In this document: positions 1 to 64,000 of the stretch, in pieces
Numbering within the stretch: position 1 is the stretch's first letter
How the letters are laid out: each line of letters opens with the position of its first letter
NCBI GenBank assembly: GCA_965279405.1
Contig: OZ257157.1
Coordinates: forward strand, 3,568,865-3,632,864
Reading direction: 5' to 3'
Source: Ilumatobacteraceae bacterium
Lineage (GTDB): Bacteria; Actinomycetota; Acidimicrobiia; Acidimicrobiales; Ilumatobacteraceae
DNA length: 64,000 nt
Program-made: the position numbers and the translations under genes
Notes under the pieces: model-generated
Database searches by the model: none
What the model was told of the DNA's origin: nothing
What the model saw: the letters and a program-made list of their open reading frames with translations, nothing else

Positions 1-1
1 G

Positions 2-241
2 AAGGGCGTCAGCGTCCCGGCCAGCCGTCTCGGCAAGTACAAGACGCTGACCCAGCAGCTGTCGGTCGGCTTCGCCATCGCTCCGATCACGTCCGCCGAC
101 GCGACGTGGCTGTGGAAGTGGTTGCTGTGGGCCGCGGTCGTGCTCGCGCTCGTGAGCGGCGCGCAGTACCTGTGGAAGTCGCGAGCCAGCCAACGAGTGC
201 CGCAGGATGCCGAACAGGTGCTGGATGGTCATGCGCTGTGA
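2..241 (+). CDS. pgsA: CDP-alcohol phosphatidyltransferase (PgsA-like), C-terminal fragment; 5' end lies outside the window
   Basis: Frame 2 is open from the window edge. It reads KGVSVPASRLGKYKTLTQQLSVGFAIAP...WKWLLWAAVVLALVSGAQYLWKS, which has the GKxKT motif and a hydrophobic C-terminus. TGA 239-241 overlaps the cinA ATG at 231. pgsA-cinA adjacency is common in actinobacteria. The fragment is absent from the ORF track because it has no start. Confidence 0.5.
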   Translation, partial: KGVSVPASRLGKYKTLTQQLSVGFAIAPITSADATWLWKWLLWAAVVLALVSGAQYLWKSRASQRVPQDAEQVLDGHAL

Positions 242-1478
242 CGTCGTGGCGATCGGCACCGAGCTCCTGCTCGGGCAGATCACCGACACGAACAGCGCCT
301 GGATCGGCGAGCAGCTCGCGGCGGTGGGCATCGACTCGCTGCTGCAGCTCAAGGTCGGCGACAACCTCGGGCGGATGGAGTCCGTGCTGCGCAGCACCTT
401 GGCCGACGCGGACGCGGTGATCGTCTGTGGCGGTCTCGGCCCGACGCACGACGACGTGACGCGCGAGGCGATTGCCGCAGTGATGGGCGCCACGCTGGTG
501 CACGACGACGCGGTGGCCGAGGTGATCCGCGGGCTGTTCGCTACCCGAGGCCGCACGATGGCGGCCAACAACCTCCGTCAGGCACAGGTGCCCGAGGGCG
601 CGACCATCATCCCGCAGACGCGTGGCACGGCACCCGGGTTGATCTGCCCGGTCCTCGTCGACGGTGTCGAGAAGGTCGTGTACGCGGTGCCGGGCGTGCC
701 GCACGAGATGAAGGAGATGGTCGAGCGAGCGGTGCTGCCCGACATGCTTCGCCGCGCCGGTGACGCCGGTGCGATCGTCAGCCGCGTCTTGCGCACGTGG
801 GGCGAGAGCGAGAGCGGGCTCAACGAACGGCTCGACGGTGTCATCGCCCAGCTCGATGCGGTGGGCAACCCGACGCTGGCGTTCCTCGCCAGTGGGTGGG
901 AGGGCATCAAGGTGCGCCTCACGGCAAAGGGCGCGACGACGGCCGACGCTGCCGCGCTGCTCGACCACTGGGACGCCGAGGTCCGCGCGGTGGTCGGCTC
1001 GCAGGTGTTCGCGGTCGACGACGAGACGATGGAGTCCGTCGTGCTGCAACTGCTGCGCGAGCGTGGTCTGTCGCTGGGCCTGGCCGAGTCGGTCACCGGT
1101 GGCCTCGTGTCGGGTCGGCTGACGGCGATCCCGGGAGCCAGCGACGTGCTGCGCGGCTCGATCGTCAGCTACGCCAGTGAGGTCAAGTTCGATCTGCTCG
1201 GCGTGGATCGCGGTCCCGTGGTGAACGAGCGCACTGCCGGTCAGATGGCGGCCGGCGCATGCCGCGTCCTCGGCAGCGATGTCGGGCTGGCGCTCACCGG
1301 CGTCGCCGGACCGAGCGAGCAGGACGGCATGCCGGTCGGCACGCTCTGCGTCGGCATCGCCATCGGCGGCACCGTGACGACGTCGACGCTGCGCCTGCCG
1401 GGTCAGCGCGAGCAGATGCGCCAGATCAGCGTGATCAGCTCGCTCGACCTCCTGCGCCGCGCGCTCATCGCCAGCTAG
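231..1478 (+). CDS. cinA: CinA family protein (MoCF-like N-domain plus nicotinamide-nucleotide amidase-like C-domain)
   Basis: ORF 207..1478. The N-terminus reads MRCDVVAIGTELLLGQITDTNSAWIGEQL. The C-terminal part has LAESVTGGLVSGRLTAIPGASDVLRGSIVSYA. The start is placed at ATG 231 (M9), which overlaps the upstream stop. Confidence 0.85.
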   Translation: MRCDVVAIGTELLLGQITDTNSAWIGEQLAAVGIDSLLQLKVGDNLGRMESVLRSTLADADAVIVCGGLGPTHDDVTREAIAAVMGATLVHDDAVAEVIRGLFATRGRTMAANNLRQAQVPEGATIIPQTRGTAPGLICPVLVDGVEKVVYAVPGVPHEMKEMVERAVLPDMLRRAGDAGAIVSRVLRTWGESESGLNERLDGVIAQLDAVGNPTLAFLASGWEGIKVRLTAKGATTADAAALLDHWDAEVRAVVGSQVFAVDDETMESVVLQLLRERGLSLGLAESVTGGLVSGRLTAIPGASDVLRGSIVSYASEVKFDLLGVDRGPVVNERTAGQMAAGACRVLGSDVGLALTGVAGPSEQDGMPVGTLCVGIAIGGTVTTSTLRLPGQREQMRQISVISSLDLLRRALIAS

Positions 1479-1489
1479 CGTCGAACCCC

Positions 1490-2479
1490 GTGCGCGTCTC
1501 CCTTGCCGATCTCCTGTCCACCGGGCGCGTGCTGCTCGCGGACGGCGCCACCGGCACGAACTACTTCGCCATGGGCCTCGAGGCCGGTGAACCGCCCGAG
1601 TTCTGGAACGTCGACTCGCCGGAGAAGGTGCAGTCGCTGCACCAGCGATTCGTCGACGCGGGCGCCGACATCGTGCTCACCAACACGTTCGGTGGCAACC
1701 GCCACCGGTTGAAGCTGCACAAGGCCGAGAGCCGCGTGCACGAGCTCAACCGGCGCGCCGCCGAGCTCGCCGGCGAAGTCGCTGCCGGTGCGTCCCGCCC
1801 GGTCGTCGTCGCCGGCTCGGTCGGCCCGACGGGCGAGCTGTTCGAGCCGCTCGGCGCGCTCACCCACGAGGCCGCCGTCGCGGCGTTCACCGAGCAGATC
1901 ACCGGGCTGCGCGACGGTGGCGCCGACGTCGCCTGGATCGAGACGATGTCCGCACCCGAGGAGGTGCGCGCTGCGGCGGAGGCGGCGATCGCCGTCGGCA
2001 TGCCGTACGTGGCGACGTGTTCGTTCGACACCGCCGGCCGCACGATGATGGGCGTCATGCCCTCCGCGTTGCCGGGCGTGTTCGACGGACTCGCCGTGGC
2101 GCCGCTGGCGATGGGTGCCAACTGCGGGGTCGGCGCGCCCGACATCCTCGTCACCGTCCTGTCGCTCACCGAGTCCACCGACGCGGCCGTCGTGTCCAAG
2201 GGCAACTGCGGCATCCCGCAGTTCCAGGGCGCGGAGATCGTCTACTCCGGCACGCCGGCGCTGATGGCCGACTACGCCTCGCTCGCCGCAAACGCGGGCG
2301 CGCGCATCGTCGGCGGCTGCTGCGGCACGTCGCCCGATCACCTCGCGGCGATGCGCGTCGCGCTGGACACCGTCCCCCGCGGTGAGCGGCCGACGGTGGA
2401 TGAGATCGTTGCCACGGTCGGCCCGTTGACCAACTCGGCGCCCACCGCAGACGCCCCCCGCAGAGCACGTCGCCGTTAG
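1490..2479 (+). CDS. Homocysteine S-methyltransferase family protein
   Basis: ORF 1259..2479. The first 77 aa are an Arg-rich shadow overlapping cinA. GTG 1490 gives VRVSLADLLSTGRVLLADGATGTNYF. The protein has TNTFGGN and the C-terminal zinc-ligand motif IVGGCCGTSPDHL. Confidence 0.85.
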   Translation: MRVSLADLLSTGRVLLADGATGTNYFAMGLEAGEPPEFWNVDSPEKVQSLHQRFVDAGADIVLTNTFGGNRHRLKLHKAESRVHELNRRAAELAGEVAAGASRPVVVAGSVGPTGELFEPLGALTHEAAVAAFTEQITGLRDGGADVAWIETMSAPEEVRAAAEAAIAVGMPYVATCSFDTAGRTMMGVMPSALPGVFDGLAVAPLAMGANCGVGAPDILVTVLSLTESTDAAVVSKGNCGIPQFQGAEIVYSGTPALMADYASLAANAGARIVGGCCGTSPDHLAAMRVALDTVPRGERPTVDEIVATVGPLTNSAPTADAPRRARRR

Positions 2480-2496
2480 GCTCGCGGGCGCTGCTC

Positions 2497-2570
2497 GCCT
2501 CCGTAGCTCAATGGATCAGAGCAACCGGTTTCTACCCGGTTGGTTGGGGGTTCGAGTCCCTCCGGAGGCA
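2497..2570 (+). tRNA. tRNA-Arg (anticodon TCT)
   Basis: A 74-nt cloverleaf read by eye. Acceptor stem GCCTCCG/CGGAGGC. D arm GCTC-AATGGATCA-GAGC. Anticodon stem ACCGG/CCGGT with loop TT-TCT-AC. T arm GGGGG-TTCGAGT-CCCTC. Discriminator A. No CCA is encoded. Confidence 0.93.
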
Positions 2571-2571
2571 C

Positions 2572-3279
2572 TCAGGCGTGGTCGTTCGCGTCGTCGGGTC
2601 CGGTGAGTCGGTAGCCGACACGCACTTCGGTGTGGATCACCGGGCGGCGCGGGCCGGTGCCGATCAGGGTGCGGATCCGGCTGACGGCGATGCGCAGCGA
2701 GTTCAGATCCGGGGCGTCGGGCTCGTGGCCCCACATCGCCTTGGCGAGGGTGCTGTACGTCACCACCTTGCCCTCCTGGCGCAGCAGCAGGGTGAGCAGC
2801 GCGAACTGGCGGGCCTGCATGTCGACCGGTCTGCCGTCGACCGTCACCTCGTGTGCGGGCACGTCGAGACGCAGGTCGCCACACTCGAAGCGATCGGCCC
2901 CGGCGATGGCCGCTGCGGTGGCTGCGTGGCGCAGCGAGACGCGGACGCGCGCGAGCAGCACGGGCATGCTGTAGGGCTTGACGACGTAGTCGTCCGCGCC
3001 GCGATCGAGCGCCTCGACCATGCGCTCTTCGACCGCGTCGCCGCTGACGACGATGATGGGGCAGTGCAGCCACACGCGCATGCGCGTGCACACGGTGAGC
3101 CCGTCCATGTCCGGCAGGCCGAGGTCGAGCAGGACGAGATCGGGCGTGAGGTGCTCCAGCGCGGCGAGTGCCTCGACGCCTGAGGGTGCCGTCACCACCG
3201 AGTAGCCGCGGGATTCGAGTGCGATCGACAACGTGCGTCGCTGTGCGGCTTCGTCCTCGACGAGCAGCAGGGTCGTCAT
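2572..3279 (-). CDS. OmpR/PhoB-family response regulator (KdpE-like)
   Basis: Receiver domain: MTTLLLVEDE...LLDLGLPDMDG...VKPYS. C-terminal winged helix: LRIAVSRIRTLIG...VRVGYRL. The stop lies 1 nt from the tRNA 3' end. Confidence 0.9.
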   Translation of the reverse strand: MTTLLLVEDEAAQRRTLSIALESRGYSVVTAPSGVEALAALEHLTPDLVLLDLGLPDMDGLTVCTRMRVWLHCPIIVVSGDAVEERMVEALDRGADDYVVKPYSMPVLLARVRVSLRHAATAAAIAGADRFECGDLRLDVPAHEVTVDGRPVDMQARQFALLTLLLRQEGKVVTYSTLAKAMWGHEPDAPDLNSLRIAVSRIRTLIGTGPRRPVIHTEVRVGYRLTGPDDANDHA

Positions 3280-3409
3280 CGGGCGCGGATGCTATCCGGC
3301 GAGTTCACGGGAGTGCGTTCGGTCAGAAACAGTGTGGAAACAAACACACGCCATTCTGCGGCAGTTCGTCGAGGCCCTCGATGACTGACGCATGGGAAAT
3401 GGAGCACTG

Positions 3410-4991
<1,582 letters not shown>

Positions 4992-5038
4992 CAGGGGCCG
5001 CGTCACCGCAGGTTCGCAGTGGCCCGTCGGGTCAACGA

Positions 5039-5074
5039 GGGAGCCGGTCGCGCTGTCGGGCGCGACCGGCTCCC
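5039..5074. terminator. Hairpin between convergent glnK and the winged-helix gene; likely a bidirectional terminator
   Basis: GGGAGCCGGTCGCGC (5039-5053), a 6-nt loop, then GCGCGACCGGCTCCC (5060-5074). This is a 15-bp perfect stem, followed by CTTGCGTTTC. Confidence 0.6.
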
Positions 5075-5101
5075 TTGCGTTTCAGGACAGGGCGTTCAGG
5101 A

Positions 5102-5620
5102 TCAGGCGTCGACGGCGAAGCCACTGGCGCGGACGGTGCGCACGCGCAGGTGCAACGGCAACAGCCGGCGTCGCAACCGGTAGACGACCGCTTCGACGGC
5201 TCGGTTGCTCGGCGGCTCGTCCTGCCACAGCAACGACTCCAGCTTCGTCCGGCTGACGACGCTGCCGGGCGCGGCGAACAGCGCGGTGGCGACGACCGCC
5301 TCGGCCGCCGTCAGCACGACCGCCGATTCGCCGCGGTGGGCGATGCGGTGCTCGTCGATCCACGGTCGTTGCTCGTCGAGTCGGGCGACGTTGCGAAGCA
5401 GGGTGCGCATCCGCGTCAGCACGTCGCGTTCGTCGGCGGGCATGCGAATCCAGTCCTCGTCCGGTCCGACCGACTCCGGCGGCGCCTCACCGGCGGAGAC
5501 GAGCAGCAGTCGTGGCACGCCGGCACGGGCCAGCCGCTCGCGCAGCTCGCGCTCGTCGGGCCATGTGACCAGCTCGACGCCGGTGCTCTCCACGGGTTCT
5601 GCGATGGCGACCTTGCGCAC
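5102..5620 (-). CDS. Winged-helix (OmpR C-terminal type) DNA-binding protein with a degenerate N-terminal pseudo-receiver
   Basis: This is the C-terminal 172 aa of ORF 5102..6820, starting at GTG 5620. LTAAEAVVATALFAAPGSVVSRTKLESLLWQDEPPSNRAVEAVVYRLRRRL resembles a trans_reg_C domain. I cannot find the canonical DD..D..K phospho-acceptor set in the N-terminal about 80 aa. Confidence 0.6.
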   Translation of the reverse strand: MRKVAIAEPVESTGVELVTWPDERELRERLARAGVPRLLLVSAGEAPPESVGPDEDWIRMPADERDVLTRMRTLLRNVARLDEQRPWIDEHRIAHRGESAVVLTAAEAVVATALFAAPGSVVSRTKLESLLWQDEPPSNRAVEAVVYRLRRRLLPLHLRVRTVRASGFAVDA

Positions 5621-5688
5621 ACGTCGATGGTATGTCCCACGACCGCTGGGAGCGTTTCGGGATTGTTTCGTCGACGTGAAGGGCCTGC

Positions 5689-6729
5689 TCAGCGCGCGGT
5701 GGTGAGCACCGTGAACGTCACCCGGCCGCCGCCGTCCGGTGACGTCGACGCGTTGATCGTGCCGCCGTGTGCCTCCACGATCGCTTTGCACACGGCCAGC
5801 CCGAGTCCCGACGAACCACTTGTCGAGTGGAACGCTTCGAACACGGTGTCGAGGTCGTCCACGGCAAACCCGTTGCCTCGGTCGCGCACGCTGACGGCGA
5901 CGAAGCCGGCGATGTGGAGCCGTGCTTCGACGGTCACGGTCGTGCCGACGGGTGCGGCTCGCTTTGCGTTCTCGATCAGGTTCGTCAGCACCTGGTCGAT
6001 CTGCACCGGATCGACTCGCACGTTGGGAAGGTCGGGTTCGATCCGGGCCACGACGTCCACCTCGCCGTTGTCCGGCAGGCGCTCGAAGCGCTGGACGCAC
6101 CGGTCGATCAGCGTGGAGATGGACTCGTCGTCGAGCTCCGGAGACAGCGACCCGGCTTGGATGCGGGTCAGGCTGAGGAGGTTGCCGACGATGCGGTCGA
6201 GTCGCTCGCTCTCGTCGACCACCACGCCCAGCAGGGCGTTGCGCGTCGGCGCGTCGTACGAACCCTGCTCGAGCAGGTCGGTGGACACCGAGCGGATCGT
6301 GCTCAGGGGGTTGCGCAGGTCGTGCGACACGCTGCGCAGCAGCTGCGCCCGTCGGTCGTCGATCAACGCGTCGGCACTGCCGCGGCTGCGGCGACCGCTG
6401 AGGATCGCGACCGCGAGTGCCACGGCGACGAACGTGATGAGCACGAACACGTCCTCGGTGAGACCGATGCGAACGTGGCCGATCGGTGGCAGGAACGCCA
6501 GCGCGTACGCCGCGGCCGCCAGGACGGCGACAGGCACGGCGACCACCACGCCGCCGAGGACGCTCGCGGCGACGATCGGCACGAGCAGCAGCAGTGCCGG
6601 GATCGTCACCGGAACGTGGCTGCCGATCGCGTAGAACACCGCGGTGACGAGGCCGGTGCCGCCAACGCCGAGGCCGATCGCCTCGAGCTGCCGGCGAGAG
6701 CGCGTGCGGGTCACCCGCACAGTCTGCAC
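5689..6729 (-). CDS. Sensor histidine kinase (resembles the KdpD C-terminal half, with a membrane DUF4118-like N-terminus)
   Basis: It has 3-4 N-terminal TM helices. H-box SVSHDLRNPLSTI. N-box VLTNLIENAKRA. G-boxes VRDRGNGF and GSSGLGLAVCKAIVEAHGG. Confidence 0.88.
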   Translation of the reverse strand: MQTVRVTRTRSRRQLEAIGLGVGGTGLVTAVFYAIGSHVPVTIPALLLLVPIVAASVLGGVVVAVPVAVLAAAAYALAFLPPIGHVRIGLTEDVFVLITFVAVALAVAILSGRRSRGSADALIDDRRAQLLRSVSHDLRNPLSTIRSVSTDLLEQGSYDAPTRNALLGVVVDESERLDRIVGNLLSLTRIQAGSLSPELDDESISTLIDRCVQRFERLPDNGEVDVVARIEPDLPNVRVDPVQIDQVLTNLIENAKRAAPVGTTVTVEARLHIAGFVAVSVRDRGNGFAVDDLDTVFEAFHSTSGSSGLGLAVCKAIVEAHGGTINASTSPDGGGRVTFTVLTTAR

Positions 6730-6764
6730 GACGCACGTCGGCCGGGCTCCTACAGTCGTCGGCC

Positions 6765-8144
6765 GTGACAGACGTGTTCGGGACCGACGCCGAGGAGATG
6801 CGTCGGGTGGGATACCGCATCGTCGATGCGGTGGTCGATCACGTCAGCGGCATCGATGCCATCCCCGCGCTCCGCGTCGGCGATCCCGACACGCTCGCCG
6901 ACCTCCTCGGCCGCGGCGAGCCACCGATCGCAGGATCGTCGATCGACGTGGCCATCGAGGTGGTCGTCCGTGAGGTGATGAGCACCATGCAGCACGGTGA
7001 CCATCCCCGCTACTTCGCGCGCGTGCCGGGTCCGTCATCGTTCACCGGGATCGCCGGCGACTGGTTGGCGACCGGCTTCAACGCCATCGCGTCGTCGTGG
7101 GGCGGGGGAGCGGGGCCGAGTGCCGTCGAGCTGGTCGTGCTCGACTGGCTGCGCCAGTGGATGGGCCTGCCGGACGGCACCGAAGGGATCATGCTCAGCG
7201 GCGGATCGATCGCCAACCTGACGGCGCTGTCCGTGGCTCGTGACGCGGTCGGACCCGGCGTCGTCTACTTCAGCGACCAGACGCACAGCTGCGTCCCGAA
7301 GGCGTTGCGCATGCTGCGCGTGCCCTCGGACCACCAGCACCTGATCGACACCGGGACGAAGCTGCGGTTGACGGCAGACGCACTCGTCGGCGCGATCGCC
7401 GCCGATCGTACCGCCGGACGAGTGCCATCGGTGGTGGTGGCAACCGCGGGGAGCACGAACACGGGCGCAGTCGACGAGCTGACCGCGATCGCTGAGATCG
7501 CCGCCGACGAGGGCATGTGGCTGCACGTCGATGGTGCCTACGGCGGCCCGACGCGGCTGACCGAGACCGGTGCCGCCGCGCTGGCCGGCATCGAGCTTGC
7601 GGACTCGTTGGTGATCGATCCGCACAAGTGGCTGTTCCAGCCCTACGACGTCGCCTGCCTCCTCGTCCGCCGGCCGGGCGCCTTGGCGAGCAGCTTCACG
7701 CTGAACCCGGAGTACCTCGCCGACGTGGTCGCCGACGAGGTCGGCGAGATCGACCTGCGCAATCGCGGGCCAGAGCTGACCCGTCGGGCCCGAGCGATCA
7801 AGCTGTGGCTGACGATCGTCACGCACGGCACCGACGCGATCGCGCACCTGGTGCAACGCGGGATCGACCTCGCCGAGCACGCTGAAGGTCTGCTCCGGGG
7901 TGATCCGAGCTGGATCGTCGTCACCGAAGCCGAGCTCGGCATCGTCACCTTCGTTCGGCGCGGCGTCGACGACGAGGGTCACGTGCGCGCTGCTCGGAGC
8001 GTCACCGACGGTGGGTTTGCTGCTGTGACCTGCACCAAGCTGAACGCGCGCCAGGTGCTGCGGCTGTGCACGATCAACCCGCGAACCACCGAATCGGACG
8101 TCGCCGCCACGCTCGCAGCTCTGGCTGCAGCATGTGACGTCTGA
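6765..8144 (+). CDS. Pyridoxal-dependent (group II, aromatic-amino-acid type) decarboxylase
   Basis: HPRYFARVPG, SGGSIANLTAL, LHVDGAYGG and the PLP-lysine motif SLVIDPHKWLFQPYDVACLLVR. Confidence 0.85.
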   Translation: MTDVFGTDAEEMRRVGYRIVDAVVDHVSGIDAIPALRVGDPDTLADLLGRGEPPIAGSSIDVAIEVVVREVMSTMQHGDHPRYFARVPGPSSFTGIAGDWLATGFNAIASSWGGGAGPSAVELVVLDWLRQWMGLPDGTEGIMLSGGSIANLTALSVARDAVGPGVVYFSDQTHSCVPKALRMLRVPSDHQHLIDTGTKLRLTADALVGAIAADRTAGRVPSVVVATAGSTNTGAVDELTAIAEIAADEGMWLHVDGAYGGPTRLTETGAAALAGIELADSLVIDPHKWLFQPYDVACLLVRRPGALASSFTLNPEYLADVVADEVGEIDLRNRGPELTRRARAIKLWLTIVTHGTDAIAHLVQRGIDLAEHAEGLLRGDPSWIVVTEAELGIVTFVRRGVDDEGHVRAARSVTDGGFAAVTCTKLNARQVLRLCTINPRTTESDVAATLAALAAACDV

Positions 8145-8204
8145 ACATCGTCAAGAACGTGTCAAGAGCCTTGTCGCGGGCATCAGGACTGCCGATACCG
8201 AGGC

Positions 8205-9428
8205 ATGCAATCGAGCACGTCCCGCTGGGGCAAGTTGGATCCGATGAGCGGCGACTGGCCGATGGTCTTCGTCGACCTGCTCGTCGTGGTCGGGCTGGCC
8301 GCCCTCGGCCGCTGGGCGGCGACGTTCGGGAGCTCCTCGGTCACCGGGTGGATCATCTTCATCGGCACCGTCGGCGCGCTGGTCATGGGCCTCGTTGCGT
8401 TGCCGCTGCGCATCCTGCTGATGCAGCAGCGCAGCGAGAGCAGCGCGACAACGGAAGCACTGCGCCTGCAGAACGAGCGACAGGACTTCGACGCCCGGCT
8501 CGGCCGCGCGCTGGAGATGACCGACAGCGAGACGGTTGCGTTGACCACGACGGCGCGGGCGCTGTCGATGTGTGGTGACGGCCTCAACGCCTCGATCCTG
8601 CTGGCGGACAACAGCGACGCCCACCTGCAGACCGTCGTGACCACGGCGGGGTGCGCTCCGGAGTCCCTCTGCGAGGTGGCGACGCCGCGCGGCTGTCCCG
8701 CGATCCGCAACGGCCACACCCTGGAGTTCCGGTCCGCCGATCAGCTCGACTGCTGTCCGCACCTGTTCGAGCGGGGCATCGCCGATCTGGCAGCCGTGTG
8801 TGTTCCGGTGAGCGTGGTCGGACGCGCCACCGGCGTGGTCCACGCGGTTCGCGCCGGCCAGCCGTTCGAGCCCGCCGAGCGCAGCCTGATCGAGACGGTC
8901 GCCCACCAGTCGGGCCAGCGCGTCGGCATGTTGCGCGCCACCGCCCAGGCGCAGTTGCAGGCGAGCACCGACCCGCTCACCGGCCTGTACAACCGGCGGA
9001 GCATGGAGAACTCGGTGCGCCAACTGGTGCACGAGCACACTCCGTTCACCGTCAGCATCTGCGACCTCGACCACTTCAAGCACCTGAACGACACCTTCGG
9101 GCACGACACCGGCGACCGGGCGTTGCGACTGTTCGCGCGCACGCTGCGCAACACGGTTCGGGCCAATGACCTCGTCTCCCGCCACGGCGGGGAGGAGTTC
9201 GTGGTCGTGCTGCCGTACGCCGATGTCGAGACGGCGAAGAGCATCCTCGACCGCGTCCGCTTGGAGCTGCTGGCCGCGCTGAGCGACGGGCGCACGCCCG
9301 CGTTCACCGTGTCCGCCGGGATCGCCGACTCGTCGGAGGCCGAGGACTACCAGACGCTCCTTGCACTGGCCGACGAGCGGTTGCTCGAAGCCAAGCGAGC
9401 TGGGCGAGACCGGGTGCTCACGGGCTGA
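8205..9428 (+). CDS. Membrane-anchored diguanylate cyclase (2 TM, Cys-rich GAF-like sensor, GGDEF domain)
   Basis: DPLTGLYNRRSM...ICDLDHFKHLNDTFGHDTGDRALR...SRHGGEEFVVVLP, with a GGEEF active site. The N-terminus has hydrophobic helices. Confidence 0.85.
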   Translation: MQSSTSRWGKLDPMSGDWPMVFVDLLVVVGLAALGRWAATFGSSSVTGWIIFIGTVGALVMGLVALPLRILLMQQRSESSATTEALRLQNERQDFDARLGRALEMTDSETVALTTTARALSMCGDGLNASILLADNSDAHLQTVVTTAGCAPESLCEVATPRGCPAIRNGHTLEFRSADQLDCCPHLFERGIADLAAVCVPVSVVGRATGVVHAVRAGQPFEPAERSLIETVAHQSGQRVGMLRATAQAQLQASTDPLTGLYNRRSMENSVRQLVHEHTPFTVSICDLDHFKHLNDTFGHDTGDRALRLFARTLRNTVRANDLVSRHGGEEFVVVLPYADVETAKSILDRVRLELLAALSDGRTPAFTVSAGIADSSEAEDYQTLLALADERLLEAKRAGRDRVLTG

Positions 9429-9564
9429 CGGCCCGCAGCCCTCCCAGCAGCCACCCCCAGCTGCCGCCCCCAGCTGTAGGGATTCGCGCTGTCAAGCCGT
9501 ACCCTTGAGACGCCGGATTCCCGCCGTGGTGCTCCCTCCGGAAGCGCCAATCCCGACAGATCTC

Positions 9565-10098
9565 ATGAGGTCCGCTTTGAAGTTCAAGAAGGGCGACACC
9601 GTCATCTACCCCCAGCACGGCGCATGCATCGTGCAGGGCACCAAGAAGATGGAAGCGTTTGGGTCCAGCCAGGAGTATCTCATCCTGCGCACCGTGATCA
9701 ACGAGATGACCCTGTCGGTTCCCACGTCGAAGGCCGACGAGGTCGGCGTTCGCCCGCCGGTGAACCCCGACGAGCTCGAGGACCTCGTGTCGGTGCTGTC
9801 CAAGCCCGACCCACGCGTTCCGTCCAACTGGAGCCGCCGGTTCAAGAACCACCAGGAGAAGCTCAAGAGCGGCGACGTGTACCAGGTGGCCGAGGTCGTT
9901 CGAAACCTGGCCGCGCGCAACCGCGACGCGTCGTTGTCGGCCGCCGAGCGCACCATGTACGACCGGGCCCGCATCAACCTGATCAGCGAGATCGCCCCGG
10001 CACTGAAGGTCAGCGCCGAGGAAGCCGAGAAGTACCTCGACGAGGCGCTCGCCCGTGGTGTGCTGAAACCGGCCAAGGAAGTCAAGAAGAAGGCCTGA
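9565..10098 (+). CDS. carD: CarD/CdnL family RNA-polymerase-binding transcription regulator
   Basis: ORF 9361..10098, with the start placed at ATG 9565. MRSALKFKKGDTVIYPQHGACIVQG...SNWSRRFKNHQEKLKSGDVYQVAEVVRNLA. Confidence 0.9.
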   Translation: MRSALKFKKGDTVIYPQHGACIVQGTKKMEAFGSSQEYLILRTVINEMTLSVPTSKADEVGVRPPVNPDELEDLVSVLSKPDPRVPSNWSRRFKNHQEKLKSGDVYQVAEVVRNLAARNRDASLSAAERTMYDRARINLISEIAPALKVSAEEAEKYLDEALARGVLKPAKEVKKKA

Positions 10099-10135
10099 CC
10101 GGCCGCTCAGTTCGGCAGGTCTACAGTCGGCGCCC

Positions 10136-11515
10136 ATGACAGCAGGGCGCATCCACATCTCACGCACCGACCTCGAGGGCCGCATCCGCAGCGGCGAGAT
10201 CGACACCGTCCTGATGGTCTTCCCCGACCTGCAGGGTCGGCTCACGGGCAAGCGCACCACCGGTCGCTTCTTCCTCGAGCAGGTGGCCGACGACGGCACG
10301 GAGAACTGCGACTACCTGATCGCCTGCGACATGGACAACAACCCGGTCCCCGGGTACCGCTGGGCCAGCTACGAGCAGGGCTACGGCGACATGCTCGCTC
10401 GCGCCGACTGGGACACGGTGCGCATCATCCCGTGGGTGCAGGGCACAGCGATGATCATGTGCGACCTGTTCGACGTGGACACCGGTGAGCTCGTCGAGGT
10501 CGCGCCGCGCACGATGCTTCGCCGTCAGGTCGAAGCCGCCGAGGCACTCGGGTTCCTGCCGATGGTGGCCAGCGAGATCGAGTTCTACCTGTTCCACGAC
10601 ACCTACGACGAGGCTCACGCCAAGGGCTACCGCGACCTGCGTCCGCACTCGCCGTGGCTCGAGGACTACCACATCCTGCAGACGACGAAGGACGAGGTCA
10701 TCCTCGGTCAGATCCGTCGTGGTCTCGAAGCGGCGGGCGTGCCGGTGGAGTTCTCGAAGGGCGAGGCGGGCCGCGGACAGCACGAGATCAACCTCGACTA
10801 CACGACCGCCGTCGAGATGGCCGACCGCAACAGCGTGTACAAGACGGCGGCCAAGGAGATCGCTCACCTCAACGGCAAGTCGGTGAGCTTCATGGCCAAG
10901 TACGACTTCAACGACACCGGTTCGTCGTGCCACATCCACTCCAGCCTGTGGAGCCTCGACGGTGCGAAGGCCCAGTTCGACGATCACCACGGCGAGCACG
11001 GGATGAGCAAGACCTTCCGCCACTACCTCGCCGGGCAGATCGCCACGGCGCGCGAGTTCAGCCTGCTGTGGGCGCCGACAGTCAACAGCTACAAGCGATT
11101 CCAGCTCGGTTCGTGGGCGCCGACCGGTGTCGGCTGGGGCATCGACAACCGCACGCTCGGCTTCCGCAAGGTCGGCCACGGCAAGGGAACGCGCGTCGAG
11201 TGCCGCATCCCCGGCAGCGACGCCAACAGCTACTTCGCCTTCGCCGGCACGATCGCCGGCGGGCTGCACGGCATCCGCAACGAGCTCGAGCTCGGAGCGC
11301 CGTTCTCGGGCAACGGCTACGAAGCGCCCGACATCGAGCGCATCCCGTGGAACCTGCCTGACGCGATCGCGTTGTGGGAGGGCTCAGCCGTCGCCAAGGA
11401 GTGCTTCGGCGACGATGTGCACCACCACATCCTGACGATGGCCAAGGCCGAGTGGCAGGCCTCCAACCAAGCCGTCACCGACTGGGAGCTCCGCCGCTAC
11501 TGGGAACGAATCTAG
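10136..11515 (+). CDS. Glutamine synthetase family protein (GlnA3/GlnA4-like, possibly a gamma-glutamyl-amine synthetase)
   Basis: GS catalytic-domain motifs: KGEAGRGQHEINL, SSCHIHSSLW, NSYKRF and ECRIPGSDANSYF. Confidence 0.85.
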   Translation: MTAGRIHISRTDLEGRIRSGEIDTVLMVFPDLQGRLTGKRTTGRFFLEQVADDGTENCDYLIACDMDNNPVPGYRWASYEQGYGDMLARADWDTVRIIPWVQGTAMIMCDLFDVDTGELVEVAPRTMLRRQVEAAEALGFLPMVASEIEFYLFHDTYDEAHAKGYRDLRPHSPWLEDYHILQTTKDEVILGQIRRGLEAAGVPVEFSKGEAGRGQHEINLDYTTAVEMADRNSVYKTAAKEIAHLNGKSVSFMAKYDFNDTGSSCHIHSSLWSLDGAKAQFDDHHGEHGMSKTFRHYLAGQIATAREFSLLWAPTVNSYKRFQLGSWAPTGVGWGIDNRTLGFRKVGHGKGTRVECRIPGSDANSYFAFAGTIAGGLHGIRNELELGAPFSGNGYEAPDIERIPWNLPDAIALWEGSAVAKECFGDDVHHHILTMAKAEWQASNQAVTDWELRRYWERI

Positions 11516-12222
11516 AGACGGATCTCCAGCAGGACGGGGAGGTGGTCGCTGAGGGCGTGCCATTGATCGCCGCCATCGGGGGTGGCGCGGTCGAGCACCT
11601 CGGCGTTGGGTGGGACGAGCACGTAGTCCAGACGTTGGTTCGGAGCGATCGACGGGTTGGTGAACACGCCACCCGGATCGCTGAGGCCGGTGAACTCCCG
11701 GATCACCTCGATGGCGTCGTCCTTCACGTTGAGGTCACCGGCCAGCACGACCGGTGACCCGGTGTCGCCTTCGATGCGCAGCGCGATGCGCGCCGCCTGG
11801 GCGATGCGTTCGTCGGCGTCGTGCGAGGCGAGGTGGGTGTCGTAGAGCCGCAGCGAGTCGTCGCCACGTCGCGCCGTCGCGGCGACCATGACGCGGTGGC
11901 GGTAGGTCCAGGTGCTGACGCCGGGGCTGATCGTCGCCTTCACGATCGAGCTCAGCGGGTGCGGCGACAGGATCGCCAACCCCTCCGCCCTCCACCACAG
12001 CAACGGGGTGTACGGGTAGTGCTTGCGCGCCCAGCAGACCTGGAACTGCAACCGCTTGGCCAACGCTCGCGCCTGGTTGCGCCGCACCTCCTGCAGGGCG
12101 ACGACGTCGGCGTCGTAGCCGTGAATGACCTCGGCCACGACCGTCAGGTTCGGGTCCTTGGCGCCGAGGACGTTCCACGTGAGGATGCGCCACGTTGCGC
12201 CAACGCGCGGGCTGCTCGTCAT
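11512..12222 (-). CDS. Endonuclease/exonuclease/phosphatase (EEP) family protein
   Basis: WRILTWNVLG, VVALQEV, GDLNV, and C-terminal LSDHLPVLLEI with the catalytic His. Confidence 0.8.
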   Translation of the reverse strand: MTSSPRVGATWRILTWNVLGAKDPNLTVVAEVIHGYDADVVALQEVRRNQARALAKRLQFQVCWARKHYPYTPLLWWRAEGLAILSPHPLSSIVKATISPGVSTWTYRHRVMVAATARRGDDSLRLYDTHLASHDADERIAQAARIALRIEGDTGSPVVLAGDLNVKDDAIEVIREFTGLSDPGGVFTNPSIAPNQRLDYVLVPPNAEVLDRATPDGGDQWHALSDHLPVLLEIRL

Positions 12223-12259
12223 CGGGTCGCAGTCTTACCGGTGCGGTACTCTGCGCGCC

Positions 12260-13045
12260 ATGACTCGACTGGCGGGCAAGGTTGCCCTCATCACAGGTGC
12301 TTCATCCGGGCTCGGGCGCGTCGGCGCCGAGCGGTTCGCAGCCGAGGGGGCGAAGGTCGTCATCGCCGACATCGTCGACGGTGACGAGGCGGTCGAGGCC
12401 ATCGCCGCCGCAGGCGGGGAGGCGAGCTACGTCTCCTGCGACGTGACCGATGAGGAGAGCGTGAAGGCTGCCGTCGAGCACGCGGTGGAGACGTTCGGCG
12501 GGCTGCACGTGCTCTACAACAACGCCGGTGTGATGCTCGGCGACGACGACAACCCGGTCACCACCAGCGTTGCCACGTATCAGAAGACGATGGACATCAA
12601 CGTGCTCGGCACGCTGCTCGGCTGCAAGTACGCCATCCCGGCGATGCAGGAGAGCGCCAAGGAGTCCGGTGTCGCCGGCAGCATCGTCAACGTCGCTTCG
12701 TTCGTCGCCCACATGGGAGCAGCGACGCCACAGGTGGCCTACACCGCGTCGAAGGGTGCCGTGCTGGCGATGACCCGCGAGATCGCCGTGATCTACGCCC
12801 GCCAGGGCGTGCGTTGCAACGCGCTGTGCCCGGGCCCGATCATGACGCCGCTGCTGGCCAAGTTCCTCAGCGACGACGCCAAGAAGCAGCGCCGGTTGGT
12901 GCACATCCCGATGGGTCGCTTCGGTGAGCCGATCGAGATCGCCAACGGTGCGCTGTTCCTGGCCAGCGACGAGTCGAGCTGGATGACGGGGCAGTCGTTG
13001 ATCATCGACGGCGGCATCACCGCGGCCTACGTCACGCCGGAGTGA
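12260..13045 (+). CDS. SDR family oxidoreductase
   Basis: ORF 12125..13045, starting at ATG 12260. KVALITGASSGLG, NNAG, and the YTASKGAV catalytic YxxxK. Confidence 0.9.
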   Translation: MTRLAGKVALITGASSGLGRVGAERFAAEGAKVVIADIVDGDEAVEAIAAAGGEASYVSCDVTDEESVKAAVEHAVETFGGLHVLYNNAGVMLGDDDNPVTTSVATYQKTMDINVLGTLLGCKYAIPAMQESAKESGVAGSIVNVASFVAHMGAATPQVAYTASKGAVLAMTREIAVIYARQGVRCNALCPGPIMTPLLAKFLSDDAKKQRRLVHIPMGRFGEPIEIANGALFLASDESSWMTGQSLIIDGGITAAYVTPE

Positions 13046-13052
13046 TCATCAG

Positions 13053-14378
13053 GTGATCCACGGACCGGACGCGCCGCTCGGCGATCTTGCCGCCAGCGTG
13101 AGCGCGTTCATCGCCGACCGGGTTCGCCAGTCGCCGCTCGGATCGACCGCGACGGCAGCGACGATGGACGGGTTGCTCGCCGGCACCATCACCGACGCCG
13201 GACTCGGCACGGACGCTGCGTGGCAGCGCTTCACCGATGCGATCGTGCCGAACACGGTGGGGCTGGACAGCGAACGGTTCCTGGCGTTCATCCCGGTGTC
13301 GCCGAGTGCGGCCGGTGTGTGGATGGATGCCGCCGTCAGCGCGGCGAACTTCAGCGCCGAGTCGTGGTTGGAGGCCGCCGGCGCGGTGGCCGCCGAGAAC
13401 CAGGCGCTGCAGGTGCTGATGGACGCGGCCGGGATGCCCAACGGTTCAGGCGGGTGCTTCATGAGCGGGGGATCGATCGGCAACCTCTCGGCGCTCGCTG
13501 TTGCGCGCGATCAGGCCGGCGGCCGGCGCGCCGTCGTGGTCGCCGACAGCGCGCACGCCTCAGTCCACAACGCGTTGCACCTGCTGGGCCTCGACGCGGT
13601 GGTGGCCACGACTGACGCGGTCGGCCGATTGACGGGCGACGCCGTGCGAGCCGCTGTCTCAGGACGTACGGACGTCGGCATCGTCGTTGCTGCTGCGGGG
13701 TCGACGAACGGCGGTGTCGTCGACGAACTGACGACAGTTGCCGATGCCGCGGATGAGCTCGACGCGTGGTTGCACGTCGATGGCGCGTACGGCGGTGCCG
13801 CGCTGTTGCTCCCCGAGCTGCAGGCGCTGTTCGCCGGCATCGATCGCGTCGACTCGCTGATCATCGATCCACACAAGTGGCTGTTCTCGCCGGCCGGTTC
13901 GTGCGCGCTGCTGTACCGCTCGCCGGAGCTGGCTGCAGCCGTGCACACCCAGCACGGCCCGTACCTCGACATCCTCCATGGCGACGAGGAACCGGGTTGG
14001 AACCCGAGCGACTACGGCTTCCAGCTCACTCGCCGCGCCAGCGGTCTGCCGCTGTGGTTCGCGCTCGCCGCGCATGGCGTGGACGCGCACCGCGAGGCGA
14101 TCCGCGTCGGCATCTCGCTCGCCCGCACGTGTGCAGATCGGTTCGCCGCGGAGCCGAACGTGGAGCTGGTGCTGCGGCCTCAGCTCGGCGTCGTCGTCTT
14201 CCGCCGCGAGGGTTGGGGTCGCGCGGAGTGGCGGGCGTGGGCCGCTCGATTGCTCGATGACCGCATCGCCTTCGTCGCGCCGACCACGTGGAGCGGCGAA
14301 CCCGTCGGCCGCCTCGTCTTCATGCACCCGCGCACCCCGCCCAGCATCATCGACGACCTCGCTGCCTCGCTCCGCTGA
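13053..14378 (+). CDS. Pyridoxal-dependent (group II) decarboxylase, second paralog
   Basis: SGGSIGNLSALAVAR, LHVDGAYGGAA, and SLIIDPHKWLFSPAGSCALLYR with the PLP Lys. GTG start at 13053. Confidence 0.82.
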   Translation: MIHGPDAPLGDLAASVSAFIADRVRQSPLGSTATAATMDGLLAGTITDAGLGTDAAWQRFTDAIVPNTVGLDSERFLAFIPVSPSAAGVWMDAAVSAANFSAESWLEAAGAVAAENQALQVLMDAAGMPNGSGGCFMSGGSIGNLSALAVARDQAGGRRAVVVADSAHASVHNALHLLGLDAVVATTDAVGRLTGDAVRAAVSGRTDVGIVVAAAGSTNGGVVDELTTVADAADELDAWLHVDGAYGGAALLLPELQALFAGIDRVDSLIIDPHKWLFSPAGSCALLYRSPELAAAVHTQHGPYLDILHGDEEPGWNPSDYGFQLTRRASGLPLWFALAAHGVDAHREAIRVGISLARTCADRFAAEPNVELVLRPQLGVVVFRREGWGRAEWRAWAARLLDDRIAFVAPTTWSGEPVGRLVFMHPRTPPSIIDDLAASLR

Positions 14379-14379
14379 A

Positions 14380-14426
14380 AACTGGATGTCTGACAGCTCG
14401 AATGTCGAGCTGTCAGACATCCAGTT
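14380..14426. terminator. 22-bp perfect palindrome between convergent genes, overlapping the last 4 codons of the minus-strand gene
   Basis: AACTGGATGTCTGACAGCTCGA (14380-14401), loop ATG, then TCGAGCTGTCAGACATCCAGTT (14405-14426). There is no T-tract. Confidence 0.6.
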
Positions 14427-15384
14427 CGCGTGCGGCTGCGAAGGCGGTCCAGATCTCGGGGCGCAGGCGGCCCTTCGGCGGCACGTCGAACCCCGCCGCG
14501 CGGGCCCAGGCGCGGACCTCGGCCGTCGTCGGCTCGGCCGGGGCCAGCGGGCCCGCGGCAGGGAGGCGCTCCTCGAACACAGCGGCAGCGTCGTGCTCGG
14601 CGTGGTGGGCGATCGCTGCGCCGAGGAAGCGGTACGCCCACTCCTGGGCCAAGGGGCGCGTCTCGCAGAACACGATCGGCACGGTGGGGAAGCGGACCTG
14701 CATCTCGGCCAGGCCGTCGGCGACGACGGCCGGGCGGACGAAGCTGAGCTTGAACACCGACGACCAGCGATCCTCCACCACGAGTGCGGCTCGCGGGACA
14801 GAGGCGAGCTCGGCCATCAACGAGCGCAGCTTGCCGGTGGTCAGCGTGCTCGTCAGGTCGGCCAGGCTCTTGCGTTCGACGGTGGCGATGACGAGTCCGT
14901 CGAGGGTGACGGCGTAGTCGCCTGCGGGAAGCGCCTGCGGGCGCGTCGTGGCCTGTTGCTTGCTGAACGTCCACGGGTAGCGCTCGTGCGTGTCGACGAC
15001 GATCTCCAGCACCTGACCCGCAGCGCGGGCCGTCGGCAGCGAGACGTTCGGACGAGCCTGCTTGGCCGTGCGGGCGCTCTGCCAGAAGATCACTTCGCGG
15101 CCGCGGGCCTTGGCGAAGACGAACTGCGAGCGGTTCTCCCGGCCACGATCGAGCACCAGGTCGATCACTGCGCCGCGACGGATGCAGGATCGGACGGGCA
15201 CGCGCTCGACGATCTCCAGATCATCCGGCCACTCGTCGGCGCGATGGCAGTAGACCTTGGCCGTTCGCGGCCACGTGTCGCGCACCTTCAAGGCGATGCC
15301 GCCGGCGCCCATCGGGAGCCGCAGCAGGTACGGCAAGGTCGACGCAGGATCCGGGTTGCGGGCGATCACCAGTTCCAGCGCCAT
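14413..15384 (-). CDS. ERCC4/XPF-type nuclease domain protein with a C-terminal Lsr2-like DNA-binding domain
   Basis: This is the C-terminal 323 aa of ORF 14413..15981, starting at ATG 15384. ERCC4 signature: VVDTHERYPW, GDYAV, VERKSLADL and LVVEDRW. The tail TTAEVRAWARAAGFDVPPKGRLRPEIWTAFAAA resembles the Lsr2 C-terminal domain. Confidence 0.72.
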   Translation of the reverse strand: MALELVIARNPDPASTLPYLLRLPMGAGGIALKVRDTWPRTAKVYCHRADEWPDDLEIVERVPVRSCIRRGAVIDLVLDRGRENRSQFVFAKARGREVIFWQSARTAKQARPNVSLPTARAAGQVLEIVVDTHERYPWTFSKQQATTRPQALPAGDYAVTLDGLVIATVERKSLADLTSTLTTGKLRSLMAELASVPRAALVVEDRWSSVFKLSFVRPAVVADGLAEMQVRFPTVPIVFCETRPLAQEWAYRFLGAAIAHHAEHDAAAVFEERLPAAGPLAPAEPTTAEVRAWARAAGFDVPPKGRLRPEIWTAFAAARELDV

Positions 15385-16430
15385 CAGCGCGACGCTCGCA
15401 GCTCGGGGAGCACCCAGCGAGCGACGCGCTCGGCTTCGTCGTCGAGCGGGTAGCCGGAAAGGATGAACGCGTCGACGCCGGCCGCTGCGTACGCACGGAG
15501 CGTGGCGACGACCTGATCGGGATCGCCGACGATCGCTGCGCCGACGCCACTGCGCGCCACGCCGATGCCGGTCCACAGGTGCGGCTCGACGAAGCCGTCG
15601 TCGCCGGCCGCCTGACGCAGCGCGTCCTGGCGTTGGACACCGACCGAAGCGTGGTCGTGTGCCGCCTGCTTCATCCGCCGCCCGATCTCTGGGTCGAGAT
15701 TGCTGACGAGGTCGGCGGCCGCCTGCCGCGCCTCGGATTCGGTCTCGCGGACGATCACGTGGGTGCGCAGGCCGAAGCGCAGGGTGCGTCCGAAGGTCGT
15801 CGCTCGTGCGCGCATGTCGGCGACGAGCTCGCCGATCGAGGCGACGGTCTCCACCCACATCAGGTAGACGTCGGCGTGCTCGGCTGCGCACGCGCGCGCT
15901 TCGTCGGAGGTGCCGCCGAAGTACATCGGCGGGGGAGTGCGCGTTCGAGTCGGCGCGGTCGGCAGGTCGTAGTGCCACCACTCACCGTTGTGACGAACGT
16001 GATCATCGGTCCAGAACGATCGCAGGAGCCGCATCGCCTCCGCAGTTCGCCGGTAGCGCGATGGGCCGTCGAGCGATTCGCCGGCCAGCTCGCTGGAGAT
16101 GATGTTGATCGTCAGGCGCCCATCCATCGCCTGCTGCAACGATTTCGCCGCGCGGGCGAACATCGGCGGATCGAACTCGCCGACTCGCACCGCGGGGAGC
16201 AGACGCGAGTGAGCGAGCGTCGGTCCGAGCGCCGCGGCGAGCGTCCACGGGTCCATCCCCGGCACGAAGCTCGACGGGATGAGGACGTTGTCGAAGCCGA
16301 GCCGGTCCGCCGTGCCGATGATGTGCGAGTTGTAGGCGAACGTCGCCAGGCGCTGTGGGTCGATCGTCCCGAGGCGCGTCGAGTCACCGCCGCACGATGG
16401 AGCGAACCAGGCGACCTCGAACCTGCTCAC
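15384..16430 (-). CDS. LLM-class (luciferase-like) flavin-dependent oxidoreductase
   Basis: ORF 15384..16628, with the start at GTG 16430 giving VSRFEVAWFAP. It reads GFDNVLIPSS...GRLTINIISS...MYFGGTSDEA...AGVDAFILSGYP. Its stop overlaps the downstream ATG at 15384. Confidence 0.8.
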   Translation of the reverse strand: MSRFEVAWFAPSCGGDSTRLGTIDPQRLATFAYNSHIIGTADRLGFDNVLIPSSFVPGMDPWTLAAALGPTLAHSRLLPAVRVGEFDPPMFARAAKSLQQAMDGRLTINIISSELAGESLDGPSRYRRTAEAMRLLRSFWTDDHVRHNGEWWHYDLPTAPTRTRTPPPMYFGGTSDEARACAAEHADVYLMWVETVASIGELVADMRARATTFGRTLRFGLRTHVIVRETESEARQAAADLVSNLDPEIGRRMKQAAHDHASVGVQRQDALRQAAGDDGFVEPHLWTGIGVARSGVGAAIVGDPDQVVATLRAYAAAGVDAFILSGYPLDDEAERVARWVLPELRASR

Positions 16431-17053
16431 AGCACGATGCGGCCGCTCGGACCGTCGATCGTGGCCGAGAGCCGCGGCGCATCGCCGTCGACGACGACCA
16501 CGCCCGAGGCGGCATCGAGCGCGTCGAGGACGATCTGCACCCGTGTCGGGTCCGGATGCTCGATGCGCAGCTCGACCAGTTGCAGTTCGTGACCCAGCGA
16601 CGCGGTCGGGTGCTCGGAGGATCCCCAATCGATGAGGAACGGGATCACGGCGACGTGCTCACCGACCGACGGACGGAAGGTCAGCTCCCACTCGAGCAGC
16701 ACCCCGTCCGGTCGACGCCGCGACATCGACTGGATGGCGCCAGCGTCGTAACCGACGGCGTTCGCTGCGGCGACGACATCGGCGAGGGGACGTCGCGGAC
16801 GAGCGCACCAACCGACCAACGTCGGCACCGTGATCCGATCGACGCCGAACGGCCGGACACCGTCGTGGTCGGCTTGCTCCACGTCCGGACCGATCAGCTC
16901 GAGGTAGGTGTCGCCGCCGAGGCCGAGCAGCTCGTTGCGCGTGCCGTGGCCGACGTGCGGTCCTCCTGGCGTCGGCGTCACGCCCCAGTGCTCGACGGCG
17001 GTGGCACGCGCCGCGGCGAGGTCCGGCACCGCAACGACGAGGTGGTCGATCAC
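16427..17053 (-). CDS. VOC (glyoxalase/bleomycin-resistance-like) family protein
   Basis: ORF 16427..17341, with the start placed at GTG 17053 giving VIDHLVVAVPDLAAARATAVEHWGV. The upstream ATG at 17122 would overlap the divergent GNAT start. The stop overlaps the LLM GTG as GTGA. Confidence 0.65.
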   Translation of the reverse strand: MIDHLVVAVPDLAAARATAVEHWGVTPTPGGPHVGHGTRNELLGLGGDTYLELIGPDVEQADHDGVRPFGVDRITVPTLVGWCARPRRPLADVVAAANAVGYDAGAIQSMSRRRPDGVLLEWELTFRPSVGEHVAVIPFLIDWGSSEHPTASLGHELQLVELRIEHPDPTRVQIVLDALDAASGVVVVDGDAPRLSATIDGPSGRIVL

Positions 17054-17120
17054 GGCTCCGACAGTAGCCAGCGACAAATGGGTTCGGCCGCTGGCGGCGG
17101 GCCTGCGAGGGTGCCACTTC

Positions 17121-17636
17121 ATGAGCACGATTCCGTCCGCAGGTGGCAGTTCGATCGGTCTGCGCCCCATCCGCGCCGACGACCTGGCCCGCATCGCCGA
17201 CTTCAAGTACACCGCGTCGATCGTCGAGCCGCTCGACGATCTCGTGCTGCTCACGGCCGCACACGCCCTGAACGGCTTCTGGCAGCAGGATGCAGGAGCG
17301 CTGGCCATCGAGGACCAGGCGACTGGTCGTCTCCTCGGCACGACGCAGTTCTACCGATCCGGCGCGTGCATCCACGGCTACGAGATCGGTTATGTCATCC
17401 ATGAGGAGGCCGACTGGGGTCATGGCCATGGTGCGGCAGCGCTGCAGCTGATGACAGCGCTCCTGCTGGCCGAGCGACCCAAGTGCCACCGGCTCCAACT
17501 GATCATCGAGACGTGGAACGAGCGGTCGTGGCGCCTCGCCGAGCGCGCTGGCTTCGAACGCGAGGGTGTGCTGCGCAAGGCGGGCTACAGCTCGGAGATC
17601 CCCGAGGACTGCTACCTGTACTCGCTCACCCGCTGA
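17121..17636 (+). CDS. GNAT family N-acetyltransferase
   Basis: ORF 16908..17636, starting at ATG 17121. IGYVIHEEADWGHGHGAAALQLM...WNERSWRLAERAGFEREGVLRKA. Confidence 0.8.
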   Translation: MSTIPSAGGSSIGLRPIRADDLARIADFKYTASIVEPLDDLVLLTAAHALNGFWQQDAGALAIEDQATGRLLGTTQFYRSGACIHGYEIGYVIHEEADWGHGHGAAALQLMTALLLAERPKCHRLQLIIETWNERSWRLAERAGFEREGVLRKAGYSSEIPEDCYLYSLTR

Positions 17637-17677
17637 GCTCGACCCGTTCCCGGGTGCTGGTCTGCTTGTGGTTTCGT

Positions 17678-17697
17678 GACCGGCAAGACTGCCGGTC
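17678..17697 (+). terminator. Small hairpin after the GNAT gene, abutting the next start codon
   Basis: GACCGGCA-AGAC-TGCCGGTC. The stem is 8 bp and ends 1 nt before ATG 17698. Weak call. Confidence 0.3.
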
Positions 17698-18570
17698 ATG
17701 AGTTCTGTTGCGTTCATCGGGCTCGGTGTGATGGGGACTCCGATGGCTCGCCATCTCGCCGCCGCCGGCCACCAGGTCACCGTGTACAACCGCACCCCGG
17801 AGAAGGCCCTCGCGTGGGTGGCCCTCTACGGCAACCGTGCCGCGCCGACGCCGCGCGAGGCGGCCGAAGGCGCCGAGTTCGTCTTCTTGTGCGTCGGCAA
17901 CGACAACGACGTGCGCGAGGTCGTCTACGGGCCCGACGGTGCCCTCGCCGGAGCCGGCGCCGGCGCCGTCCTCGTCGATCACACCACCGCGTCAGCTCGG
18001 GTGGCGATCGAGCTGGCCGAGGCGAGCGCCGAGTTCGGCGTCGGGTTCGTCGACGCCCCGGTGTCAGGCGGGCAGGCCGGCGCCGAGAACGGCGCGCTGA
18101 CGATCATGTGCGGCAGCGACGACGAAGCGTTCTACGACCTCGCTCAGCCGGTCATGGCCGCCTACGCCCGGGCGACCGCGTACATGGGCGCGGCCGGCAA
18201 CGGGCAGCTGACGAAGATGGTCAACCAGATCTGCATCGCCGGGATCGTCCAAGGACTGTCCGAGGGGATCAACTTCGCCCAACGCGCCGGCCTCGACCCG
18301 GACGCGGTGGTCGACGTCATCCGCTACGGCGCAGCACAGAGCTGGCAGATGGAGAACCGCGGGCACACGATGGCACGCAACGAGTTCGACTTCGGCTTCG
18401 CCGTTGAGTGGATGCGCAAGGACCTCGGCATCGTGCTCGAAGAAGCCAACCGCAACGGCGCCCGCCTCCCCGTGACCGCACTCGTCGATCAGTTCTACGC
18501 GCAGGTCATCGCCCGCGGCGGCAAGCGCTGGGACACCAGCAGCCTGATCAACCTGCTCGCCAACGACTAG
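17698..18570 (+). CDS. NAD(P)-dependent oxidoreductase, 3-hydroxyisobutyrate dehydrogenase family
   Basis: The N-terminus has the Rossmann motif VAFIGLGVMGTPMARHL. Also DAPVSGG and GNGQLTKMVNQ. Confidence 0.88.
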   Translation: MSSVAFIGLGVMGTPMARHLAAAGHQVTVYNRTPEKALAWVALYGNRAAPTPREAAEGAEFVFLCVGNDNDVREVVYGPDGALAGAGAGAVLVDHTTASARVAIELAEASAEFGVGFVDAPVSGGQAGAENGALTIMCGSDDEAFYDLAQPVMAAYARATAYMGAAGNGQLTKMVNQICIAGIVQGLSEGINFAQRAGLDPDAVVDVIRYGAAQSWQMENRGHTMARNEFDFGFAVEWMRKDLGIVLEEANRNGARLPVTALVDQFYAQVIARGGKRWDTSSLINLLAND

Positions 18571-19796
18571 AAGGACAGCGGCAGGTTGCTGACGCCTCGG
18601 ATGGTGATTCGGTCGCGCCACTCGGGTGCGCCGGCCAGTTCGAGGTTCGGGAAGCGGCGGATCAGCGTGGTGATGGCCACCTGCGCTTCGAGCTTCGCCA
18701 ACGACGCGCCGAGGCAGTAGTGAACACCGGCGGCGAAGGCGAGGTGGCGGTTGGCGTTCGGGCGGTCGAGACGAAGCTCGTGCGGCGCATCGAAGACCTC
18801 GGGGTCGTGGTTCGCTGCGCCGAGGATCGTTGCCACCAACGTCCCCTTCGGCACGATGATGCCACCGAACTCGACGTCGACCAACGGCACGCGCACGGTG
18901 TTCTGCACGGGCCCGTCGTAGCGCAGCAGCTCGTCGACCGCCTTGGCATCGAGTGACGGATCGTCGCGCCAGCGGCGCAGCTCGTCGGGATGCCGGAGCA
19001 GCGCGAGGGTGCCGTTTCCGATCAGGTTGACGGTGGTCTCGTGTCCGGCGATGTAGAGCAGGGTCACGAACGAGACGAGCTCGGCCGGGCTCAACCGGTC
19101 GCCTGCCTCCTCGGCCTGGATCAGCGCCGACAGCACGTCGTCGCCGAGCGCGTGTCGACGTTCGTCGACGAGGTCGTTGATGTACTCGCCCATCAGCCGG
19201 CCGCAGCGCTCGCTCTCGTCCAGTGTTGCCTCGCTCGCCGTCGGCTCGAGGGCAGCCGTCAGCGCCTGCGACCACTCGCGCACCTCATCGGAGCGTTCGG
19301 TGGGCAGGGCGAGCAGGTCGGAGATGACCTGGAACGGCACCGGGAAGGCGAGGCTGTCGATCAGCTCGATCGAACCCTCGTCCTCGGCGCGGTCGAGGAT
19401 GTCGCCGACCAGCTGCTCGACGCGTGCGCGGAGCTGTTCGATCGCCTTCGGCGTGAACGCCATCGTCACCAGCCGGCGCAGGCGCGTGTGATCGGGCGGG
19501 TCGAGGTTGAGGATCGTCTTCGCCCCGCGCCCCTCGGCGCGCCGGCGTTGGAACCGCTCGCGTCGTGCGAGGCGGACCGGGTCGGTCGGCAACGGCGTGT
19601 GCTCCTCGATGTCGCGAGCGAACTCGGCGCCGCGCAGCGCGCGGGCGACGTCCTCGTAGCGCGACAGCACGATCATCCCCATCGGCGAGCGGTGCACCGG
19701 CTCCAGCTCGCGCAACCGGTCGTAGAAGGGGTATGGATCGGCCCGGAAGAGCGGATCGAACGGGTTGTACAGCAGCTCGGGGGTGTCGATGCTCAT
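18567..19796 (-). CDS. Cytochrome P450
   Basis: This is the C-terminal 409 aa of ORF 18567..20489, starting at ATG 19796 with MSIDTPELLYNPFDP. ExxR motif ELLRYD. Heme loop FAAGVHYCLGASLA. The start overlaps the upstream stop as ATGA. Confidence 0.9.
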   Translation of the reverse strand: MSIDTPELLYNPFDPLFRADPYPFYDRLRELEPVHRSPMGMIVLSRYEDVARALRGAEFARDIEEHTPLPTDPVRLARRERFQRRRAEGRGAKTILNLDPPDHTRLRRLVTMAFTPKAIEQLRARVEQLVGDILDRAEDEGSIELIDSLAFPVPFQVISDLLALPTERSDEVREWSQALTAALEPTASEATLDESERCGRLMGEYINDLVDERRHALGDDVLSALIQAEEAGDRLSPAELVSFVTLLYIAGHETTVNLIGNGTLALLRHPDELRRWRDDPSLDAKAVDELLRYDGPVQNTVRVPLVDVEFGGIIVPKGTLVATILGAANHDPEVFDAPHELRLDRPNANRHLAFAAGVHYCLGASLAKLEAQVAITTLIRRFPNLELAGAPEWRDRITIRGVSNLPLSF

Positions 19797-21154
19797 GCCG
19801 TCACCGTCGATGTCGTGTCGCGCTTGCCGGAGGCGCTGTCGTCGGCCATCCGCTGCAGCGTGGCCTCGAGCTCCAGGTTGCCGGTGGCCTTGGCCCACTG
19901 CTTGGGCAGCGCCGGGAACGAGTAGTCGCCGAGGTCCTTCGGTTGGTAGTGCTCGGCGCGCCGAGCCATCGCCGCTTCGATCGCGGGAGCGAGTCGCTTG
20001 GCCTTCGCCGCGACCTGTGCCTCGTCGCGTTCCATGAACTCGGGCAGCACCTCCTTCCCGAAGATCTCGATCGACTCCATGATGTGCTCGTGCTTGTTGC
20101 GTCCGGCCTGGAGCACGAAGATCACCTGGTCGACGCCGGCCTCCTCGAAGCGGCGCAGGTACTCGCGCACCTGCTGGGGCGTGCCGACGCTGCCGCGCAG
20201 GCCGGTCGAGTCGCCGGCCGCCTGCTTGGCGCCGAGCGTCTCGGCGCGAGCGGCGGCAGCGACGGCCTCGGGGTCGTAGCCCTGTGCGGCACGACGGTCG
20301 ACGTACTCGGCCCACACGTCTGTCTTCGCCGGGCGGTGCTCGCCGAAGACGTAGAAGTGGCCGAGCGAGTAGCCGAAGAAGTTGGAGCCCTCGGCGCCGC
20401 GACGGATGGCTTCCTCCTCGTCGTGGTGCATCATCATCGGGCTGACGCAGGCGACCTGTGGGTTGACGGCGAAGCCGACGGGCACGCACTCCTCGGCGAA
20501 GGTGCGCTCGTACTCGCTGACCCAGTTGACGGCTTCCTCGGGGTCGATGAACGCGAAGGTCAGCGCGCCGATGCCCTTCTGCGCAGCCAGGAGGATGGTG
20601 TCACGGCGTGAGCACGCCACCCACAGGGGCGGGTGCGGCTTCTGCATCGGCTTGGGGATGACGTTGCGCGGCGGCATCGTGACGTACTTGCCGTCCACGC
20701 CGGTGAACGGCGTCTCGGCCATGCAGCGCACCGCGGTCTCGAGACCTTCGAGCCAGGCGTCGCGCTTCTCCAGCGGGTTGACGCCGAAGCCGCCGAGCTC
20801 GGCTTCGCTGGAGGACTCGCCGCTGCCGAACTCGACGCGACCGTTTGAGACGAGGTCGAGCATGCTCACTCGCTCGGCCGTGCGCGCCGGGTGGTTGAAC
20901 TGCGGTGCGGTGAGGATGATGCCGTGGCCGAGACGCATGTTCTTCGTGCGCTGGCTGCACGCGGCGAGGAACACCTCGGGCGCGGAGGAGTGGCTGTACT
21001 CCTCGAGGAAGTGGTGCTCCACCTCCCACACGTACTGGATGCCGAGCGAGTCGGCCAGCTCCACCTGATCGAGCGCGTCCTGCACCAGTTGGCGCTCGCC
21101 GTCGTCGCCCCAGGGGCGGCCCATCTGGTGCTCGTAGAAGATGCCGAACTTCAT
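19793..21154 (-). CDS. LLM-class flavin-dependent oxidoreductase (453 aa)
   Basis: MKFGIFYEHQMGRPWG...QYVWEVEHHFLEEYSHSSAPEVFL...RVEFGSGESSS. This is bacterial luciferase-like. Confidence 0.85.
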   Translation of the reverse strand: MKFGIFYEHQMGRPWGDDGERQLVQDALDQVELADSLGIQYVWEVEHHFLEEYSHSSAPEVFLAACSQRTKNMRLGHGIILTAPQFNHPARTAERVSMLDLVSNGRVEFGSGESSSEAELGGFGVNPLEKRDAWLEGLETAVRCMAETPFTGVDGKYVTMPPRNVIPKPMQKPHPPLWVACSRRDTILLAAQKGIGALTFAFIDPEEAVNWVSEYERTFAEECVPVGFAVNPQVACVSPMMMHHDEEEAIRRGAEGSNFFGYSLGHFYVFGEHRPAKTDVWAEYVDRRAAQGYDPEAVAAAARAETLGAKQAAGDSTGLRGSVGTPQQVREYLRRFEEAGVDQVIFVLQAGRNKHEHIMESIEIFGKEVLPEFMERDEAQVAAKAKRLAPAIEAAMARRAEHYQPKDLGDYSFPALPKQWAKATGNLELEATLQRMADDSASGKRDTTSTVTA

Positions 21155-21160
21155 GTCCGC

Positions 21161-21182
21161 ATGTAAACACCTGTGTATACAT
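21161..21182. promoter_or_regulatory. AT-rich inverted repeat; candidate TetR operator
   Basis: ATGTAAACAC-CT-GTGTATACAT, with half-sites matching 9/10. It lies 7 nt upstream of the LLM ATG (21154) and upstream of the divergent TetR gene. It is the most AT-rich stretch in a GC-rich intergenic region. Confidence 0.5.
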
Positions 21183-21210
21183 CCGTCAAGGGTCGGGTTA
21201 GCATCGCGTC

Positions 21211-21858
21211 ATCGGAACACCACGCCTCCCCAGAGCGGAACGGCGCGAGCAGGTCCTGCGCGCTGCGGCGAGCGCCTTCGTCCGCGCCGGCTTCGACGGG
21301 ACGTCGATGGACGACGTCGGCCGCGAGGCGGGCGTGACGCGGCTCATCGTCTACCGCATCTTCGAGACGAAGGAAGCGCTGTACCGGGCGGTGCTCGACG
21401 AGGTCAGCGCGGACCTGTACGCGTCCTTCAACGAGCACGACGCGAGAGAGAACGGCGTGTCACGCCTCCTGCTCGACGTGGCCCGGCGGCACCCCGACGG
21501 GTTCCGGTTGCTGTGGCGCCATGCCAACCACGAGCCGGAGTTCGCCGAGTACGCGCGCGTGTTCCGCGACCTCGTCACCGCGTACACCGAGACGTTGCTC
21601 GGCGAGCACGTCGGCGACGCGCTGACGCGCCACTGGATGGCGCAGACGTTGGTCGGCTACCACTACGACGGGTTGTGCACCTGGCTCGACGACGGCGATG
21701 TGGCGCGCGACGACGAGTACCTGGCGATGGTCAGTGCCGGTTCACGCGCTCTGGTGAGCGCCTGGTTGCCGGACGCGTTGCCTGCGGGCGTCAGCCCGGC
21801 AGGCTCTCCTCGATCTTCGCGACCAGCGCCGGGTCCTCGGGGGCGACCATCGGGCTGA
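21211..21858 (+). CDS. TetR/AcrR family transcription regulator (start codon unresolved)
   Basis: ORF 21307..21858 begins inside the HTH (MDDVGREAGVTRLIVYRIFETKEALY). The same frame reads RAERREQVLRAAASAFVRAGFDGTS upstream, which is helix 1. There is no in-frame ATG, GTG or TTG back to TAG 21199-21201. The candidate starts are ATC 21211 and CTG 21256. Confidence 0.65.
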   Translation: MGTPRLPRAERREQVLRAAASAFVRAGFDGTSMDDVGREAGVTRLIVYRIFETKEALYRAVLDEVSADLYASFNEHDARENGVSRLLLDVARRHPDGFRLLWRHANHEPEFAEYARVFRDLVTAYTETLLGEHVGDALTRHWMAQTLVGYHYDGLCTWLDDGDVARDDEYLAMVSAGSRALVSAWLPDALPAGVSPAGSPRSSRPAPGPRGRPSG

Positions 21859-22276
21859 AGCGGGTGACCGAACCGTCGGGGGCGATCAGGAACTTCTCGA
21901 AGTTCCAGCGGATGTCGCCGCTGTGGCCTTCGCTGTCGGCGGTCTGCGTCAGCTCCTGGTAGATCGGGTGGCGATCGTCGCCGTTGACGTCGATCTTCTC
22001 CATCATCGGGAAGCTGACCCCGTAGGTGGTGCTGCAGAACGTCTCGATCTCCTCGGCCGAACCGGGCTCCTGCGCACCGAACTGGTTGCACGGGAAGCCG
22101 ACGACGGTGAAGCCGCGATCGCCGTAGGTCTGCTGCAGCTGCTCGAGGCCGGTGTACTGCGGGGTGAGACCGCACTTGGAAGCGACGTTGACGGCCAGGA
22201 TGGCCTTGCCGTGGAAGGCCTCCAGCGAGGACTCGTCGCCGCGCAGGGTGTGGATGGGAGCATCGAAGATCGTCAT
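21791..22276 (-). CDS. gpx: Glutathione peroxidase (Cys type)
   Basis: This is the C-terminal 161 aa of ORF 21791..23680. VNVASKCGLTPQY, FPCNQFGAQEPG and WNFEKFL. The ATG overlaps the upstream stop as ATGA. Confidence 0.9.
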   Translation of the reverse strand: MTIFDAPIHTLRGDESSLEAFHGKAILAVNVASKCGLTPQYTGLEQLQQTYGDRGFTVVGFPCNQFGAQEPGSAEEIETFCSTTYGVSFPMMEKIDVNGDDRHPIYQELTQTADSEGHSGDIRWNFEKFLIAPDGSVTRFSPMVAPEDPALVAKIEESLPG

Positions 22277-24147
22277 GGCGACATCATGCCCGCATCGGCA
22301 CGGGTTCGGTGCAGTTCTGCGTACCTTCCGTCGTGCGCGAGCAGCTCGTCGTGCGTGCCTCGTTCGACGACGACGCCGTCTTCGACGACGAGGATCAGAT
22401 CGGCGTCGCGGACGGTCGACAGCCTGTGGGCGATGACGATCGCGGTGCGACCGGCGAGCGCGTCGGCGAGCGCGGCTTGCACCGCGGCTTCCGAGGTGTT
22501 GTCGAGGTGGGCGGTGGCCTCGTCGAGGATGACGACGCGTGGCGCGGCGAGCAGGATGCGGGCGATCGTCAGCCGCTGACGTTCGCCGCCGGAGAAGCGG
22601 TAGCCACGCTCGCCGACGACGGTGTCGAGGCCCTCGGGCAGCTCGGCGACGAGTTCCGCGAGGCGGGCAGTGCGCAGCGCGTCCCACAGCTCCTCGTCGG
22701 TCGCTTCGGGTCGGGCGAAGCGAAGGTTGTCGCGCACCGACTCGTGGAAGAGGTGGCCGTCTTGGGTGACGAGACCGACGGTCTCGCGCAGCGATTCGAA
22801 CGACAGGTCGCGCACGTCGACGCCGCCGACGCGCACGGCGCCTGAGTCGGTGTCGTAGAGCCGTGGGATCAGCGAGGCGATGGTCGACTTGCCGCTGCCG
22901 GACGTGCCGACGATGGCGACGAGGTGGCCGGGTTCGGCACGGAACGAGATGCCGTGGAGCACCTCGGCCCCGCCGCGACCGTCGAGCACGGCAACGTCCT
23001 CCAGCGACGCGAGCGACACCTTGTCCGCGGCCGGATAGCTGAAGCGGACGTCGTCGAACTCGACGCCGACAGGACCGTCGGGCACGGTCAGCGGGCCGTT
23101 GCGCTCGGTGATCAGCGGTGCGAGGTCGAGCACCTCGAACACGCGCTCGAAGCTGACGAGCGCGGTCATCGCATCCACGCGCGCGCTGGCGAGTGCGGTG
23201 AGCGGCGCGTAGAGCTGGTTGAGCAACAGGGCGAGAGTGACCACGGTGCCGGCCTCGAGGTCGCCCTTCAGGGCGAGGTATCCGCCGAGCCCGTAGACGA
23301 GCGCCAGCGCCAGGGCGGAGACGAGGGCCAGCGATGTCATGAAGACGTACTCGCCCATGGCGGAGCGAACGCCGATCTCGGCGACGCGTTCGGCGCGCCG
23401 GCCGAACTCGGCCTCCTCGCGCTTGGGTCGGCCGAACAGCTTGACCAAGGTCGCTCCGGGCGCGTTGAAGCGCTCGGTCATCTGGGTGGTCATCGCCGCG
23501 TTGTGGTCGGCGCCCTCGCGTTCGAGCTGGGCGAGGCGCGAGCCCATCCGGCGCGCCGGGATGACGAACACGGGGAGCAGGATCAGCGCCAAGAGCGTGA
23601 TCTGCCACGACAGGCGGAGCATGACGACGAGCGACAGGGTGAGCGCGATGACGTTGCTGACCACGCCGGAGAGCGTCCACGTGAAAGCTCGCTGGGCGCC
23701 GATGACGTCGTTGTTCAGCCGGCTGACGAGCGAGCCCGTGTGGGTGCGGGTGAAGAAGGCGACGGGCATGCGCTGCACGTGACCGAACACGGCGCGGCGC
23801 AGGTCGAGGATCAATCCTTCGCCGATCTTCGACGACTGCCAGCGCTCACCGATGCCGACGATCGCATCGAGCACGGCGATGCCGGCGATGACGAGCGCGA
23901 GCACGACGACCTTCGTGGTGCTGCGGCCGCCGATGATCTCGTCGACGACGCGGCCGGCGAGCACGGGCGTCGCCACGGTGAGCACGGCGATGAGCACGCT
24001 GAGCCCGAGGTAGAGCACCAGCGCGCGGCGGTGCGGTCGGGCGAATTCGAGGATTCGCTTGAGCGTCGCTCGACTGATCTTGCGCCGCGGTTGATCGCCC
24101 TGCATCGCGCTCTCGAGCGCCATCCAATGGCTGAAGTCCATCTGCAT
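22273..24147 (-). CDS. ABC transporter, fused permease/ATP-binding subunit (MsbA/MDR-exporter type)
   Basis: Six-TM N-domain. Walker A GTSGSGKST. Signature FSGGERQR. Walker B VVILDEATAHLD. Confidence 0.9.
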   Translation of the reverse strand: MQMDFSHWMALESAMQGDQPRRKISRATLKRILEFARPHRRALVLYLGLSVLIAVLTVATPVLAGRVVDEIIGGRSTTKVVVLALVIAGIAVLDAIVGIGERWQSSKIGEGLILDLRRAVFGHVQRMPVAFFTRTHTGSLVSRLNNDVIGAQRAFTWTLSGVVSNVIALTLSLVVMLRLSWQITLLALILLPVFVIPARRMGSRLAQLEREGADHNAAMTTQMTERFNAPGATLVKLFGRPKREEAEFGRRAERVAEIGVRSAMGEYVFMTSLALVSALALALVYGLGGYLALKGDLEAGTVVTLALLLNQLYAPLTALASARVDAMTALVSFERVFEVLDLAPLITERNGPLTVPDGPVGVEFDDVRFSYPAADKVSLASLEDVAVLDGRGGAEVLHGISFRAEPGHLVAIVGTSGSGKSTIASLIPRLYDTDSGAVRVGGVDVRDLSFESLRETVGLVTQDGHLFHESVRDNLRFARPEATDEELWDALRTARLAELVAELPEGLDTVVGERGYRFSGGERQRLTIARILLAAPRVVILDEATAHLDNTSEAAVQAALADALAGRTAIVIAHRLSTVRDADLILVVEDGVVVERGTHDELLAHDGRYAELHRTRADAGMMSP

Positions 24148-24169
24148 GGGCTCAGCCTGTCAGTTCAAG

Positions 24170-25156
24170 TCAGGTTGAAGTCAAGGACCCGTCGTTGGCC
24201 AGGAGGAGCTTCGCCGCAGCAGTCGGCGTGAGCGTGCCGGCATCGATCTTCGCTTCGAGCTCAGCAGCGAGTGTCTTCACCCCGGGCGTGGCGCGGAAGC
24301 GCGACACGAGCTGATCGTCGACCGCGCTCCACATCCAGCGGCGAGCCTGGTCGCTTCGTTTGCGGGCCAGCGCGCCGGTGCGCTCGAGGTGGTCGCGGTG
24401 GTTGGTCAGCTGCTTCCACACCGCGTCGAGCCCAGTGCCCTCGATCGAGCTGCACGTCAGGACGGGTGGGTCCCACCCATCGCTGCCGGCGTTGACGAGG
24501 TGCAGTGCGGCGCGCAGCTCGCTGGCAGCATTCTCCGCTTCGCGCACGTGCGCGCCATCGGCCTTGTTGACGACGAGGAGGTCGGCGAGCTCGATGACGC
24601 CCTTCTTGATGCCCTGCAGGGTGTCGCCGGTGCGGGCCAGGGCCAGCAGCATGAACGTGTCGACCATGTTGGCGACGACCGTCTCCGACTGGCCGACGCC
24701 CACGGTCTCGATCAGCACGACGTCGTAGCCGGCTGCTTCGACGATGACGATGGCCTCTCGCGTGGCGCGGGCCACGCCACCCAGCACGCCGGCGCTGGGG
24801 GAGGGGCGGATGAACGCGTGCTCGTCGACGGACAGGCGCTGCATGCGCGTCTTGTCGCCGAGGATCGAGCCCTGCGTGCGCGACGAGGACGGGTCAACGG
24901 CGAGGACGGCGACACGGTGACCGCTTGCCGTGAGCGAGCTGCCGAGCGCGTCGATGAACGTCGACTTGCCGGCCCCGGGCACGCCGGTGATGCCGATGCG
25001 ATGCGCCTTGCCCGAGTCGGGCAGCAGCTGCACGAGCAGCTCCTGCGCGGCCTCCTGGTGGTCGGCGCGACGCGACTCGACGAGCGTGATGGCCTTGCCG
25101 AGCATGGCGCGATCACCGCGTCGCACGCCGTCGACGTAGCGATCGATCTCGATCAC
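24170..25156 (-). CDS. meaB: Methylmalonyl-CoA mutase-associated GTPase
   Basis: GITGVPGAGKSTFIDAL, ETVGVGQSE and VVNKAD. It lies directly downstream of mutB. Confidence 0.9.
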   Translation of the reverse strand: MIEIDRYVDGVRRGDRAMLGKAITLVESRRADHQEAAQELLVQLLPDSGKAHRIGITGVPGAGKSTFIDALGSSLTASGHRVAVLAVDPSSSRTQGSILGDKTRMQRLSVDEHAFIRPSPSAGVLGGVARATREAIVIVEAAGYDVVLIETVGVGQSETVVANMVDTFMLLALARTGDTLQGIKKGVIELADLLVVNKADGAHVREAENAASELRAALHLVNAGSDGWDPPVLTCSSIEGTGLDAVWKQLTNHRDHLERTGALARKRSDQARRWMWSAVDDQLVSRFRATPGVKTLAAELEAKIDAGTLTPTAAAKLLLANDGSLTST

Positions 25157-25157
25157 G

Positions 25158-27262
<2,105 letters not shown>

Positions 27263-27266
<4 letters not shown>

Positions 27267-29089
27267 GCCACTCCGATCCGATCGAGCAGCTCGGTGAGCG
27301 TCGCCTGCACGTCGGACCCCGCGTAGATCTGCGGGAGGTCGAGCGGCAGGTCCTTCGGGCGTCCGGCGAGGTAGGTCGCCGTCGCGCCTGCCTTGGCGAG
27401 TGCCGCTGCCACCGGGGCGGCGTGTGCGGCGTAGAGCTCGTCGCTGCTGCAGAGGCAGGCGAGCGTCGTGCCCGATGCGGTGAGCTCGCTGGCGATGGCT
27501 GTGGCATCGATGCCGCCGTTGCCGATGATGGCCCGCACGCCGGCGATCTCGAACAGGTTCTTGGCGAACATCACGCGTGCGGTGTTGGCCGCCGGCTCGC
27601 CGATCGCGGCGAGGAAGATGGCGGGGCGTCCGTTGGACTCGGCGTGTGCGTCGACCCGTGACCGGAGCGCCTCGAAGCCCTCGGCGAAGCGATGCGTCGG
27701 CAGGCCTTGTCCGGCGATGGCGATCTTCACGAGACCGGGGCGGGCAGGCTCGTCGATGTTCGGGAACTCGCTGACACCGGTGAGCGGGTCGCGTCGAGTG
27801 GCGACGTTGCGTTGCCGTGCCGTCGCCGTTGCTTCGACGGTGGCGAGCAGCGAGCCATCGGCGATCGCGGCGCGCATGCCGCCGTTGCGCTCGACGTCCT
27901 GGAAGCGGGCCCATGCGCCATCGGCGATCTGGGCGGTGAGCGTCTCGACGAAGTGCGACCCGCCGGCCGGGTCGATCACCTTGGTCAGGTTGCTCTCGAA
28001 GGCCAGCACCGACTGCGTGTTGCGAGCCAGTCGCAGGCCGATCTCGGAGGATGCTGCGCTGAGCAGGTGGTCGTAGGGGAGCACGGTGATCGCATCGGCG
28101 CCGGCGACGCCTGCGGCGAAGCAGGCCATCGTGCCGCGCAGCATGTTGACCCACGGGTCGTAGACCGTGAGCATCGCCGTCGACTCCATCGCGTGGATGC
28201 GCGTGGCGCCGGATGCTTCCTTGTCGCCGAGCACTTCTGCGACGCGCGAGAGGAGCTGGCGCACCGCACGGATCTTGGCGATCGTGGCGAACTGGTCGGC
28301 GGTCGCGGCGACGCGCACCTCCATCGAGGCGAACAGTTGCAGCGGCTTGTCGAGCGCGCGAGCCGTGTCGACCACGGTGGCGATCACATACGCCAGCTCG
28401 TCGGCATCTGACGCGCCGGCATCGTGGAAGCGAGTGCCGTCGATCGCGACGACCGCGGTGGCCGGGTGCTCGGCGCGCATGCGCGTGATCCATGTTGCGA
28501 CGGTGGCGAGCGCTTCGTCGAGCCCGTCGACATCGCCGCGTGACGCGGCCTCGCCGATCGGGTCGGCGCCGAGGCATGCCGCGGCACGGTGCGTCGCACC
28601 GGCTGCGGCGATGAACGCCTCGGCTGCGGCTTCCCAACGATCTGCCGCCTGGAGCGTGATGGGGGCGAGGTCGAGGTAGACGCCGTCGAGGAGCGATGCG
28701 AGCAGCGCCTCGTCGATCGTCTCGGCGTCGCGCAGGTCGATCAAGAGTCCGGTGGCGCCGCGTTCCAGCTCGTACGCGCCGGCGCCGCGACCTCGTTCGG
28801 GCGAGATGCGCTGCCGCATCTCCCACGCCCGGTCCGCTGTGGTCTGAACGGCACGACCTCGGGTGAACGGCGCCTGGCCGGGCATGCCCGTGTCGACGGC
28901 GGGGACGAGCGACGGGTCGTAGAACGGCTCGATGGTGATGCCCTCGTAGGTGGTGCTGCGCAGCTTGCCGAGCACCGCCTCCGGATCGTCACCGAGCTCC
29001 CGCTTGAGCTGCTTGGCGACCAGCGCCAGCCACTGATCACGCGTCGCTGCCGGGAACTCCTCGGCCAAGCTCAGCGGTGCGTCACCCAT
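27263..29089 (-). CDS. mutA: Methylmalonyl-CoA mutase small (beta) subunit
   Basis: This is the C-terminal 608 aa of ORF 27263..30058, starting at ATG 29089 with [36 protein letters not shown]. The stop overlaps the mutB ATG as ATGA. Confidence 0.85.
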
Positions 29090-29141
29090 CGCCAGGACGT
29101 TACCGGCCACCCCTTCCGTGAACCGAAACGCGGGCTTGGCG

Positions 29142-29190
29142 CTTCTCGGTGCATCCAGCGACAGGACCTGTCGCTGGATGCACCGAGAAG
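29142..29190. repeat. 49-nt perfect palindrome (element E1)
   Basis: CTTCTCGGTGCATCCAGCGACAGG-A-CCTGTCGCTGGATGCACCGAGAAG. The arms are 24 nt. It lies 52 nt upstream of the mutA ATG. Confidence 0.9.
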
Positions 29191-29218
29191 CCGGTTCGCC
29201 CGGCGATGTCCCCGGTTC

Positions 29219-29259
29219 TGTCGACGATTCTCGACGCCCCGCGTCGACAATCGTCGACA
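29219..29259. repeat. 41-nt near-perfect palindrome (element E2)
   Basis: TGTCGACGATTCTCGACGC-CCC-GCGTCGACAATCGTCGACA. 18 of 19 arm positions pair. Confidence 0.85.
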
Positions 29260-29368
29260 AGAGCGCCTGCTTCGTTGACTGTCCCGGTGGCCGACCTACG
29301 ACGTCGCGTTCGGCTGTTCGACCATGAGTCGAACCACGCCTGCTGCTCGAGGGCTTCCACCGACTGGA

Positions 29369-29417
29369 CTTCTCGTTGCGTGGGGCGACACGATCGGTCG
29401 CCGGACGCAACGAGAAG
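29369..29417. repeat. 49-nt palindromic element E3, homologous to E1
   Basis: CTTCTCGTTGCGTGGGGCGACACG-A-TCGGTCGCCGGACGCAACGAGAAG. It has the same length, the same centre and the same termini (CTTCTCG...CGAGAAG) as E1. Three arm differences are compensated in the opposite arm. Confidence 0.85.
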
Positions 29418-29455
29418 CTCAAATCGGTTGGTGCGGCGGACGGTGCGCGTCGACG

Positions 29456-30364
29456 ATGGGAGTCATGGCGCGGGTTCGGATGCATGCGGACGAGGTGGAG
29501 ACGAGCCCTGCGCTCGTGCGCGCCTTGCTCACGGACCAGTTCCCGCAGTGGGCGGAGCTGCCCATCGAGCTGGTGGACTCCTACGGCACGGATCACGACA
29601 TCTACCGAGTCGGTGATCACCTTGCGGCTCGCTTGCCTCGCATCGGATGGGCGACGAGGCAGGCGGCGAAGGAAGCAGTGTGGCTGCCGAGGCTCGCTCC
29701 ACATCTGCCGCTCGCCGTGCCGGTGCCACTGGCGATGGGTGCTCCCGGGAACGGCTACCCGTTCGACTGGTCGGTGTGCGAGTGGCTGCCCGGCGTGAAC
29801 GCCAACGACAGCATCGACGGCCTCGACCGAGCAGCACGTGACCTCGGTGCGTTCATCATCGCCTTGCGACGGATCGACACCGCAGACGCACCGCGACGGC
29901 GGAAGCACGCTCGAGGTGGTCCGCTGATCGAGAGCGACGAGCAGGTACGCGCGTCCATCGCCGAGCTCCGTGATCGCGTCGACGCTGCCGCAACGCTGCG
30001 CGAGTGGCAACGCGCACTCGACGCACCGACGTGGGACGGTGACGAGGTGTGGGTGCACGGCGACCTCCTCCCGGGCAACCTGCTCGTCGTCGACGGCCGG
30101 CTATCGGCGGTCATCGACTTCGGTGGGCTCAACGTCGGCGACCCGGCGTGCGACCTCCAGCCGGCGTGGAACGTGTTCACCGGCGCCAGCCGAGAGCGGT
30201 TCCGCACAGAGCTCGACGTCGACGATGCGTCGTGGCAGCGCGGCCGCGGCTGGGCCCTGGCGCAAGCGGTGAACGCGCTGCCGTACTACTGGGACACCAA
30301 CCCGGGCATCGTGCGCCAGGCTCAGCACGCGCTCGAGCAACTGCTGAGTCAGCCGAAGGGCTGA
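29456..30364 (+). CDS. Aminoglycoside phosphotransferase (APH) family protein
   Basis: ORF 29324..30364. LVRALLTDQFPQWAELPIELV...GTDHDIYRVG, VWVHGDLLPGNLLV and IDFGGLNVGDPACDL. The start is uncertain: ATG 29456, 29465 or 29480. Confidence 0.8.
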   Translation: MGVMARVRMHADEVETSPALVRALLTDQFPQWAELPIELVDSYGTDHDIYRVGDHLAARLPRIGWATRQAAKEAVWLPRLAPHLPLAVPVPLAMGAPGNGYPFDWSVCEWLPGVNANDSIDGLDRAARDLGAFIIALRRIDTADAPRRRKHARGGPLIESDEQVRASIAELRDRVDAAATLREWQRALDAPTWDGDEVWVHGDLLPGNLLVVDGRLSAVIDFGGLNVGDPACDLQPAWNVFTGASRERFRTELDVDDASWQRGRGWALAQAVNALPYYWDTNPGIVRQAQHALEQLLSQPKG

Positions 30365-30732
30365 TCCATCACGCAGAATTCGTTGCCCTCGGGGTCGGCC
30401 AGCGTCGTCCATCGATCGAGCACCTGCAGGACCGTCGCGCCAAGCGCGGTCAGCCGAACGACTTCGGCATCGCGGTCGGCGGCGCCCACGTCGAGGTGCA
30501 TCCGGTTCTTCGAACGCTTCGTTTCATCGACCTGTTGGAAGCACACCGACGGTCCGGGCCCGTCGACCATCACGATCGGGTCGGTGTCCGGCGTGAGCCC
30601 GAGCGAGCCGAGGCGAGCGACCTCGGCGTCGTCGTACCCTCGCACCGCATAGCCGTCGAGCACCTCCGCCCAGAACCGTGCCAGTGACGGCGCGTGCTCG
30701 CAGTCGACCACGATCTCGACGATCTTGCCCAT
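30349..30732 (-). CDS. VOC/glyoxalase-like family protein (127 aa)
   Basis: This is the C-terminal part of ORF 30349..31383, starting at ATG 30732. MGKIVEIVVDCEHAPSLARFWAEVLDGY...RMHLDVGAAD...LADPEGNEFCV. Confidence 0.75.
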   Translation of the reverse strand: MGKIVEIVVDCEHAPSLARFWAEVLDGYAVRGYDDAEVARLGSLGLTPDTDPIVMVDGPGPSVCFQQVDETKRSKNRMHLDVGAADRDAEVVRLTALGATVLQVLDRWTTLADPEGNEFCVMDQPFG

Positions 30733-30749
30733 GCCCAGATCCTCGCGGA

Positions 30750-31652
30750 CTACGAGCGTGCAGGAACCAGGGATTCGATGGCGGTCACCGCGCTGCGCGC
30801 ATCTTCTGCCCACAGGTCGGCGTCGAGCACGGCGGCGGTCTGTGGGTTGAGGACCGCCTGGCCGCCGACGATCACCGGCACGGACGGCATCTCGGCGCGG
30901 ATGGCAGCGATCGTGAGTCGAGCCTCGTCGACGTGCTCGATGCTGGTGATCCCCAGCCCGACGGCCACCAACCGCGTCGCCGCTGATGCTGCGGCAGCGA
31001 ACGCCTCGGGCGGGGTGTCGGCGCCGAGCTCCAGCACATCGAAGCCGGCGAAGCGCAACACGTCGGCGACGATCGCGATCGGCAACACGTGTCGCTCGCC
31101 GCTCGGCGCTCCGAACACGACGCAGCCGCGGCTGCGGCCTGGGCGGCGGAACCGGGCCCCGAGCCGGCTGATCAACCGGTACGCAACTGCGGTGGCCAAC
31201 GGCTGCCGCGCCGCGTCGAGCGAACCCGCCGCTCGCTGCTGATCGATCAGCGCAACCGCCGCGCCGATCACGTCGATCGAGCAGAACGCCGCGTCGTGAC
31301 CGCTGGCCAAGGCGCGCTCGATCAGCGCCCATGCGGTGGCCTCGTCGCCGGCCAGCAGGGGAGTGACGAGTCGCGCCGCCCAATCCGTGCGATCACCGGC
31401 GTCGACCGGCACGTCATCGGCGAGGAAGGATGCGATGTCGCGCTCCAGCACTCGCCATGCCGTGCCGTCGCGCTCGGCGGGCAAACGGCCCTGGCGCACG
31501 TAGCGGTAGGCGGTCATGTAGTGGACCCCGAGCTTGGTCGCTGCCTGCTTCAGGTTCAGGCTCGCTTCCGGGTCGTCGGGGGGCACCCGGGGCACCGTAG
31601 CGGGAGCGTCCGGACGCGCGCGCGGACCATCGATTAGCACCCAATCGAGCAA
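30750..31652 (-). CDS. HTH (excisionase/MerR-superfamily type) plus cobalamin-binding domain transcription regulator
   Basis: N-terminal LNLKQAATKLGVHYMTAYRYVRQGRLPAERDGTAWRV. C-terminal Rossmann-like B12-binding domain GCVVFGAPSGERHVLPIAIVADVLRFAGFDVLELGADTP...VPVIVGGQAV, with His in the DxHxxG-equivalent position. Confidence 0.75.
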   Translation of the reverse strand: MLDWVLIDGPRARPDAPATVPRVPPDDPEASLNLKQAATKLGVHYMTAYRYVRQGRLPAERDGTAWRVLERDIASFLADDVPVDAGDRTDWAARLVTPLLAGDEATAWALIERALASGHDAAFCSIDVIGAAVALIDQQRAAGSLDAARQPLATAVAYRLISRLGARFRRPGRSRGCVVFGAPSGERHVLPIAIVADVLRFAGFDVLELGADTPPEAFAAAASAATRLVAVGLGITSIEHVDEARLTIAAIRAEMPSVPVIVGGQAVLNPQTAAVLDADLWAEDARSAVTAIESLVPARS

Positions 31653-31691
31653 GTTGCACCGAGGTACTTACCGTGCTGTAGTTCGTGCTCC

Positions 31692-31739
31692 CCACAACAT
31701 GCTGCGTGCCCGGTTGGGAGCGACCCCCACATCTTGGGG
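31692..31739. promoter_or_regulatory. Candidate tandem NrdR boxes upstream of nrdA
   Basis: Box 1 (31692-31707) CCACAACATGCTGCGT matches 11/16 of the remembered consensus acaCwAtATaTwGtgt. Box 2 (31724-31739) CCCCCACATCTTGGGG(T) is weaker, about 9/16. The centres are about 32 bp apart, as is typical for NrdR box pairs. Confidence 0.3.
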
Positions 31740-31769
31740 TCGACCGGTCACTCGATTGGAGCGACCGCG

Positions 31770-34196
31770 ATGACGTTGACGGAAGAGAACCCGCAGGCAA
31801 CACGTGACGAAACACGTGACGAGACCCCGTGGGGACTGGCCAGTCCGATGCGCGTCCGCAAGCGCAACGGCGGCCTCGAACCGGTCGATCTGACCAAGAT
31901 CGTGCGGGCCGTCGGCAGGGCCGCGAGGGGTCTCGACGGGGTCGATCCGATGCGCGTCGCCACTCGCACGATCAGCGGCCTCCACGACGGCGCGACGACC
32001 ATGGAGCTCGACGAGCTGAGCATCCGCACGTCGGCGGCGCTCGTCAGCCTCGAGCCGAACTACAGCCGCCTCGCCGCCCGTCTGCTGTCGGCCTTCGTCA
32101 ACAAGGAGGTGGCCAACCAGGACATCCACTCGTTCTCGCAATCGGTCGCCTCCGGTCACCGCAGCGGGATCATCGCCGACGCAACGGCCGAGCTCGTCGC
32201 CCGCAACGCGCGCAAGCTCAATGAAGCCATCGAGACCGAGCGCGACCAACTGTTCGAGTACTTCGGACTACGCACCGTCTACGACCGCTACCTCCTGCGC
32301 GACCCCGAGGGTCGCCTCGTCGTCGAGACGCCGCAGTACTTCTTCCTGCGCGTCGCGTGCGGACTGGCGACGAGCGCTGAAGAGGCGATCGAGCTCTACC
32401 GGCTGATCTCTTCGCTCGACTACATGCCGGCCACGCCGACGCTCTTCAACAGCGGCACGACCCACCCGCAGATGTCGAGCTGCTACCTGCTCGACTCGCC
32501 AGAGGACACGCTCGAAGCGGTCTACGACCGGTACAAGGACGTCGCCCGCCTCTCCAAGTTCGCCGGTGGCATCGGCCTCGCCTTCCACCGCATCCGCAGC
32601 CGTGGCTCGCTGATCCGCGGCACCAACGGGCTCTCCAACGGCATCGTGCCGTGGCTGAAGACGCTCGACTCGTCCGTCTCCGCCGTCAACCAGGGCGGCA
32701 AGCGCAAGGGCGCGGCGTGCGTCTACCTGGAGAGCTGGCACGCCGACATCGAGGAGTTCCTCGAGCTGCGCGACAACACCGGCGACGAGGCTCGACGCAC
32801 CCACAACCTCAACCTGGCCAACTGGGTACCCGACCTGTTCATGGAGCGCGTCGAGAAGGACTGGACGTGGTCGCTGTTCGACCCGAAGAAGGTGCCGCAC
32901 CTGACCGACCTGTTCGGTGAGGAGTTCGAGCGGGCCTACGTCGAGGCAGAGTCGCAGCACCTCTACGAGCGTCAGGTCCCCGCACGCCAGCTCTACTCGC
33001 GGATGATGCGCACCCTGGCGCAGACCGGCAACGGCTGGATGACGTTCAAGGACGCATCGAACAAGCGCTGCAACCAGACCGGCGTCGAGGGCACCGTGCA
33101 CCTCTCCAACCTGTGCACCGAGATCATCGAGGTGACCAGCGCGTCGGAGACGGCGGTGTGCAACCTCGGCTCCCTCAATCTCGGCAGGTTCGTCGACGAT
33201 GGCGCGTTCGACTTCGAGCGCCTCGGCGAGGTGGTCCGCACCGCGGTGCGGTACCTCGACCGCGTCATCGACATCAACTTCTACCCGACCGACGAAGCGG
33301 CGTCCTCGAACCGGCGTTGGCGTCCGGTCGGCCTCGGCGTGATGGGCCTGCAGGACGTGTTCTTCCGCATGCGCCTCCCGTTCGATTCGCCCGAGGCTCG
33401 CGACCTCTCGAAGCGCATCGCCGAGGAGATCTACTTCCACGCGCTGTGGACGTCCAGCGAGCTCGCCGAGGCGAGCGGCGCGCACGCCGCCTACCCGCTC
33501 ACCCGCGCCGCGGGAGGTGCGCTGCAGTTCGACCTCGCCGGCGTCGCACCGACCGACGCGCCTCGTTGGCAGCCGCTGCGCGACCGCGTTGCCCAGCACG
33601 GCTTGCGCAACTCGCTGCTGATCGCCATCGCACCGACCGCGACGATCGCCTCCATCTGCGGCGCCTACGAGTGCATCGAGCCGCAGGTGTCGAACCTGTT
33701 CAAGCGCGAGACGCTCTCCGGCGAGTTCATGCAGATCAACTCGTACCTCGTCCGCGACCTGCAAGCCCGCGACCTCTGGGACGACGACATGCGCGACGCG
33801 ATCAAGCGCGCCGAGGGCTCGGTGCAGGACATCGCCGCCGTGCCCGACGAGATGAAGGAGCTCTACCGAACGGCGTGGGAGATCCCGATGCGGTCGCTGA
33901 TCGACATGGCCGCCGACCGGGGCGCGTTCATCGATCAGAGCCAGTCGCTGAACCTCTTCGTCGAGTCGCCCTCGATCGGCAAGCTCTCCTCGATGTACCT
34001 CCACGCATGGAAGCAGGGTCTGAAGACCACGTACTACCTGCGCTCGCGACCGGCGACGCGCATCACGCAGACCAACTCCGCTCCCGCGCCGACGCCTGAG
34101 GCGACGGTCACCGACATCGTCAGCGCGACCGACGCAGACGCTGACGCCGTCGCCTGCTCGCTGGAGAACCCCGGCACGTGCGAGGTGTGCACCTGA
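31770..34196 (+). CDS. nrdA: Class I ribonucleoside-diphosphate reductase alpha subunit (with an N-terminal ATP-cone-like segment)
   Basis: ORF 31734..34196, with the start placed at ATG 31770, which has GGAG 8 nt upstream. VRKRNGGLEPVDLTKIVRAV, PATPTLFNSGT, SSCYLL, NLCTEI and a C-terminal CSLENPGTCEVC Cys pair. Confidence 0.9.
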   Translation: MTLTEENPQATRDETRDETPWGLASPMRVRKRNGGLEPVDLTKIVRAVGRAARGLDGVDPMRVATRTISGLHDGATTMELDELSIRTSAALVSLEPNYSRLAARLLSAFVNKEVANQDIHSFSQSVASGHRSGIIADATAELVARNARKLNEAIETERDQLFEYFGLRTVYDRYLLRDPEGRLVVETPQYFFLRVACGLATSAEEAIELYRLISSLDYMPATPTLFNSGTTHPQMSSCYLLDSPEDTLEAVYDRYKDVARLSKFAGGIGLAFHRIRSRGSLIRGTNGLSNGIVPWLKTLDSSVSAVNQGGKRKGAACVYLESWHADIEEFLELRDNTGDEARRTHNLNLANWVPDLFMERVEKDWTWSLFDPKKVPHLTDLFGEEFERAYVEAESQHLYERQVPARQLYSRMMRTLAQTGNGWMTFKDASNKRCNQTGVEGTVHLSNLCTEIIEVTSASETAVCNLGSLNLGRFVDDGAFDFERLGEVVRTAVRYLDRVIDINFYPTDEAASSNRRWRPVGLGVMGLQDVFFRMRLPFDSPEARDLSKRIAEEIYFHALWTSSELAEASGAHAAYPLTRAAGGALQFDLAGVAPTDAPRWQPLRDRVAQHGLRNSLLIAIAPTATIASICGAYECIEPQVSNLFKRETLSGEFMQINSYLVRDLQARDLWDDDMRDAIKRAEGSVQDIAAVPDEMKELYRTAWEIPMRSLIDMAADRGAFIDQSQSLNLFVESPSIGKLSSMYLHAWKQGLKTTYYLRSRPATRITQTNSAPAPTPEATVTDIVSATDADADAVACSLENPGTCEVCT

Positions 34197-35272
34197 TGTC
34201 CGCGCTCGCCAGCGACCTCCAACCGATCATCACTGCGCCGGCGACGCCGCCCGCCGCAGCTCCGACTCGTCGGGCCATCCTCGATCCGGGTCTCGACCTC
34301 ACCCTGCGACCGATGCGCTACCCGGAGTTCTACGACCGCTACCGCCAGGCGATCAAGAACACCTGGACCGTCGAGGAGATCGACTTCTCCGACGACCTCG
34401 TCGACCTGCGCAACACGCTGCTGCCGGCGGAGCGCCACCTCGTCAGTCGTCTCGTCGCGTTCTTCGCCACCGGCGACTCGATCGTCTCCAACAACCTGGT
34501 CCTCAACCTGTACCAGCACATCAATGCGCCAGAGGCCCGGCTCTTCCTCTCCCGCCAATTGTTCGAGGAGGCCGTCCACGTCCAGTTCTACCTGACCCTG
34601 CTGGACACCTACCTGCCCGACCCCGACGAGCGCGCCGCCGCGTTCGACGCGATCGAGAGCATTCCCTCGATCCGCGCCAAGGCGGAGTTCTGCTTCCGAT
34701 GGATGGACTCGATCAGCGGTCTGCGCGAGCTGCGCACCGCCGACGACCGGCGCACGTTCCTGCTCAACCTGATCTGCTTCGCCGCGTGCATCGAGGGCCT
34801 GTTCTTCTTCGGCGCGTTCGCCTACGTCTACTTCCTTCGCTCGAAGGGGCTCCTCAACGGGCTCGCCGCCGGAACCAACTGGGTGTTCCGCGACGAGAGC
34901 GGTCACATGGAGTTCGCCTTCGCCGTCATCGACACCGTGCGTCGCGAGGAGCCCGAGCTGTTCGACGACGAGCTGCGCGCCCAGGTCGTGGCGATGATGG
35001 AGGACGCCGTGCGCACCGAGATGCTGTTCGTCGAGGACATGCTCAGCGACGGCGTGCCCGGCCTGTCGCCGACCGACACGCGTGAGTACCTGCAGTACGT
35101 CGCCGACCAACGCCTGGTCCGGTTGGGCATGGGCAAGCGCTTCAACAGCCGCAACCCGTTCGGCTTCATGGAGCTGCAGGACGTGCAGGAGCTCTCCAAC
35201 TTCTTCGAGCGCACCGTCAGCGCCTATCAGGTCGGTATCACCGGCGAGGTCTCGTTCGACCACGAGTTCTGA
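34196..35272 (+). CDS. nrdB: Class I ribonucleoside-diphosphate reductase beta subunit
   Basis: ORF 34178..35272, with ATG 34196 overlapping the nrdA TGA. Metal-ligand motifs EEAVHVQFY, CIEGLFFF and RDESGHMEF. Confidence 0.9.
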   Translation: MSALASDLQPIITAPATPPAAAPTRRAILDPGLDLTLRPMRYPEFYDRYRQAIKNTWTVEEIDFSDDLVDLRNTLLPAERHLVSRLVAFFATGDSIVSNNLVLNLYQHINAPEARLFLSRQLFEEAVHVQFYLTLLDTYLPDPDERAAAFDAIESIPSIRAKAEFCFRWMDSISGLRELRTADDRRTFLLNLICFAACIEGLFFFGAFAYVYFLRSKGLLNGLAAGTNWVFRDESGHMEFAFAVIDTVRREEPELFDDELRAQVVAMMEDAVRTEMLFVEDMLSDGVPGLSPTDTREYLQYVADQRLVRLGMGKRFNSRNPFGFMELQDVQELSNFFERTVSAYQVGITGEVSFDHEF

Positions 35273-35297
35273 GACACGGACTTCTGAGCGGGAGCTT

Positions 35298-36017
35298 CTA
35301 CGCGAGCAGGTCGACGGCGGCGAGGGAGCCGACGACGACCGTGGACGGTGACTTGATGTCCATCGCTGGAACGGTGGCGAGCGTGCCGCGCACGACCTCT
35401 TGACGATCGGTCGTCGCCCAGCGGATGGCCGCGACCGGGGTGTCGGCCGCCAGACCGCCGCGCTGCAGTCGTTCGGCGATCTCGACCATTCGCGCGGCGG
35501 CCATCAGGATCACGATCGTCCCGCCCGTCGAGGCGATCGCATCCCAGTCGATGCTCGCCGGTGTGCCGTCGGTGCTCGGCGACTCGTGTCCGGTGACGAC
35601 CGTGAACGACAGCACCTCGCTGCGCATCGTCACCGGGATGCCCGCGGCCGCGGGCGCGGCGATCGCAGACGTCACCCCGGGCACGATCTCGAACGGCACC
35701 CCTGCCTCCGCGAGCGCGAGTGCCTCCTCGGCACCGCGTGCGAACACGAACGGATCGCCACCCTTCAGACGCACGACGTCCAGACCCGCCAGCCCACGCT
35801 CGACGAGCAGCGAGTTGATCTCGCCCTGCTCCATCGTCGCGTTGCCCGGTGCCTTGCCGACGTTGACCACCTCGGCGGTCGAGGGCACGAGCTCGAGCAG
35901 CGCGCTGCCGCTCAGCCGATCGTGCACGACCACGTCGCACGAGCGCAGCAGCTCGGCCCCGCGCACGGTGATCAGCTTCGGGTCGCCGGGCCCGGCGCCC
36001 ACCAGGTACACGGTCAC
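35298..36017 (-). CDS. cobA: Uroporphyrinogen-III C-methyltransferase (SUMT)
   Basis: This is the C-terminal 239 aa of ORF 35298..36317, starting at GTG 36017. VYLVGAGPGDPKLITVRG, VRLKGGDPFVFARG and VPGVTSAIAAPAAAGIP. Confidence 0.88.
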   Translation of the reverse strand: MTVYLVGAGPGDPKLITVRGAELLRSCDVVVHDRLSGSALLELVPSTAEVVNVGKAPGNATMEQGEINSLLVERGLAGLDVVRLKGGDPFVFARGAEEALALAEAGVPFEIVPGVTSAIAAPAAAGIPVTMRSEVLSFTVVTGHESPSTDGTPASIDWDAIASTGGTIVILMAAARMVEIAERLQRGGLAADTPVAAIRWATTDRQEVVRGTLATVPAMDIKSPSTVVVGSLAAVDLLA

Positions 36018-36154
36018 GTGGCGGAGGCTACCGATCGGAGCGGAGGCTTTCGTGCGCTCCCGGGTGGGCGTGAAATCCTCCACTCGAACGGCATGGAGGG
36101 TCTCGCGCACACCCGGGTGGACGTCGAACCCTCCACGGTCGTGCCAGTCGTACG

Positions 36155-36982
36155 ATGGTGATCGTGACGCGTGGTCGACGGTGGCCGTGGTTGCTCGGGG
36201 CCGGACTCGTGATCGTCGCGGTCGTGGCCGTCCTCGTCTACCGCCGATACCACGACGACGTCCGTCCGGTGACCATCGACCAGGCGATCGACGACTACGA
36301 CCAGTCCACGGCGGCACCCGCGACGGCGGCCACCGTGGCGAGCGAGGCGCCCGCTCCGTCGTCGACGTCGCTCGCCACGATCGAGCTGCCGACGCCCGGC
36401 GTCTACCGATACGCGGCCACCGGTCACGAGGGGGTCGACGCGCTAGGCGGCGTGCAGCACGACTACCCGGCAGAGACTGCTGTCGTCGTCACGCCCGAAG
36501 GTTGCGGTGTGCGCGTCTCGTGGACGCCGTTCGAGGAGCGCACCGAAGGATGGGACGTCTGCCTGCGCGACGGCGGCATCGCCATCGTCGGCTACACGTC
36601 GACCCACGAGTTCTTCGGCACGCCAGACGTCAAGCACCTGTCGTGCCCCGACGCGTGGCTGCTCGCGCCGGCAACCGAAGTCGATGCGACGTCGACGTGC
36701 AACGGAGACGGGCTGACCGAGCAGCGGACGACCACGGTCATCGGACCGACGACCGTGATGATCGACGGCGTCGAGGTCGACGCCATCGATCTGACCGTCG
36801 CCGTTGTCACGTCGGGGAGCACCAACGGATCGACGACGCGTCACCTGGTCCTTCACGCGCGAACGGGCATCCCGCTGCAGTGGACGGACACGGTCGGCAA
36901 CACCACGTCCACGGCGATCGGCGACGTGCACTACACCGAGACGTTCACCTTGACCGCGACGTCGTTGACGCCGGCGACGTGA
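36155..36982 (+). CDS. Hypothetical membrane-anchored or secreted protein
   Basis: N-terminal RRWPWLLGAGLVIVAVVAVLVY TM segment, then an Ala/Pro/Ser/Thr linker and a Thr-rich beta-looking domain. I recognise no motif. Third-position GC bias looks coding. Confidence 0.5.
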   Translation: MVIVTRGRRWPWLLGAGLVIVAVVAVLVYRRYHDDVRPVTIDQAIDDYDQSTAAPATAATVASEAPAPSSTSLATIELPTPGVYRYAATGHEGVDALGGVQHDYPAETAVVVTPEGCGVRVSWTPFEERTEGWDVCLRDGGIAIVGYTSTHEFFGTPDVKHLSCPDAWLLAPATEVDATSTCNGDGLTEQRTTTVIGPTTVMIDGVEVDAIDLTVAVVTSGSTNGSTTRHLVLHARTGIPLQWTDTVGNTTSTAIGDVHYTETFTLTATSLTPAT

Positions 36983-36983
36983 C

Positions 36984-37895
36984 TCAGGCGAGCACGCCGC
37001 GGCGGCGACGGATGGTGCGGTCGAGCTGCGTGAAGACCAGCCCGTCGATGAGGATGCCGATGATCAGGATGACGAGCATCATCGCCATCATCGAGGGGTA
37101 GTCGCTGAACTGCCGATCGAAGTCGAGCCGACTGCCGATCGATGGCTTGTTGGCCACGATCACCAGCAGCTCACCGGCCAGCAGGCTGCGCCAGGCGAAC
37201 GCCCAACCCTGCTTCAGGCCGCCGACGAACGAGGGCAGCGCAGCCGGTACGACGACGTGACGTAGCTGCGTCAACCGGTTGGTGCCGAGCACTCGTCCGG
37301 CGCGCAGCAGCAGCGGCGGGATGTGGTCGACGCCGTTGATCAAGCCGTTGGCGATCGACGGCGCGGCGCCGAGCACGATGACGAAGAAGATGGCGCCCTC
37401 GCTGAGCTTGAACAGCACCAGTGCCAGTGGGAACCACGCGACCGACGGCATCGTCTGCAGGCCCGTGATCAGCGAGCCGACGGCGCGACGAACGACGTTG
37501 AACGTGCACACGGCGAGACCGAGCACCGTGCCGATGATCAACGCGATCGAGAAGCCGGTGACGGCGCGACGCATCGTGGTGGCGATCGCCTCCCACGTGG
37601 CGCCTTCGAACAGCGAGTGCCAGAACACGTCGAGCACGGTGAACGGGGAGGGGAGGATGAACTCCTTGCGCCAACCGGTCCAGACGACGGCCTGCCAGGC
37701 GAAGATCGCCAGTGCGATCGCGGCGAGCTTGGGCCACACGACGGACCATGCGCGAGCGAGGAACGCGTGCTCCGGTTCGGGCTCCTCTTCCAACGCGTCG
37801 AGGCCGGCGATCTCGGTTGCCAGCTGGTGGTGGGCCTGCTCGAGGATCTCCTCGGCGTCCGCCTCCGCGAGCTCGTGATGGACGTCAGCGGGCAT
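36984..37895 (-). CDS. ABC transporter permease (nitrate/sulfonate/taurine NitT family)
   Basis: ORF 36984..38045, starting at M51 (37895). LFKLSEGAIFFVIVLGAAPSIANG and AWRSLLAGELL. It overlaps the ATPase stop by 11 nt. Confidence 0.85.
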   Translation of the reverse strand: MPADVHHELAEADAEEILEQAHHQLATEIAGLDALEEEPEPEHAFLARAWSVVWPKLAAIALAIFAWQAVVWTGWRKEFILPSPFTVLDVFWHSLFEGATWEAIATTMRRAVTGFSIALIIGTVLGLAVCTFNVVRRAVGSLITGLQTMPSVAWFPLALVLFKLSEGAIFFVIVLGAAPSIANGLINGVDHIPPLLLRAGRVLGTNRLTQLRHVVVPAALPSFVGGLKQGWAFAWRSLLAGELLVIVANKPSIGSRLDFDRQFSDYPSMMAMMLVILIIGILIDGLVFTQLDRTIRRRRGVLA

Positions 37896-38676
37896 GGAGG
37901 GCGACCTCCTGGCGCAAGCGGTTGGTGATCTCCGCGGCGAGTGAACCGACGCCCGCGTCCTCGATGCGACGAGGCCGTTCGAGCTCCACCGGGAAGGTCG
38001 CGGCGACGCGCCCCGGGCGGCTGGACAGCAGCACGACGTTGTCACCCAGGCGGGCGGCCTCGCGGACGTTGTGGGTGACGAACACGATCGTCGTGCCGGT
38101 CGCCTGCCAGATCCGCTCGAGCTCGTCGTGCAGGACGTCGCGGGTCATCGCGTCCAGCGCGCCGAACGGCTCGTCCATCAGCAGCACGTCGGCGTCCTGA
38201 GCGAGTGCCCGCGCCAACGCGACGCGTTGACGCATGCCGCCGGACAGCTCGTGCGGACGGCGACCGGCGAAGTCGCTGAGGTGCACGAGGCGCAGCAGTT
38301 CGTCGACCCGTGCGCTGCGCTCGTCGCGGCCGACGTGGCGCAGCTTCAGTGGCAGCGCGACGTTGTCGGCGACCGACAGCCACGGGAACAGCGCCGACTC
38401 CTGGAACATCAGGCCGGTGCGACCCTGCACCTCGACGGTGCCGGACGTGGGCGTGTCCAGGCCGGCGAGCAGGTTCAGCAGCGTGCTCTTGCCGCAACCC
38501 GACGCGCCGACGATGCACGTGAAGCTCCCGGCAGGCACATCGAGGCTGACTCGGTCGAGCGCAGCGACCTGCTTGCGCCCGCTGCGATACACCTTGGAAA
38601 CGCCGTCGAGGCGCACGGCCGGAGCCGTGCGCCTCGCTGTTGCGTCGATGATCTCTCGATCGTCTGTGACCGTCAC
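37885..38676 (-). CDS. ABC transporter ATP-binding protein (NitT family)
   Basis: This is the C-terminal 263 aa of ORF 37885..39252, starting at GTG 38676. Walker A GASGCGKSTL. Signature LSGGMRQR. Walker B VLLMDEPFGALD. The GTG overlaps the SBP stop as GTGA. Confidence 0.9.
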   Translation of the reverse strand: MTVTDDREIIDATARRTAPAVRLDGVSKVYRSGRKQVAALDRVSLDVPAGSFTCIVGASGCGKSTLLNLLAGLDTPTSGTVEVQGRTGLMFQESALFPWLSVADNVALPLKLRHVGRDERSARVDELLRLVHLSDFAGRRPHELSGGMRQRVALARALAQDADVLLMDEPFGALDAMTRDVLHDELERIWQATGTTIVFVTHNVREAARLGDNVVLLSSRPGRVAATFPVELERPRRIEDAGVGSLAAEITNRLRQEVALHAR

Positions 38677-39827
38677 GTGAGTCCCTTCACTTCTGGCAGC
38701 CCACGCTCGGTGAGCACTTCGTTGAGCAACGTCAAGTCGTAGATCCCGTTCAGGTCGACCTTGTCGAGCAATCCGACCGAGGTGGCCCGATCCGCCGACG
38801 TTATGAGCGAGCTGGCCACCGGATCCCACGTGAACGTGAGGTTCTCCCACGCCGCGCTGATCACCTCGTCCTTCAGACGCTTCTGGGTGATCGATTCGAT
38901 CTGGTCGTTGGCTGCGGTCTGCGCTTCGGTGGGGTTGGCGGCGATGAAGTCGATGGTGTCGATCTCGCCGGCGATGAGCTGCTTGACGACATCGGGGTGC
39001 TTGTCGAGGAAGCCCTTCGAGACGATGAGGTGCGTGGTGACGAACTTGCCGTCGGGCCACAGGTCGCGCTCGTCGACGAGCACCTTCGCGCCGCCCTCCT
39101 GGATCAAGCGGGTGGCCCACGGCTCGGGCAACCAGGCACCGTCGATCTCGCCCGCCTTGAACGCGTCGAGCGTGGCGCCGTTCTCCTGCGGCACGATCGA
39201 CACGTCGCCACCGCCGCTGGTGTCGGTCTCCAGACCGTTGTCCTTCAGCCACGAGCGCAGCGCCACGTCCTGCGTGCCGCCGAGCTGCGGTGAGGCGAGC
39301 TTCTTTCCCTTGAGGTCGGCTGGACCGTTGATCTCCGGCTTGACGACGAGGAAGGCGCCTCCCGAGGTGGAGCCGGAGACGATGCGCAGTGCGTCACCCT
39401 TCGACTTGACGTAGGCGTTGATCGCCGGGTTCGGCCCGATGAAGGTTGCGTCGATGGCATCGGCGAACAACGCCTCGATGGCTTCCGGGCCGGCGTTGAA
39501 CGTGGATGTCTTCAGCGTGACGTTGTCGGCGAGGGCATCCTCGAAGATGCCGTCCTGCACGCCGACGAGCGCCGGAGCGTGGGTGATGTTGGGGAAGTAG
39601 CCGAGGCGCAGTGTGACCGGATCGGTCGACACCGGGTCGGTGGCTACCGGCTGCGTGCCGGGAGGGTCGGTGCCGGGGGCAGTGGAGTCGCCGGGAGCGA
39701 CCGTGCCGGGAGCCTGGGTGCCGGGCGCCTGAGTGGCCGAGGTCGAGTCGCCGTCGCTTCCACACGCGCCGAGGACGAGCGAGGCGAGCAGTGTGGAGGC
39801 GGCGAACAGGTGGCGTCGGGAGAGCAT
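38673..39827 (-). CDS. ABC transporter substrate-binding lipoprotein (NMT1/THI5-like, sulfonate/nitrate/taurine family)
   Basis: ORF 38673..39899, starting at M25 (39827). The signal peptide has a lipobox, MLSRRHLFAASTLLASLVLGAC. LRLGYFPNITHAPAL. Confidence 0.85.
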   Translation of the reverse strand: MLSRRHLFAASTLLASLVLGACGSDGDSTSATQAPGTQAPGTVAPGDSTAPGTDPPGTQPVATDPVSTDPVTLRLGYFPNITHAPALVGVQDGIFEDALADNVTLKTSTFNAGPEAIEALFADAIDATFIGPNPAINAYVKSKGDALRIVSGSTSGGAFLVVKPEINGPADLKGKKLASPQLGGTQDVALRSWLKDNGLETDTSGGGDVSIVPQENGATLDAFKAGEIDGAWLPEPWATRLIQEGGAKVLVDERDLWPDGKFVTTHLIVSKGFLDKHPDVVKQLIAGEIDTIDFIAANPTEAQTAANDQIESITQKRLKDEVISAAWENLTFTWDPVASSLITSADRATSVGLLDKVDLNGIYDLTLLNEVLTERGLPEVKGLT

Positions 39828-39958
39828 GGAAGACCCTTGGATCGGTGAGAGCGGCCGGGAGGGGTTCCGGCTCGCATCGCGGGCTTCGATTGCCCGCAAT
39901 GCCGATCAAGTTAGTCGGGTATTCCACGACCCGTCAAACCGTTTCACGAAAAGGGGCC

Positions 39959-41170
39959 TCAGGTCAGGGCGGTGCTCAGGGTGTCCACGATCCGATCGAT
40001 GTGCTCGTCGCTGATCACGAGCGGCGGGCAGAACGTCAACGAATCGGTGTTGATCGCACGCGTGATCACGCCGAGCTCGAGCATCCGGTCACGCACGGCC
40101 ACCGCGTTCTGATCGGTGCGCAGCCCGGCAGCCCACATCGCGCCCTCGCCCCGGGCGTGGTCGATGACACCGTCGGACGCGAGCGCCTGGAGACCGGCAG
40201 CCAGCCGCTCGCCGACGTGCGTGGCCCGCTCCACCAGACCCTCACGGCGGATGATCGCGAGGTTGGCCAAGCCTGCCGCGCAGGCCGCCGGATGGCCGCT
40301 GTAGGTGAACCCGTGGCGCAGGAAGAAGTCGGGATTCGACTCGAGCGCGGCACGCGGCGCCGGGCCGACGAACACGCCGCCGAGCGGCTGGTAGCCGGAC
40401 GTGACCGCCTTCGCGAAGGTGACGAGGTCGGGGCGGACATCGAAGTGATGAGCAGCGAACCATGAGCCGAGACGGCCGTAACCGGTGATCACCTCGTCGA
40501 AGATCAGGTAGGCGCCGTGCTGGTCGCAAAGTCGGCGCAGTCCGGCGAGGTAGCCCTCGGTCGGCGGGAAGATGCCGGCCGCACCCTGCACGGGCTCGGT
40601 GATCACCGCGGCCACCTCGTTGCCGCGCTCGGCCATCAACGAGGCGATGGCTTCGAGATCATCGGCGGAAACCTGCACGACGTCGCCGACGAACGGCCCG
40701 AAGTGCTCGCGGTTCGGGGCGATGCCCTGTGCGCTCGTGCCGCCGTACGCGACACCGTGGTAGCCACGCGTGCGGGAGATGATCAGCGTTCGTTGCGGCT
40801 GCCCGGCTTGCACGTGGGCGACTCGGGCGAGCTTCATCGCCGTGTCGACCGACTCGCTGCCCGACGAGCAGAAGAAGACGCGCGAGTCCTCCATCGGTGC
40901 GATCGTGTGCAGCTCGGCGGCCAGTTGTTCGGCGGGCTCGTTGGTGAACGGGTCGAAGCATGAGTACGCGGCGAGGGTGCTCAGCTGACCGGCGACGGCG
41001 TCGGCGATCTCGGTGCGGCCGTGTCCGACAGCGCAGTACCAGAGGCTGGCCATGCCGTCGACCAGCTCCTGCCCATCGGCAGTGAAGACGAGTGCGCCCT
41101 CGCCACGCACGATGGGGATGAAGGTCTCACGGGTGGGCTTGGCGAAGGGGTGGAGGAACGCACTGGGCAT
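39959..41170 (-). CDS. Class III (omega/acetylornithine-type) PLP aminotransferase
   Basis: This is the C-terminal 403 aa of ORF 39959..42526, starting at ATG 41170. CSSGSESVDTAMK, IFDEVITGYGRLG, and TFAKAVTSGYQPLG with the PLP Lys. Confidence 0.88.
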   Translation of the reverse strand: MPSAFLHPFAKPTRETFIPIVRGEGALVFTADGQELVDGMASLWYCAVGHGRTEIADAVAGQLSTLAAYSCFDPFTNEPAEQLAAELHTIAPMEDSRVFFCSSGSESVDTAMKLARVAHVQAGQPQRTLIISRTRGYHGVAYGGTSAQGIAPNREHFGPFVGDVVQVSADDLEAIASLMAERGNEVAAVITEPVQGAAGIFPPTEGYLAGLRRLCDQHGAYLIFDEVITGYGRLGSWFAAHHFDVRPDLVTFAKAVTSGYQPLGGVFVGPAPRAALESNPDFFLRHGFTYSGHPAACAAGLANLAIIRREGLVERATHVGERLAAGLQALASDGVIDHARGEGAMWAAGLRTDQNAVAVRDRMLELGVITRAINTDSLTFCPPLVISDEHIDRIVDTLSTALT

Positions 41171-41260
41171 GGCGGCGACCGTAGCCGTGGGCCTCGTGCG
41201 TACACTCGCCAGATCGGCACAGACCCAGCGCGGAACGTTCCTGCCAACCAGCCGGCGGCG

Positions 41261-42547
41261 ATGCAGTTCGTCGCCCGGTTCGGTCGCGGGCTGGGACGGT
41301 TGGCGTCCGGCAACGCGACGTCGTCGACGCTCACTCGGTTGCGCTGGTTCCAGGCGTTGTCGGTGGTGCTCGGCCTCGTCCTCGCGCTCGCCGGTGGGTA
41401 CGGCGTCGGGCGTCGGTCGAGCTCGCTGGCCGAGGCGCGGACCGCCGCGCAGCAGCTGATCGCCGTACAGGACGTGCGCGTCGCAGTCGTTCGTGCCGAC
41501 GCCATCGCCAGCTCGTCGTACCTCGTCGGCGGCGAGGAGGACCCCGCCCAGCGCACCGCGTACCTGGCCGAGGTCGACCGCGCCAGCAACGGGATGGTCG
41601 CCGTCGCCAACCGCGTCGGGGGCGCCGACGCCGCGCTGCTGGCCGAAGGCAGCCGCTTGCTCAGCTCGTACGTCGGCCTGGTCGAGCAGGCCCGTGCCAA
41701 CAACCGCCAGGGCTTCCAGGTGGGAGCGGCGTACCAACGGCAGGCCAACGCGATCGTCGTCAACGATCAGATCGGCGACGACGGCACCGCGGTGCCGAAC
41801 ATCGTGGCCACACTCCGCGCCGTCGAGGACTCGCAGCGACGTCAGGTCAACGATCGTCTCGCCGAAGCGCACCGCGCCGGTGCCTGGCTGCAGCTCGTCG
41901 GATGGGTGCTGTTCGGCGTGCTGGCGCTCGGTGCGGTGTGGATGGCCCTTCGCTTCCGGCGGTGGGTCAACGTGCCGGTCGGTCTCGCGGCGCTCGGCGT
42001 GCTGGTGCTGCTCGTCGCCGGCGGCACGGCGCAGAGCGCCGCGGTCAACGACGCCGACACCGCGGTCGACGGGCCACTGCTCCAGGCGGACATCACCGCG
42101 CAAGCGCGTGCCGCTGGCTTCGACGCTCGATCGCAGGAAGCGCTGACGTTGATCAACCGCGGCAGCGGCCAGGCCAACGAGGCGAAGTGGAAGGTCTCGG
42201 CGGCGATCGTCGACGACATCGTCGGTCGATGTGCCTGCGATCCCGATCGCTCGTTCGCCGCCTACGAGGCCGGTCACGACGAGCTGCGCGCGCTGGACGA
42301 CGGCGGCGACTGGGACACCGCAGTCGCGACCAGCTTGGGGCAGGCCGGCACGGTGGCCACCTCGTTCGAGTCGTTCGCCGACGCCACTGCGTCGGTCGTC
42401 GACGACGCATCGCGTCGTGCCGACCAGCAGCTGGTCGATGCGCGGTCGTCGCTCGCGTCCTTGCGGTTGTTCGTCATCGTCGTCGGTCTGCTGGCGGCGG
42501 TGCTCGCCGCGGTCGGCTTCGGGCAACGGATCCGGGAGTACCGATGA
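41261..42547 (+). CDS. glnX: GlnX-like integral membrane protein (4 TM, two extracytoplasmic helical domains)
   Basis: ORF 41021..42547, starting at M81 (41261). The four hydrophobic helices are ALSVVLGLVLALAGGYGV, WLQLVGWVLFGVLALGAVWMAL, VGLAALGVLVLLVAGG and LFVIVVGLLAAVLAAVGF. They are separated by Ala/Gln-rich helical segments. The call rests on topology and position upstream of glnH-pknG. Confidence 0.6.
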   Translation: MQFVARFGRGLGRLASGNATSSTLTRLRWFQALSVVLGLVLALAGGYGVGRRSSSLAEARTAAQQLIAVQDVRVAVVRADAIASSSYLVGGEEDPAQRTAYLAEVDRASNGMVAVANRVGGADAALLAEGSRLLSSYVGLVEQARANNRQGFQVGAAYQRQANAIVVNDQIGDDGTAVPNIVATLRAVEDSQRRQVNDRLAEAHRAGAWLQLVGWVLFGVLALGAVWMALRFRRWVNVPVGLAALGVLVLLVAGGTAQSAAVNDADTAVDGPLLQADITAQARAAGFDARSQEALTLINRGSGQANEAKWKVSAAIVDDIVGRCACDPDRSFAAYEAGHDELRALDDGGDWDTAVATSLGQAGTVATSFESFADATASVVDDASRRADQQLVDARSSLASLRLFVIVVGLLAAVLAAVGFGQRIREYR

Positions 42548-43563
42548 GGCGCCGATCGATCTTCAGCGCAGCACTCGCTGCGGCTGCGATCGTCGTCGTC
42601 ACCGCGTGCTCCGGCGACACGCGACTGCCGGACGCGGTCGAGGTGAGCGTGCCCGTCGAGACGACGCCATCCGTGCCGGCTCCACCGCAGTGCACCGCCG
42701 ATGAAGCGGCGCTGGATCCGACGCGTTCCTACGAGCCGCTCGACGAGCTGCCGGATCCCGGCGACATGCCTTCGGGCTCGACGATGGCGCGCATCCTGCA
42801 GCGCGGCCGGCTCATCGTCGGCGTGTCCGGCGACACCCGCCTGTTCGGTGCCCGCGACTCGAAGACGGGGAACATCGAGGGGTTCGACGTCGACATGCTC
42901 AAGCAGGTCGCGCTGGCGATCTTCGGCGGTGACGAAGCCGACATCAACGACCACATCGAGTACAAGGTGATCACCTACGCACAGCGCCTGCCGGCGCTGG
43001 AGGCGGGGCCGGACAACGGTGGCGTCGACATCGTCGCCCACACGATGACCATCAATTGCAACCGCTGGCTGCGCATCGGCTTCTCGTCCGAGTACTACCA
43101 CGCCGGTCAGAAGGTGCTCGTGAAGGCGGGCTCCGGCTACGAGTCGGTTGGTGACCTCGTTGCGGCGAAGGCGCGCGTGTGCGCACCGCTCGGCAGCACC
43201 AACATCGACGAGATCAACAAGCCCGAGTACGCCGGCATCACCGTGATCGGCAAGCCCGACATCACCGACTGCCTCGTCGCCATGCAGCAAGGTCAGGCCG
43301 ATGCGACCACAGGTGATGACACCGTGCTCGCCGGCTTCGCTGCGCAGGATCCGAACGTCCTGGTCGTCGGTGGTGCCTTCACCGGCGAGCCGTACGGCCT
43401 CGGCATCGGCAAGGACAACGTCGACTTCGTCCGCTTCGTCAACGCCGTGCTCGAGCAGGTCCGCGAGGACGGACGTTGGGAGCGCATCTACGACACGTGG
43501 CTGACGTCCAGCCTCGGTCCGTCGAACGGTCCGCCGACGGCGCTGTACGGGCGGGAGCCGTGA
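42544..43563 (+). CDS. glnH: GlnH-like amino-acid-binding lipoprotein (SBP family 3)
   Basis: ORF 41902..43563. ATG 42544 overlaps the glnX stop as ATGA. Lipobox MRRRSIFSAALAAAAIVVVTAC. GRLIVGVSGDTRLFG...GFDVDMLKQVA...DIVAHTMTI...GEPYGLGIGKDN. Confidence 0.8.
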   Translation: MRRRSIFSAALAAAAIVVVTACSGDTRLPDAVEVSVPVETTPSVPAPPQCTADEAALDPTRSYEPLDELPDPGDMPSGSTMARILQRGRLIVGVSGDTRLFGARDSKTGNIEGFDVDMLKQVALAIFGGDEADINDHIEYKVITYAQRLPALEAGPDNGGVDIVAHTMTINCNRWLRIGFSSEYYHAGQKVLVKAGSGYESVGDLVAAKARVCAPLGSTNIDEINKPEYAGITVIGKPDITDCLVAMQQGQADATTGDDTVLAGFAAQDPNVLVVGGAFTGEPYGLGIGKDNVDFVRFVNAVLEQVREDGRWERIYDTWLTSSLGPSNGPPTALYGREP

Positions 43564-44642
43564 TGACGGCGAGCGTTCCCACGATCGACGAGGTTCGTCA
43601 CTGGATCACGCAGTGGCGCGAGTGGCTCAGCGTGCGCACGGACGCGCTGCTGTCGCTCGACGAACGGGCGCGCGACCTCGGCAACGACGGCGATCGCGCT
43701 GATGTCGCTGCAGCGTTCGTCGTGCACAAGGCCCTGTCGAACCGGATCATCGACATCGAGACGGCGGCTGGCCGCGGCGATCGCGCCGCCGCCGGCCAGC
43801 GTGCCGGCTCAGCACTCGTCGACGAGCTCGGTGGTGCCGTTGCCGCGTCGCCCGACGAAGCGGCCACCCTGCTCGACGCGATCGTCGACCGCGTCTCCAC
43901 ACGTCTCGACGGGATCGAGCGGACTGCGGCCGCCGAGATCCGCGCCGCGCAGGCGGTGCAGGTGGAGCTCGACGCCGCCGAGCGGTTGAGCACGACCCTC
44001 GGCATGCAGGCCAACCGGCTCGCGGCGATCCGCACGCAGCTGGCGACGAGGCGCGACCTCGGCTCGCTCGCGGCCGAAGCGGCCACGGTTCGCGCCGAGC
44101 TCGAAGCGGCCAGTCGCCGACGCAACGAGTTGCTCACTGCGATCGAGCAGGCACCCGAGCGGTTGGCGGGCATGGCGAACGACGAGGCATCGCTGCGCGA
44201 GCTCGCAGCGCGATGCCGCGAGAAGATCAAGCAGGCGCCGCCGTTGGCGGTGCCCAACGTCGGCGCGATCCAGCTCGATCACGACCGAGCTGCACTCGAG
44301 GCGATGCCGTGGTCGCCGGCACGTGCGATCGTCGAGCCGCTGCTGCAGCGCATCGACCGCCTGCAGGCAGCGCTGGCGGAAGCCCGGCGTCGTTTCCAGG
44401 CGCCGCTCGACGAACGCGACGAGCTGCGTGGCCTGCTGCAGGCGTTCCGTGACAAGGCGGGTGGCAGCGGCAAGGCCGAGGCCGCCGACGTGGACAGCGC
44501 CTACCGCCAGGCGCAGGACGTGCTGTGGAACGCGCCGTGCGACCTCGACGCCGGTCGACGGCTGACCCACGAGTTCATCGCGCTGGTCAACCGCGTCGTC
44601 GGAACGGGTACGGCTGCACCGGGGAAGGGGCAGGCATCGTGA
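43563..44642 (+). CDS. Hypothetical Ala/Arg/Leu/Glu-rich helical (coiled-coil-like) protein
   Basis: ORF 43476..44642. ATG 43563 overlaps the glnH TGA. The stop overlaps the pknG GTG. It reads MTASVPTIDEVRHWITQWREWLSV... with long heptad-like stretches. I recognise no catalytic motif. Confidence 0.55.
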   Translation: MTASVPTIDEVRHWITQWREWLSVRTDALLSLDERARDLGNDGDRADVAAAFVVHKALSNRIIDIETAAGRGDRAAAGQRAGSALVDELGGAVAASPDEAATLLDAIVDRVSTRLDGIERTAAAEIRAAQAVQVELDAAERLSTTLGMQANRLAAIRTQLATRRDLGSLAAEAATVRAELEAASRRRNELLTAIEQAPERLAGMANDEASLRELAARCREKIKQAPPLAVPNVGAIQLDHDRAALEAMPWSPARAIVEPLLQRIDRLQAALAEARRRFQAPLDERDELRGLLQAFRDKAGGSGKAEAADVDSAYRQAQDVLWNAPCDLDAGRRLTHEFIALVNRVVGTGTAAPGKGQAS

Positions 44643-46888
44643 AGTGCACGCAACCCGGATGCACGGGCAACATCGTCGACGGCTACTGCGACGTCTGCGG
44701 CATGGCCGCCGCGTCGGGGGCCGTCACGCCATCGCCGACGTCGGCCGTGAGGCCGACTCCCAACCCGGGTACGGCCGGAACGTCGCCGCCTTCGATCGGC
44801 TTCACCGGATCCACTCGCCTCGGACTCGTGCCGATCGGCTCGGCGCGCAACAGCGGCAGCACGCGGCCCACCCGTCGGCTCGGCGGCGCGACGCAGGCGA
44901 CACGGCTCGGTGCCGGGCTCACCCAGGTGCCGTCGATCCCGATCGTCGATCCGCGCCAAGCGCTGATGAACCCGGCGGTCGTCGCCGAGGACAAGCGCTT
45001 CTGCTCGGTGTGCGAGACACCGATCGGTCGCACCCGCGACGGCCAGCCCGGCCGCACCAAGGGCTTCTGTCCGAAGTGCCGCACGCCGTTCGACTTCGAG
45101 CCGAAGCTCGCTCCCGGCGCGCTGGTCGGCGGTCAGTACGAGGTGGTCGGCTGCCTGGCGCACGGCGGCATGGGCTGGATCTACCTCGCCCGCGACCGCA
45201 ACGTCAACGATCGCTGGGTGGTGCTCAAGGGCCTCCTGAACACCGGCGATCCCGACGCGTCGCGTGCCGCCGTTGCCGAGAAGCAGTACCTCGCCGAGGT
45301 GGAGCACCCGCTGATCGTCGAGATCTACAACTTCGTCACCGCGCCCGACGGTGCGTCGTACATCGTCATGGAGTACGTCGGCGGGCGCTCGCTGAACAAC
45401 CTCCTGAAAGACCGGATGGCGGCCACCTCCGGACGCTTCTCGCCGATCCCCGTCGATCAGGCGATCGCCTACATGGTCGAGATCCTGCCGGCGTTCTCCT
45501 ACCTGCACGGCCTCGGGTTGCTGTACTGCGACTTCAAGCCGGCCAACCTCATCCAGGTCGGTGACGGCCTGAAGCTGATCGACCTCGGCGGCGTACGGCG
45601 CGTCGACGACGACCAGTCGCCGATCTACGGCACCGTCGGCTTCCAGGCGCCCGAGGTGCCGAGCGAAGGCACCACGGTGGCGAGCGACGTGTACACGATC
45701 GCGCGCACGCTGGCCGTGCTGGTGTTCGAGTTCAAGGGCTACCAGAACCGCTTCGTCGACTCGCTGCCCGGCCCGGACGACGTGCCGTTGTTCGGCGAGC
45801 ACGACTCGCTCTACCGCTGGTTGCTGAAGGGCACCGCGCCGCGTCCGGAGGACCGGTTCCAGACCGCCGACGAGATGCGCGACCAGTTGCTCGGCGTGCT
45901 GCGCGAGGTCACCTCGCTGACCGCGGCCGGAGGTGGTCGCCGCGGCGTCACTCGCAGCACGCCGTCGCGGCTGTTCGAGACGCCGGCCGTCGCCGGAGAT
46001 CAGCTCTCGTGGTCGGACCTGCCCGGCGTCATCGTCGACGAATCCGATGCGATGGCATCCTGGCTCTCGTCGGTCACCGCCGACGACGCAGCGGTGCGGC
46101 TCGCCGCACTGCGCGGTGCGCCGGAGGAGACCGTGGGTGTGCTGCTGGCCACGGGCATGGCAGCTCTGGCGACGGGTGACGCGGAGCAGGCCGAGGCCGC
46201 GTCGCAGCGCATCCTCGCCCGCGATGCGTGGGAGTGGCGCGGCGCGTGGCTGCACGGGCTGATCGCGTTGGCGACCGACCAGCACACCGAAGCGGTGTCT
46301 GCCTTCAACGCCGTCTACGGGCAGCTGCCCGGCGAGCTCGCCCCGAAGCTGGCACTGGCGCGGTCGTGCGAGCTCGGCGACGAGCCGGCAGTGGCCGAGC
46401 GCATGTACGGACTCTGCGCGCGAACGGATGCCGCGTACGTCGCGCCCGCGCAGTTCGGGCTGGCCCGTCTTGCCGCGGCCGGCACTCGCCGCGACGATGC
46501 GCTTGCCGCGCTCGACCGCATCCCTGCCACGAGCCGTGCGTACGGCGATGCGCGCCGGCAGCGAGCGGTGCTGCTGGCGTCGGCGCTCGATCCGCAGCAC
46601 GCCCTCGACGACCTCAGCGCTGCTGCCGCCGAGCTCGATCGCGCGGGCATGGAACCACTCGCTCGCGCCGAGCTGCGCGTGCAGATCCTGTCCTCGTCGC
46701 TGCAGTGGGTGCTGCGCAACGGTCCGTACGCCGGGCTCAGCATCGGCGGCGTCCCCGCCGTCGAAGGACCGTTGCGGTCGGGGCTCGAGAGCGCCTATCG
46801 CGAGGCGGCTCGACTGACCGCTGGCCACGCCGAGCGCATCGCGCTCGTCGATCAGGCCAACGCGGTGAGGCCGCGCACGTTCGTCTGA
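44639..46888 (+). CDS. pknG: PknG-type Ser/Thr protein kinase (N-terminal zinc ribbon, Thr/Pro-rich linker, rubredoxin-like CxxC pair, kinase domain, TPR)
   Basis: ORF 44525..46888, with GTG 44639 overlapping the upstream stop. FCSVCETPIGRTRDGQPGRTKGFCPKCRTPFDF lies directly before GQYEVVGCLAHGGMGWIYLARDRNVNDRWVVLKGL. Kinase motifs: LLYCDFKPANL, LIDLGG and GTVGFQAPE. The C-terminus is made of TPR-like helices. Confidence 0.88.
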   Translation: MKCTQPGCTGNIVDGYCDVCGMAAASGAVTPSPTSAVRPTPNPGTAGTSPPSIGFTGSTRLGLVPIGSARNSGSTRPTRRLGGATQATRLGAGLTQVPSIPIVDPRQALMNPAVVAEDKRFCSVCETPIGRTRDGQPGRTKGFCPKCRTPFDFEPKLAPGALVGGQYEVVGCLAHGGMGWIYLARDRNVNDRWVVLKGLLNTGDPDASRAAVAEKQYLAEVEHPLIVEIYNFVTAPDGASYIVMEYVGGRSLNNLLKDRMAATSGRFSPIPVDQAIAYMVEILPAFSYLHGLGLLYCDFKPANLIQVGDGLKLIDLGGVRRVDDDQSPIYGTVGFQAPEVPSEGTTVASDVYTIARTLAVLVFEFKGYQNRFVDSLPGPDDVPLFGEHDSLYRWLLKGTAPRPEDRFQTADEMRDQLLGVLREVTSLTAAGGGRRGVTRSTPSRLFETPAVAGDQLSWSDLPGVIVDESDAMASWLSSVTADDAAVRLAALRGAPEETVGVLLATGMAALATGDAEQAEAASQRILARDAWEWRGAWLHGLIALATDQHTEAVSAFNAVYGQLPGELAPKLALARSCELGDEPAVAERMYGLCARTDAAYVAPAQFGLARLAAAGTRRDDALAALDRIPATSRAYGDARRQRAVLLASALDPQHALDDLSAAAAELDRAGMEPLARAELRVQILSSSLQWVLRNGPYAGLSIGGVPAVEGPLRSGLESAYREAARLTAGHAERIALVDQANAVRPRTFV

Positions 46889-47940
46889 TGTCGTCTGCAC
46901 CGGAAGTCAACGACACCACGTGCCCGTCGTGCGGCGCGTCGATCACCGCCGCCGACTCTTTCTGTGAAGCGTGCGGAGCCACGCTCGGCCCACCCGGCGC
47001 GACGCCTCCACCGCCACCCGTCGCGGCGTCGGCTCCAGGCAACGGCACTGGCGGCGGGCGTGCCTGTCGAGCGTGTGGAGGTCGGATCCTCGACGACGGG
47101 TTCTGCGGTTCGTGCGGTCAGAAGGCGCCGACCGAGCGCGACCACTGGGACGAGCAGCCGGCGCCGTGGGTGGCCGGCGTGTGCGACCGCGGCATCGTCC
47201 ACGCCCGCAACGAGGACGCGATGGCGCTCGCCGCCACTGCCGACCGCGCGTTCGCAGTGCTGGTCGTGTGCGACGGCGTGACCTCGGCGCCGGACAGCGA
47301 TCGAGCCAGCCTTGCTGCGTCGCGTCGTGCGTGTGCCGACCTCGTCGGCGCGGCCCGGCCCGAAGGTGGCGAAGCGGTGCGCGTGGCCCACTGGGCCGCT
47401 GCGGTGCAGCACAGCGCGGTGGTCGCCAACGAGGTCGCCGTCGGCGTGGCGCACGCGCTGGGCGATCCACCGGAACCGCCGTCGAGCACGTTCGTCGTCG
47501 GGGTGCTCGCCGATGACCTCCTCACCGTTGGCTGGTGCGGCGACTCACGGGCCTACTGGTTGCCGGATGCAGGGGAGGGCGTGCAGCTGACCACCGATCA
47601 CTCGCTCGGCACGGAGATGATCCGCGCCGGACGGTCGCGTGCGGAAGCAGAGGCCGACCCGACGTGCCACACCATCACCCGCTGGCTCGGTGCCGACTCG
47701 GTCTCACCAGACGCCGAGGTCGTCTCACGACGCCTCGATGCGCCCGGCTGGGTGCTCGTCTGCAGCGATGGCATGTGGAACGACTTCTCCGAACCCGCTG
47801 CGCTGCGCGGCCTGATCGACGCGGTGGGGGCCGGCGACCCGCTCGTCATCGCTGATGCGATGGTGCGCGCCGCCAACGATCGTGGCGGGCACGACAACAT
47901 CACCGCGGCCCTGGCTCGCTTCGAGCCATCGCTACGCTGA
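46888..47940 (+). CDS. PP2C-family Ser/Thr phosphatase with two N-terminal zinc ribbons
   Basis: ORF 46228..47940, with ATG 46888 overlapping the pknG TGA. CPSCGASITAADSFCEACG and CRACGGRILDDGFCGSCG. PP2C motifs: HARNEDA, VVCDGVTS, VCSDGMWN and GGHDNITA. Confidence 0.85.
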   Translation: MSSAPEVNDTTCPSCGASITAADSFCEACGATLGPPGATPPPPPVAASAPGNGTGGGRACRACGGRILDDGFCGSCGQKAPTERDHWDEQPAPWVAGVCDRGIVHARNEDAMALAATADRAFAVLVVCDGVTSAPDSDRASLAASRRACADLVGAARPEGGEAVRVAHWAAAVQHSAVVANEVAVGVAHALGDPPEPPSSTFVVGVLADDLLTVGWCGDSRAYWLPDAGEGVQLTTDHSLGTEMIRAGRSRAEAEADPTCHTITRWLGADSVSPDAEVVSRRLDAPGWVLVCSDGMWNDFSEPAALRGLIDAVGAGDPLVIADAMVRAANDRGGHDNITAALARFEPSLR

Positions 47941-47975
47941 CCCAACGACGAGCCGAACAGACAGAGGAGGTCGAC

Positions 47976-49259
47976 TTGGCCGAGTTCACGGCGTCCGTGT
48001 TCCAGAACGAGTACCTGTCGGAGAACGCCACCGACGTGCACGCGGTCGTCTCCGTCGCCTGCACCGGTGCCGGCCTCGCCGGCCAGGCGGGAACGGGCGA
48101 CGCTGCCGAGATCCTGATCGTCGACACGTCCGGCTCGATGGACATGCCGCCGACCAAGATCGCCAACGCTCGCCGCGCGGCGAAGGTGGCGATCGACGAG
48201 ATCGTCGACGGCACGTGGTTCGCCGTGCTCAGCGGGCACTCGGTCGCGCAGATGGTGTACCCGACGCATCCCGGCCTGGCGAAGATGAGCGCCGTCACCC
48301 GACGCGAGGCGTCGCACATGGTCGAGCGCCTGCGCAGCGGCGGGAGCACCGCGATCGGGGCGTGGATCTCGGCCGCCACCGAGCTGTTCCAGCAGGCACC
48401 GACGTCGCAGCACCACGCCATCTTGCTGACCGACGGTCGCATCGAGGGCGAACCTCCCGAAGCGCTGCCCGCGGCACTGGCCGCGGCTCGTGGCGTGTTC
48501 CAGTGCGACTGCCGTGGCGTGGGTGAGGACTGGGAGGTCGACGAGCTGCGCTCGATCGCCGACGCACTGCTCGGCACCGTCGACATCATCGCCGACCCGG
48601 CCGACATGGAGGCCGACTTCGAGACGATGATGCGCACCGCGATGCAACGCGGCGTGGCCGAAGCGCGCCTGCGGATCTGGGCGCCACAGGGCAGCGAGGT
48701 GCTGTTCGTGCGCCAGGTCGCACCCGCAGTCGAAGACCTCAGCTCCAAGGCGCAGCAGACCGCACCGCTCGTGCGTGAGTACTCGACCGGGGCGTGGAGC
48801 GACGAGAGCCGCGACTACCACGTCGCCGTGCGCGTGCCCGTGGCTCCCGTCGGCAGTGAACGGTTGGCGGCCCGCGTCGAAGTCGTCGTCAACGACGAGG
48901 TGCAGGCGAAGGCGCTGATCCGTGGCGTGTGGAGCACGGACGCCAACCTGACGACCCGCATCGACCCCGCAGTGGCCCACTACACCGGGCAGGTGCAGCT
49001 GGCCGACGTCATCCAACGCGGCCTCGCGGCGAAGGCCGCCGGCGACGAGCGCACCGCGACGGTCCTGCTCGGCGAGGCGGCGAAGATCGCTCACGAGGGC
49101 GGCAACGAGGACACCACCCGGCTGCTGTCGAAGGTCGTCGACGTGGTCGATGCCGAGGCGGGCACGGTGCGGTTGAAGGCCCAGGTGCAGCGCAGCGACG
49201 AGATGGCGCTGGATACGCGCAGCACGAAGACGACGCGGATCAGGCCGACCGCGCCATGA
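47976..49259 (+). CDS. von Willebrand factor type A (vWA) domain protein
   Basis: TTG start at 47976, with GAGGAGG 6 nt upstream. MIDAS motif ILIVDTSGSMD. GGSTAIGAW and AILLTDGR. The C-terminal about 200 aa are uncharacterised. Confidence 0.85.
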   Translation: MAEFTASVFQNEYLSENATDVHAVVSVACTGAGLAGQAGTGDAAEILIVDTSGSMDMPPTKIANARRAAKVAIDEIVDGTWFAVLSGHSVAQMVYPTHPGLAKMSAVTRREASHMVERLRSGGSTAIGAWISAATELFQQAPTSQHHAILLTDGRIEGEPPEALPAALAAARGVFQCDCRGVGEDWEVDELRSIADALLGTVDIIADPADMEADFETMMRTAMQRGVAEARLRIWAPQGSEVLFVRQVAPAVEDLSSKAQQTAPLVREYSTGAWSDESRDYHVAVRVPVAPVGSERLAARVEVVVNDEVQAKALIRGVWSTDANLTTRIDPAVAHYTGQVQLADVIQRGLAAKAAGDERTATVLLGEAAKIAHEGGNEDTTRLLSKVVDVVDAEAGTVRLKAQVQRSDEMALDTRSTKTTRIRPTAP

Positions 49260-49942
49260 CCGTCCTGTGCCCGAACGGACACGACTCCACTGACCCGGAG
49301 TGGTGCGACACCTGTGGCGCTCGCATCGGCGAACCGGCGCCTGCGCCGGCCACGCCTGCAGCACCGGCAGCCGTGACGCAGCCGCCGGCGAGCTCGGCGC
49401 CCTCGGTGCCCTGCCCGAACTGCAGCACCCCGAACGCAGCCGACAACCTGTTCTGCGAGGAGTGCGGCTACGACTTCACGACCGGCGAGGCGCCACCTGT
49501 GCCGGCGCCGGTCGAGCCGGTTGCCGAGCCGGCCCCGGTCGGCAGCGCGGCGTGGGTGGTCGTGGTCGAGATCGATCCGGCGTGGTACGCGCTGAAGGGC
49601 ACGCTGGCCGATCAGCCGTGCCCGAAGCCGTCCACCTTCACCGTCGCCGTCAGTGGCCGCACCGCGCTGATCGGGCGAACGAGCCAGTCGCGTGGCGTTC
49701 GTCCCGAGGTGGCGCTGGACAACGACACGGGCGTGTCCCGACGGCACGCGCAGCTGGTCCGCGACGACGACCAGCTCAGCGTGGTCGACCTGTCATCGAC
49801 CAACGGCACCTACGTCGTGGTCGCCGGCTCGACGCCGAGCGAGGACACCGATGCCATCACCCCGGGCGTCCCGGTGGTGCTGCGCGATGGCGATGCCGTC
49901 TACGTCGGCGCCTGGACCCGCCTCACCGCCCGCGCCGGCTGA
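49256..49942 (+). CDS. FHA domain protein with two N-terminal zinc ribbons
   Basis: ORF 48929..49942, with ATG 49256 overlapping the vWA stop as ATGA. CPNGHDSTDPEWCDTCG and CPNCSTPNAADNLFCEECG. FHA motifs: LIGRTSQ, GVSRRHAQL and DLSSTNGTYV. Confidence 0.85.
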   Translation: MTVLCPNGHDSTDPEWCDTCGARIGEPAPAPATPAAPAAVTQPPASSAPSVPCPNCSTPNAADNLFCEECGYDFTTGEAPPVPAPVEPVAEPAPVGSAAWVVVVEIDPAWYALKGTLADQPCPKPSTFTVAVSGRTALIGRTSQSRGVRPEVALDNDTGVSRRHAQLVRDDDQLSVVDLSSTNGTYVVVAGSTPSEDTDAITPGVPVVLRDGDAVYVGAWTRLTARAG

Positions 49943-49998
49943 ATCGGAGTTGTTGAAACGGCGTCATGAATCGGGGCCGTTGACGTCCTTGCCCCGGT

Positions 49999-51567
49999 AT
50001 GGGTCCGACGGGGGCACGAATTCAACGCTTGCCGTGGCGGCGCGTCCTCGTCGCGGTGATCGCCCCGATCGCCCTGTCGCTCGCCGTGCAGAGCGGTCAC
50101 CGCGCTGACGCCTCGGTTCCGCAGTCGCTGTTCTCCTCCGCCGTCAGCGCGCTGAACACCTCCAGCGGCTGCACCGGATCGGGAGTGGCCTCGGCGGGCA
50201 TCCGCACGGCCGTCGACGCGCTGGACGACCCGTGGCGAGCCGCGGCAACTGCCGCTGGGTTCACCACCATCTCGATGCTCGACACCGCCGGGGCACCGAC
50301 CGGCAACGCCAACCCCTTCGTGCTCGGCGTGCCGTCCACGGCGATCACCGTCGGCGTGTCGCTGCGCAACGTGCCGATGAGCGACGTCCCGGCCTACGGA
50401 GGCGGCGGCGCCGGGGTTGGTGCGTTGGCCGTGGCCAACAGCAACGGCCCGTCGATCCGAGTGAGCACCGATCGAACGCTGCAGGAGTGCGCGCCCTACC
50501 CGGCGTCGCTGTACGGCACGTCGATCGCCACCCAGACGCGGGCGTGGCAGGAGAACGCCGGTGACGGCAGCACGTTGAACGGCGTCCTGTTCCAGTTCTC
50601 CACGCCCGTGCGTGCGTTCGGCGCCTGGTTCGGCGACCTCGAGTCTCGGCCGGGCACCGGAGGCAACGGCGGGCAGGGCACGCCGGCCTGGTTCAAGGTG
50701 ATCGGAACCTCCGGCCAGGTGCTGTCACAAGGGCCGGTGCCGGTCGACGAGGGCGCGGCGCCGACGAACGCCCAGTGCGGCGGCTCCGACGCCGAGGCCG
50801 ATGGTCTCGGCTGCGGGAACCAGTCGACGCGCTGGCTCGGCTGGTTGGCCGATGCCGACGACCCGATCGCCGCCATCCTGGTGGTGGTCGGCGACGACGA
50901 CGCCTGCACGCAGGCGGCCGCGTCGCAGTGCGACGGCTCCACCGAGCACCTTGCCTGGGTCGGCGCGTCCGTCGGCCTCACCGCCACTGGCGACCCCAAC
51001 CCCACCACCACCACGTCGACCACGTCGACCACGTCGACCACGTCGACCACGACGACTGAGCCCTCGACCACGACGACGACCGAGCCGTCGACCACGACCA
51101 CGACCGAGCCGTCGACCACGACCACGACCGAGCCGTCGACCACGACCACGACGACCGAGCCGTCGACCACGACCACGACCGAGCCGTCGACCACGACGAC
51201 GACCGAGCCGTCGACGACGACCACGACTGAGCCGTCGACCACGACCACGACTGAGCCGTCGACGACGACCACGACTGAGCCGTCGACCACGACCGATCCG
51301 TCGACGACGTCATCGACGATCGCGGTCGAGCCGCCGACGGGCTCGACGACGACCTCGTCGTCCACCACCACCTCGACCTCGACCTCGACCTCGACGACGT
51401 CGTCGACGACGACGACGTGGTCGGGCGCGGGCGGAGGGATGCTTCCGACGACCGGCAACGATCCGGACGGGTTGCTCGAGTGGGCGCTGGTCGTGAGCGG
51501 CTTCGGGGCGATTGCTGTCGTGCTCGGCCGTCGATCGACTGCCCGGCCGCCGAAGCGGAGGGTGTGA
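49999..51567 (+). CDS. LPXTG cell-wall-anchored surface protein with a Thr/Pro/Ser-rich repeat stalk
   Basis: Signal peptide MGPTGARIQRLPWRRVLVAVIAPIALSLAVQSGHRADA. The C-terminus is LPTTG plus a hydrophobic helix (WALVVSGFGAIAVVLG) plus an RRSTARPPKRR tail. Confidence 0.8.
   Translation: MGPTGARIQRLPWRRVLVAVIAPIALSLAVQSGHRADASVPQSLFSSAVSALNTSSGCTGSGVASAGIRTAVDALDDPWRAAATAAGFTTISMLDTAGAPTGNANPFVLGVPSTAITVGVSLRNVPMSDVPAYGGGGAGVGALAVANSNGPSIRVSTDRTLQECAPYPASLYGTSIATQTRAWQENAGDGSTLNGVLFQFSTPVRAFGAWFGDLESRPGTGGNGGQGTPAWFKVIGTSGQVLSQGPVPVDEGAAPTNAQCGGSDAEADGLGCGNQSTRWLGWLADADDPIAAILVVVGDDDACTQAAASQCDGSTEHLAWVGASVGLTATGDPNPTTTTSTTSTTSTTSTTTTEPSTTTTTEPSTTTTTEPSTTTTTEPSTTTTTTEPSTTTTTEPSTTTTTEPSTTTTTEPSTTTTTEPSTTTTTEPSTTTDPSTTSSTIAVEPPTGSTTTSSSTTTSTSTSTSTTSSTTTTWSGAGGGMLPTTGNDPDGLLEWALVVSGFGAIAVVLGRRSTARPPKRRV
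51007..51300 (+). repeat. In-frame coding tandem repeats: 9-nt ACCACGTCG x4, then about 10 copies of a 24-nt unit (one 27-nt variant)
   Basis: The protein reads TTSTTSTTSTTS followed by (EPSTTTTT)n. The first GAG of the EPS units is at 51058 by residue count (E354). The units are GAGCCGTCGACCACGACCACGACC with synonymous variants. Confidence 0.9.
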
Positions 51568-51575
51568 CGCTCACC

Positions 51576-51724
51576 CGGGTGGGCTTCAAAGCCTCCGCTG
51601 GGTTGGGGTGGAGGGTTTCGGGCGCGTGCGGGTGGGCTTCAAAGCCTCCACTGGGTTGGGGCGGAGGGTTTCGGGCGCGTGCGGGTGGACTTCAGACCCT
51701 CCGCGGCGGTGGCGGGAGGGTGGT
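51576..51724. repeat. Intergenic 53-nt tandem repeat, 2 near-identical units plus a diverged third; each unit carries a hairpin
   Basis: U1 (51576-51628) and U2 (51629-51681) read CGGGTGGGCTTCAAAGCCTCC[G/A]CTGGGTTGGGG[T/C]GGAGGGTTTCGGGCGCGTG and are 51/53 identical. U3 starts at 51682, is diverged, and runs into the stop of the convergent M23 gene. The internal stems are GCCTCC...GGAGGG in U1/U2 and ACCCTCC...GGAGGGT in U3. Confidence 0.85.
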
Positions 51725-52944
51725 CAGCAGACGGAGCGGACCGTGGCGTACGGGTTGACCGCGGGGCCGCCGCCGGGGTGGATCTCGAAGTGCAGGTGGT
51801 TGGCGGTCGTGTTCCCGGTGTGGCCGACGTAGCCGATGACCTCCCCGGCCACCACCGTTCGCGAGCTGCCTTCGTACCGCGACAGGTGCCCGTAGAAGTA
51901 GCGGTTGCCGTCGTTGCCCACGAGTGACATCACCAGCCCACCCAGCGTCGCCGTGCGGAACGTGACGTTGCCGCCGACCACCGCGACGATCGGTGTCCCC
52001 TCCGGGCTCATCATGTCCACGCCTTCGTGGTGACGCCCGCCGGAACGTGCCGCACCCCACGTGTCGCCGAACGCGTTCGGGCCGGCGATCGGGCAGCGGA
52101 AGCCGGCGCCGGCGATGATCAGCGGACCCTTCGGGGCGGCGGGCGGCGGCTTCGGTGTGGCGGGTGGCGTGGACTGAACGCCACTTCCGCCGACCGATGA
52201 CGTCGTCGAGCGCGTGTCGCCACCGCCCTTGGCGGGCGGCGCGGTGGTCGTCGCCGCCGCTTCCGCCGCTGCCTGCGCGTCGGCGTGCGCTTGCGCCTCG
52301 GCGGCCAATCGAGCCTGACGCTCGGCCACCTTTGCTTCGTAGGCCTGCTTGATCTCGGCGTCCTCGAGCTGCTGGCGGAGGACTTCGAGGTCGGCCAGTT
52401 GCTGCTCGAGGCTGGACTGATCTCGTTCCAGCTGGGCGACCTGCTGATCCGATTGGCGCTGGAGGTCGGCGACTCGATCGGACTCGGCTTCGAGATCGGT
52501 CCTCGACGCCTGGAGTCGGTCGAGCTCGTCGTCGGCCGAGCCGTTGATGAACTTCGTCATCTGGGCCCGCTGGACCTCGTCCGACGGATCGTCGATGAAC
52601 ACCGTCAGCTCGCCGGACGACTCGCCGGTGTAGCGATCGATCGCCGCTTCGGTCAGCGACGCCTCCAGTGCATCGACCGTGGCCGACGTCGCGGCGAGCG
52701 TCGTGGTCGCAGCGGCGAGCTCGATCGCCAGATCTTCACCACGTTGCGACGCCTCGGCCCACTGCTGGGCGAGCTCGTCGGCCTGCTCCTGCTTGCGGAG
52801 GATCTCGGCCGCAACCTCCTCCGACGAACGTTGACCACGCGCCTCCGCGGGCCCGGCGGCGACGACGAACGCGCCGAACAGGAACGCCGTGACGGCGACC
52901 AGGGCAGGGGCGCGCCGGAGCCGCAGAGAATGTTGCGATTGCAT
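51724..52944 (-). CDS. M23 (LytM) family peptidoglycan endopeptidase with an N-terminal coiled coil
   Basis: It has a signal peptide and a long Glu/Ala/Gln-rich helical region. The catalytic motifs are HHEGVDM and GHTGNTTANHLHFEI. Confidence 0.88.
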   Translation of the reverse strand: MQSQHSLRLRRAPALVAVTAFLFGAFVVAAGPAEARGQRSSEEVAAEILRKQEQADELAQQWAEASQRGEDLAIELAAATTTLAATSATVDALEASLTEAAIDRYTGESSGELTVFIDDPSDEVQRAQMTKFINGSADDELDRLQASRTDLEAESDRVADLQRQSDQQVAQLERDQSSLEQQLADLEVLRQQLEDAEIKQAYEAKVAERQARLAAEAQAHADAQAAAEAAATTTAPPAKGGGDTRSTTSSVGGSGVQSTPPATPKPPPAAPKGPLIIAGAGFRCPIAGPNAFGDTWGAARSGGRHHEGVDMMSPEGTPIVAVVGGNVTFRTATLGGLVMSLVGNDGNRYFYGHLSRYEGSSRTVVAGEVIGYVGHTGNTTANHLHFEIHPGGGPAVNPYATVRSVC

Positions 52945-53094
52945 GACGGCGCCAGGCTAGTCGTCATACAAGAGATTCGCCAGGAGCGACGCACTGTCGC
53001 TGAGCTGGGGTGATGCTGAGACCCGATCGCCCGCGCGGGGGACGTTCGGAAAGAAATCGTCAAGGTGTCCGGCGCTCGTGCCGATCCCTTGAAC

Positions 53095-54048
53095 ATGTCT
53101 CGTTTGTGCCGAACCGTCGTGACCGCTGCACTCAGCGTGATGACGGTGCCCGTCCTGCCAGCACTCCCGCTGGTCGGTTCCGCAGTCGCCGCGCCCAACG
53201 CGGCACCGAAGTACGTCGTCCTCAAGGGCGACTACCTCGTCGGCATCGCCAGCAAGCTGCAGGTCACCCTGCCGGCGCTGCTGAAGTCGAACAGCCTCAC
53301 CGTGAGCAGCGTCATCGTTCCGGGTCAGCAGTTGGTCGTCCCCGCCGGGGGAGTGCTCCCGCCGCCCGCTCCCGCAGGCTCGACGGCGACCCCGCCGGTG
53401 AAGGTGCCGGTGTCGACGGTCGCTGCCTCCTCGACGAAGTACACGGTGAAGAACGGCGACTTCCTCTACGGCATCGCCACCAAGCTGAAGGTCAAGATCG
53501 GTGATCTGCTGACCGTCAACGGGTTCAAGGTGACCACCGTGATCAACCCGGGTCAGCAGATCCTCGTGCCGGCGACAGCTGTGTTCCCCACGCAGGTCTC
53601 CAACACGGTGAGCGGCAACGGCTCCGGTGGAAGTGTCAGCTCGTCGCCGCCGGCCGGCTCCCAGGCCGCAGCGCGCATCGCCACGGTCGTTGCATATGCA
53701 CAAGCACAGCTCGGCAAGCCGTACGTGGCGTACAAGGCGGGACCGGACAGCTTCGACTGCTCGGGGCTCACCTTGATGGCCTACAAGACGGTGGGCATCA
53801 ACCTGCCCCACTGGAGCGTCGCCCAAGCGTTGAAGGGCGTGCCGGTCGACTGGGTCAACGGCGAGATCCAGGCCGGCGACCTCGTGTTCACGTCGCACAC
53901 CAACGACGTCAACGCGATCAACCACGTCGGCATCGCCGTCGACTCGCGACGCTGGATCCAGGCACCGCGCACCGGTGACGTCGTCCGCATCGGATTGCTG
54001 CCCTCGGACGACAAGATCGTCGCCGTGCGGCGGATCATCCTCCCCTGA
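53095..54048 (+). CDS. NlpC/P60 (C40) peptidoglycan hydrolase with two LysM domains
   Basis: ORF 53065..54048, with ATG 53095 giving the signal peptide MSRLCRTVVTAALSV. GTG 53065 is the alternative start. LysM domains: YVVLKGDYLVGIASKL and YTVKNGDFLYGIATKL. Catalytic motifs: FDCSGLTLMAY and HVGIAV. Confidence 0.88.
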   Translation: MSRLCRTVVTAALSVMTVPVLPALPLVGSAVAAPNAAPKYVVLKGDYLVGIASKLQVTLPALLKSNSLTVSSVIVPGQQLVVPAGGVLPPPAPAGSTATPPVKVPVSTVAASSTKYTVKNGDFLYGIATKLKVKIGDLLTVNGFKVTTVINPGQQILVPATAVFPTQVSNTVSGNGSGGSVSSSPPAGSQAAARIATVVAYAQAQLGKPYVAYKAGPDSFDCSGLTLMAYKTVGINLPHWSVAQALKGVPVDWVNGEIQAGDLVFTSHTNDVNAINHVGIAVDSRRWIQAPRTGDVVRIGLLPSDDKIVAVRRIILP

Positions 54049-54058
54049 CCGACAGATC

Positions 54059-54391
54059 TCAGGTGGCGACGGGCGTGCGCGCCTTGCGGTCGCTGGCGCG
54101 GGTGATCAGCTCGATGTGATGGGCGACGACGCGCAGCTCGTTGACGTCCTCGTCGCCCTCGCGGTAGGTGCGATCCTCCAGCCGTCCGCGGATCGAGACG
54201 AGATCGCCGACGTACAGGTGCATCCCGAAGTCCCCGGGTTGGCCGAAGGCGTCGAACTCGACGCGATCGAACCGCCCGGAACCGTCTTCGTGGACGCGGA
54301 TCTTGATCACCGTCCGTGCCCCGTTGCCTGGGCGAAACGGGCGGTCGACCACCTCACCGACGAGGGCGACGACGTTCACGTTGCGCACCAT
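54059..54391 (-). CDS. Short single-stranded-DNA-binding (OB-fold) family protein without an acidic tail
   Basis: MVRNVNVVALVGEVVDRPFRPGNGARTVIKIRV...DLVSIRGRLEDRTYREGDEDVNELRVVAHHIEL fits the SSB OB-fold pattern. It ends in RKARTPVAT rather than an acidic DDxPF-type tip. Confidence 0.55.
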   Translation of the reverse strand: MVRNVNVVALVGEVVDRPFRPGNGARTVIKIRVHEDGSGRFDRVEFDAFGQPGDFGMHLYVGDLVSIRGRLEDRTYREGDEDVNELRVVAHHIELITRASDRKARTPVAT

Positions 54392-54474
54392 ACCCCCACC
54401 CAGACGGGTGCTGGTCCGGATGGAGCCGTCGCTGCGTGAAGGGCGTGACCGGCCGGCGAATTACGGTCGCCTGC

Positions 54475-55257
54475 ATGGGCCAACACATCCGCTACGAGAC
54501 CGCCGGCAAGGTCGGCACGATCACCATCGATCGGCCGGAGAAGCGCAACGCGATGACCTACGCGATGCTCGGTGAGTTCATCGAGACCGTGGGTGTGGCC
54601 GACCGCGATCCGAGTACGGTGGTGCTGGTGATCACCGGAGTGCCGGGGGCGTTCTGCGCCGGCACCGACCTCGCTGATCTGGCGACCGTGCCGGGCGAGA
54701 CGCGCGGGCTGCGCGGCACCGCCGAGGAGCGTGATCGGTGGTGGCCGATCGCACAGTGCTCGAAGCCGACGATCTGCGCGATCGACGGCCCGGCCGTCGG
54801 CATGGGCGCCGAGTTCACGTCGCAGTGTGATCTGCGCATCGCGTCCACCAACGCCCGGTTCGGTTGGAACTTCGTGCACCGCGGGCTCGTCCCGGACACC
54901 GGCGCCGGCACGTGGCTGCTGCCGCGCATCCTCGGACCGCAGCAAGCGATGCGCCTGCTCTACACCGGCGAGATCATCGACGCCACCGAGGCGCTGCGGC
55001 TCGGCTACGTGCTCGACGTCGTCGCCCCCGAGGCGCTGTCCGATCGCGTCGCCGCTCTGGCCACGGCCGTGTCGGCGGGATCGCCGCACAGCTTCCGCTA
55101 CCTCAAGCGCCTGATCTACGACGGGTTCACGGCGCCGGTCAGTGAGCACATGGCGCGTCATACGACGGCGATGGCGGCGTGCTTCAAGAGCGACGATCAC
55201 CGTGAGGGCGTGGCCTCGTTCCTCGAGCGTCGCCCGGCGCAGTTCACGGGAACGTGA
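54475..55257 (+). CDS. Enoyl-CoA hydratase/isomerase (crotonase) family protein
   Basis: ORF 54316..55257, starting at M54 (54475). GTITIDRPEKRNAM, GAFCAGTDL, AIDGPAVGMGAE and EGVASFLERR. Confidence 0.88.
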   Translation: MGQHIRYETAGKVGTITIDRPEKRNAMTYAMLGEFIETVGVADRDPSTVVLVITGVPGAFCAGTDLADLATVPGETRGLRGTAEERDRWWPIAQCSKPTICAIDGPAVGMGAEFTSQCDLRIASTNARFGWNFVHRGLVPDTGAGTWLLPRILGPQQAMRLLYTGEIIDATEALRLGYVLDVVAPEALSDRVAALATAVSAGSPHSFRYLKRLIYDGFTAPVSEHMARHTTAMAACFKSDDHREGVASFLERRPAQFTGT

Positions 55258-56666
55258 CCGGCCTCGCCGCGTCCGCCGTCGCCGACGCGGCACGGTGGTT
55301 CGACAGCTGGCTGGCGTTCCGCCAGCGCTACGACCGCGTTCCCGGGGTGCAGGCGGCGATCCTGCACGGTGATCACCTCGTGCTCGACACGGCGCACGGC
55401 TGGGCCGATGTCGAGCGTGGTGTGCCGCTCGGCAACCGTCACCTGTTCCGCATCGCCTCGCACTCGAAGACGTTCACCGCAACGGTGACGATGCAGCTCG
55501 TCGAGCAGGGCAGGCTCCGGCTCGACGACACTGCGGCGCACTGGCTGCCGCACCTCGTCGGCGCACCGCTCGGCGACGTGACGGTTCGCGAGCTGCTGTC
55601 GCATGCGGCCGGCATCGTGCGCGACAGCTGGGACGGCGACTTCTGGCAGCTCGCGCGGGCGTTCCCCGACGAGGCCGGCCTGCAGCAGATGAGCCTCGAC
55701 GACGCCGCGGTGATCTCGCGCAACGTGCAATTCAAGTACTCCAACGTCGGCTACTCGATGGTCGGCGAGATCATCGAGGCGGTCACGGGGCAGCCGTACC
55801 GCTCGGTCGTGGTGGAGCACGTGGTCGACCGGCTCGGGCTGGCGGACACCGGGCCCGATCTCGATCCTGAACGGTTGGGCGAGTACGCCGTCGGCTACTC
55901 GGCCCGCAGCTACGCCGATCGTCGCATCCCGATCGAGCACGTCGACACCGGGGCGATGTCGTCGGCCACCGGCTTCTTCTCCACCGCGGCCGACGTCGTG
56001 CGCTACGCCTCGGCGCACTTCGCCGGCGACGGCCGGCTGCTGACGGATGAGTCGAAGCGGATGATGCAGCGAGCCGAGTGGAAGGTCGAGGGCGCCGATT
56101 CGTCCTACGGGCTCGGCTTCGCCATCGCCGACATCGGCAAGCGGCGCGTGCTCGGTCATGGCGGTGGCTATCCCGGGCACATCACCCGCACGTTCTTCGA
56201 TCCCGTCGATCAGCTCGCCGTGTCGGTGCTGACGAACTCGATCGATGGTCCGGCGCTCGGCTGGGCGACTGCCGCGATCCGCCTGATCGACCGAGCGGCG
56301 AGCAGCGTGCCGGACAGCAGCGAGATCCCGCTGTCGTCGTTCGAAGGTCGGTTCGCCAACCTCTGGGGAGCGTTCGACATCGTGGCCCTCGGCGGTCGGC
56401 TGTACCAGCTCGACCCGACGCTGCCCGATCCCGCACTCGACCCGACGCAGCTCGAGGTCGTCGACGAGCACACGCTGCGGATCACCAAGACCTCCGGCTA
56501 CGGATCGCCTGGAGAGCGGATCGCGTTCGACCGAGACGATGACGGTGTGGTGCGATCGGTGCGCGGCGGCAGCGCCACCTCGTACTCGTTCGAGCTCATC
56601 GCCGACGCGGTCGCACACCGTGACGAGATCACCCTCGGTGCGTCGTTGCGGCCGATCGAGCGTTGA
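55254..56666 (+). CDS. Serine hydrolase (beta-lactamase/transpeptidase-like family)
   Basis: The GTG start overlaps the upstream stop as GTGA. FRIASHSKTFTAT is the SxxK motif. YSNVGY and GHGGGYPG. Confidence 0.85.
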   Translation: MTGLAASAVADAARWFDSWLAFRQRYDRVPGVQAAILHGDHLVLDTAHGWADVERGVPLGNRHLFRIASHSKTFTATVTMQLVEQGRLRLDDTAAHWLPHLVGAPLGDVTVRELLSHAAGIVRDSWDGDFWQLARAFPDEAGLQQMSLDDAAVISRNVQFKYSNVGYSMVGEIIEAVTGQPYRSVVVEHVVDRLGLADTGPDLDPERLGEYAVGYSARSYADRRIPIEHVDTGAMSSATGFFSTAADVVRYASAHFAGDGRLLTDESKRMMQRAEWKVEGADSSYGLGFAIADIGKRRVLGHGGGYPGHITRTFFDPVDQLAVSVLTNSIDGPALGWATAAIRLIDRAASSVPDSSEIPLSSFEGRFANLWGAFDIVALGGRLYQLDPTLPDPALDPTQLEVVDEHTLRITKTSGYGSPGERIAFDRDDDGVVRSVRGGSATSYSFELIADAVAHRDEITLGASLRPIER

Positions 56667-56798
56667 CGGTCGCGCCGGTTCTCACGGCAACGAGCGCGCC
56701 GAGTGCACCGCCGGCGCTCGACAGCAGCAGATCCCCGATCGTGTCGCCGGAGGTCGATGACAGCCAGTGCGACGGCCTGTCGGCGACGGGTGGCAGGT

Positions 56799-57449
56799 TC
56801 AGGTTCGGTCTGCTTCGAGGTAGGTCAGCACAGCCAGGACACGACGGTGGTCGATCTCGGTGGCCGGCAGCTGGAGCTTGATGAAGATGGAGCTGATGTG
56901 CTTCTCCACCGCGCCCTCGCTGACCACCAGCTGCGCAGCGATGCCGTGGTTGGACAGCCCGCCGGCCATCAGTGACAGCACCTCGCGCTCGCGTGGCGTC
57001 AGGTTGGCGAGCGACGGTTGGCGGCTGCGGCTGAGGAGCTGGGCCACCACCTCCGGGTCGAGCGCCGTGCCGCCCGCAGCAACGCGGCGCAGCGCGGAGA
57101 TGAAGTCGCTGACGTCGGCGACGCGTTCCTTCAACAGGTAGCCGATCCCGACGGTGGACCCGCCGAGCAGCTCGGTGGCGTAGCGCTCCTCGACGTACTG
57201 CGACAGCACCAGCACCGGCGTGTTCGGACGCGCTCTGCGGACGGCGATGGCTGCGCGCAGACCTTCGTCGGTGTGCGTCGGGGGCATGCGCACGTCGACG
57301 ATGACCGCGTCCGGTCCGTGCTGCAGCACCGTCTCGACGAGCGTCTCGGCGTCGGCCAAGGCGGCGACCACCTCGATGTCGTACGCGGCCAACAGACGCA
57401 TCAGGCCCTCGCGGAGCAGCACGGCATCCTCGGCGATCACGACGCGCAC
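56799..57449 (-). CDS. NarL/LuxR-family response regulator
   Basis: Receiver domain: VVIAEDAVLLREG...VIVDVRMPP. C-terminal LuxR HTH: LTPREREVLSLMAGGLSNHGIAAQLVVSEGAVEKH. Confidence 0.9.
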   Translation of the reverse strand: MRVVIAEDAVLLREGLMRLLAAYDIEVVAALADAETLVETVLQHGPDAVIVDVRMPPTHTDEGLRAAIAVRRARPNTPVLVLSQYVEERYATELLGGSTVGIGYLLKERVADVSDFISALRRVAAGGTALDPEVVAQLLSRSRQPSLANLTPREREVLSLMAGGLSNHGIAAQLVVSEGAVEKHISSIFIKLQLPATEIDHRRVLAVLTYLEADRT

Positions 57450-58792
57450 GGGATGTCCACCACCAACGTCGTCGGGCCGCCGGGCGGGCTCGTCATGCGC
57501 AACGATCCTTCGACGGAGCGCACGCGGTCGTGCAGGCCGGCGAGGCCGCCGCCGGCGTGCTCGTGAGCACCGCCGATGCCGTCGTCGGTGACCGCGATCC
57601 GCAGTGCGTTCTGGTGTCGTGTCACGAGCACCGAAGCGTAGGAGGCGCGACTGTGCTTGGCGACGTTGGTGAGCGCCTCGGCGACGACGAAGTAGGCGGC
57701 GGACTCGACGGTTGCCGGCGGGCGCTCGTCGAGGCGCACATCGACCTCGATCGGGATCGCGCTGCGCCCGGCCAGCGCCGACAGCGCGGCGTCCAGCCCG
57801 CGGTCGGTGAGCACCGAGGGCATGATCCCGCGAACGAGGTTGCGCAGCTCGCCGATCGCGTTCTTCGCCTCCTCGTGAGCTCGCCCGACGAGCTCAGCCG
57901 CTTCGGTCTGATCGGTGGCGGCCAGCCGCTCCTTGGCCATGCCGAGGTCCATCGCCAACGCGACGAGCCGCTGCTGCGCGCCGTCGTGGAGGTCGCGCTC
58001 CAATCGGCGCAACTCGCCCTGCGAGCCCTCGACCGATGCGTCGCGGCTCACCGTCAGCTCCTCGACCCGTTTCGTCAGCTGCTCCTTCTCGTTCTGCGAG
58101 AGCAGACCGCGGACGAGTGCCTTGTCGACGGCGGCGAAGCCACGGACGATGAACGGGGTGACGTAGAGCAGGACGAGACCGAGGACGAAGTTGCCGGCGA
58201 TCCACCCGAGGCGACCCCATCCCTTCAACACGTAGTCCTCGCCGAACTGCTGGTCGACGAGCCAGCCCCAGATCGGCGCGGTCGCGCCGCCGAGCGCGAC
58301 GGACCAGAGCGTGATCGTGACGACGAAGGTGGTGATGCCCCACGGCAGCATCAGGAACCCATAGAGCAGGCCCTGCCAACCGCCACGATCGCCGAGCCCG
58401 GCGCCGACGCGCGCCCACAGGCCGGTCGAGGTCGGCGCGCGTCGCGGGTAGGGGCGGACGTCGATGTCGAGCAGCGCGGCGGCACGGGCCCGATCGGCGG
58501 CGGCGATGGCCCGTCCGATCCAGACCGTCGCGATCATCAGCGGGATGCCGATGACGGTGACGAACAGGCCGGCGCTCACCGACAGCAGGGTGATGGCGAT
58601 GGTGAACCAGGCGATGCCGAGCGGCAGGCTCATCAACAGGTAGAGCGAGCTCTTCCACGTGCGCTTGTCGAGGAACGGGCGGAGGAAGAACGGCCGGTGA
58701 CGGACGTCGGTGCGGGGTCCCCGCACAGGGGCGATGGTGGGGCTTGCGAACATGCCTCCATCCTGCGGATCCGGTGGCGTGGCCACGATCAT
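57437..58792 (-). CDS. Sensor histidine kinase (HisKA_3 / LiaS-DesK type) with a multi-TM sensor domain
   Basis: H-box RDLHDGAQQRLVAL. ATPase motifs EALTNVAKHS and VTDDGIGG. The N-terminal half is hydrophobic. The ATG overlaps the DeoR stop as ATGA. Confidence 0.85.
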   Translation of the reverse strand: MIVATPPDPQDGGMFASPTIAPVRGPRTDVRHRPFFLRPFLDKRTWKSSLYLLMSLPLGIAWFTIAITLLSVSAGLFVTVIGIPLMIATVWIGRAIAAADRARAAALLDIDVRPYPRRAPTSTGLWARVGAGLGDRGGWQGLLYGFLMLPWGITTFVVTITLWSVALGGATAPIWGWLVDQQFGEDYVLKGWGRLGWIAGNFVLGLVLLYVTPFIVRGFAAVDKALVRGLLSQNEKEQLTKRVEELTVSRDASVEGSQGELRRLERDLHDGAQQRLVALAMDLGMAKERLAATDQTEAAELVGRAHEEAKNAIGELRNLVRGIMPSVLTDRGLDAALSALAGRSAIPIEVDVRLDERPPATVESAAYFVVAEALTNVAKHSRASYASVLVTRHQNALRIAVTDDGIGGAHEHAGGGLAGLHDRVRSVEGSLRMTSPPGGPTTLVVDIPCAS

Positions 58793-59580
58793 GCCCCCCG
58801 GTGGATCGGTGGTGGGGTTACCCCCCGGGCGCGGATGATCGTCAGCCCGGCCTTGCCGAGCGCGCGAGCCGCGGCCGCCGACGTTGCCTCGTCGGTGATC
58901 GCGCCGGCGACGTCGCCGAAGCCGACGACGCGGAACGGTGATGCCGCGCCGACCTTCTCCGACGAGGCGAGCACGTAGGTCTCCGAGGCGCGACGACAGA
59001 GCGCCCGTTTGATCGCGGCCTCCTCGGCATCGCCCGTCGTCAGCCCGGCCTTCGGGTGCACGCCACTGACGCCGAGGAAGAACACGTCGGCGCTCATCGA
59101 CGCGATCTGCTCGGCGGCGATCGAGCCGACGGCGACGACCGAGTGCGGGTACAGCCGACCGCCGATCAGGAGCACCTCGATGCGCGGGTGGGCCACGAGC
59201 TCGACGGCGACGGTGGGCGAGTGGGTGATGATCGTCGCTCGTCGATCACGAGGGAGGGCGCGACACAACGCCTGGGCTGTGGTGCCGCCGTCGATGAACA
59301 CGGTCTGGCCGTCGGTGACCATCGTCGCGGCGTGGGCGGCGACGGCCGCCTTCGCCGCATTGGCGACGGTTCGCCGGGCTTCGAAGTCCTGCGCGGCGAG
59401 CGAGATCGGCAGTGCACCGCCGTGCACGCGTTGCAGCTTCCCGTCGGCGGCGAGCTCGCGCAGGTCTCGGCGAACGGTGTCCTCGGACACGCCCCAGTGC
59501 GACGCGAGGTCCTTGGCGACGACGGTGCCGTCCCGGTCGAGGAGATCGAGGATCGTCGTCTTGCGTTGCGCGGTCAGCAC
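58789..59580 (-). CDS. DeoR/GlpR family transcription regulator
   Basis: RKTTILDLLDRDGTVVAKDLASHWGVSEDTVRRDLRELAADGKLQRVHGGA, followed by a sugar-phosphate-isomerase-like effector domain. Confidence 0.88.
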   Translation of the reverse strand: MLTAQRKTTILDLLDRDGTVVAKDLASHWGVSEDTVRRDLRELAADGKLQRVHGGALPISLAAQDFEARRTVANAAKAAVAAHAATMVTDGQTVFIDGGTTAQALCRALPRDRRATIITHSPTVAVELVAHPRIEVLLIGGRLYPHSVVAVGSIAAEQIASMSADVFFLGVSGVHPKAGLTTGDAEEAAIKRALCRRASETYVLASSEKVGAASPFRVVGFGDVAGAITDEATSAAAARALGKAGLTIIRARGVTPPPIHRGA

Positions 59581-59636
59581 GCGGCGATGCTAGCGCCTCT
59601 GCACGAATCTGCTTGTTTCTGCATGAAACTACACAT

Positions 59637-60041
59637 ATGATCGACGGCATGAACGACACCGATCATCGACCGATGCTGATCCTCATCGCCGGGCCGTACC
59701 GCTCCGGCACGAACGACGAACCGGATCGGCTGGCGGCCAACCTCGCCGTCCTCGAGTCGGCGTCCTGGCCGATCTTCGAGGCCGGTCACATCCCGATGAT
59801 CGGTGAGTGGGTTGCCCTGCCCGTCATGCGTTGCGTCGGTTCCGACGTCGGCGACGCGACCTCGTTGCGGGTGCTGTCGCCGACGGCCGAGCGGTTGCTC
59901 GAGCACTGCGATGCGGTGCTCCGGCTGCCGGGCGCATCGACGGGTGCGGACAACGACGTGCGCATCGCGAACGCTCGCGGCATCCCGGTCTTCACGAGCG
60001 TCGCCGAGATCCCGCGCCGGTCGTCGACCGCCGTCGCCTAG
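59637..60041 (+). CDS. Hypothetical protein, possibly nucleoside 2-deoxyribosyltransferase-like / DUF4406-like
   Basis: ORF 59412..60041, starting at M76 (59637). LILIAGPYRSGTNDEP...CDAVLRLPGASTGADNDVRIANARGIPVF resembles the Rossmann-like pattern of that family. Tentative, from memory. Confidence 0.45.
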   Translation: MIDGMNDTDHRPMLILIAGPYRSGTNDEPDRLAANLAVLESASWPIFEAGHIPMIGEWVALPVMRCVGSDVGDATSLRVLSPTAERLLEHCDAVLRLPGASTGADNDVRIANARGIPVFTSVAEIPRRSSTAVA

Positions 60042-61234
60042 CGGTCCCAGCGCACGTGGAGGTGCGCGGGTGCACGGAACTCCCAACCGCGCACGCGCGG
60101 CGGACGGTCGTCATCCAGCCTGAGGTTGCGGCAGCGTTCGAAGAGGCCGCCGATGGCCAAGCGCATCTGCAGCCGCGAGACGTGGTGGCCAGGGCAGAAG
60201 TGAGCGCCGAACCCGAACGCGCCGTGCGGACGTGCGGTGCGGAACAGGTCGAACTCCTCGGCGTCCTCGCCGAACACGTCGTGGTCGCGACTGGCCGACG
60301 AGACGAGCAGGCCGACGTTCGCGCCGGCCGGAAGGTCGACGCCCGACAAGGTCGTGGCCGCGGTGGTCCGGCGCGTCTGGGTGCCGATCGGAGCGATCCA
60401 GCGCAGACCCTCCTCGATCGCCTGGCGAACGAGGTCGTGCGGGTCGGATCGCATCGCTTCCGCCTGATCGGGGTTGGACAGCACGCCGAGCACCGTGGAC
60501 CCGGCTGCGTGGCCCGGCTCCTGCATGCCGCCGGTGATCGTGATCTTGATCGTCGGCATCATCCAGGCGATCCGTTCCTCGACCGACCCACCTCGAGCAG
60601 CGGCCATGCCGGCGATCATCGAGTCATCCGGCTCACGGGCCAGGCGTTCGATGATCGGACGAAGGCGACCGTCGATGTCCGCACCGGCCGCAGCGCCGAT
60701 GTCGTCCTTGACCGGATCGCCCTCGAAGTTGGTCGCGCCCACCGCCATGTCGGCGAACCAGTGGCGGAGCGTCGCGTCGTCGACCTCGCCGATGCCCATC
60801 ATCTCGGCCAGGGCGCGCACGCTGATCGGCTCGAACAGCTCCGACATCAGCTCGGCTTCGCCACGATCCTGCAGCCGATCGAGGTACTGGTCGACCATGG
60901 CCGCCAGCGCGGTTGCGACGCGTGCCTCGACCGCCCGCGGCCGCAACGGAGGCTCCACCGCCTTGCGCAGCTCGCGGTGAGGTGGGCCGTCGACCAACAG
61001 GATGTTGCCGGCGCCCATCGTGCGTTCGAGCGGAGACGGCGTCACGCCGGCAGAGAACACCTCGCCGTTGCGCGCCGCGGCGTCGACGGCCTGCCACGTG
61101 GTGACCAGCCACAGCTCCACGGCAGGCACCCATGCGACCGGTGCGTGCTCGCGCAACCATGCGTACGCCGGGTACGGGTCGGCGTCGAGCTCGGCCACGG
61201 TGATCGCGGCCAGGCGGTCGTCCACGGTGCTCAT
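60038..61234 (-). CDS. Cytochrome P450
   Basis: AGMQEPGHAA (I-helix-like), ExxR motif EEGLRW, and heme loop FGFGAHFCPGHHVSR. Confidence 0.9.
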   Translation of the reverse strand: MSTVDDRLAAITVAELDADPYPAYAWLREHAPVAWVPAVELWLVTTWQAVDAAARNGEVFSAGVTPSPLERTMGAGNILLVDGPPHRELRKAVEPPLRPRAVEARVATALAAMVDQYLDRLQDRGEAELMSELFEPISVRALAEMMGIGEVDDATLRHWFADMAVGATNFEGDPVKDDIGAAAGADIDGRLRPIIERLAREPDDSMIAGMAAARGGSVEERIAWMMPTIKITITGGMQEPGHAAGSTVLGVLSNPDQAEAMRSDPHDLVRQAIEEGLRWIAPIGTQTRRTTAATTLSGVDLPAGANVGLLVSSASRDHDVFGEDAEEFDLFRTARPHGAFGFGAHFCPGHHVSRLQMRLAIGGLFERCRNLRLDDDRPPRVRGWEFRAPAHLHVRWDR

Positions 61235-61250
61235 CGCATCGGCGTCGCGG

Positions 61251-61874
61251 TCAGTGACCGCGACGGAGCCAGTCGTCCAGTGCTGGTGCCTCGGCGCCGA
61301 TGGTCGTGCTGTCGCCGTGACCGGTGTGGACGATCGTCTCCGGCGGCAAGGTCAGCAGCTGTGCGGCGATGCTGGCGACGATGGTCGGGAAGTCGCTGTG
61401 GCTTCGCCCAGTGGCACCCGGGCCGCCGCAGAAGAGCGTGTCGCCGCTGAACACGACGCCATCGGCGTCGTCGCGGAAGCAGCAGCACCCGGGGGAGTGC
61501 CCCGGTGTGTGCAGCACGCCGAGCTCGACGCCGCCACCCCGCAGCGTGGTGCCCGGGACGATGTCGCGGTCGGGGGCACGGTCGGGGTAGACGACGTCCC
61601 ACAGCATGCGGTCTGCCGGATGCAGGTAGATCGGGGCGTCTGTCGCCTCGGAGAGGTCGACCGCAGCGTTGATGTGGTCGTTGTGCCCGTGTGTGAGCAC
61701 GATGCCGGCGACCCGCCGGCCGTTGATCGCGGCGAGGATCGGTTCGTGGTCGTGCGCGGCGTCGATGACGAGCACTTCGCGTTCGCTGCCGACGAGCCAG
61801 ATGTTGTTGGTGACCTCCCACTCGCCGCCGTCGAGGGCGAAGATCCCGGTGGTGTTGACGAGCTCGATGGCCAT
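61251..61874 (-). CDS. MBL-fold metallo-hydrolase (glyoxalase II-like)
   Basis: VLTHGHNDHINAA is the HxHxDH motif. HTPGHSPG and HTGHG. Confidence 0.88.
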   Translation of the reverse strand: MAIELVNTTGIFALDGGEWEVTNNIWLVGSEREVLVIDAAHDHEPILAAINGRRVAGIVLTHGHNDHINAAVDLSEATDAPIYLHPADRMLWDVVYPDRAPDRDIVPGTTLRGGGVELGVLHTPGHSPGCCCFRDDADGVVFSGDTLFCGGPGATGRSHSDFPTIVASIAAQLLTLPPETIVHTGHGDSTTIGAEAPALDDWLRRGH

Positions 61875-61879
61875 GCGTG

Positions 61880-63085
61880 TCAGCGTGGCACGTTCGGGCC
61901 CCGCCGAACCAGCGTCGCCAGCGCGTACGCCCCGGCGCCCAGGTAGAGCACGGCCTGCACCTCGAGCAGCGGGGTCAGCCCGACGTGGTCGAGGAGCACG
62001 CCGGTGACGATGCTGCCGACTGCCGCGCCCGCCAGGCCGACGGCGTCCGTCGTGCCCATCACGCGGCCGAGCACCTCGGGCGGTGCCGACGTCTGCGCCG
62101 TCGTGAGGATGCCCACCTGCATCGCCGCGCCGGGTGCGCCGGCCAGTGAGAACAGGATCGCGGCGACCACCAACGAGGTGGTCACGGCGGGTGCGTTCCA
62201 GAAGAGGACCGCCGCGGTGCCCATCCCCAGCAGTCCCGCGGCGAGCAGGCGGGAGGCCTCGACGCGCGCCGCGAGCCGGGCGATGACGACGCTGCCGACG
62301 ATGCCTCCCACCGCCTGCGTGCCGCGGATGATCCCGACCGCACTGCCGTCGCCATGGAGGCGTTCGATCACGAAGGCGACGAACAGGACGAGGAACATCC
62401 CTTGCGCGACCTGCACGATGCCGATGACGGTCACCAACGGGCGCAACGACGGGTGCTCGCGGATCGCGGCGATGCCGGCACGCACACCTCTGCTGCGATC
62501 GGTGCCGAACGTGGCGATCGGCGACGCGTCAGCGCGGACGAGGGCGGTCAGCCCTGCGACCGCGAGGAAGCTGATGCCGTCGGCGATGACCACCGCGTGC
62601 AGACCGCCGGCCTGTACGACGATGCCGCCGAGTGGCGAGCCGATGAGGCGGGCCAGGCTGCCACTGGTCGCGTTGGCAGCGTTCGCCGCGACGAGCTGAT
62701 CCGCAGCAACCAGTCGCGGGAGCAACGCGACGCCGGCGGGGTTGTTCAGCCGGGTCAGCACCGCTTGCGCTGCTGCGACGAGGAAGGCGGGCCAGATGCG
62801 GTCGGGCGTCACCGCCAGCAGCGGCAGCAGGGTGACCGCCTGCGCGAGGTTGGTCGTGATGAGGGTGCGGCGAAGGTCCCAGCGGTCGACGAGGCTCCCG
62901 GCGTAGGGGCCGACCACCACGCCGAGCCCGTACTCGATCGCGAACAGGAGCGCCGTTGCCGCACCGGAGCGGGTCTCGGCGAACACGTAGACCGGCAGGG
63001 CCACCATCAACAGCCAGTCGCCGACGTCGTTGACGAACGAGCCGGTCCACACCAGCCGGAAGTTGCGGTCGCGCCAGGGGCTCAT
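61880..63085 (-). CDS. MFS transporter
   Basis: About 12 hydrophobic helices. WTGSFVNDVGDW and the loop 2-3 motif GSLVDRWDLRR. Confidence 0.85.
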   Translation of the reverse strand: MSPWRDRNFRLVWTGSFVNDVGDWLLMVALPVYVFAETRSGAATALLFAIEYGLGVVVGPYAGSLVDRWDLRRTLITTNLAQAVTLLPLLAVTPDRIWPAFLVAAAQAVLTRLNNPAGVALLPRLVAADQLVAANAANATSGSLARLIGSPLGGIVVQAGGLHAVVIADGISFLAVAGLTALVRADASPIATFGTDRSRGVRAGIAAIREHPSLRPLVTVIGIVQVAQGMFLVLFVAFVIERLHGDGSAVGIIRGTQAVGGIVGSVVIARLAARVEASRLLAAGLLGMGTAAVLFWNAPAVTTSLVVAAILFSLAGAPGAAMQVGILTTAQTSAPPEVLGRVMGTTDAVGLAGAAVGSIVTGVLLDHVGLTPLLEVQAVLYLGAGAYALATLVRRGPNVPR

Positions 63086-63669
63086 GCGTCGGGTCGGCGA
63101 AACGCTTGGAGCGACATCCGGACAGGCGCTGCGCTTGCCGGAGCGTCATCTCGGGTGATGGCGATGAACGGCCGAACGATCGCATCGATCCGATCGGCGA
63201 TGGCGCGCAGCTCCGCCGGCGTGACGGCGAGGTGATAGGTGGTGAAGCGCGCCGCGTCCTGCCACGCAGCAGACAGGTGCTTGGCGCCGACCGCGTACTC
63301 CTTGGCCAGCCGGGCACCTTCGTCGACGCCCATGTCGCTCAGCACACGGCGGATCGAACGCTCGGTCGGCCCGTCCTGGCTCGGCTTGGCAGCGAAGTCG
63401 TAGCCCGTCGCGGTGGTGCGCCAGCGTCGCTCCCTGCCGTCATCGCCGGGTTCGGCATCGACGCGCTCGAGCATGCCGAAGCGGGCCAGGTGACGCAGGT
63501 GGTAGCTGCATGCGGAAGGTGTGAGCCCGACGGCTTGCGCACACGACGTCGCCGTGCGCGGGCCGGCCATCAGCAGGTCGAGCAGTCGCACGCGAGCAGG
63601 GTGGGACAGCGCTGCGAGCACGCGGACGTCGGTGATCGCCGTTCGGTGCTCGGCTCTCGGATGGCTCAT
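63082..63669 (-). CDS. ArsR-family (winged HTH) transcription regulator
   Basis: LAALSHPARVRLLDLLMAGPRTATSCAQAVGLTPSACSYHLRHLARFGML. The stop overlaps the MFS ATG as ATGA. Confidence 0.8.
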   Translation of the reverse strand: MSHPRAEHRTAITDVRVLAALSHPARVRLLDLLMAGPRTATSCAQAVGLTPSACSYHLRHLARFGMLERVDAEPGDDGRERRWRTTATGYDFAAKPSQDGPTERSIRRVLSDMGVDEGARLAKEYAVGAKHLSAAWQDAARFTTYHLAVTPAELRAIADRIDAIVRPFIAITRDDAPASAAPVRMSLQAFRRPDA

Positions 63670-63789
63670 CGTTCATCGGCTCCGGATCTGAAGGAAGTGC
63701 TTCATGATCGCGACAGCGCGGGGAGATGTCAAGGGATTGCTTCACATCGTCGTTTGGTGGGCTCGATCGCCGGATGGCAGGGTGACCGG

Positions 63790-64000
63790 ATGACGGATCC
63801 GACGGGCGAGCGAAACCTCGAGCGACTGCTCGCCGGCCTCGAGCCGGTGCGACGTGAGGGCACCTGGGTGTTCGCCTGTGCCGCTGCGATTCCGCCCGGC
63901 GCCAACCCGATCGCCACGGTGCGCGAAGCCGAAGGCATCACCTTGGTGATCGAGCAGTCCGAGGCCGATCGCCTCGGCCTCGGCTACGACTTCGTCGCGG
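63790..64000 (+). CDS. ACT-domain-like protein, N-terminal fragment (runs off the window)
   Basis: From ATG 63790 the frame reads MTDPTGERNLERLLAGLEPVRREGTWVFACAAAIPPGANPIATVREAEGITLVIEQSEADRLGLGYDFVA and is open to the window end. It is not in the ORF track because it has no stop. Confidence 0.45.
   Translation, partial: MTDPTGERNLERLLAGLEPVRREGTWVFACAAAIPPGANPIATVREAEGITLVIEQSEADRLGLGYDFVA

Follow-up and report, generated by a model that had tools for sequence, protein, structure and literature searches.

The 323-residue protein described here is, as judged from its sequence, a stand-alone member of a large and uncharacterised bacterial branch of the XPF/Mus81/Hef (ERCC4) nucleases, and it is most likely a structure-specific endonuclease that is held on duplex DNA by an Lsr2-type tail. 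Its gene is packed together with those of an LLM-class oxidoreductase and a VOC protein in the window, by which we mean the whole 64,000-nucleotide stretch of Ilumatobacteraceae DNA that was analysed. Table 1 gives the positions of the features discussed below.

Table 1. Features of the nuclease locus. Positions are those of the window; residue numbers refer to the 323-residue protein.
Feature	Position	Strand	Evidence or remark
323-aa three-domain nuclease gene (PE-like N-domain, ERCC4 nuclease, Lsr2-type tail)	14413..15384	-	Pfam, homologues, AF2
N-terminal all-β domain, residues 1-104, LigD 3'-phosphoesterase-like fold without the metal-binding site	15073..15384	-	AF2 and Foldseek
Basic linker, residues 105-125, conserved sequence, low-confidence prediction	15010..15072	-	pLDDT and alignment
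ERCC4 (XPF/Mus81/Hef-type) nuclease domain, residues 126-253	14626..15009	-	Pfam, Foldseek; catalytic motif intact
Lsr2-type DNA-binding domain, residues 284-318	14431..14535	-	Pfam PF23359, PHROG, AF2
LLM-class flavin-dependent oxidoreductase gene, SsuD-like	15384..16430	-	Pfam Bac_luciferase 1.9e-46; incidental upstream operon neighbour
VOC / Glyoxalase_3 gene, first of the local operon	16427..17053	-	Pfam PF13468 9.5e-35; incidental neighbour
-10-like hexamer TACTGT, 3' end 7 nt before the VOC GTG	17061..17066	-	Sequence; promoter role inferred
Perfect 23-bp hairpin between convergent stop codons, probable bidirectional terminator	14379..14427	.	RNA folding and sequence

An earlier note, made from the sequence alone, had recognised an ERCC4/XPF core by eye and proposed HMM searches with ERCC4 and Lsr2 C-terminal models; both models match above their curated cut-offs, and both profile matches lie far above chance. 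Pfam ERCC4 (PF02732) covers residues 130-253 (E 5.2e-15, 56 bits against a cut-off of 24) and is also matched by 28/28 divergent relatives. The GDXnERKX3D signature and the upstream acidic pair are present and align with the motif of human XPF. Residues D131, E134, G155-D156-Y157, E170-R171-K172 and D176 show no variation among 32 close relatives and seven plasmid-borne copies, and the core G-D, the E-R and E134 remain invariant across 28 divergent representatives. The AF2 model of the full protein has a pLDDT of 82.5, and Foldseek places the nuclease domain with Hef (1j22, E 4.5e-8), Aeropyrum pernix XPF, human XPF and Mus81 (E 4.5e-8 to 1e-4).

The closest known systems to this core are the short archaeal XPF of A. 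pernix (2bgw/2bhn) and Pyrococcus furiosus Hef (1j22/1j24), which have the same ERCC4 nuclease fold (E 4.5e-8 to 1e-6, with a target-relative TM of 0.78 for Hef) and the same catalytic motif (D..E, GDY, ERK...D), although sequence identity to them is only about 20-25%. Archaeal XPF is likewise built with a small duplex-binding domain on the C-terminal side of its nuclease domain. However, its (HhH)2 domain is exchanged here for the Lsr2-type domain, and in relatives for a wHTH or for nothing; the 323-residue protein matched no HhH family in Pfam. It differs further from archaeal XPF and Hef in its additional N-terminal LigD-PE-like barrel, its bacterial host and its frequent carriage on plasmids. 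We know of no PCNA-type partner for the bacterial family.

The Lsr2-like tail with a basic G-R hook, which had likewise been proposed by eye, is recovered by Pfam Lsr2_DNA-bd (PF23359; E 6.2e-8, 32.3 bits against a cut-off of 26.9) and by a PHROG Lsr2-like family (2.9e-6); the direct sequence match to Lsr2 chains in the PDB is weak (E about 0.6). AF2 predicts two helices in the tail, at 287-296 and 309-322 (pLDDT 89-96), and the loop that connects them bears K304-G305-R306. This hook reads K/R-G-R in the family, with G305 invariant and R306 nearly so in the alignment of close relatives. The DNA-binding domain of mycobacterial Lsr2 (2kng, 6qkp) has the same two helices and an R-G-R-type hook loop. 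Lsr2 itself is a nucleoid-associated xenogeneic silencer of mycobacteria; in contrast to it, the 323-residue protein carries the domain as the tail of an enzyme and has no N-terminal dimerisation or oligomerisation domain, since Pfam searched at E up to 1 returned ERCC4 and Lsr2_DNA-bd only. Type II methyltransferases and phage proteins (PADLOC PDLC03328, PHROG 1223/31427) carry the same module at their C-termini, and in the PADLOC scan it was the Lsr2 tail alone that matched, to the tail of the methyltransferase model PDLC03328; those proteins have a different catalytic domain, and the nuclease locus shows no link to restriction-modification. Among relatives of the nuclease the tail may be Lsr2, a DeoR/MarR-like wHTH or missing, and the relatives in other phyla have a winged-helix tail or are tail-less. 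The constant unit is the N-domain together with the ERCC4 core, and this variation shows the Lsr2 tail to be an exchangeable accessory. Several copies carry the NCBI name 'histone-like nucleoid-structuring protein Lsr2', which is misleading for this family.

The N-terminal segment of about 120 residues had been described as unrecognised. That description holds for sequence models, as all Pfam, NCBIfam and PHROG matches of the protein leave residues 1-120 uncovered, PADLOC and PHROG scans of the N-domain returned nothing and a profile of the N-domain family matched no PDB entry up to an E of 10. It does not hold for the fold. The structure prediction that the earlier note had proposed for this segment yields a β-barrel over residues 1-104 (pLDDT 88.8 for the N-domain modelled alone) that resembles the 3'-phosphoesterase (PE) domain of LigD. 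The top Foldseek matches are all PE domains, namely 3p43 (TM 0.75), 3n9d (0.60) and 3p4h (0.59), and a further one, 5dmp, stands at rank 6 (TM 0.54, probability 0.93); the probabilities for the four LigD-PE structures range from 0.93 to 1.0. One 827-residue viral protein also shares the fold. We considered whether the N-domain is a member of the LigD PE family and rejected this while retaining the resemblance in fold, because comparing the N-domain with four PE domains in hhalign gave no significant alignment (E 0.12 over 16 columns). The only register that hhalign offered places the Mn-ligating His and Asp of PE opposite the invariant Pro18 and Leu20 (HYD against PYL). Across the family P24, P39, C46, P53, G71, R80 and W101 of the N-domain are invariant, and no His, Asp or Glu is. 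Since the PE ligands are unmatched and no such residue is invariant, the N-domain is not expected to be a phosphoesterase. The model shows a domain that is predicted to share the β-barrel of LigD PE (3n9b/3n9d, 3p43, 3p4h, 5dmp), but which has no detectable sequence relationship to it and neither its Mn-binding His-His-Asp site nor its catalytic Arg/His/Tyr. In the linker that follows, residues 104-121 have a pLDDT below 50. Nine of its positions (R105, T106, Q109, A110, R111, P112, P117, R120 and G123) do not vary among close relatives, and the pattern ARP..R.P.AR is still present in distant ones.

An independent GC3-based gene call returned the same three genes, and the overlaps between their start and stop codons are as the earlier note had them. 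The LLM stop (15386-15384) and the nuclease ATG have one A in common in a TGATG, and the VOC stop overlaps the LLM GTG in a GTGA. A 522-residue ORF in the mechanical ORF list was rejected as the nuclease gene because homologues start within a few residues of the ATG of the 323-residue frame. The hairpin beyond the nuclease gene folds at -45.3 kcal/mol (z-score -11.5), which no shuffled sequence equals, and is probably a bidirectional terminator; a consensus terminator scan missed it, and RNA folding revealed it. The TACTGT hexamer probably serves as promoter for a leaderless transcript of VOC, LLM and nuclease. With the NCBIfam alkanesulfonate monooxygenase models the LLM protein reaches 263-264 bits, below their equivalog cut-offs of 510-518. 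LLM genes may be frequent in this genome, for the window contains a second, unrelated one at 19793-21154.

The close packing of the three genes had been taken as a possible functional coupling, for instance as one module that processes oxidised or modified bases, or as an unrecognised defence or repair system. The two overlaps favour this idea, and they are retained in the locus of a 99%-identical relative (L004). However, L004 belongs to the same species, and it is the only one of 82 other loci with relatives in which an LLM or VOC gene adjoins the nuclease gene; neither stands beside it in any of the 81 loci outside this species, and on three further long contigs the neighbours are unrelated genes, without LLM or VOC. 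The converse search gave the same answer, with no VOC or nuclease gene near LLM orthologues in 80 metagenome loci. Among 150 flanking genes classified with Pfam, Bac_luciferase and Glyoxalase families each occurred twice, which is background level, and the most frequent family occurred no more than four times. Clustering of ORFs over 83 loci for common neighbours brought out nothing besides the nuclease gene and its shadow ORFs. No partner of the toxin-antitoxin, methyltransferase or PADLOC defence type was found for the nuclease gene, and the LLM and VOC proteins have no PADLOC match. Because LLM, VOC and nuclease do not co-occur across lineages, a module acting on modified or damaged bases has no comparative support, and we consider it extremely improbable. 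The three genes were found together elsewhere only in L004, which amounts to the outcome that the earlier note had named as refuting the coupling, and these comparisons show that the translational coupling is an operon capture confined to this species and devoid of functional meaning. The identity of 70-80% among Acidimicrobiia copies of the nuclease was also considered as a sign of unusual constraint, which we do not infer because similarity is just as high among LLM orthologues from similar samples.

In other loci the upstream neighbour of the nuclease gene is divergent in 35/71 cases, and is on the same strand and overlapping or within 20 nt in 8/71. In 48 of 79 other loci a -10-like hexamer (NANNNT) ends 5-9 nt before the start codon of the nuclease gene; background windows show this geometry about 9 times. 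These upstream regions show a gene that is usually, by its sequence context, monocistronic with a putative leaderless-type promoter signal of its own. There is no sign of induction by DNA damage, because neither actinobacterial LexA boxes nor RecA-NDp promoters were found upstream of 80 homologues.

The family is common in chromosomes and plasmids of Actinomycetota. The protein has more than 6,600 homologues, and relatives occur in at least 531 species-representative genomes. Matches were found in 24 plasmid records, 22 of them nearly full-length, while a Rhodoferax record is a partial, ERCC4-only match; the hosts are Mycobacterium, Rhodococcus, Streptomyces, Pseudonocardia and Mycolicibacterium, and the carriers include pMUM mycolactone plasmids, plasmids of M. 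chimaera and M. avium and large catabolic plasmids of Rhodococcus, in some cases with several nuclease copies per plasmid. IS21, Tn7-like and Tn3 elements, resolvases and toxin-antitoxin modules are found near the plasmid copies. On a 21-kb M. chimaera plasmid the gene lies downstream of a serine recombinase in the same orientation, on a Pseudonocardia plasmid it adjoins a recombinase gene, on M. avium p2-JPH1 and pMUM002 it is abutted by IS21, and a Rhodococcus copy adjoins Tn7-like tnsA-tnsB-tnsC-tniQ genes. One copy (locus L001) sits among PemK, HNH and GmrSD genes, and a defence-like island flanked by an integrase contains a tail-less relative beside Multi_ubiq/E1/BubE genes. Most Acidimicrobiia copies are chromosomal and have no adjacent mobile-element gene. 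No relative turned up among IMG/VR viral contigs, and phage GenBank records gave a weak, ERCC4-only match in one Halorubrum virus and nothing further. The plasmid and island contexts would suit a role in mobile elements at least as well as one in chromosomal repair.

The explanation that we favour, and to which we give somewhat better than even credence as a whole, is that of a three-module nuclease of branched DNA with an exchangeable tail and an incidental coupling to LLM and VOC. The modules follow one another as a PE-fold β-barrel, the ERCC4 nuclease and, after a long helix, an Lsr2-type domain of the minor-groove-binding kind. By analogy with the superfamily, the enzyme is predicted to be a homodimer, as are archaeal XPF and Hef, and to cleave 3' flaps, forks, nicked junctions and other branched DNA. 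The tail would stand in for the (HhH)2 duplex-binding domain of archaeal XPF and may anchor the enzyme on the duplex, preferably at AT-rich minor grooves. The degenerate barrel may serve to bind DNA ends or junctions, or a partner, rather than as a second catalytic site. A protein without catalysis has also been considered, in which an Lsr2 paralogue with nucleoid-associated or regulatory function uses a dead nuclease fold as a scaffold. The NCBI names would fit this, but the ERCC4 catalytic residues are invariant over wide divergence, the Lsr2 oligomerisation domain is absent, and the nuclease core is never missing while many relatives lack the tail; we regard this reading as very unlikely.

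Two other readings retain the nuclease and assign it to mobile elements. It is possible, though unlikely, that the enzyme serves in defence or in conflict between elements, with the tail guiding ERCC4 to AT-rich acquired DNA in a high-GC host, as a cutting counterpart of xenogeneic silencing borne by plasmids and islands. The Lsr2 domain favours AT-rich DNA, and the plasmid records, some of them multi-copy, the mobile-element and toxin-antitoxin neighbours, L001, the defence-like island and the differences in gene context among lineages all point in this direction. Against it, no PADLOC model matches the nuclease or its N-domain, there is no conserved partner or immunity gene, the family was not found in IMG/VR contigs, many chromosomal contexts look ordinary, integrases and Mu-type transposases each make up only 2 of 150 neighbours, the window has no compositional anomaly and the tail is dispensable in many relatives. 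A fuller form of this proposal, in which a mobile-borne nuclease uses its tail to target AT-rich foreign DNA or intermediates and its barrel to sense ends, so that cleavage complements silencing, strikes us as quite unlikely. The enzyme might instead help to maintain plasmids or transposons by resolving branched intermediates of replication, recombination or transposition together with resolvases or DDE transposases. We doubt this: the serine recombinase, recombinase, IS21 and Tn7-like neighbours speak for it, but the partner element is different in each case and most Acidimicrobiia copies are chromosomal without a mobile neighbour. Actinobacterial plasmids are rich in insertion sequences, and adjacency to the nuclease gene may therefore be chance.

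To our knowledge, hardly any work exists on the bacterial members of the XPF/Mus81 superfamily. Our literature searches found no paper on the ERCC4-Lsr2 fusion or on the family, and the architecture, in which a degenerate LigD-PE barrel is joined to an ERCC4 nuclease and a DNA anchor that can be swapped, is undescribed in the literature searched. The apparent link to oxygen and small-molecule chemistry at this locus is an accident of gene packing. The family is carried by plasmids of clinical and ecological relevance. Were it a flap or junction nuclease, actinobacterial DNA repair or plasmid maintenance would gain an XPF-superfamily enzyme; were AT-rich DNA its target, xenogeneic silencing would be joined with DNA cleavage.

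The 323-aa protein carries an intact ERCC4 nuclease between a barrel resembling the LigD 3'-phosphoesterase (PE) domain and an Lsr2-type minor-groove binder. The earlier note had assigned the ERCC4 core and the Lsr2-like tail by eye, and HMM searches bear out both, with Pfam matches above the gathering thresholds for ERCC4 (residues 130-253, E 5.2e-15) and for the Lsr2 DNA-binding domain (residues 284-318, E 6.2e-8). An AF2 model built on a 32-sequence alignment (mean pLDDT 82.5) is divided as listed in the table, and its nuclease domain superposes on Hef, A. pernix XPF, human XPF and Mus81. The catalytic residues (D131, E134, G155-D156-Y157, E170-R171-K172 and D176) are all invariant among close relatives and among plasmid-borne relatives at 54-59% identity, and none of the core ones varies among 28 representatives at 36-54% identity. 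This invariance leads us to expect an active nuclease, and a non-catalytic role for the protein is very improbable. The tail keeps the Lsr2 hook, as K304-G305-R306 in the window copy and as R/K-G-R across the family, with G305 invariant.

Residues 1-120 have no Pfam match, so that the N-terminal segment remains, as the earlier note had it, without a recognised sequence model; structure prediction nevertheless gave it a fold. Modelled alone (pLDDT 88.8), the domain has as confident structural neighbours only four PE domains (TM 0.54-0.75, probability 0.93-1.0) and one 827-aa viral protein. This relationship was not detected by sequence methods (Pfam, family profile, hhalign), and the only register that hhalign offers places invariant Pro18 and Leu20 opposite His and Asp in the HYD segment of PE. 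Since, in addition, the residues invariant across divergent members are Pro, Trp, Cys, Gly and Arg, the modelled domain is best described as a PE-like fold without a phosphoesterase site. Identity of the protein as a LigD phosphoesterase was rejected, since it passes neither the profile test nor the active-site test. The linker that follows (FWQSARTAKQARPxVxxPTARAxG, residues 104-125, window 15010-15072) is basic and predicted to be disordered (pLDDT <50). Few stretches of the protein are conserved as well as this one, which holds also for relatives at 40% identity; a role as an arm that binds DNA or a partner is conceivable.

Features of the nuclease gene region (window coordinates) and of the 323-aa protein (residues, AF2 model)
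Feature	Position	Strand	Details
VOC gene	16427-17053	-	208 aa; Pfam Glyoxalase_3, E 9.5e-35
LLM gene	15384-16430	-	348 aa; Pfam Bac_luciferase, E 1.9e-46
Nuclease gene	14413-15384	-	323 aa; Pfam ERCC4 and Lsr2 DNA-binding domain
GNAT-like gene	start 17121		divergent from VOC gene
-10-like hexamer TACTGT	17061-17066	-	ends 7 nt before VOC GTG
Perfect 23-bp hairpin	14379-14427		RNA fold -45.3 kcal/mol, z = -11.5
All-beta domain	residues 1-104
Low-confidence linker	residues 104-121
Alpha/beta nuclease domain	residues 126-240
Long helix	residues 243-273
Two-helix tail	residues 287-322

In the window, which has about 69% G+C and no break in composition around these genes, the VOC, LLM and nuclease genes are packed head to tail on the minus strand. 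Their overlaps, reported in the earlier note, can be read in the sequence as GTGA (VOC/LLM) and TGATG (LLM/nuclease), and an independent GC3-based gene call returned identical coordinates for all three. The position of the TACTGT hexamer suggests that they would form one leaderless three-gene transcript. At the other end, the hairpin spans the last codons and stop of the nuclease gene, and its far end is 1 nt away from the stop codon of the convergent PLP-decarboxylase-like gene (13053-14378); it lies between these convergent stops, is probably a bidirectional terminator, and was not picked up by a consensus terminator scan. The NCBIfam models closest to the LLM protein are alkanesulfonate monooxygenases, which score 263-264 bits against cut-offs of 510-518, and it is therefore termed SsuD-like, the SsuD equivalog identity having been dropped. 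The window has another LLM gene, unrelated to the first (19793-21154, minus strand), with a 4-nt overlap with a cytochrome P450 gene (18567-19796, minus strand), and a TetR-like gene (21307-21858) follows this pair. Overlapping oxidoreductase gene pairs seem common in this region (18567-21154), which makes the adjacency of the LLM and nuclease genes less remarkable.

The earlier note had proposed that the three genes are coupled, a reading that does not survive comparison with other genomes. When 83 loci holding nuclease relatives (66 of them with at least 2 kb of upstream sequence) were searched by tblastn with the window LLM and VOC proteins and three other neighbours, matches were found only in a 99% identical locus of the same species. 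Neighbourhoods on three long contigs are unrelated to that of the window, and ORF clustering over all loci found nothing in common beyond the nuclease gene itself. Among the 150 genes immediately next to the nuclease gene in 77 loci, no Pfam family was found in more than four; Bac_luciferase and two Glyoxalase families matched two each. Conversely, none of 80 metagenome loci with LLM orthologues (33 of them full-length at 70-80% identity) has the VOC or the nuclease gene nearby. Of 71 genes upstream of the nuclease gene, 35 are divergent, and only eight are on the same strand and overlap it or lie within 20 nt. The nuclease gene is therefore stand-alone, with no obligate partner, and is normally its own transcription unit. 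Given this negative survey, the outcome under which the earlier note itself read the overlaps as local packing, the VOC-LLM-nuclease operon is a local capture, and it is scarcely credible that the three form one functional module.

Upstream of the homologues, 48 of 79 loci have a NANNNT hexamer whose end lies 5-9 nt before the start codon, CAGACT being its commonest form, against about 9 for comparable windows upstream. Such -10 geometry is that of actinobacterial leaderless promoters, and indicates that leaderless transcription is widespread in these Acidimicrobiia. The hexamer before the window VOC gene has the same geometry as those of the homologues (L005-L083); the window nuclease copy has none, which the overlap of its start with the LLM stop explains. 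A search upstream of the nuclease homologues gave no conserved LexA box or RecA-NDp promoter.

More than 6,600 relatives came out of a word-indexed search. Among the best 120, identity is 72-80% and nearly all carry both Pfam domains; the few named among these 120 are labelled Acidimicrobiia, Ilumatobacteraceae or Desertimonas. Identity of 70-80% among Acidimicrobiia copies is not exceptional, since the LLM orthologues fall in that range too. When one genome per GTDB species was scanned, 531 loci were obtained (the best in an Ilumatobacteraceae MAG, 99% identity), and an exhaustive search of 50%-identity representatives gave 315 clusters at E <1e-30. Several copies can coexist, with two in one Acidimicrobiales MAG (L056 and L072), three places on pMYCCH.01 (NC_018022.1) and two on an M. 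intracellulare plasmid (NZ_CP012886.2). Divergent members keep the N-terminal domain and ERCC4 core (about 260 aa) while the tail differs: of 28 representatives, three have an Lsr2 tail, about four a DeoR/MarR-type winged helix (named examples being from a Trueperaceae MAG and a Bacillota MAG) and the others no recognised tail. Judged from these sequences, the Lsr2 tail is an accessory of the Actinomycetota branch.

An unexpected feature of the family is its occurrence on plasmids. Matches by tblastn were found in 24 plasmid records; in 22 of these the match spans 80% or more of the protein, with 54-58% identity, and in one (Rhodoferax) it is partial and ERCC4-only. The hosts are M. avium, M. 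intracellulare, M. chimaera and M. lentiflavum; M. ulcerans, M. liflandii and M. pseudoshottsii (pMUM plasmids); and Mycolicibacterium chubuense (three places), Rhodococcus, Streptomyces and Pseudonocardia. Neighbouring genes include IS21 istB/istA with integrases, a Tn7-like tnsA-tnsB-tnsC-tniQ set, a Tn3-type transposase with a serine recombinase, a resolvase (on a 21-kb plasmid), IS110 and toxin-antitoxin modules, and a helper role in plasmid and transposon maintenance can be envisaged, although we regard it as quite unlikely. On M. avium p2-JPH1 (L164, 7995-9810) and M. liflandii pMUM002 (L165, 7995-11099) the 3' end of the nuclease gene and the convergent istB stop are 38-53 nt apart, so that the IS21 end must abut or overlap the former.

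A role in defence or an attack on foreign DNA is also unlikely. One Acidimicrobiales chromosome has the nuclease gene among PemK, HNH and GmrSD genes; some other contexts are plainly housekeeping-like. PADLOC recognised the Lsr2 tail alone, by way of a methyltransferase model, and the family has no member in IMG/VR viral contigs and essentially none in phage records. A tail-less relative (P0213) was found in an integrase-flanked island (L176, 564-9853; two tyrosine integrases). The genes immediately after it encode Multi_ubiq, ThiF/E1-like (DUF6791) and BubE proteins, which make up a ubiquitin-like conjugation set of a kind linked to phage defence. Another member (2915-3871) sits inside a six-tRNA-gene cluster (L080, 2679-4509), with tRNA-His and tRNA-Arg directly upstream and Gly, Pro, Lys and Leu tRNAs downstream; it starts a few bases past the 3' end of tRNA-Arg (tRNA 2833-2907; gene match from 2915).

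We somewhat favour a generic structure-specific nuclease. By analogy with the XPF/Mus81/Hef superfamily, to which the protein belongs by profile, motif and fold, it would be an endonuclease that works as a dimer, requires metal and cleaves branched DNA where duplex meets single strand, and it might serve chromosomal repair and recombination. Unlike canonical XPF, Mus81 and Hef it has no (HhH)2 domain; in the Actinomycetota branch the Lsr2 tail occupies the position of (HhH)2 in archaeal XPF, and may likewise bind the adjacent duplex, favouring AT-rich minor grooves should its behaviour match that of Lsr2. For the PE-like barrel and the basic linker, contact with a partner protein, or with DNA at an end or junction, can be envisaged.

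Identity as the Lsr2 nucleoid protein was rejected because the oligomerisation domain is absent. RefSeq labels full-length copies (plasmid loci L167 and L168; plasmid matches H4-H6 and H8) 'histone-like nucleoid-structuring protein Lsr2', likely a systematic misannotation since these copies lack that domain and have an intact ERCC4 nuclease. Other database names are "ERCC4 domain-containing protein", "Lsr2 family protein" and "hypothetical protein". Neither the fusion nor the family is treated in any paper found in the literature searched. What made the original finding stand out, its link to flavin and VOC chemistry, is incidental; the catalytic family is well known, and it is the three-part architecture that is undescribed in that literature.

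Follow-up and report, generated by a model that had tools for sequence, protein, structure and literature searches.

The stretch of Ilumatobacteraceae DNA analysed here (64,000 nt, hereafter the window) carries a regulator gene that is divergent from the class I ribonucleotide reductase genes nrdA and nrdB. The nrdA gene (31770..34196, plus strand) encodes the alpha subunit with an ATP-cone, and its product matched the ATP-cone, Ribonuc_red_lgN and Ribonuc_red_lgC domains (PF03477, PF00317 and PF02867) as well as TIGR02506 at 727 bits, while nrdB (34178..35272, plus strand) encodes the beta subunit (PF00268, E 1.6e-78). The regulator is encoded on the minus strand (30750..31595), with 281 aa from GTG 31595 and a frame that is open up to TTG 31652 (300 aa). 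The original prediction had taken the longer form, separated from nrdA by 117 nt. That figure is correct from TTG 31652 to ATG 31770, but the start was probably placed too far upstream. Because the public annotation gives a 281-aa protein (99% identical, P0001) and a conserved DNA site at 31634-31645 falls within codons 3-6 of the 300-aa frame, the true start is probably GTG 31595, and the gap to nrdA would therefore be 174 nt. Homologs in the alignment begin 10-25 residues ahead of the LNLKQ motif. Residues are numbered below on the 300-aa frame. The other B12-linked genes claimed for the window were confirmed as mutA, mutB, meaB and a cobA-like TP_methylase gene. In the genome as a whole, nrdJ, nrdR (167 bits) and metH were present and metE was absent, no paralog of the regulator was found, and the sole cobalamin-riboswitch-like element precedes a btuF-like gene. 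A glyoxalase-like gene downstream of the regulator was not kept beside any of the 80 homolog loci.

The domain architecture read from the translation, an HTH joined to a B12-binding domain, was borne out by Pfam with both matches above the cut-offs. The DNA-binding domain (31419..31559, minus strand; residues 32-78) is an excisionase/MerR-like winged helix of the HTH_17 type (PF12728, E 1.9e-10). In NCBIfam the excisionase domain TIGR01764 was matched, and partial matches were obtained to excisionase-type HTH, corrinoid-protein and CarH-like models. The stretch LNLKQ..HYMTxYRYVRxG was invariant across the regulator family. The C-terminal part is a Rossmann-type B12-binding domain (30789..31121, minus strand; residues 178-288; PF02310, E 7.2e-12), and between the two lies the four-helix bundle, or cap, of the cobalamin-binding domain (31149..31382, minus strand; residues 91-168), which was delimited by alignment and by the DSSP helices of an AF2 model (91-100, 104-116, 121-141 and 149-168). 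The best PDB matches of this model in Foldseek were the cobalamin-binding domains of photocobilin, CtMerR and CarH. The candidate lower axial ligand, His188 (codon 31089-31091), stands in G-E-R-H188-V-L-P, an instance of G-E-R-H-x-L-P, and the GG motif of the B12-binding domain is at residues 263-264; G185, E186, H188, D197, G263 and G264 were invariant in the homolog alignment. The predicted conservation of the His ligand was thus found throughout the close homologs, with E-x-H kept in 121/121, the EH of the cap in only 3/121 and the Trp in 35/121. The W-x9-EH motif was likewise absent from the window protein as foreseen: in the alignment to 8jbs and 8j2w, both with EH, R140 occupies the CarH Trp position and Q150-P151 the Glu-His position. 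This motif, given as W-x9-EH or as GxxW and EH, was defined as the light signature in PMC11796333 and PMC8156234.

The putative nrdA promoter (31654..31682, plus strand) consists of the -35 element TTGCAC (31654-31659), a 17-nt spacer and the -10 element TGTAGT (31677-31682). Its assignment rests on conservation among relatives, in all of which TTGnnn-N17/18-TGTA(G/A)T was conserved at nrdA, and is supported by the layout in two of them (L016 and L027), where the -10 element is only 9 nt before the ATG and the mRNA would be near-leaderless. A consensus promoter scan called no promoter at nrdA, since the -10 element has G at position 2. The predicted operator TTAGCACCCAAT (12 bp, 31634..31645, plus strand) occupies about -55 to -44, with exactly 20 bp between it and the downstream -35 element of nrdA. 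The strict motif TTAG[CT][AG]C[CT]NAA[AT] gave a single match in the 5.26-Mb genome, at 31634-31645. A simple repressor would rarely bind at such a position, off both the -35 and the -10 elements, and an activator would account for it no less well. A second operator at nrdJ, as in a reciprocal switch, was rejected, the strict motif being single in the genome and absent upstream of nrdJ. A 9-nt inverted repeat (31641-31649 / 31751-31759) was treated as chance; its left arm consists of the operator's right end with some flanking sequence, and no counterpart was seen in aligned relatives. Just past the predicted transcription start, two palindromes were read from the sequence (31692..31739, plus strand; about 31692-31708 and 31725-31739) with their centres about 31-32 bp apart. 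They are NrdR-box-like, as judged against the consensus rather than by a model score, and similar boxes (ACCACATCTTGTGGT) were present upstream of nrdJ in the same genome and of nrdA in relatives. Tandem boxes at the promoter, in a genome that also has nrdR, give the locus the features of the NrdR regulon.

The regulator family tree was divided into two clades with 100/100 support, and the window protein, with its intact E-x-H and non-EH cap, was placed inside clade A. EH was absent in 22/23 rows of clade A, and W-x9-EH was present in 57/57 rows of clade B, none of which was linked to nrdAB. Among the loci fetched, 16 of the 23 clade-A members were found beside nrdAB, and all 16 nrdAB-linked loci belonged to clade A. 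The adjacency survived rearrangement, with divergent, convergent and co-directional layouts, and it also holds in the nearest relative within the Ilumatobacteraceae that has a long contig. Other neighbours of clade-A genes were metE, mutA-mutB-meaB and genes of an ECF CbiQ/ABC transporter, and nrdJ was held by at least 15 of 17 clade-A genomes. The clade-A subclade ‘ER’ (L019, L021) showed no nrdAB linkage, and the L074 protein has lost the lower His (GARQ). The palindromic operators of clade B overlap the -10 element of light-type genes, comprising heliorhodopsin, carotenoid and isoprenoid genes and ECF sigma factors. Clade B is apparently an uncharacterised family of CarH-like photoreceptors; its operator is clear, and heliorhodopsin is part of its regulon. 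A candidate clade-B operator, TTTAGCACTAAA, was seen upstream of heliorhodopsin or ECF sigma genes.

A TTAGYRCYNAAW site in register with the -35 element of nrdA or metE, which marks clade A, was found in the window and was followed across relatives. The site precedes nrdA in 19/20 genomes with a clade-A regulator and in 0/12 Acidimicrobiia genomes that have nrdA without such a regulator; the Fisher test, computed on 18/19 vs 0/12, gave p = 9e-8 in a sample that consists mostly of MAGs and whose counts are not phylogenetically independent. The nrdA of G007 has no such site. The spacing from site to -35 was 20 bp in 17/19 site-bearing nrdA promoters of clade-A genomes, and at the nrdA of G034 it was 30 bp with helical phase preserved, a feature typical of activators. 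The site also precedes metE in L002, L008 and L074. In L074 one site lies between the divergent nrdA and metE, and at the metE of L002 the distance from the motif to the -10 element is about 54 bp. In the 1 kb upstream of clade-B regulator genes, a palindromic version of the site showed an enrichment of about 15-fold, linking this kind of motif to the regulator family.

No riboswitch motif had been recognised in the nrdA spacer, and the Rfam search agreed: at gathering score the window contained nothing apart from one tRNA, with no match to the RF00174 or RF01689 aptamer. No cobalamin riboswitch was detected at nrdA at gathering score in the clade-A loci searched or at E <= 0.1 in 14 further nrdA leaders. 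A riboswitch in the nrdA leader was ruled out, none being found in the window, relatives or control genomes. The idea that the protein replaces the riboswitch everywhere was ruled out as well by the metE genes of L002 and L074, at which the site and a full cobalamin riboswitch occur together; the protein is thus no simple riboswitch replacement. In one member (L032) an AdoCbl-II riboswitch lies ahead of the regulator gene itself.

Among characterised proteins, the closest solved structures were the photocobilin and CtMerR domains (PDB 8j2w, 8j2y and 8jbs), both by sequence (E 5e-13 to 1e-10) and by fold (rmsd 1.9 A over 204 columns, 32% identity). They have the G-E-x-H-x-L-P lower-ligand motif in common with the regulator, but differ in having the EH light signature and output domains of other kinds (PMC11796333, PMC10979010), whereas the window protein has QP and an HTH output. 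CarH/LitR of Thermus thermophilus, Myxococcus xanthus and Bacillus megaterium (PDB 5c8d/5c8e) resemble it in the cobalamin domain, a four-helix bundle followed by a Rossmann fold, and in the lower axial His within E/D-x-H-x-x-G/P; the full-length model aligned with CarH over about 285 columns in Foldseek, and the sister clade B keeps W-x9-EH and has operators over the core promoters of light-type genes. The differences lie in the absence of W-x9-EH from the window protein, in the conserved site, which is upstream of the -35 element, and in the targets, which are carotenoid or photolyase genes for CarH/LitR and would be nrdAB (metE in relatives) for the regulator. CarH/LitR also have a MerR domain, whereas the regulator scored as HTH_17/excisionase in Pfam; HTH_17 and MerR are related winged helices, and full-length CarH aligned over the N-terminus with high rmsd. 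CarH/LitR proteins form AdoCbl-dependent tetramers, which are bound to DNA in the dark and dissociate in light. CarA of Myxococcus xanthus is a CarH paralog without W-x9-EH that binds B12 and acts independently of it (PMC8156234). It shares with the regulator the CarH type, the lost adenosyl cap motif and the retained canonical B12-binding motif, and its operator is anchored upstream (-70) and reaches over the -35 element (PMC8156234). In contrast, CarA is relieved by the antirepressor CarS and governs carotenogenesis, whereas the predicted regulon here is B12-related and no CarS-like partner was evident. The SCHIC-type antirepressors AerR/PpaA of purple bacteria (PDB 7te2; TM 0.73 on target) are likewise B12-binding regulators without the CarH adenosyl cap, but have no DNA-binding domain, act through CrtJ and govern photosynthesis genes.

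Cobalamin riboswitches have the same targets as those predicted here. Borovok and coworkers reportedly described one in 2006 upstream of class Ia nrdAB in Streptomyces, and Rodionov and coworkers are said to have described them in 2003 upstream of metE in many bacteria. The logic would also be the same, the B12-independent isozymes being off when B12 permits the use of NrdJ and MetH. The riboswitch is RNA and the regulator is protein, and both coexist at the metE of L002 and L074.

The best reading of these comparisons is that a lineage of CarH-like photoreceptors may have been converted to a cobalamin sensor for B12-independent isozymes. The comparative evidence indicates that the regulator would switch nrdAB, and metE in relatives, according to B12 supply. 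The protein-based switch at nrdAB, which the original prediction had proposed, was supported by the presence of nrdJ and nrdR, by the synteny, by the co-occurrence of site and regulator (19/20 vs 0/12) and by the metE sites, and all computational checks suggested along with it turned out favourably. We hold it fairly probable that the clade-A regulator is a cobalamin-dependent switch acting on the nrdAB promoter via TTAGCACCCAAT; binding of the protein to the site, cobalamin as the effector and the sign of control are what we infer. A wider formulation is put forward tentatively, with its prospects a little short of even: a cap-less B12 photoreceptor lineage may have become a light-independent cobalamin sensor that controls nrdAB and metE from upstream of the -35 element. 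Such a sensor would be the protein equivalent of the cobalamin riboswitch and might be the first activator under B12 control.

In the proposed mechanism the regulator would be a CarH-like protein composed of an HTH_17 winged helix, a four-helix cap and a Rossmann cobalamin-binding domain. Clade A would have kept the His-on cobalamin pocket and lost the W-x9-EH cap, the part that holds the adenosyl group and makes CarH a light sensor. The protein would recognise its site in fixed register with the -35 element, and its sole target in its own genome would be the promoter of the divergent nrdAB operon. When cobalamin is present, the B12-dependent class II enzyme NrdJ would work and the regulator would lower nrdAB transcription; when cobalamin is scarce, nrdAB would be expressed, with NrdR still acting through the two boxes past the start site. 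CarA/CarH large operators are anchored upstream and cover the -35 element (PMC8156234). By analogy with these operators (about -70 to -19), the most likely route is that a cobalamin-loaded oligomer would anchor on the upstream site, spread over the -35 element and block RNA polymerase.

The main alternative, activation by the apo-form from -50, would have the same physiological output with the opposite molecular sign. The apo-protein (or one cobalamin form) at about -50 would bring RNA polymerase to PnrdA (in relatives also to PmetE), and cobalamin would change its oligomeric state and end activation. This scheme is credible though unlikely. It is favoured by a site that is always upstream of the -35 element and never on the core promoter, by the helical phase kept among spacings (20 bp in 17 promoters, 30 bp in G034, about 54 bp for the L002 metE), by the single L074 site that serves both divergent genes, and by the clade-B operators on the -10 element, from which the geometry would have shifted along with the regulon. 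However, all characterised CarH, LitR and CarA proteins repress (PMC8156234), and the -35 hexamers are good (TTGACA, TTGCAC) and equally good in genomes without the regulator; such near-consensus elements in promoters with and without the site alike argue against a strict need for an activator. The quality of the -35 element as such does not discriminate repression from activation.

Since CarA binds B12 without needing it, the motif loss here could also mean B12-independent action, and the W-x9-EH said to define B12-dependent CarH homologs is missing from both (PMC8156234). The protein would then be a local nrdAB regulator that has abandoned the cobalamin signal, with the B12 domain serving dimerisation and the signal coming from a partner protein, redox state or nucleotide status. 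The L074 protein without the lower His is in line with this idea, which is nevertheless improbable. E-x-H and GG were invariant in 121/121 close homologs, whereas the cap residues vary without constraint, as would be expected under continued selection for His-on corrin binding. In addition, the inferred targets are exactly the B12-independent isozymes, the neighbours include B12 enzymes and a Cbi-type ECF transporter, and L032 follows an AdoCbl-II riboswitch. It is quite improbable that the regulator is an ordinary CarH/LitR-type light sensor and that nrdAB is light-regulated because light destroys AdoCbl. JGI labels several homologs ‘light-induced transcriptional regulator’, the sister clade has the full light signature with a light-type regulon, and any Co-C cobalamin is photolabile, but the GxxW and EH signature (PMC11796333) is absent in the window protein and 22/23 clade-A members, and in this genome the only operator is the one at nrdAB and light-type targets are lacking. 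That the TTAGCAC site belongs to another factor (as half of a CIRCE for HrcA or as a promoter part) while the B12-binding regulator acts elsewhere is barely credible: TTAGCACTC is identical to the CIRCE left arm and the genome contains several true CIRCE-like copies, but the N9-GAGTGCTAA inverted partner is absent, which together with a phyletic pattern that tracks the regulator ruled out the CIRCE/HrcA reading, clade-B regulator genes have the palindromic form immediately upstream, and the genome offers the regulator no alternative candidate site.

Switching between B12-dependent and B12-independent isozymes (NrdJ/NrdAB, MetH/MetE) is a textbook task of riboswitches, and to our knowledge it has so far been known only from RNA. 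The protein sensors of B12 described so far mostly sense light (CarH/LitR, AerR). A full-text literature search yielded no description of an HTH_17/B12-binding regulator acting on nrdAB or metE; the architecture appears only as an entry in domain surveys (PMC8717448). If the cobalamin-sensor reading is true, the B12 isozyme switch would have evolved twice, in RNA and in protein, and a photoreceptor would have turned into a metabolite sensor by losing three cap residues and shifting its operator. If the activator scheme is true, it would be the first B12-controlled activator of the cobalamin-domain family. A light-insensitive, B12-responsive switch would also be available for synthetic biology. 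Acidimicrobiia are abundant members of soil, marine and freshwater communities in which B12 is traded, and such a sensor would explain the control of their sporadic class I reductase.

The Pfam search of the regulator placed HTH_17 at residues 32-78 and the B12-binding domain at residues 178-288, both over the cut-offs and as the original prediction had read them, while NCBIfam returned an excisionase-type HTH and partial corrinoid-protein and CarH matches. The AlphaFold2 model, computed from 22 homologs (mean pLDDT 88), placed a four-helix bundle at residues 91-168, between a winged HTH and a Rossmann fold. The closest structures were cobalamin-binding domains, those of photocobilins (8j2w: rmsd 1.9 Å, 32% identity) and CtMerR (8jbs); full-length CarH (5c8d/5c8e) and AerR ranked next. 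The lower-ligand motif G-E-R-H188-x-L-P was present, and the W-x9-EH positions of CarH were occupied by R140 and Q150-P151, so the conserved His ligand and the missing motif noticed earlier were both borne out. The 300-aa ORF of that prediction does exist (30750-31652, minus strand, TTG start), but a 281-aa version beginning at GTG 31595, which matches the public gene call, is more likely because the conserved DNA site falls within codons 3-6 of the long ORF. A Glyoxalase_6 (VOC) gene (30349-30720, minus strand) follows the regulator in the same orientation, 29 nt past its stop, and the two may be co-transcribed; the pairing is local, since a VOC gene adjoined none of the 80 homolog loci.

The genes divergent from the regulator were class I nrdA (with an ATP-cone) and nrdB, and mutA, mutB, meaB and a cobA-like methylase gene were found in the window, all as previously described. 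The Rfam search of the whole window gave a single tRNA and otherwise no match, in agreement with the predicted lack of a riboswitch near nrdA. Among the best 80 genome loci encoding a regulator homolog, nrdAB adjoined the regulator in 15, of which nine were divergent as in the window, three convergent, one downstream and one upstream on the same strand, and one divergent at 2.7 kb. The divergent layout was also seen in P0005, a close relative from the protein collection (64% identity). This adjacency survives rearrangement, which is good evidence of a functional link.

The intergenic regions upstream of nrdA were aligned by eye and shared one layout: TTAGCACYCAAW, exactly 8 nt, a -35-like TTGnnn, 17-18 nt and TGTA(G/A)T. 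In the window this layout corresponds to a predicted operator at 31634-31645, a -35 at 31654-31659 and a -10 at 31677-31682 (all plus strand), with two NrdR-box-like palindromes downstream of the -10 (about 31692-31708 and 31725-31739). Two relatives (L016 and L027) lend this promoter independent support: in both, the same -10 lies 9 nt upstream of the nrdA ATG and gives a near-leaderless mRNA. In convergent loci the site stayed with nrdA and not with the regulator gene, and in one genome (G002) it was present although regulator and nrdA were unlinked. The pattern TTAG[CT][AG]C[CT]NAA[AT] had one match in the whole 5.26-Mb genome, at nrdA. A further element, GTAGTTnCAC-N4-TGTAAT(TAC), was conserved in the promoter spacer and -10 (31660-31682); it was common to Acidimicrobiia nrdA promoters with or without the regulator (L101, L102, L105, L085) and was also seen in the nrdJ promoter of the same genome (about C1:4901300, L081; GTGTAGTTACAGTGCTGTAAT), and might mark either an unusual class of promoter or a third-factor site common to both reductases. 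A 9-nt inverted repeat (31641-31649 / 31751-31759) joins the right end and flank of the operator to a right arm abutting the nrdA Shine-Dalgarno, and no counterpart was seen in the relatives' intergenic regions.

The connection between this site and the regulator family was evaluated in two ways. Homologs at 41-46% identity had a perfect palindrome of the same kind as the site, TTTAG(CA/TG)CTAAA, immediately before the regulator gene or its operon; relative to the remainder of those loci, it was enriched about 15-fold in the first 1 kb upstream. Among 121 evenly drawn Acidimicrobiia genomes, class I nrdAB was sporadic (14 genomes), and a family member occurred in 39, about a third. In one of the 13 others with nrdA (G034), the regulator (57% identical) and nrdA were divergent and the site was present at 30-bp spacing; in the remainder the regulator homolog was a distant EH-type or none. 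The site was found at nrdA in none of the 11 of these genomes whose upstream region was read, G127 being left out as its nrdA match begins at contig base 7. With G019, G007 and L122 added to this sample, the site was present in 19 of 20 nrdA promoters of genomes with a regulator of the window's clade (clade A), compared to 0 of 12 without; it was missing at nrdA in G019 and in G007, a member of the 'ER' subclade of clade A. Fisher's test on the earlier counts of 18/19 and 0/12 gave p = 9e-8, which is only indicative because the counts are not phylogenetically independent. Palindrome enrichment and the phyletic test both tie the predicted operator to the regulator family. In G002 and G016 nrdA was in pieces, reflecting inteins or long-read frameshifts.

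The maximum-likelihood tree of 80 proteins split the family into clade A (23 rows, among them the window protein and all nrdAB-linked members) and clade B (57 rows), with branch support of 100/100. In 22 of the 23 clade-A rows, the EH position read QP, QY, QH, EY, QF, ER or a similar pair. Counted over the window protein and its best 120 protein matches (identity of 50% or more), E-x-H was retained in 121/121, the Trp in 35/121 and EH in 3/121; judged from these alignments, the corrin-binding His is under selection and the adenosyl cap is not. The predicted site also preceded metE in L002, L008 and L074, the last with one site between divergent nrdA and metE. Clade-A neighbours included mutA-mutB-meaB in the window, L002 and L009, and an ECF CbiQ/ABC transporter in L002, L007 and L011; of 17 clade-A genomes, at least 15 also contained nrdJ. 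At metE of L002 (1434-1649) and L074 (4213-4431), the TTAGC(A/G)C site, some 45-50 bp upstream, was accompanied by a full cobalamin riboswitch scoring 110 and 104 bits, respectively, so there the protein would add to the RNA switch rather than replace it, which points to two layers of B12 control, the protein acting at initiation and the RNA in the leader. In L032 an AdoCbl-II riboswitch (6823-6917, 42 bits) lay between nrdB and the same-strand clade-A regulator gene, directly upstream of the latter; a B12-binding transcription factor thus appears to be itself under B12 riboswitch control. The 'ER' subclade (L019, L021) had no nrdAB linkage. The L074 regulator (match 6788-7615) sits on a long branch; its lower axial His is gone (G-A-R-Q), its cap position reads EH within a shifted context, and the copy may be decaying or independent of B12. 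These riboswitches at metE and at the regulator gene, the 'ER' subclade, the missing site at G007 nrdA and the lost His of L074 all sit awkwardly with the proposed switch. An unannotated 369-aa ORF divergent from nrdA in L016 is a candidate for a further regulon member: it is preceded, at 11290-11560, by a second TTAGCGCTGAAA site as well as a weak cobalamin riboswitch (31.9 bits).

W-x9-EH was present in all 57 clade-B rows. The clade-B palindrome preceded genes for heliorhodopsin, RPE65-type carotenoid oxygenase, IspH, and ECF and sigma-70 factors, as well as amine-oxidase/SRPBCC/SDR clusters and a DUF2867 protein gene, and the predicted regulon is light-type (loci in point: L020, L023, L039, L046, L047, L064-L067, L071). 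It lay between -35 and -10 with its right half as the -10, for example TTGACG-N9-TTTAGTGC-TAAAAA, by its placement the classical repressor position. Clade B appears to be a so far uncharacterised family of CarH-like photoreceptors that carry HTH_17. Class I nrdAB was absent in 13 of 14 genomes having only a clade-B regulator.

The published light signature of cobalamin domains comprises GxxW, EH, GxxH and GxxxP (PMC11796333). According to PMC8156234, CarH homologs are defined by W-x9-EH, and lack of this motif explains the B12-independent action of CarA. The window regulator is a relative of CarH/LitR by architecture but fails this defining test, and therefore was not filed as a CarH photoreceptor. 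CarA is a warning that a CarH relative without the cap can work without B12. In Streptomyces, nrdAB is controlled by a cobalamin riboswitch; the targets and logic are the same as those proposed here, whereas the molecule differs. A full-text literature search turned up no account of nrdAB or metE being controlled by an HTH_17/cobalamin-domain protein, and the architecture is merely listed in domain surveys (PMC8717448). The original observation was confirmed, and the proposed reading of the protein as a B12-dependent switch of nrdAB is supported by independent comparative evidence.

The clade-A site was upstream of the -35 in every case. From site start to -35 there were 20 bp in 17 promoters, against 30 bp in G034; the site lay about 54 bp from the -10 at L002 metE and 43 bp at nrdA. 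The -35 hexamers were near consensus in promoters with and without the site, a similarity that favours neither repression nor activation. For repression, the site would be an anchor nucleating a cobalamin-dependent oligomer that covers the -35, with a precedent in the CarA/CarH operator, which reaches from -70 to -19 (PMC8156234). An activator at about -50 in helical register with RNA polymerase would fit this geometry as well. Repression is moderately the likelier of the two, since all characterised relatives are repressors. Under either model, the simplest output would be less nrdAB when cobalamin is available.

The window genome is a single contig of 5.26 Mb, and its relatives are Acidimicrobiia (Ilumatobacteraceae, Iamiaceae and similar). 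It contained one copy of the regulator, one class I nrdAB and full-length metH, and the suggested genome check found both nrdJ (one, class II) and nrdR; the search for metE gave no full-length copy. The sole cobalamin-riboswitch-like element of the genome (C1:3284972-3285039, L084), at 29.3 bits just below the Rfam gathering score, stands before a btuF-like substrate-binding lipoprotein gene and is probably a real but divergent riboswitch. From this gene content, B12 would serve NrdJ, MetH and methylmalonyl-CoA mutase, and the only B12-independent backup would be NrdAB.

Follow-up and report, generated by a model that had tools for sequence, protein, structure and literature searches.

A conserved seven-gene PknG operon of Actinomycetota with a candidate ArnA/ArnB-like phospho-switch

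Seven genes at positions 41261-49942 of the window, a 64,000-nucleotide stretch of an Ilumatobacteraceae genome, all on the plus strand and in the order glnX-glnH-helical-pknG-PP2C-vWA-FHA (g1 to g7), probably form one conserved PknG-centered signaling operon with a vWA hub and an ArnA/ArnB-like phospho-switch. The three-gene amino-acid-sensing PknG operon is here extended by its own phosphatase, an archaeal-type vWA/FHA switch, and a helical protein, and new features are the N-terminal zinc ribbons on PknG, PP2C, and the FHA protein, together with a near-invariant tail on the vWA protein. A literature search returned no publication on the seven-gene cassette.

Translation of the window gives products of 428, 339, 359, 749, 350, 427, and 228 aa for g1 to g7, all in frame from start to stop. 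Neighboring genes are joined by ATGA at 42544-42547 (g1/g2), TGATG at 43561-43565 (g2/g3), GTGA at 44639-44642 (g3/pknG), TGATG at 46886-46890 (pknG/PP2C), and ATGA at 49256-49259 (g6/g7). The sole intergenic gap is the 35 nt between g5 and g6 (47941-47975), in which a Shine-Dalgarno-like GAGGAGG, read from the sequence (47964-47970, plus strand), lies 5 nt upstream of the g6 TTG start at 47976; the 427-aa g6 product was also called independently in locus L001. The sequence-only reading had described this coupled structure down to the junction strings, gap, GAGGAGG, and TTG start, all of which were recovered; the gene order in its text agrees with that found here, whereas its title seems to put pknG ahead of the helical gene. 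Across the seven genes, GC content is 0.81-0.91 at the third codon position and 0.48-0.61 at the second, which favors these frames over long opposite-strand shadow ORFs. Upstream, a minus-strand class-III aminotransferase gene (Pfam Aminotran_3, E 1e-95) reaches ∼41170, and the ∼90 nt between this divergent gene and glnX (41171..41260, no strand assigned) are the presumed promoter region, placed only presumptively because a consensus scan found no sigma-70-type consensus there. Terminator-like sites within the operon were not above chance in a consensus scan, and at the overlapping pknG/PP2C junction there is no sign of termination.

Domain profile searches and motif inspection bore out every product assignment previously made by motif. 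The first gene (g1, 41261..42547) encodes a GlnX-family transmembrane transducer with two extracytoplasmic regions and four TM-like hydrophobic segments (residues 27-51, 206-232, 234-262, and 394-424). It matches NCBIfam NF058618 at E 7e-63 with 213 bits, under the 250-bit cut-off, and its 92% identical ortholog in L001 carries PF28326 Sensor_actino. The second gene (g2, 42544..43563) encodes a GlnH-type solute-binding lipoprotein (SBP_bac_3, E 1.8e-21) with a signal peptide and the lipobox VVTAC, and its best solved match, far ahead of other binding proteins, is Mycobacterium tuberculosis GlnH (6h2t, E 5.5e-56); by homology it is an ortholog of this Asp/Glu sensor.

The kinase (g4, 44639..46888) comprises an N-terminal zinc ribbon, conserved linker motifs, a rubredoxin domain, the kinase domain, and a TPR region. 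It carries three PknG-specific Pfam domain matches (PknG_rubred, E 5e-24; Pkinase, E 1e-26; PknG_TPR, E 7e-54) and aligns over residues 89-747 with M. tuberculosis PknG (2pzi, E 8.7e-129), compared with only ∼1e-19 for PknB, so that its proposed placement as a PknG stands; the kinase motifs VVLK, CDFKPAN, DLG, and APE are intact. The zinc ribbon at residues 3-21, CTQPGCTGNIVDGYCDVCG (44645..44701, plus strand), recurs among related loci, where 63 of the 69 PknG calls of full length have it; at least four of the six calls without it look like start-call truncations, while two have unrelated N-terminal sequence. This ribbon is an addition relative to the three-gene system, and M. tuberculosis PknG is not known to have such an element. 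Further conserved N-terminal elements lie at residues 57-98 (S.RL.S.PLGSAR, SRPTRRLG, and RLGAGLT.VP). The Thr/Pro-rich stretch at residues ∼30-52, earlier proposed as a docking site for the FHA protein, is poorly conserved, in contrast to these elements.

Downstream, g5 (46888..47940) encodes a PP2C phosphatase whose N-terminus carries two zinc ribbons (PP2C_2, E 6e-12; DZR, E 7e-8); it also matches Stp1/IreP-type PP2C at E 9e-28 and retains the motifs RNED, DGV, DGMW, and DN. Both CxxC...CxxC ribbons occur in 69 of 80 homologs, and by homology the operon is predicted to supply a dedicated PP2C eraser. The vWA protein (g6, 47976..49259) combines a vWA domain with intact MIDAS motifs (DTSGS, GGST, and TDG), a beta-sandwich, and an ArnB_C/VWA_3_C domain, with profile matches to VWA_3 and VWA_3_C (E 1e-20), the latter being the ArnB_C domain (PMC12852372). 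Foldseek ranked 4fx5 first for its AlphaFold2 model (pLDDT 87.8) with a TM-score of 0.92, followed by the ArnAB complex 8s05 (E 1.8e-21) and the ArnB paralog 5a8j; homology shows that g6 has the archaeal tripartite ArnB fold of vWA, beta-sandwich, and ArnB_C. The 4FX5 entry, which aligns with g6 over its full length (E 2e-109, 47% identity), is Caci_2163, a structural-genomics vWA protein from Catenulispora acidiphila that was deposited without functional context, and a close relative of it in Catenulispora subtropica lies within the same seven-gene cassette. The ArnAB papers mention 4FX5 only as a structural ortholog (PMC6509490; PMC12852372).

The C-terminal tail of g6 (residues 396-423, 49161..49244, plus strand), GTVRLK...DEMALDT.STKT[TS]R[IV][RK], is near-invariant and a candidate phospho-acceptor and FHA ligand. 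Its core D[TAV].STK[TS] occurs in 82 of 82 homologs, mostly 4-9 residues from the C-terminus, and alignment A3 shows no variation at S416, K418, T419, or R421, with STKT[TS]R[VI] as the putative phosphosite. The last gene (g7, 49256..49942) encodes an FHA protein with two zinc ribbons (FHA, E 7e-11; DZR, E 1.6e-6) in which the pThr-binding motifs GR, SRRH, and NGT are all present and CExCG-YDFTTG recurs in 63 of 78 homologs. By homology it has the ArnA architecture of zinc ribbon plus FHA, and among solved structures it comes closest to ArnA (5a8i, E 1.8e-5) and 8s05_C (E 4e-5), with GarA/OdhI following at ∼2e-4; because the similarity to ArnA is weak and barely better than that to GarA/OdhI, the common architecture does not prove orthology to ArnA.

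The remaining product, g3 (43563..44642), is a cytoplasmic all-helical protein of 359 aa encoded between glnH and pknG. It has no match in Pfam, NCBIfam, or PADLOC, and its AlphaFold2 model (pLDDT 95.3, long helices) retrieved nothing from the PDB at E below 1 with Foldseek. Its family comprises 1491 representative clusters at E<=1e-3, its position is kept in most loci compared, and the gene is fast-evolving.

With the vWA gene as anchor and its best 80 matches as the sample, a synteny scan found all seven genes in the same order in 52 of 65 adequately flanked loci, a share of vWA loci and not of pknG genes; it places this vWA family next to pknG in nearly every case. Nine further loci lacked only a detectable g3, so that synteny with pknG, as the sequence-only reading required, holds for the helical gene as well as for the PP2C, vWA, and FHA genes. 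Four loci deviate (L028, L047, L062, and L070): a 5-kb insertion separates PP2C from vWA in L062, and L070 has PP2C-vWA-FHA with no detectable upstream pknG. The cassette ranges over Acidimicrobiia, Pseudonocardiales, Mycobacteriales MAGs, Propionibacteriales, Micrococcales, and Kineosporiales, and independent gene calls agree with this order in Catenulispora and Actinocrinis, while in Actinophytocola they give pknG-PP2C-vWA-FHA where a contig ends; its presence in both Acidimicrobiia and several orders of Actinomycetes rules against a lineage-specific fusion. With gene starts of related loci taken from heuristic calls, the median overlap is 4 nt at four junctions, including pknG/PP2C (median -4 nt over 73 loci). 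The arrangement is more than chance, since dozens of distant genomes share the gene order and have overlaps of mostly 4 nt, and because flanking genes vary between loci, the conserved unit is the cassette itself. Identity is ∼75-81% within Ilumatobacteraceae and 54-61% between classes, and a divergence that follows taxonomy is typical of a housekeeping locus passed on vertically rather than of a defense island. The cassette is a widespread and probably ancient actinobacterial arrangement, and the three-gene operon known from Mycobacterium and Corynebacterium is, on the simplest reading, a reduced version of it.

That published pathway consists of three genes plus GarA and is broadly conserved among the Corynebacteriales (PMC6069109; PMC8546545). 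The sensor lipoprotein, 4-TM transducer, and kinase of the glnX-glnH-pknG operon in Mycobacterium and Corynebacterium are orthologous to those of the cassette and stand in the same relative order (PMC6069109; PMC8546545), and the rubredoxin and TPR domains of PknG and the RLG.GL..[IV]P motif ahead of the rubredoxin domain are held in common. By homology with this characterized pathway, GlnH and GlnX would feed the cytoplasmic PknG. The cassette differs in adding g3 between glnH and pknG and then PP2C, vWA, and the zinc-ribbon FHA gene, all four co-oriented and mostly overlapping, and in encoding no GarA/OdhI-type substrate. One explanation would be that two separate modules share a transcript, GlnX-GlnH-(g3)-PknG acting on GarA/OdhI, and PP2C-vWA-FHA being an ArnAB-like switch served by other kinases. 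Co-occurrence of GarA/OdhI with pknG has been reported throughout Actinobacteria (PMC8546545), three genes suffice in Mycobacterium and Corynebacterium, the Sulfolobus arnA-arnB pair is not described as including the Arn kinases (PMC6509490; PMC12852372), and the tolerated L062 insertion and the L070 arrangement point the same way. This division nonetheless appears unlikely, given the pknG/PP2C start/stop overlap in the window and its recurrence over the 73 loci, the adjacency kept across two classes despite varying flanks, and a ribbon shared by PknG with PP2C and the FHA protein, which would be hard to explain if the kinase stood outside the assembly.

The closest analog of the vWA/FHA pair is the ArnA/ArnB switch of Sulfolobus acidocaldarius, which depends on nutrients and has Ser/Thr kinases and a phosphatase as its drivers, with zinc-finger docking in the loose state and FHA-pThr binding in the tight state (PMC6509490; PMC12852372). 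In this archaellum regulatory network, as here, a split beta-sandwich plus ArnB_C vWA gene adjoins a zinc-finger-plus-FHA gene, and the fold match to g6 is direct, although identity between ArnB and g6 is only ∼14-15%. The cassette departs from the Arn system in that its operon also holds a kinase, a phosphatase, and an extracellular sensor; its phosphatase is PP2C instead of PP2A; its FHA protein has two ribbons, unlike ArnA; its kinase and phosphatase also bear zinc ribbons; and its candidate phosphosite lies in the g6 tail, whereas the ArnB sites lie in a helical bundle.

Under the proposed mechanism, sensed amino acids would lead PknG to phosphorylate threonines, most likely in the g6 STKT[TS]R[VI] tail and possibly also in its own conserved N-terminal motifs. 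The g7 FHA domain would bind the phosphothreonine, so that a vWA/FHA complex tethered loosely through the zinc ribbon would become tight, as ArnA/ArnB does, and PP2C would reset the switch. Similar zinc ribbons stand at the N-termini of PknG, PP2C, and the FHA protein, which makes the vWA protein the probable hub, and these ribbons together with the near-invariant tail suggest that writer, eraser, and reader may dock there, at a site equivalent to that of the ArnA zinc finger on ArnB. Translationally coupled to pknG, g3 is probably an adaptor that links either GlnX to the PknG TPR domain or PknG to the hub. Candidate downstream outputs are transcription, metabolism, and a parallel control of the GarA/OdhI type, and GarA/OdhI may still be the main output.

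Alternatively, g7 might itself be the local GarA/OdhI equivalent, a PknG substrate inhibiting 2-oxoglutarate dehydrogenase or glutamate enzymes, while PP2C and vWA would do no more than tune it. Known PknG substrates are FHA proteins, the g7 FHA domain matches GarA and OdhI at the level given above, tblastn with a GarA query gave 35-40% identity, and the conserved TT pair in YDFTTG, N-terminal to the FHA domain, loosely recalls the GarA ETTS site. This role for g7 seems quite improbable, however, as g7 reaches 31.9 bits with the NCBIfam OdhI equivalog, whose cut-off is 200, the N-terminal ETTS motif is absent, the best solved match is ArnA, and g7 is translationally coupled to the ArnB-like g6. 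GarA is also not known to carry zinc ribbons, of which g7 has two.

The TerY-P triad, offered as the comparison in the sequence-only reading, combines a TerY-like vWA protein and PP2C with a Ser/Thr kinase that has a zinc ribbon fused at its C-terminus, and has been proposed as a phosphorylation-dependent switch (PMC11090510). Its defining features are not those of the cassette, and ArnB/ArnA is closer for the vWA and FHA proteins. It is very improbable that the downstream genes are a stress or anti-phage module of the TerY-P type in which PknG has come to serve as the kinase: vWA, PP2C, and kinase genes standing together, with zinc-ribbon elements in their products, do resemble the triad (PMC11090510) and the kinase matches generic defense-kinase models in PADLOC, but those matches span the generic catalytic domain only, the vWA, FHA, and g3 proteins have none and no defense-system signature was found in the cassette with PADLOC, the vWA protein, with its ArnB_C domain, is not TerY-like, three proteins have ribbons and have them at the N-terminus, the kinase is a PknG that ends in a TPR region, the cassette also includes an FHA reader and a periplasmic sensor, and divergence tracks taxonomy. 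A self-contained phosphorylation control unit has also been described in Deinococcus radiodurans, where DRA0331-DRA0334 encode a vWA protein, a transmembrane STPK, an FHA protein, and an FHA-PP2C (bioRxiv 10.64898/2026.01.23.701218). That operon has no GlnH/GlnX sensor, its transmembrane kinase is not a PknG, and its phosphatase bears FHA instead of zinc ribbons, yet it holds the same four functional classes as the cassette, a likeness at the level of class.

Seven open reading frames (ORFs) occupy the forward strand at 41261-49942, with starts, stops, and junctions all as the sequence-only reading had listed them. They comprise glnX (41261-42547), glnH (42544-43563), a gene for a helical protein (43563-44642), pknG (44639-46888), a PP2C phosphatase gene (46888-47940), a gene for a vWA protein (47976-49259), and a gene for a zinc-ribbon FHA protein (49256-49942). 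Successive genes overlap through ATGA at glnX/glnH (42544-42547), TGATG at glnH/helical gene (43561-43565), GTGA at helical gene/pknG (44639-44642), TGATG at pknG/PP2C (46886-46890), and ATGA at vWA/FHA (49256-49259). The sole spacer in the cassette, 35 nt between the PP2C and vWA genes (47941-47975), carries GAGGAGG (47964-47970) five bases 5′ of the TTG start of the vWA gene at 47976.

The G+C content of the window is ∼69%, and long opposite-strand ORFs could mislead ORF-based annotation. The seven cassette frames have G+C fractions of 0.81-0.91 at the third codon position and 0.48-0.61 at the second, a pattern that identifies them as coding; the long opposite-strand ORFs lack it. Three such ORFs lie over real genes on the reverse strand, at 39959-42526 (855 aa), 44501-46900 (799 aa), and 47598-49364 (588 aa). 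By codon-position G+C, the latter two and the glnX-overlapping part of the first are high-GC artefacts, and the 3′ part of the first is a real aminotransferase gene.

This class-III aminotransferase gene (39962-41170, reverse strand) is divergent from glnX, and because it stops near 41170, ∼90 nt are left for a promoter. The pairing is kept in 13 Ilumatobacteraceae/Acidimicrobiales loci, where the aminotransferase gene always ends 40-120 nt before glnX, and is not kept in other classes; as a functional partner of the cassette, the aminotransferase was therefore set aside and treated as local synteny. The pairing may reflect a regulatory tie, local to these lineages, with amino-acid metabolism, or no more than local synteny. 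Neither consensus scans for promoters and terminators nor junction folding gave anything above shuffled sequences, and such scans are uninformative for a high-GC actinobacterium. Downstream, between the cassette and an M23 peptidase gene, a forward-strand gene at 49999-51567 encodes a secreted Thr/Pro-repeat protein with a signal peptide, ∼11 tandem TTEPSTTT-type repeats with a DNA period of 24-27 nt, and, at the C-terminus, an LPTTG motif that precedes a hydrophobic anchor and basic tail, and its product looks like a sortase-anchored protein. This gene has no counterpart in L001, a close relative, and was excluded as an eighth operon member because it is absent from that nearest relative. An opposite-strand ORF at 50496-51458 is a shadow of its repeats, and a 53-nt tandem repeat of 2.2 copies with 95% identity lies in the intergenic stretch just 3′ of the repeat-protein gene (51576-51694).

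The fourth gene encodes a PknG-type kinase, as the sequence-only reading had proposed from motifs. A rubredoxin-like domain with two CxxC pairs (PF16919 PknG_rubred, E 5.2e-24, residues 86-157; CSVC at 122 and CPKC at 144) stands directly N-terminal to the kinase domain (Pkinase, E 1.1e-26), in which VVLK, CDFKPAN, DLGG, and APE are intact, including the PknG-type DLG motif, and the C-terminus is a PknG_TPR domain (PF16918, E 7.4e-54, residues 461-747). Beyond these three hallmark domains, the protein matches Mycobacterium tuberculosis PknG (2pzi) at E 8.7e-129 and Corynebacterium glutamicum PknG (7mxb) at E 1.4e-87, compared with ∼1.5e-19 for PknB. The gene lies on the same strand and in the same operon as glnX and glnH, a linkage conserved in related loci.

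The N-terminus of this kinase carries an additional zinc ribbon, C.QPGC.G...DGYC[DN]VCG, found in 63 of 69 full-length PknG calls; of the six without it, at least four appear to be truncated by the start call, and in two the N-terminal sequence is unrelated. M. tuberculosis PknG is not known to have any cysteine ahead of the rubredoxin domain. The linker motifs S.RL.S.PLGSAR, SRPTRRLG, and RLGAGLT.VP are conserved at residues 57-98, the last being the counterpart of a motif through which, in published PknG studies, the N-terminus is linked to the TPR domain. The Thr/Pro-rich residues 30-52, which the earlier reading had put forward as a docking site, are not conserved. The PknG N-terminal domain has been called "variable" (PMC6069109). 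Loci from Kribbella koreensis (L036) and Microlunatus ginsengisoli (L069) have an apparently duplicated ribbon at the pknG start (∼6340-6900), with a low-complexity linker between two C.QPGC.G...DGYCDVCG units.

The two genes at the head of the cassette resemble the established sensor unit. The glnX product aligns with the GlnX model NF058618 at E 7.1e-63 over residues 23-428 (model positions 3-413), with a score of 213.2 bits that falls below the 250-bit cut-off. It had no match in the Pfam release searched, and its orthologues in five related loci (L001, L002, L003, L084, and L086) bear a newer Pfam family, PF28326 Sensor_actino, in precomputed annotation. A simple hydropathy scan gave four hydrophobic segments (27-51, 206-232, 234-262, and 394-424) arranged as in GlnX, from which four transmembrane helices with two extracytoplasmic domains between them are predicted. 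The glnH product is a family-3 solute-binding lipoprotein with a lipobox (SBP_bac_3, E 1.8e-21), and its best solved relative is M. tuberculosis GlnH (6h2t) at E 5.5e-56, with the next binding protein at 3.3e-42. A motif-level comparison bearing on Asp/Glu specificity lines up its TM[ST]I.C..R and DDT motifs with those of M. tuberculosis GlnH.

Conservation was assessed by using a vWA-protein alignment to search a collection with a single genome for each GTDB species, which gave more than 560 relatives; the best 80 were taken with 10-kb flanks, and synteny was scored by tblastn with the seven cassette proteins. The helical, PP2C, vWA, and FHA genes proved syntenic with pknG: all seven genes are collinear in 52 of 65 adequately flanked loci, in a sample anchored on the vWA gene, so that this vWA family is almost always in a PknG cassette and the reverse is not implied. 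Nine more loci lack only a detectable match to the helical gene, and those checked have more than 1 kb between the glnH and pknG matches. Three loci with helical proteins at 84%, 44%, and 39% identity have an identical seven-gene order and different flanking genes. The cassette occurs in Ilumatobacteraceae, other Acidimicrobiia, Pseudonocardiales, Mycobacteriales MAGs, Jatrophihabitantaceae, Propionibacteriales (Kribbella, Microlunatus), Kineosporia, and Micrococcales (Cellulomonas, Cellulosimicrobium, Oerskovia, Terrabacter, and Agreia). Independent gene calls with Pfam annotation give the same order in Catenulispora subtropica and Actinocrinis, and independent gene calls place pknG-PP2C-vWA-FHA at a contig end in Actinophytocola oryzae. 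Identity tracks taxonomy, with vWA proteins sharing ∼75-81% of residues inside Ilumatobacteraceae and 54-61% across classes, a pattern that fits vertical inheritance.

A less likely rival reading holds that the cassette consists of two independent modules on one transcript. Four of the 65 loci (L062, L070, L028, and L047) deviate from the common layout, of which L062 and L070 speak for this rival; on the other side stand the prevailing collinearity and a median spacing of -4 nt, by heuristic start calls, at the pknG/PP2C junction as well as at glnX/glnH, helical gene/pknG, and vWA/FHA. These comparisons of gene order and sequence give good support to a tightly coupled, anciently conserved genomic unit, the mechanism of which is hypothetical. 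A GlnH/GlnX/PknG sensor-kinase, a PP2C phosphatase, a vWA protein with a predicted ArnB fold, and a zinc-ribbon FHA protein are shown by homology to be encoded as this one unit.

The vWA protein has a complete MIDAS (DTSGS at 50-54, T125, and D153), matches VWA_3, VWA_2, and VWA, and contains the ArnB_C domain (PF18571, VWA_3_C) at E 1e-20. Over its full length it is homologous to PDB 4FX5, a Catenulispora acidiphila protein (47% identity, E 2e-109), and its AlphaFold2 model (pLDDT 87.8) retrieved, in Foldseek order, 4FX5 (TM-score 0.92), the ArnA-ArnB complex 8S05 (E 1.8e-21), the ArnB paralogue 5A8J (E 9e-19), and Sec23/24. The model thus predicts a tripartite ArnB-like fold, with a vWA domain inserted in a beta-sandwich and followed by ArnB_C. 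ArnB itself combines a vWA domain, a split beta-sandwich, and a helical domain at the C-terminus, ArnB_C; before phosphorylation, ArnA is docked loosely, by its zinc finger, on the beta-sandwich and C-terminal domain of ArnB, and once ArnC has phosphorylated that C-terminal domain, the FHA domain of ArnA joins it in a tight complex, a switch that tracks nutrient availability (PMC6509490, PMC12852372). The same papers treat 4FX5 as a structural orthologue only, without genomic context. The likeness extends to the neighbouring gene, which encodes a zinc-ribbon FHA protein, as ArnA is; this vWA/FHA pairing recurs in ∼80 loci.

The C-terminal tail of the vWA protein, GTVRLK...DEMALDT.STKT[TS]R[IV][RK], is near-invariant, and its core is present in all 82 homologues, usually 4-9 residues from the end. 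Many FHA domains prefer pTxx[ILV], and the tail threonine with Ile/Val at +3 fits this preference; STKT[TS]R[IV] is a candidate Thr phosphosite for binding by the FHA domain. After ArnB, the next full-architecture matches of the model in the PDB are the eukaryotic COPII subunits Sec23 and Sec24. The title of entry 8S05 describes ArnAB as an archaeal orthologue of the Sec23/24 core, and from the modelled fold, the actinobacterial cassette may be a bacterial member of the Sec23/24 fold lineage.

The FHA protein might alternatively be the equivalent of GarA. It has the pThr-binding GR, SRRH, and NGT motifs (FHA, E 6.9e-11) and two zinc ribbons (DZR, E 1.6e-6), the first detected in 66 of 78 homologues. 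GarA/OdhI structures, at ∼2e-4, come close behind its best solved matches, ArnA 5a8i (E 1.8e-5) and 8s05_C (E 4e-5). Membership of the GarA/OdhI family is not supported: the protein scores 31.9 bits on the OdhI equivalog model NF041660, against a cut-off of 200, and its sequence has no ETTS phospho-acceptor motif at the N-terminus, with two zinc ribbons there instead. A search of the 64-kb window for a GarA orthologue, using a GarA query sequence, matched the FHA domain of this protein only. GarA/OdhI has been reported alongside pknG across Actinobacteria (PMC8546545), and it may act in parallel with the cassette. Directly after the second ribbon, a CExCG-YDFTTG motif (residues 66-78) is present in 63 of 78 homologues, and its TT pair could be a phospho-acceptor for an intramolecular GarA-type FHA switch.

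The PP2C protein (PP2C_2 domain) also has N-terminal zinc ribbons, two in number, as do 69 of 80 homologues. Predicted ribbons on each of the three signalling proteins that are soluble (PknG, PP2C, and the FHA protein) appear to be a new feature of this cassette, and the ribbon-on-every-partner pattern offers a concrete, falsifiable hypothesis for co-localisation of writer, eraser, and reader. The helical protein matches no family of Pfam, NCBIfam, or PADLOC. Its AlphaFold2 model (pLDDT 95.3) consists of long helices, and a Foldseek search of the PDB gave nothing at E <1, the only hint being a 95-residue resemblance to the DnaK helical lid. Homologues were found in Ilumatobacteraceae and other Acidimicrobiia, and a profile search returned 1491 representative clusters (50% identity), most of them stand-alone proteins 330-430 aa long; it therefore belongs to a large, fast-evolving, unnamed family.

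The TerY-P triad, an analogy drawn in the sequence-only reading, has in common with the cassette a PP2C gene in the same operon. Its definition (PMC11090510) calls for two further components that the cassette lacks, a vWA protein of the TerY type and a kinase whose C-terminus is fused to a zinc ribbon. The vWA protein matched no TerY or defence vWA model in NCBIfam or PADLOC, and the kinase has its ribbon at the N-terminus and ends in the PknG TPR domain. A TerY-P-like defence role for the downstream genes was rejected, with PADLOC giving generic kinase matches and one weak PP2C match only, and no match for the vWA, FHA, and helical proteins. A further analogue, with a different type of kinase, is a Deinococcus vWA-kinase-FHA-PP2C operon described as a self-contained phosphorylation unit (bioRxiv 10.64898/2026.01.23.701218).

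For the cassette as one signalling unit, amino-acid sensing would lead to PknG activation, and the targets of PknG would be the tail of the vWA protein, the kinase's own linker, or the two together. The FHA protein would then move from a ribbon-tethered to a pThr-bound state, like ArnA on ArnB, and PP2C would reset the switch. The common ribbons would gather writer, eraser, and reader on the vWA hub, and the helical protein, translationally coupled to pknG, would be an adaptor. It is conceivable, if rather doubtful, that the original output of the actinobacterial amino-acid sensor GlnH/GlnX/PknG was an ArnA/ArnB-type vWA/FHA phospho-switch, fold-homologous to the archaeal nutrient switch and the Sec23/24 core, on a vWA hub with kinase, phosphatase, and FHA reader docked via common N-terminal ribbons, and that the GarA-only three-gene pathway of Mycobacterium and Corynebacterium is a derived, reduced case.

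Few bacterial Ser/Thr kinases are as well studied as PknG, known for its part in tuberculosis virulence and in glutamate production. A 2018 mBio paper gave conservation for the three-gene operon only (PMC6069109), and a July 2026 preprint in the same field described the pathway as the three-gene operon plus GarA. Searches of 7.7 million open-access articles and bioRxiv, with subscription-only papers outside their reach, found no account of the cassette, no paper joining pknG with vWA/von Willebrand in this way, and nothing linking ArnA/ArnB to actinobacterial PknG. If the seven-gene form is common and older, model organisms have lost from the PknG pathway a phosphatase of its own, a vWA hub, and a second FHA reader, views of signal termination and output change, and the orphan structure 4FX5 gets a functional context. 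Archaeal ArnA/ArnB would also gain a bacterial counterpart for which sensor, kinase, and phosphatase candidates are all known, and the switch mechanism would therefore be directly testable.

Several individual loci are unusual. A 5-kb insertion with four minus-strand genes separates PP2C from vWA in L062 (5034-9959), and L028 and L047 have no glnX or glnH matches. Oerskovia rustica L070 has PP2C-vWA-FHA with no detectable glnX-pknG upstream of 8995, unlike Oerskovia douganii L079, which has all seven genes. Two records may be mislabelled or misbinned: L012, titled "uncultured Bifidobacterium sp.", has an Ilumatobacteraceae-like cassette with a vWA protein 78% identical to that of the window, and L073, titled "Streptomyces sp. 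SID13031", shows much the same identities to the window as the Kribbella loci do.
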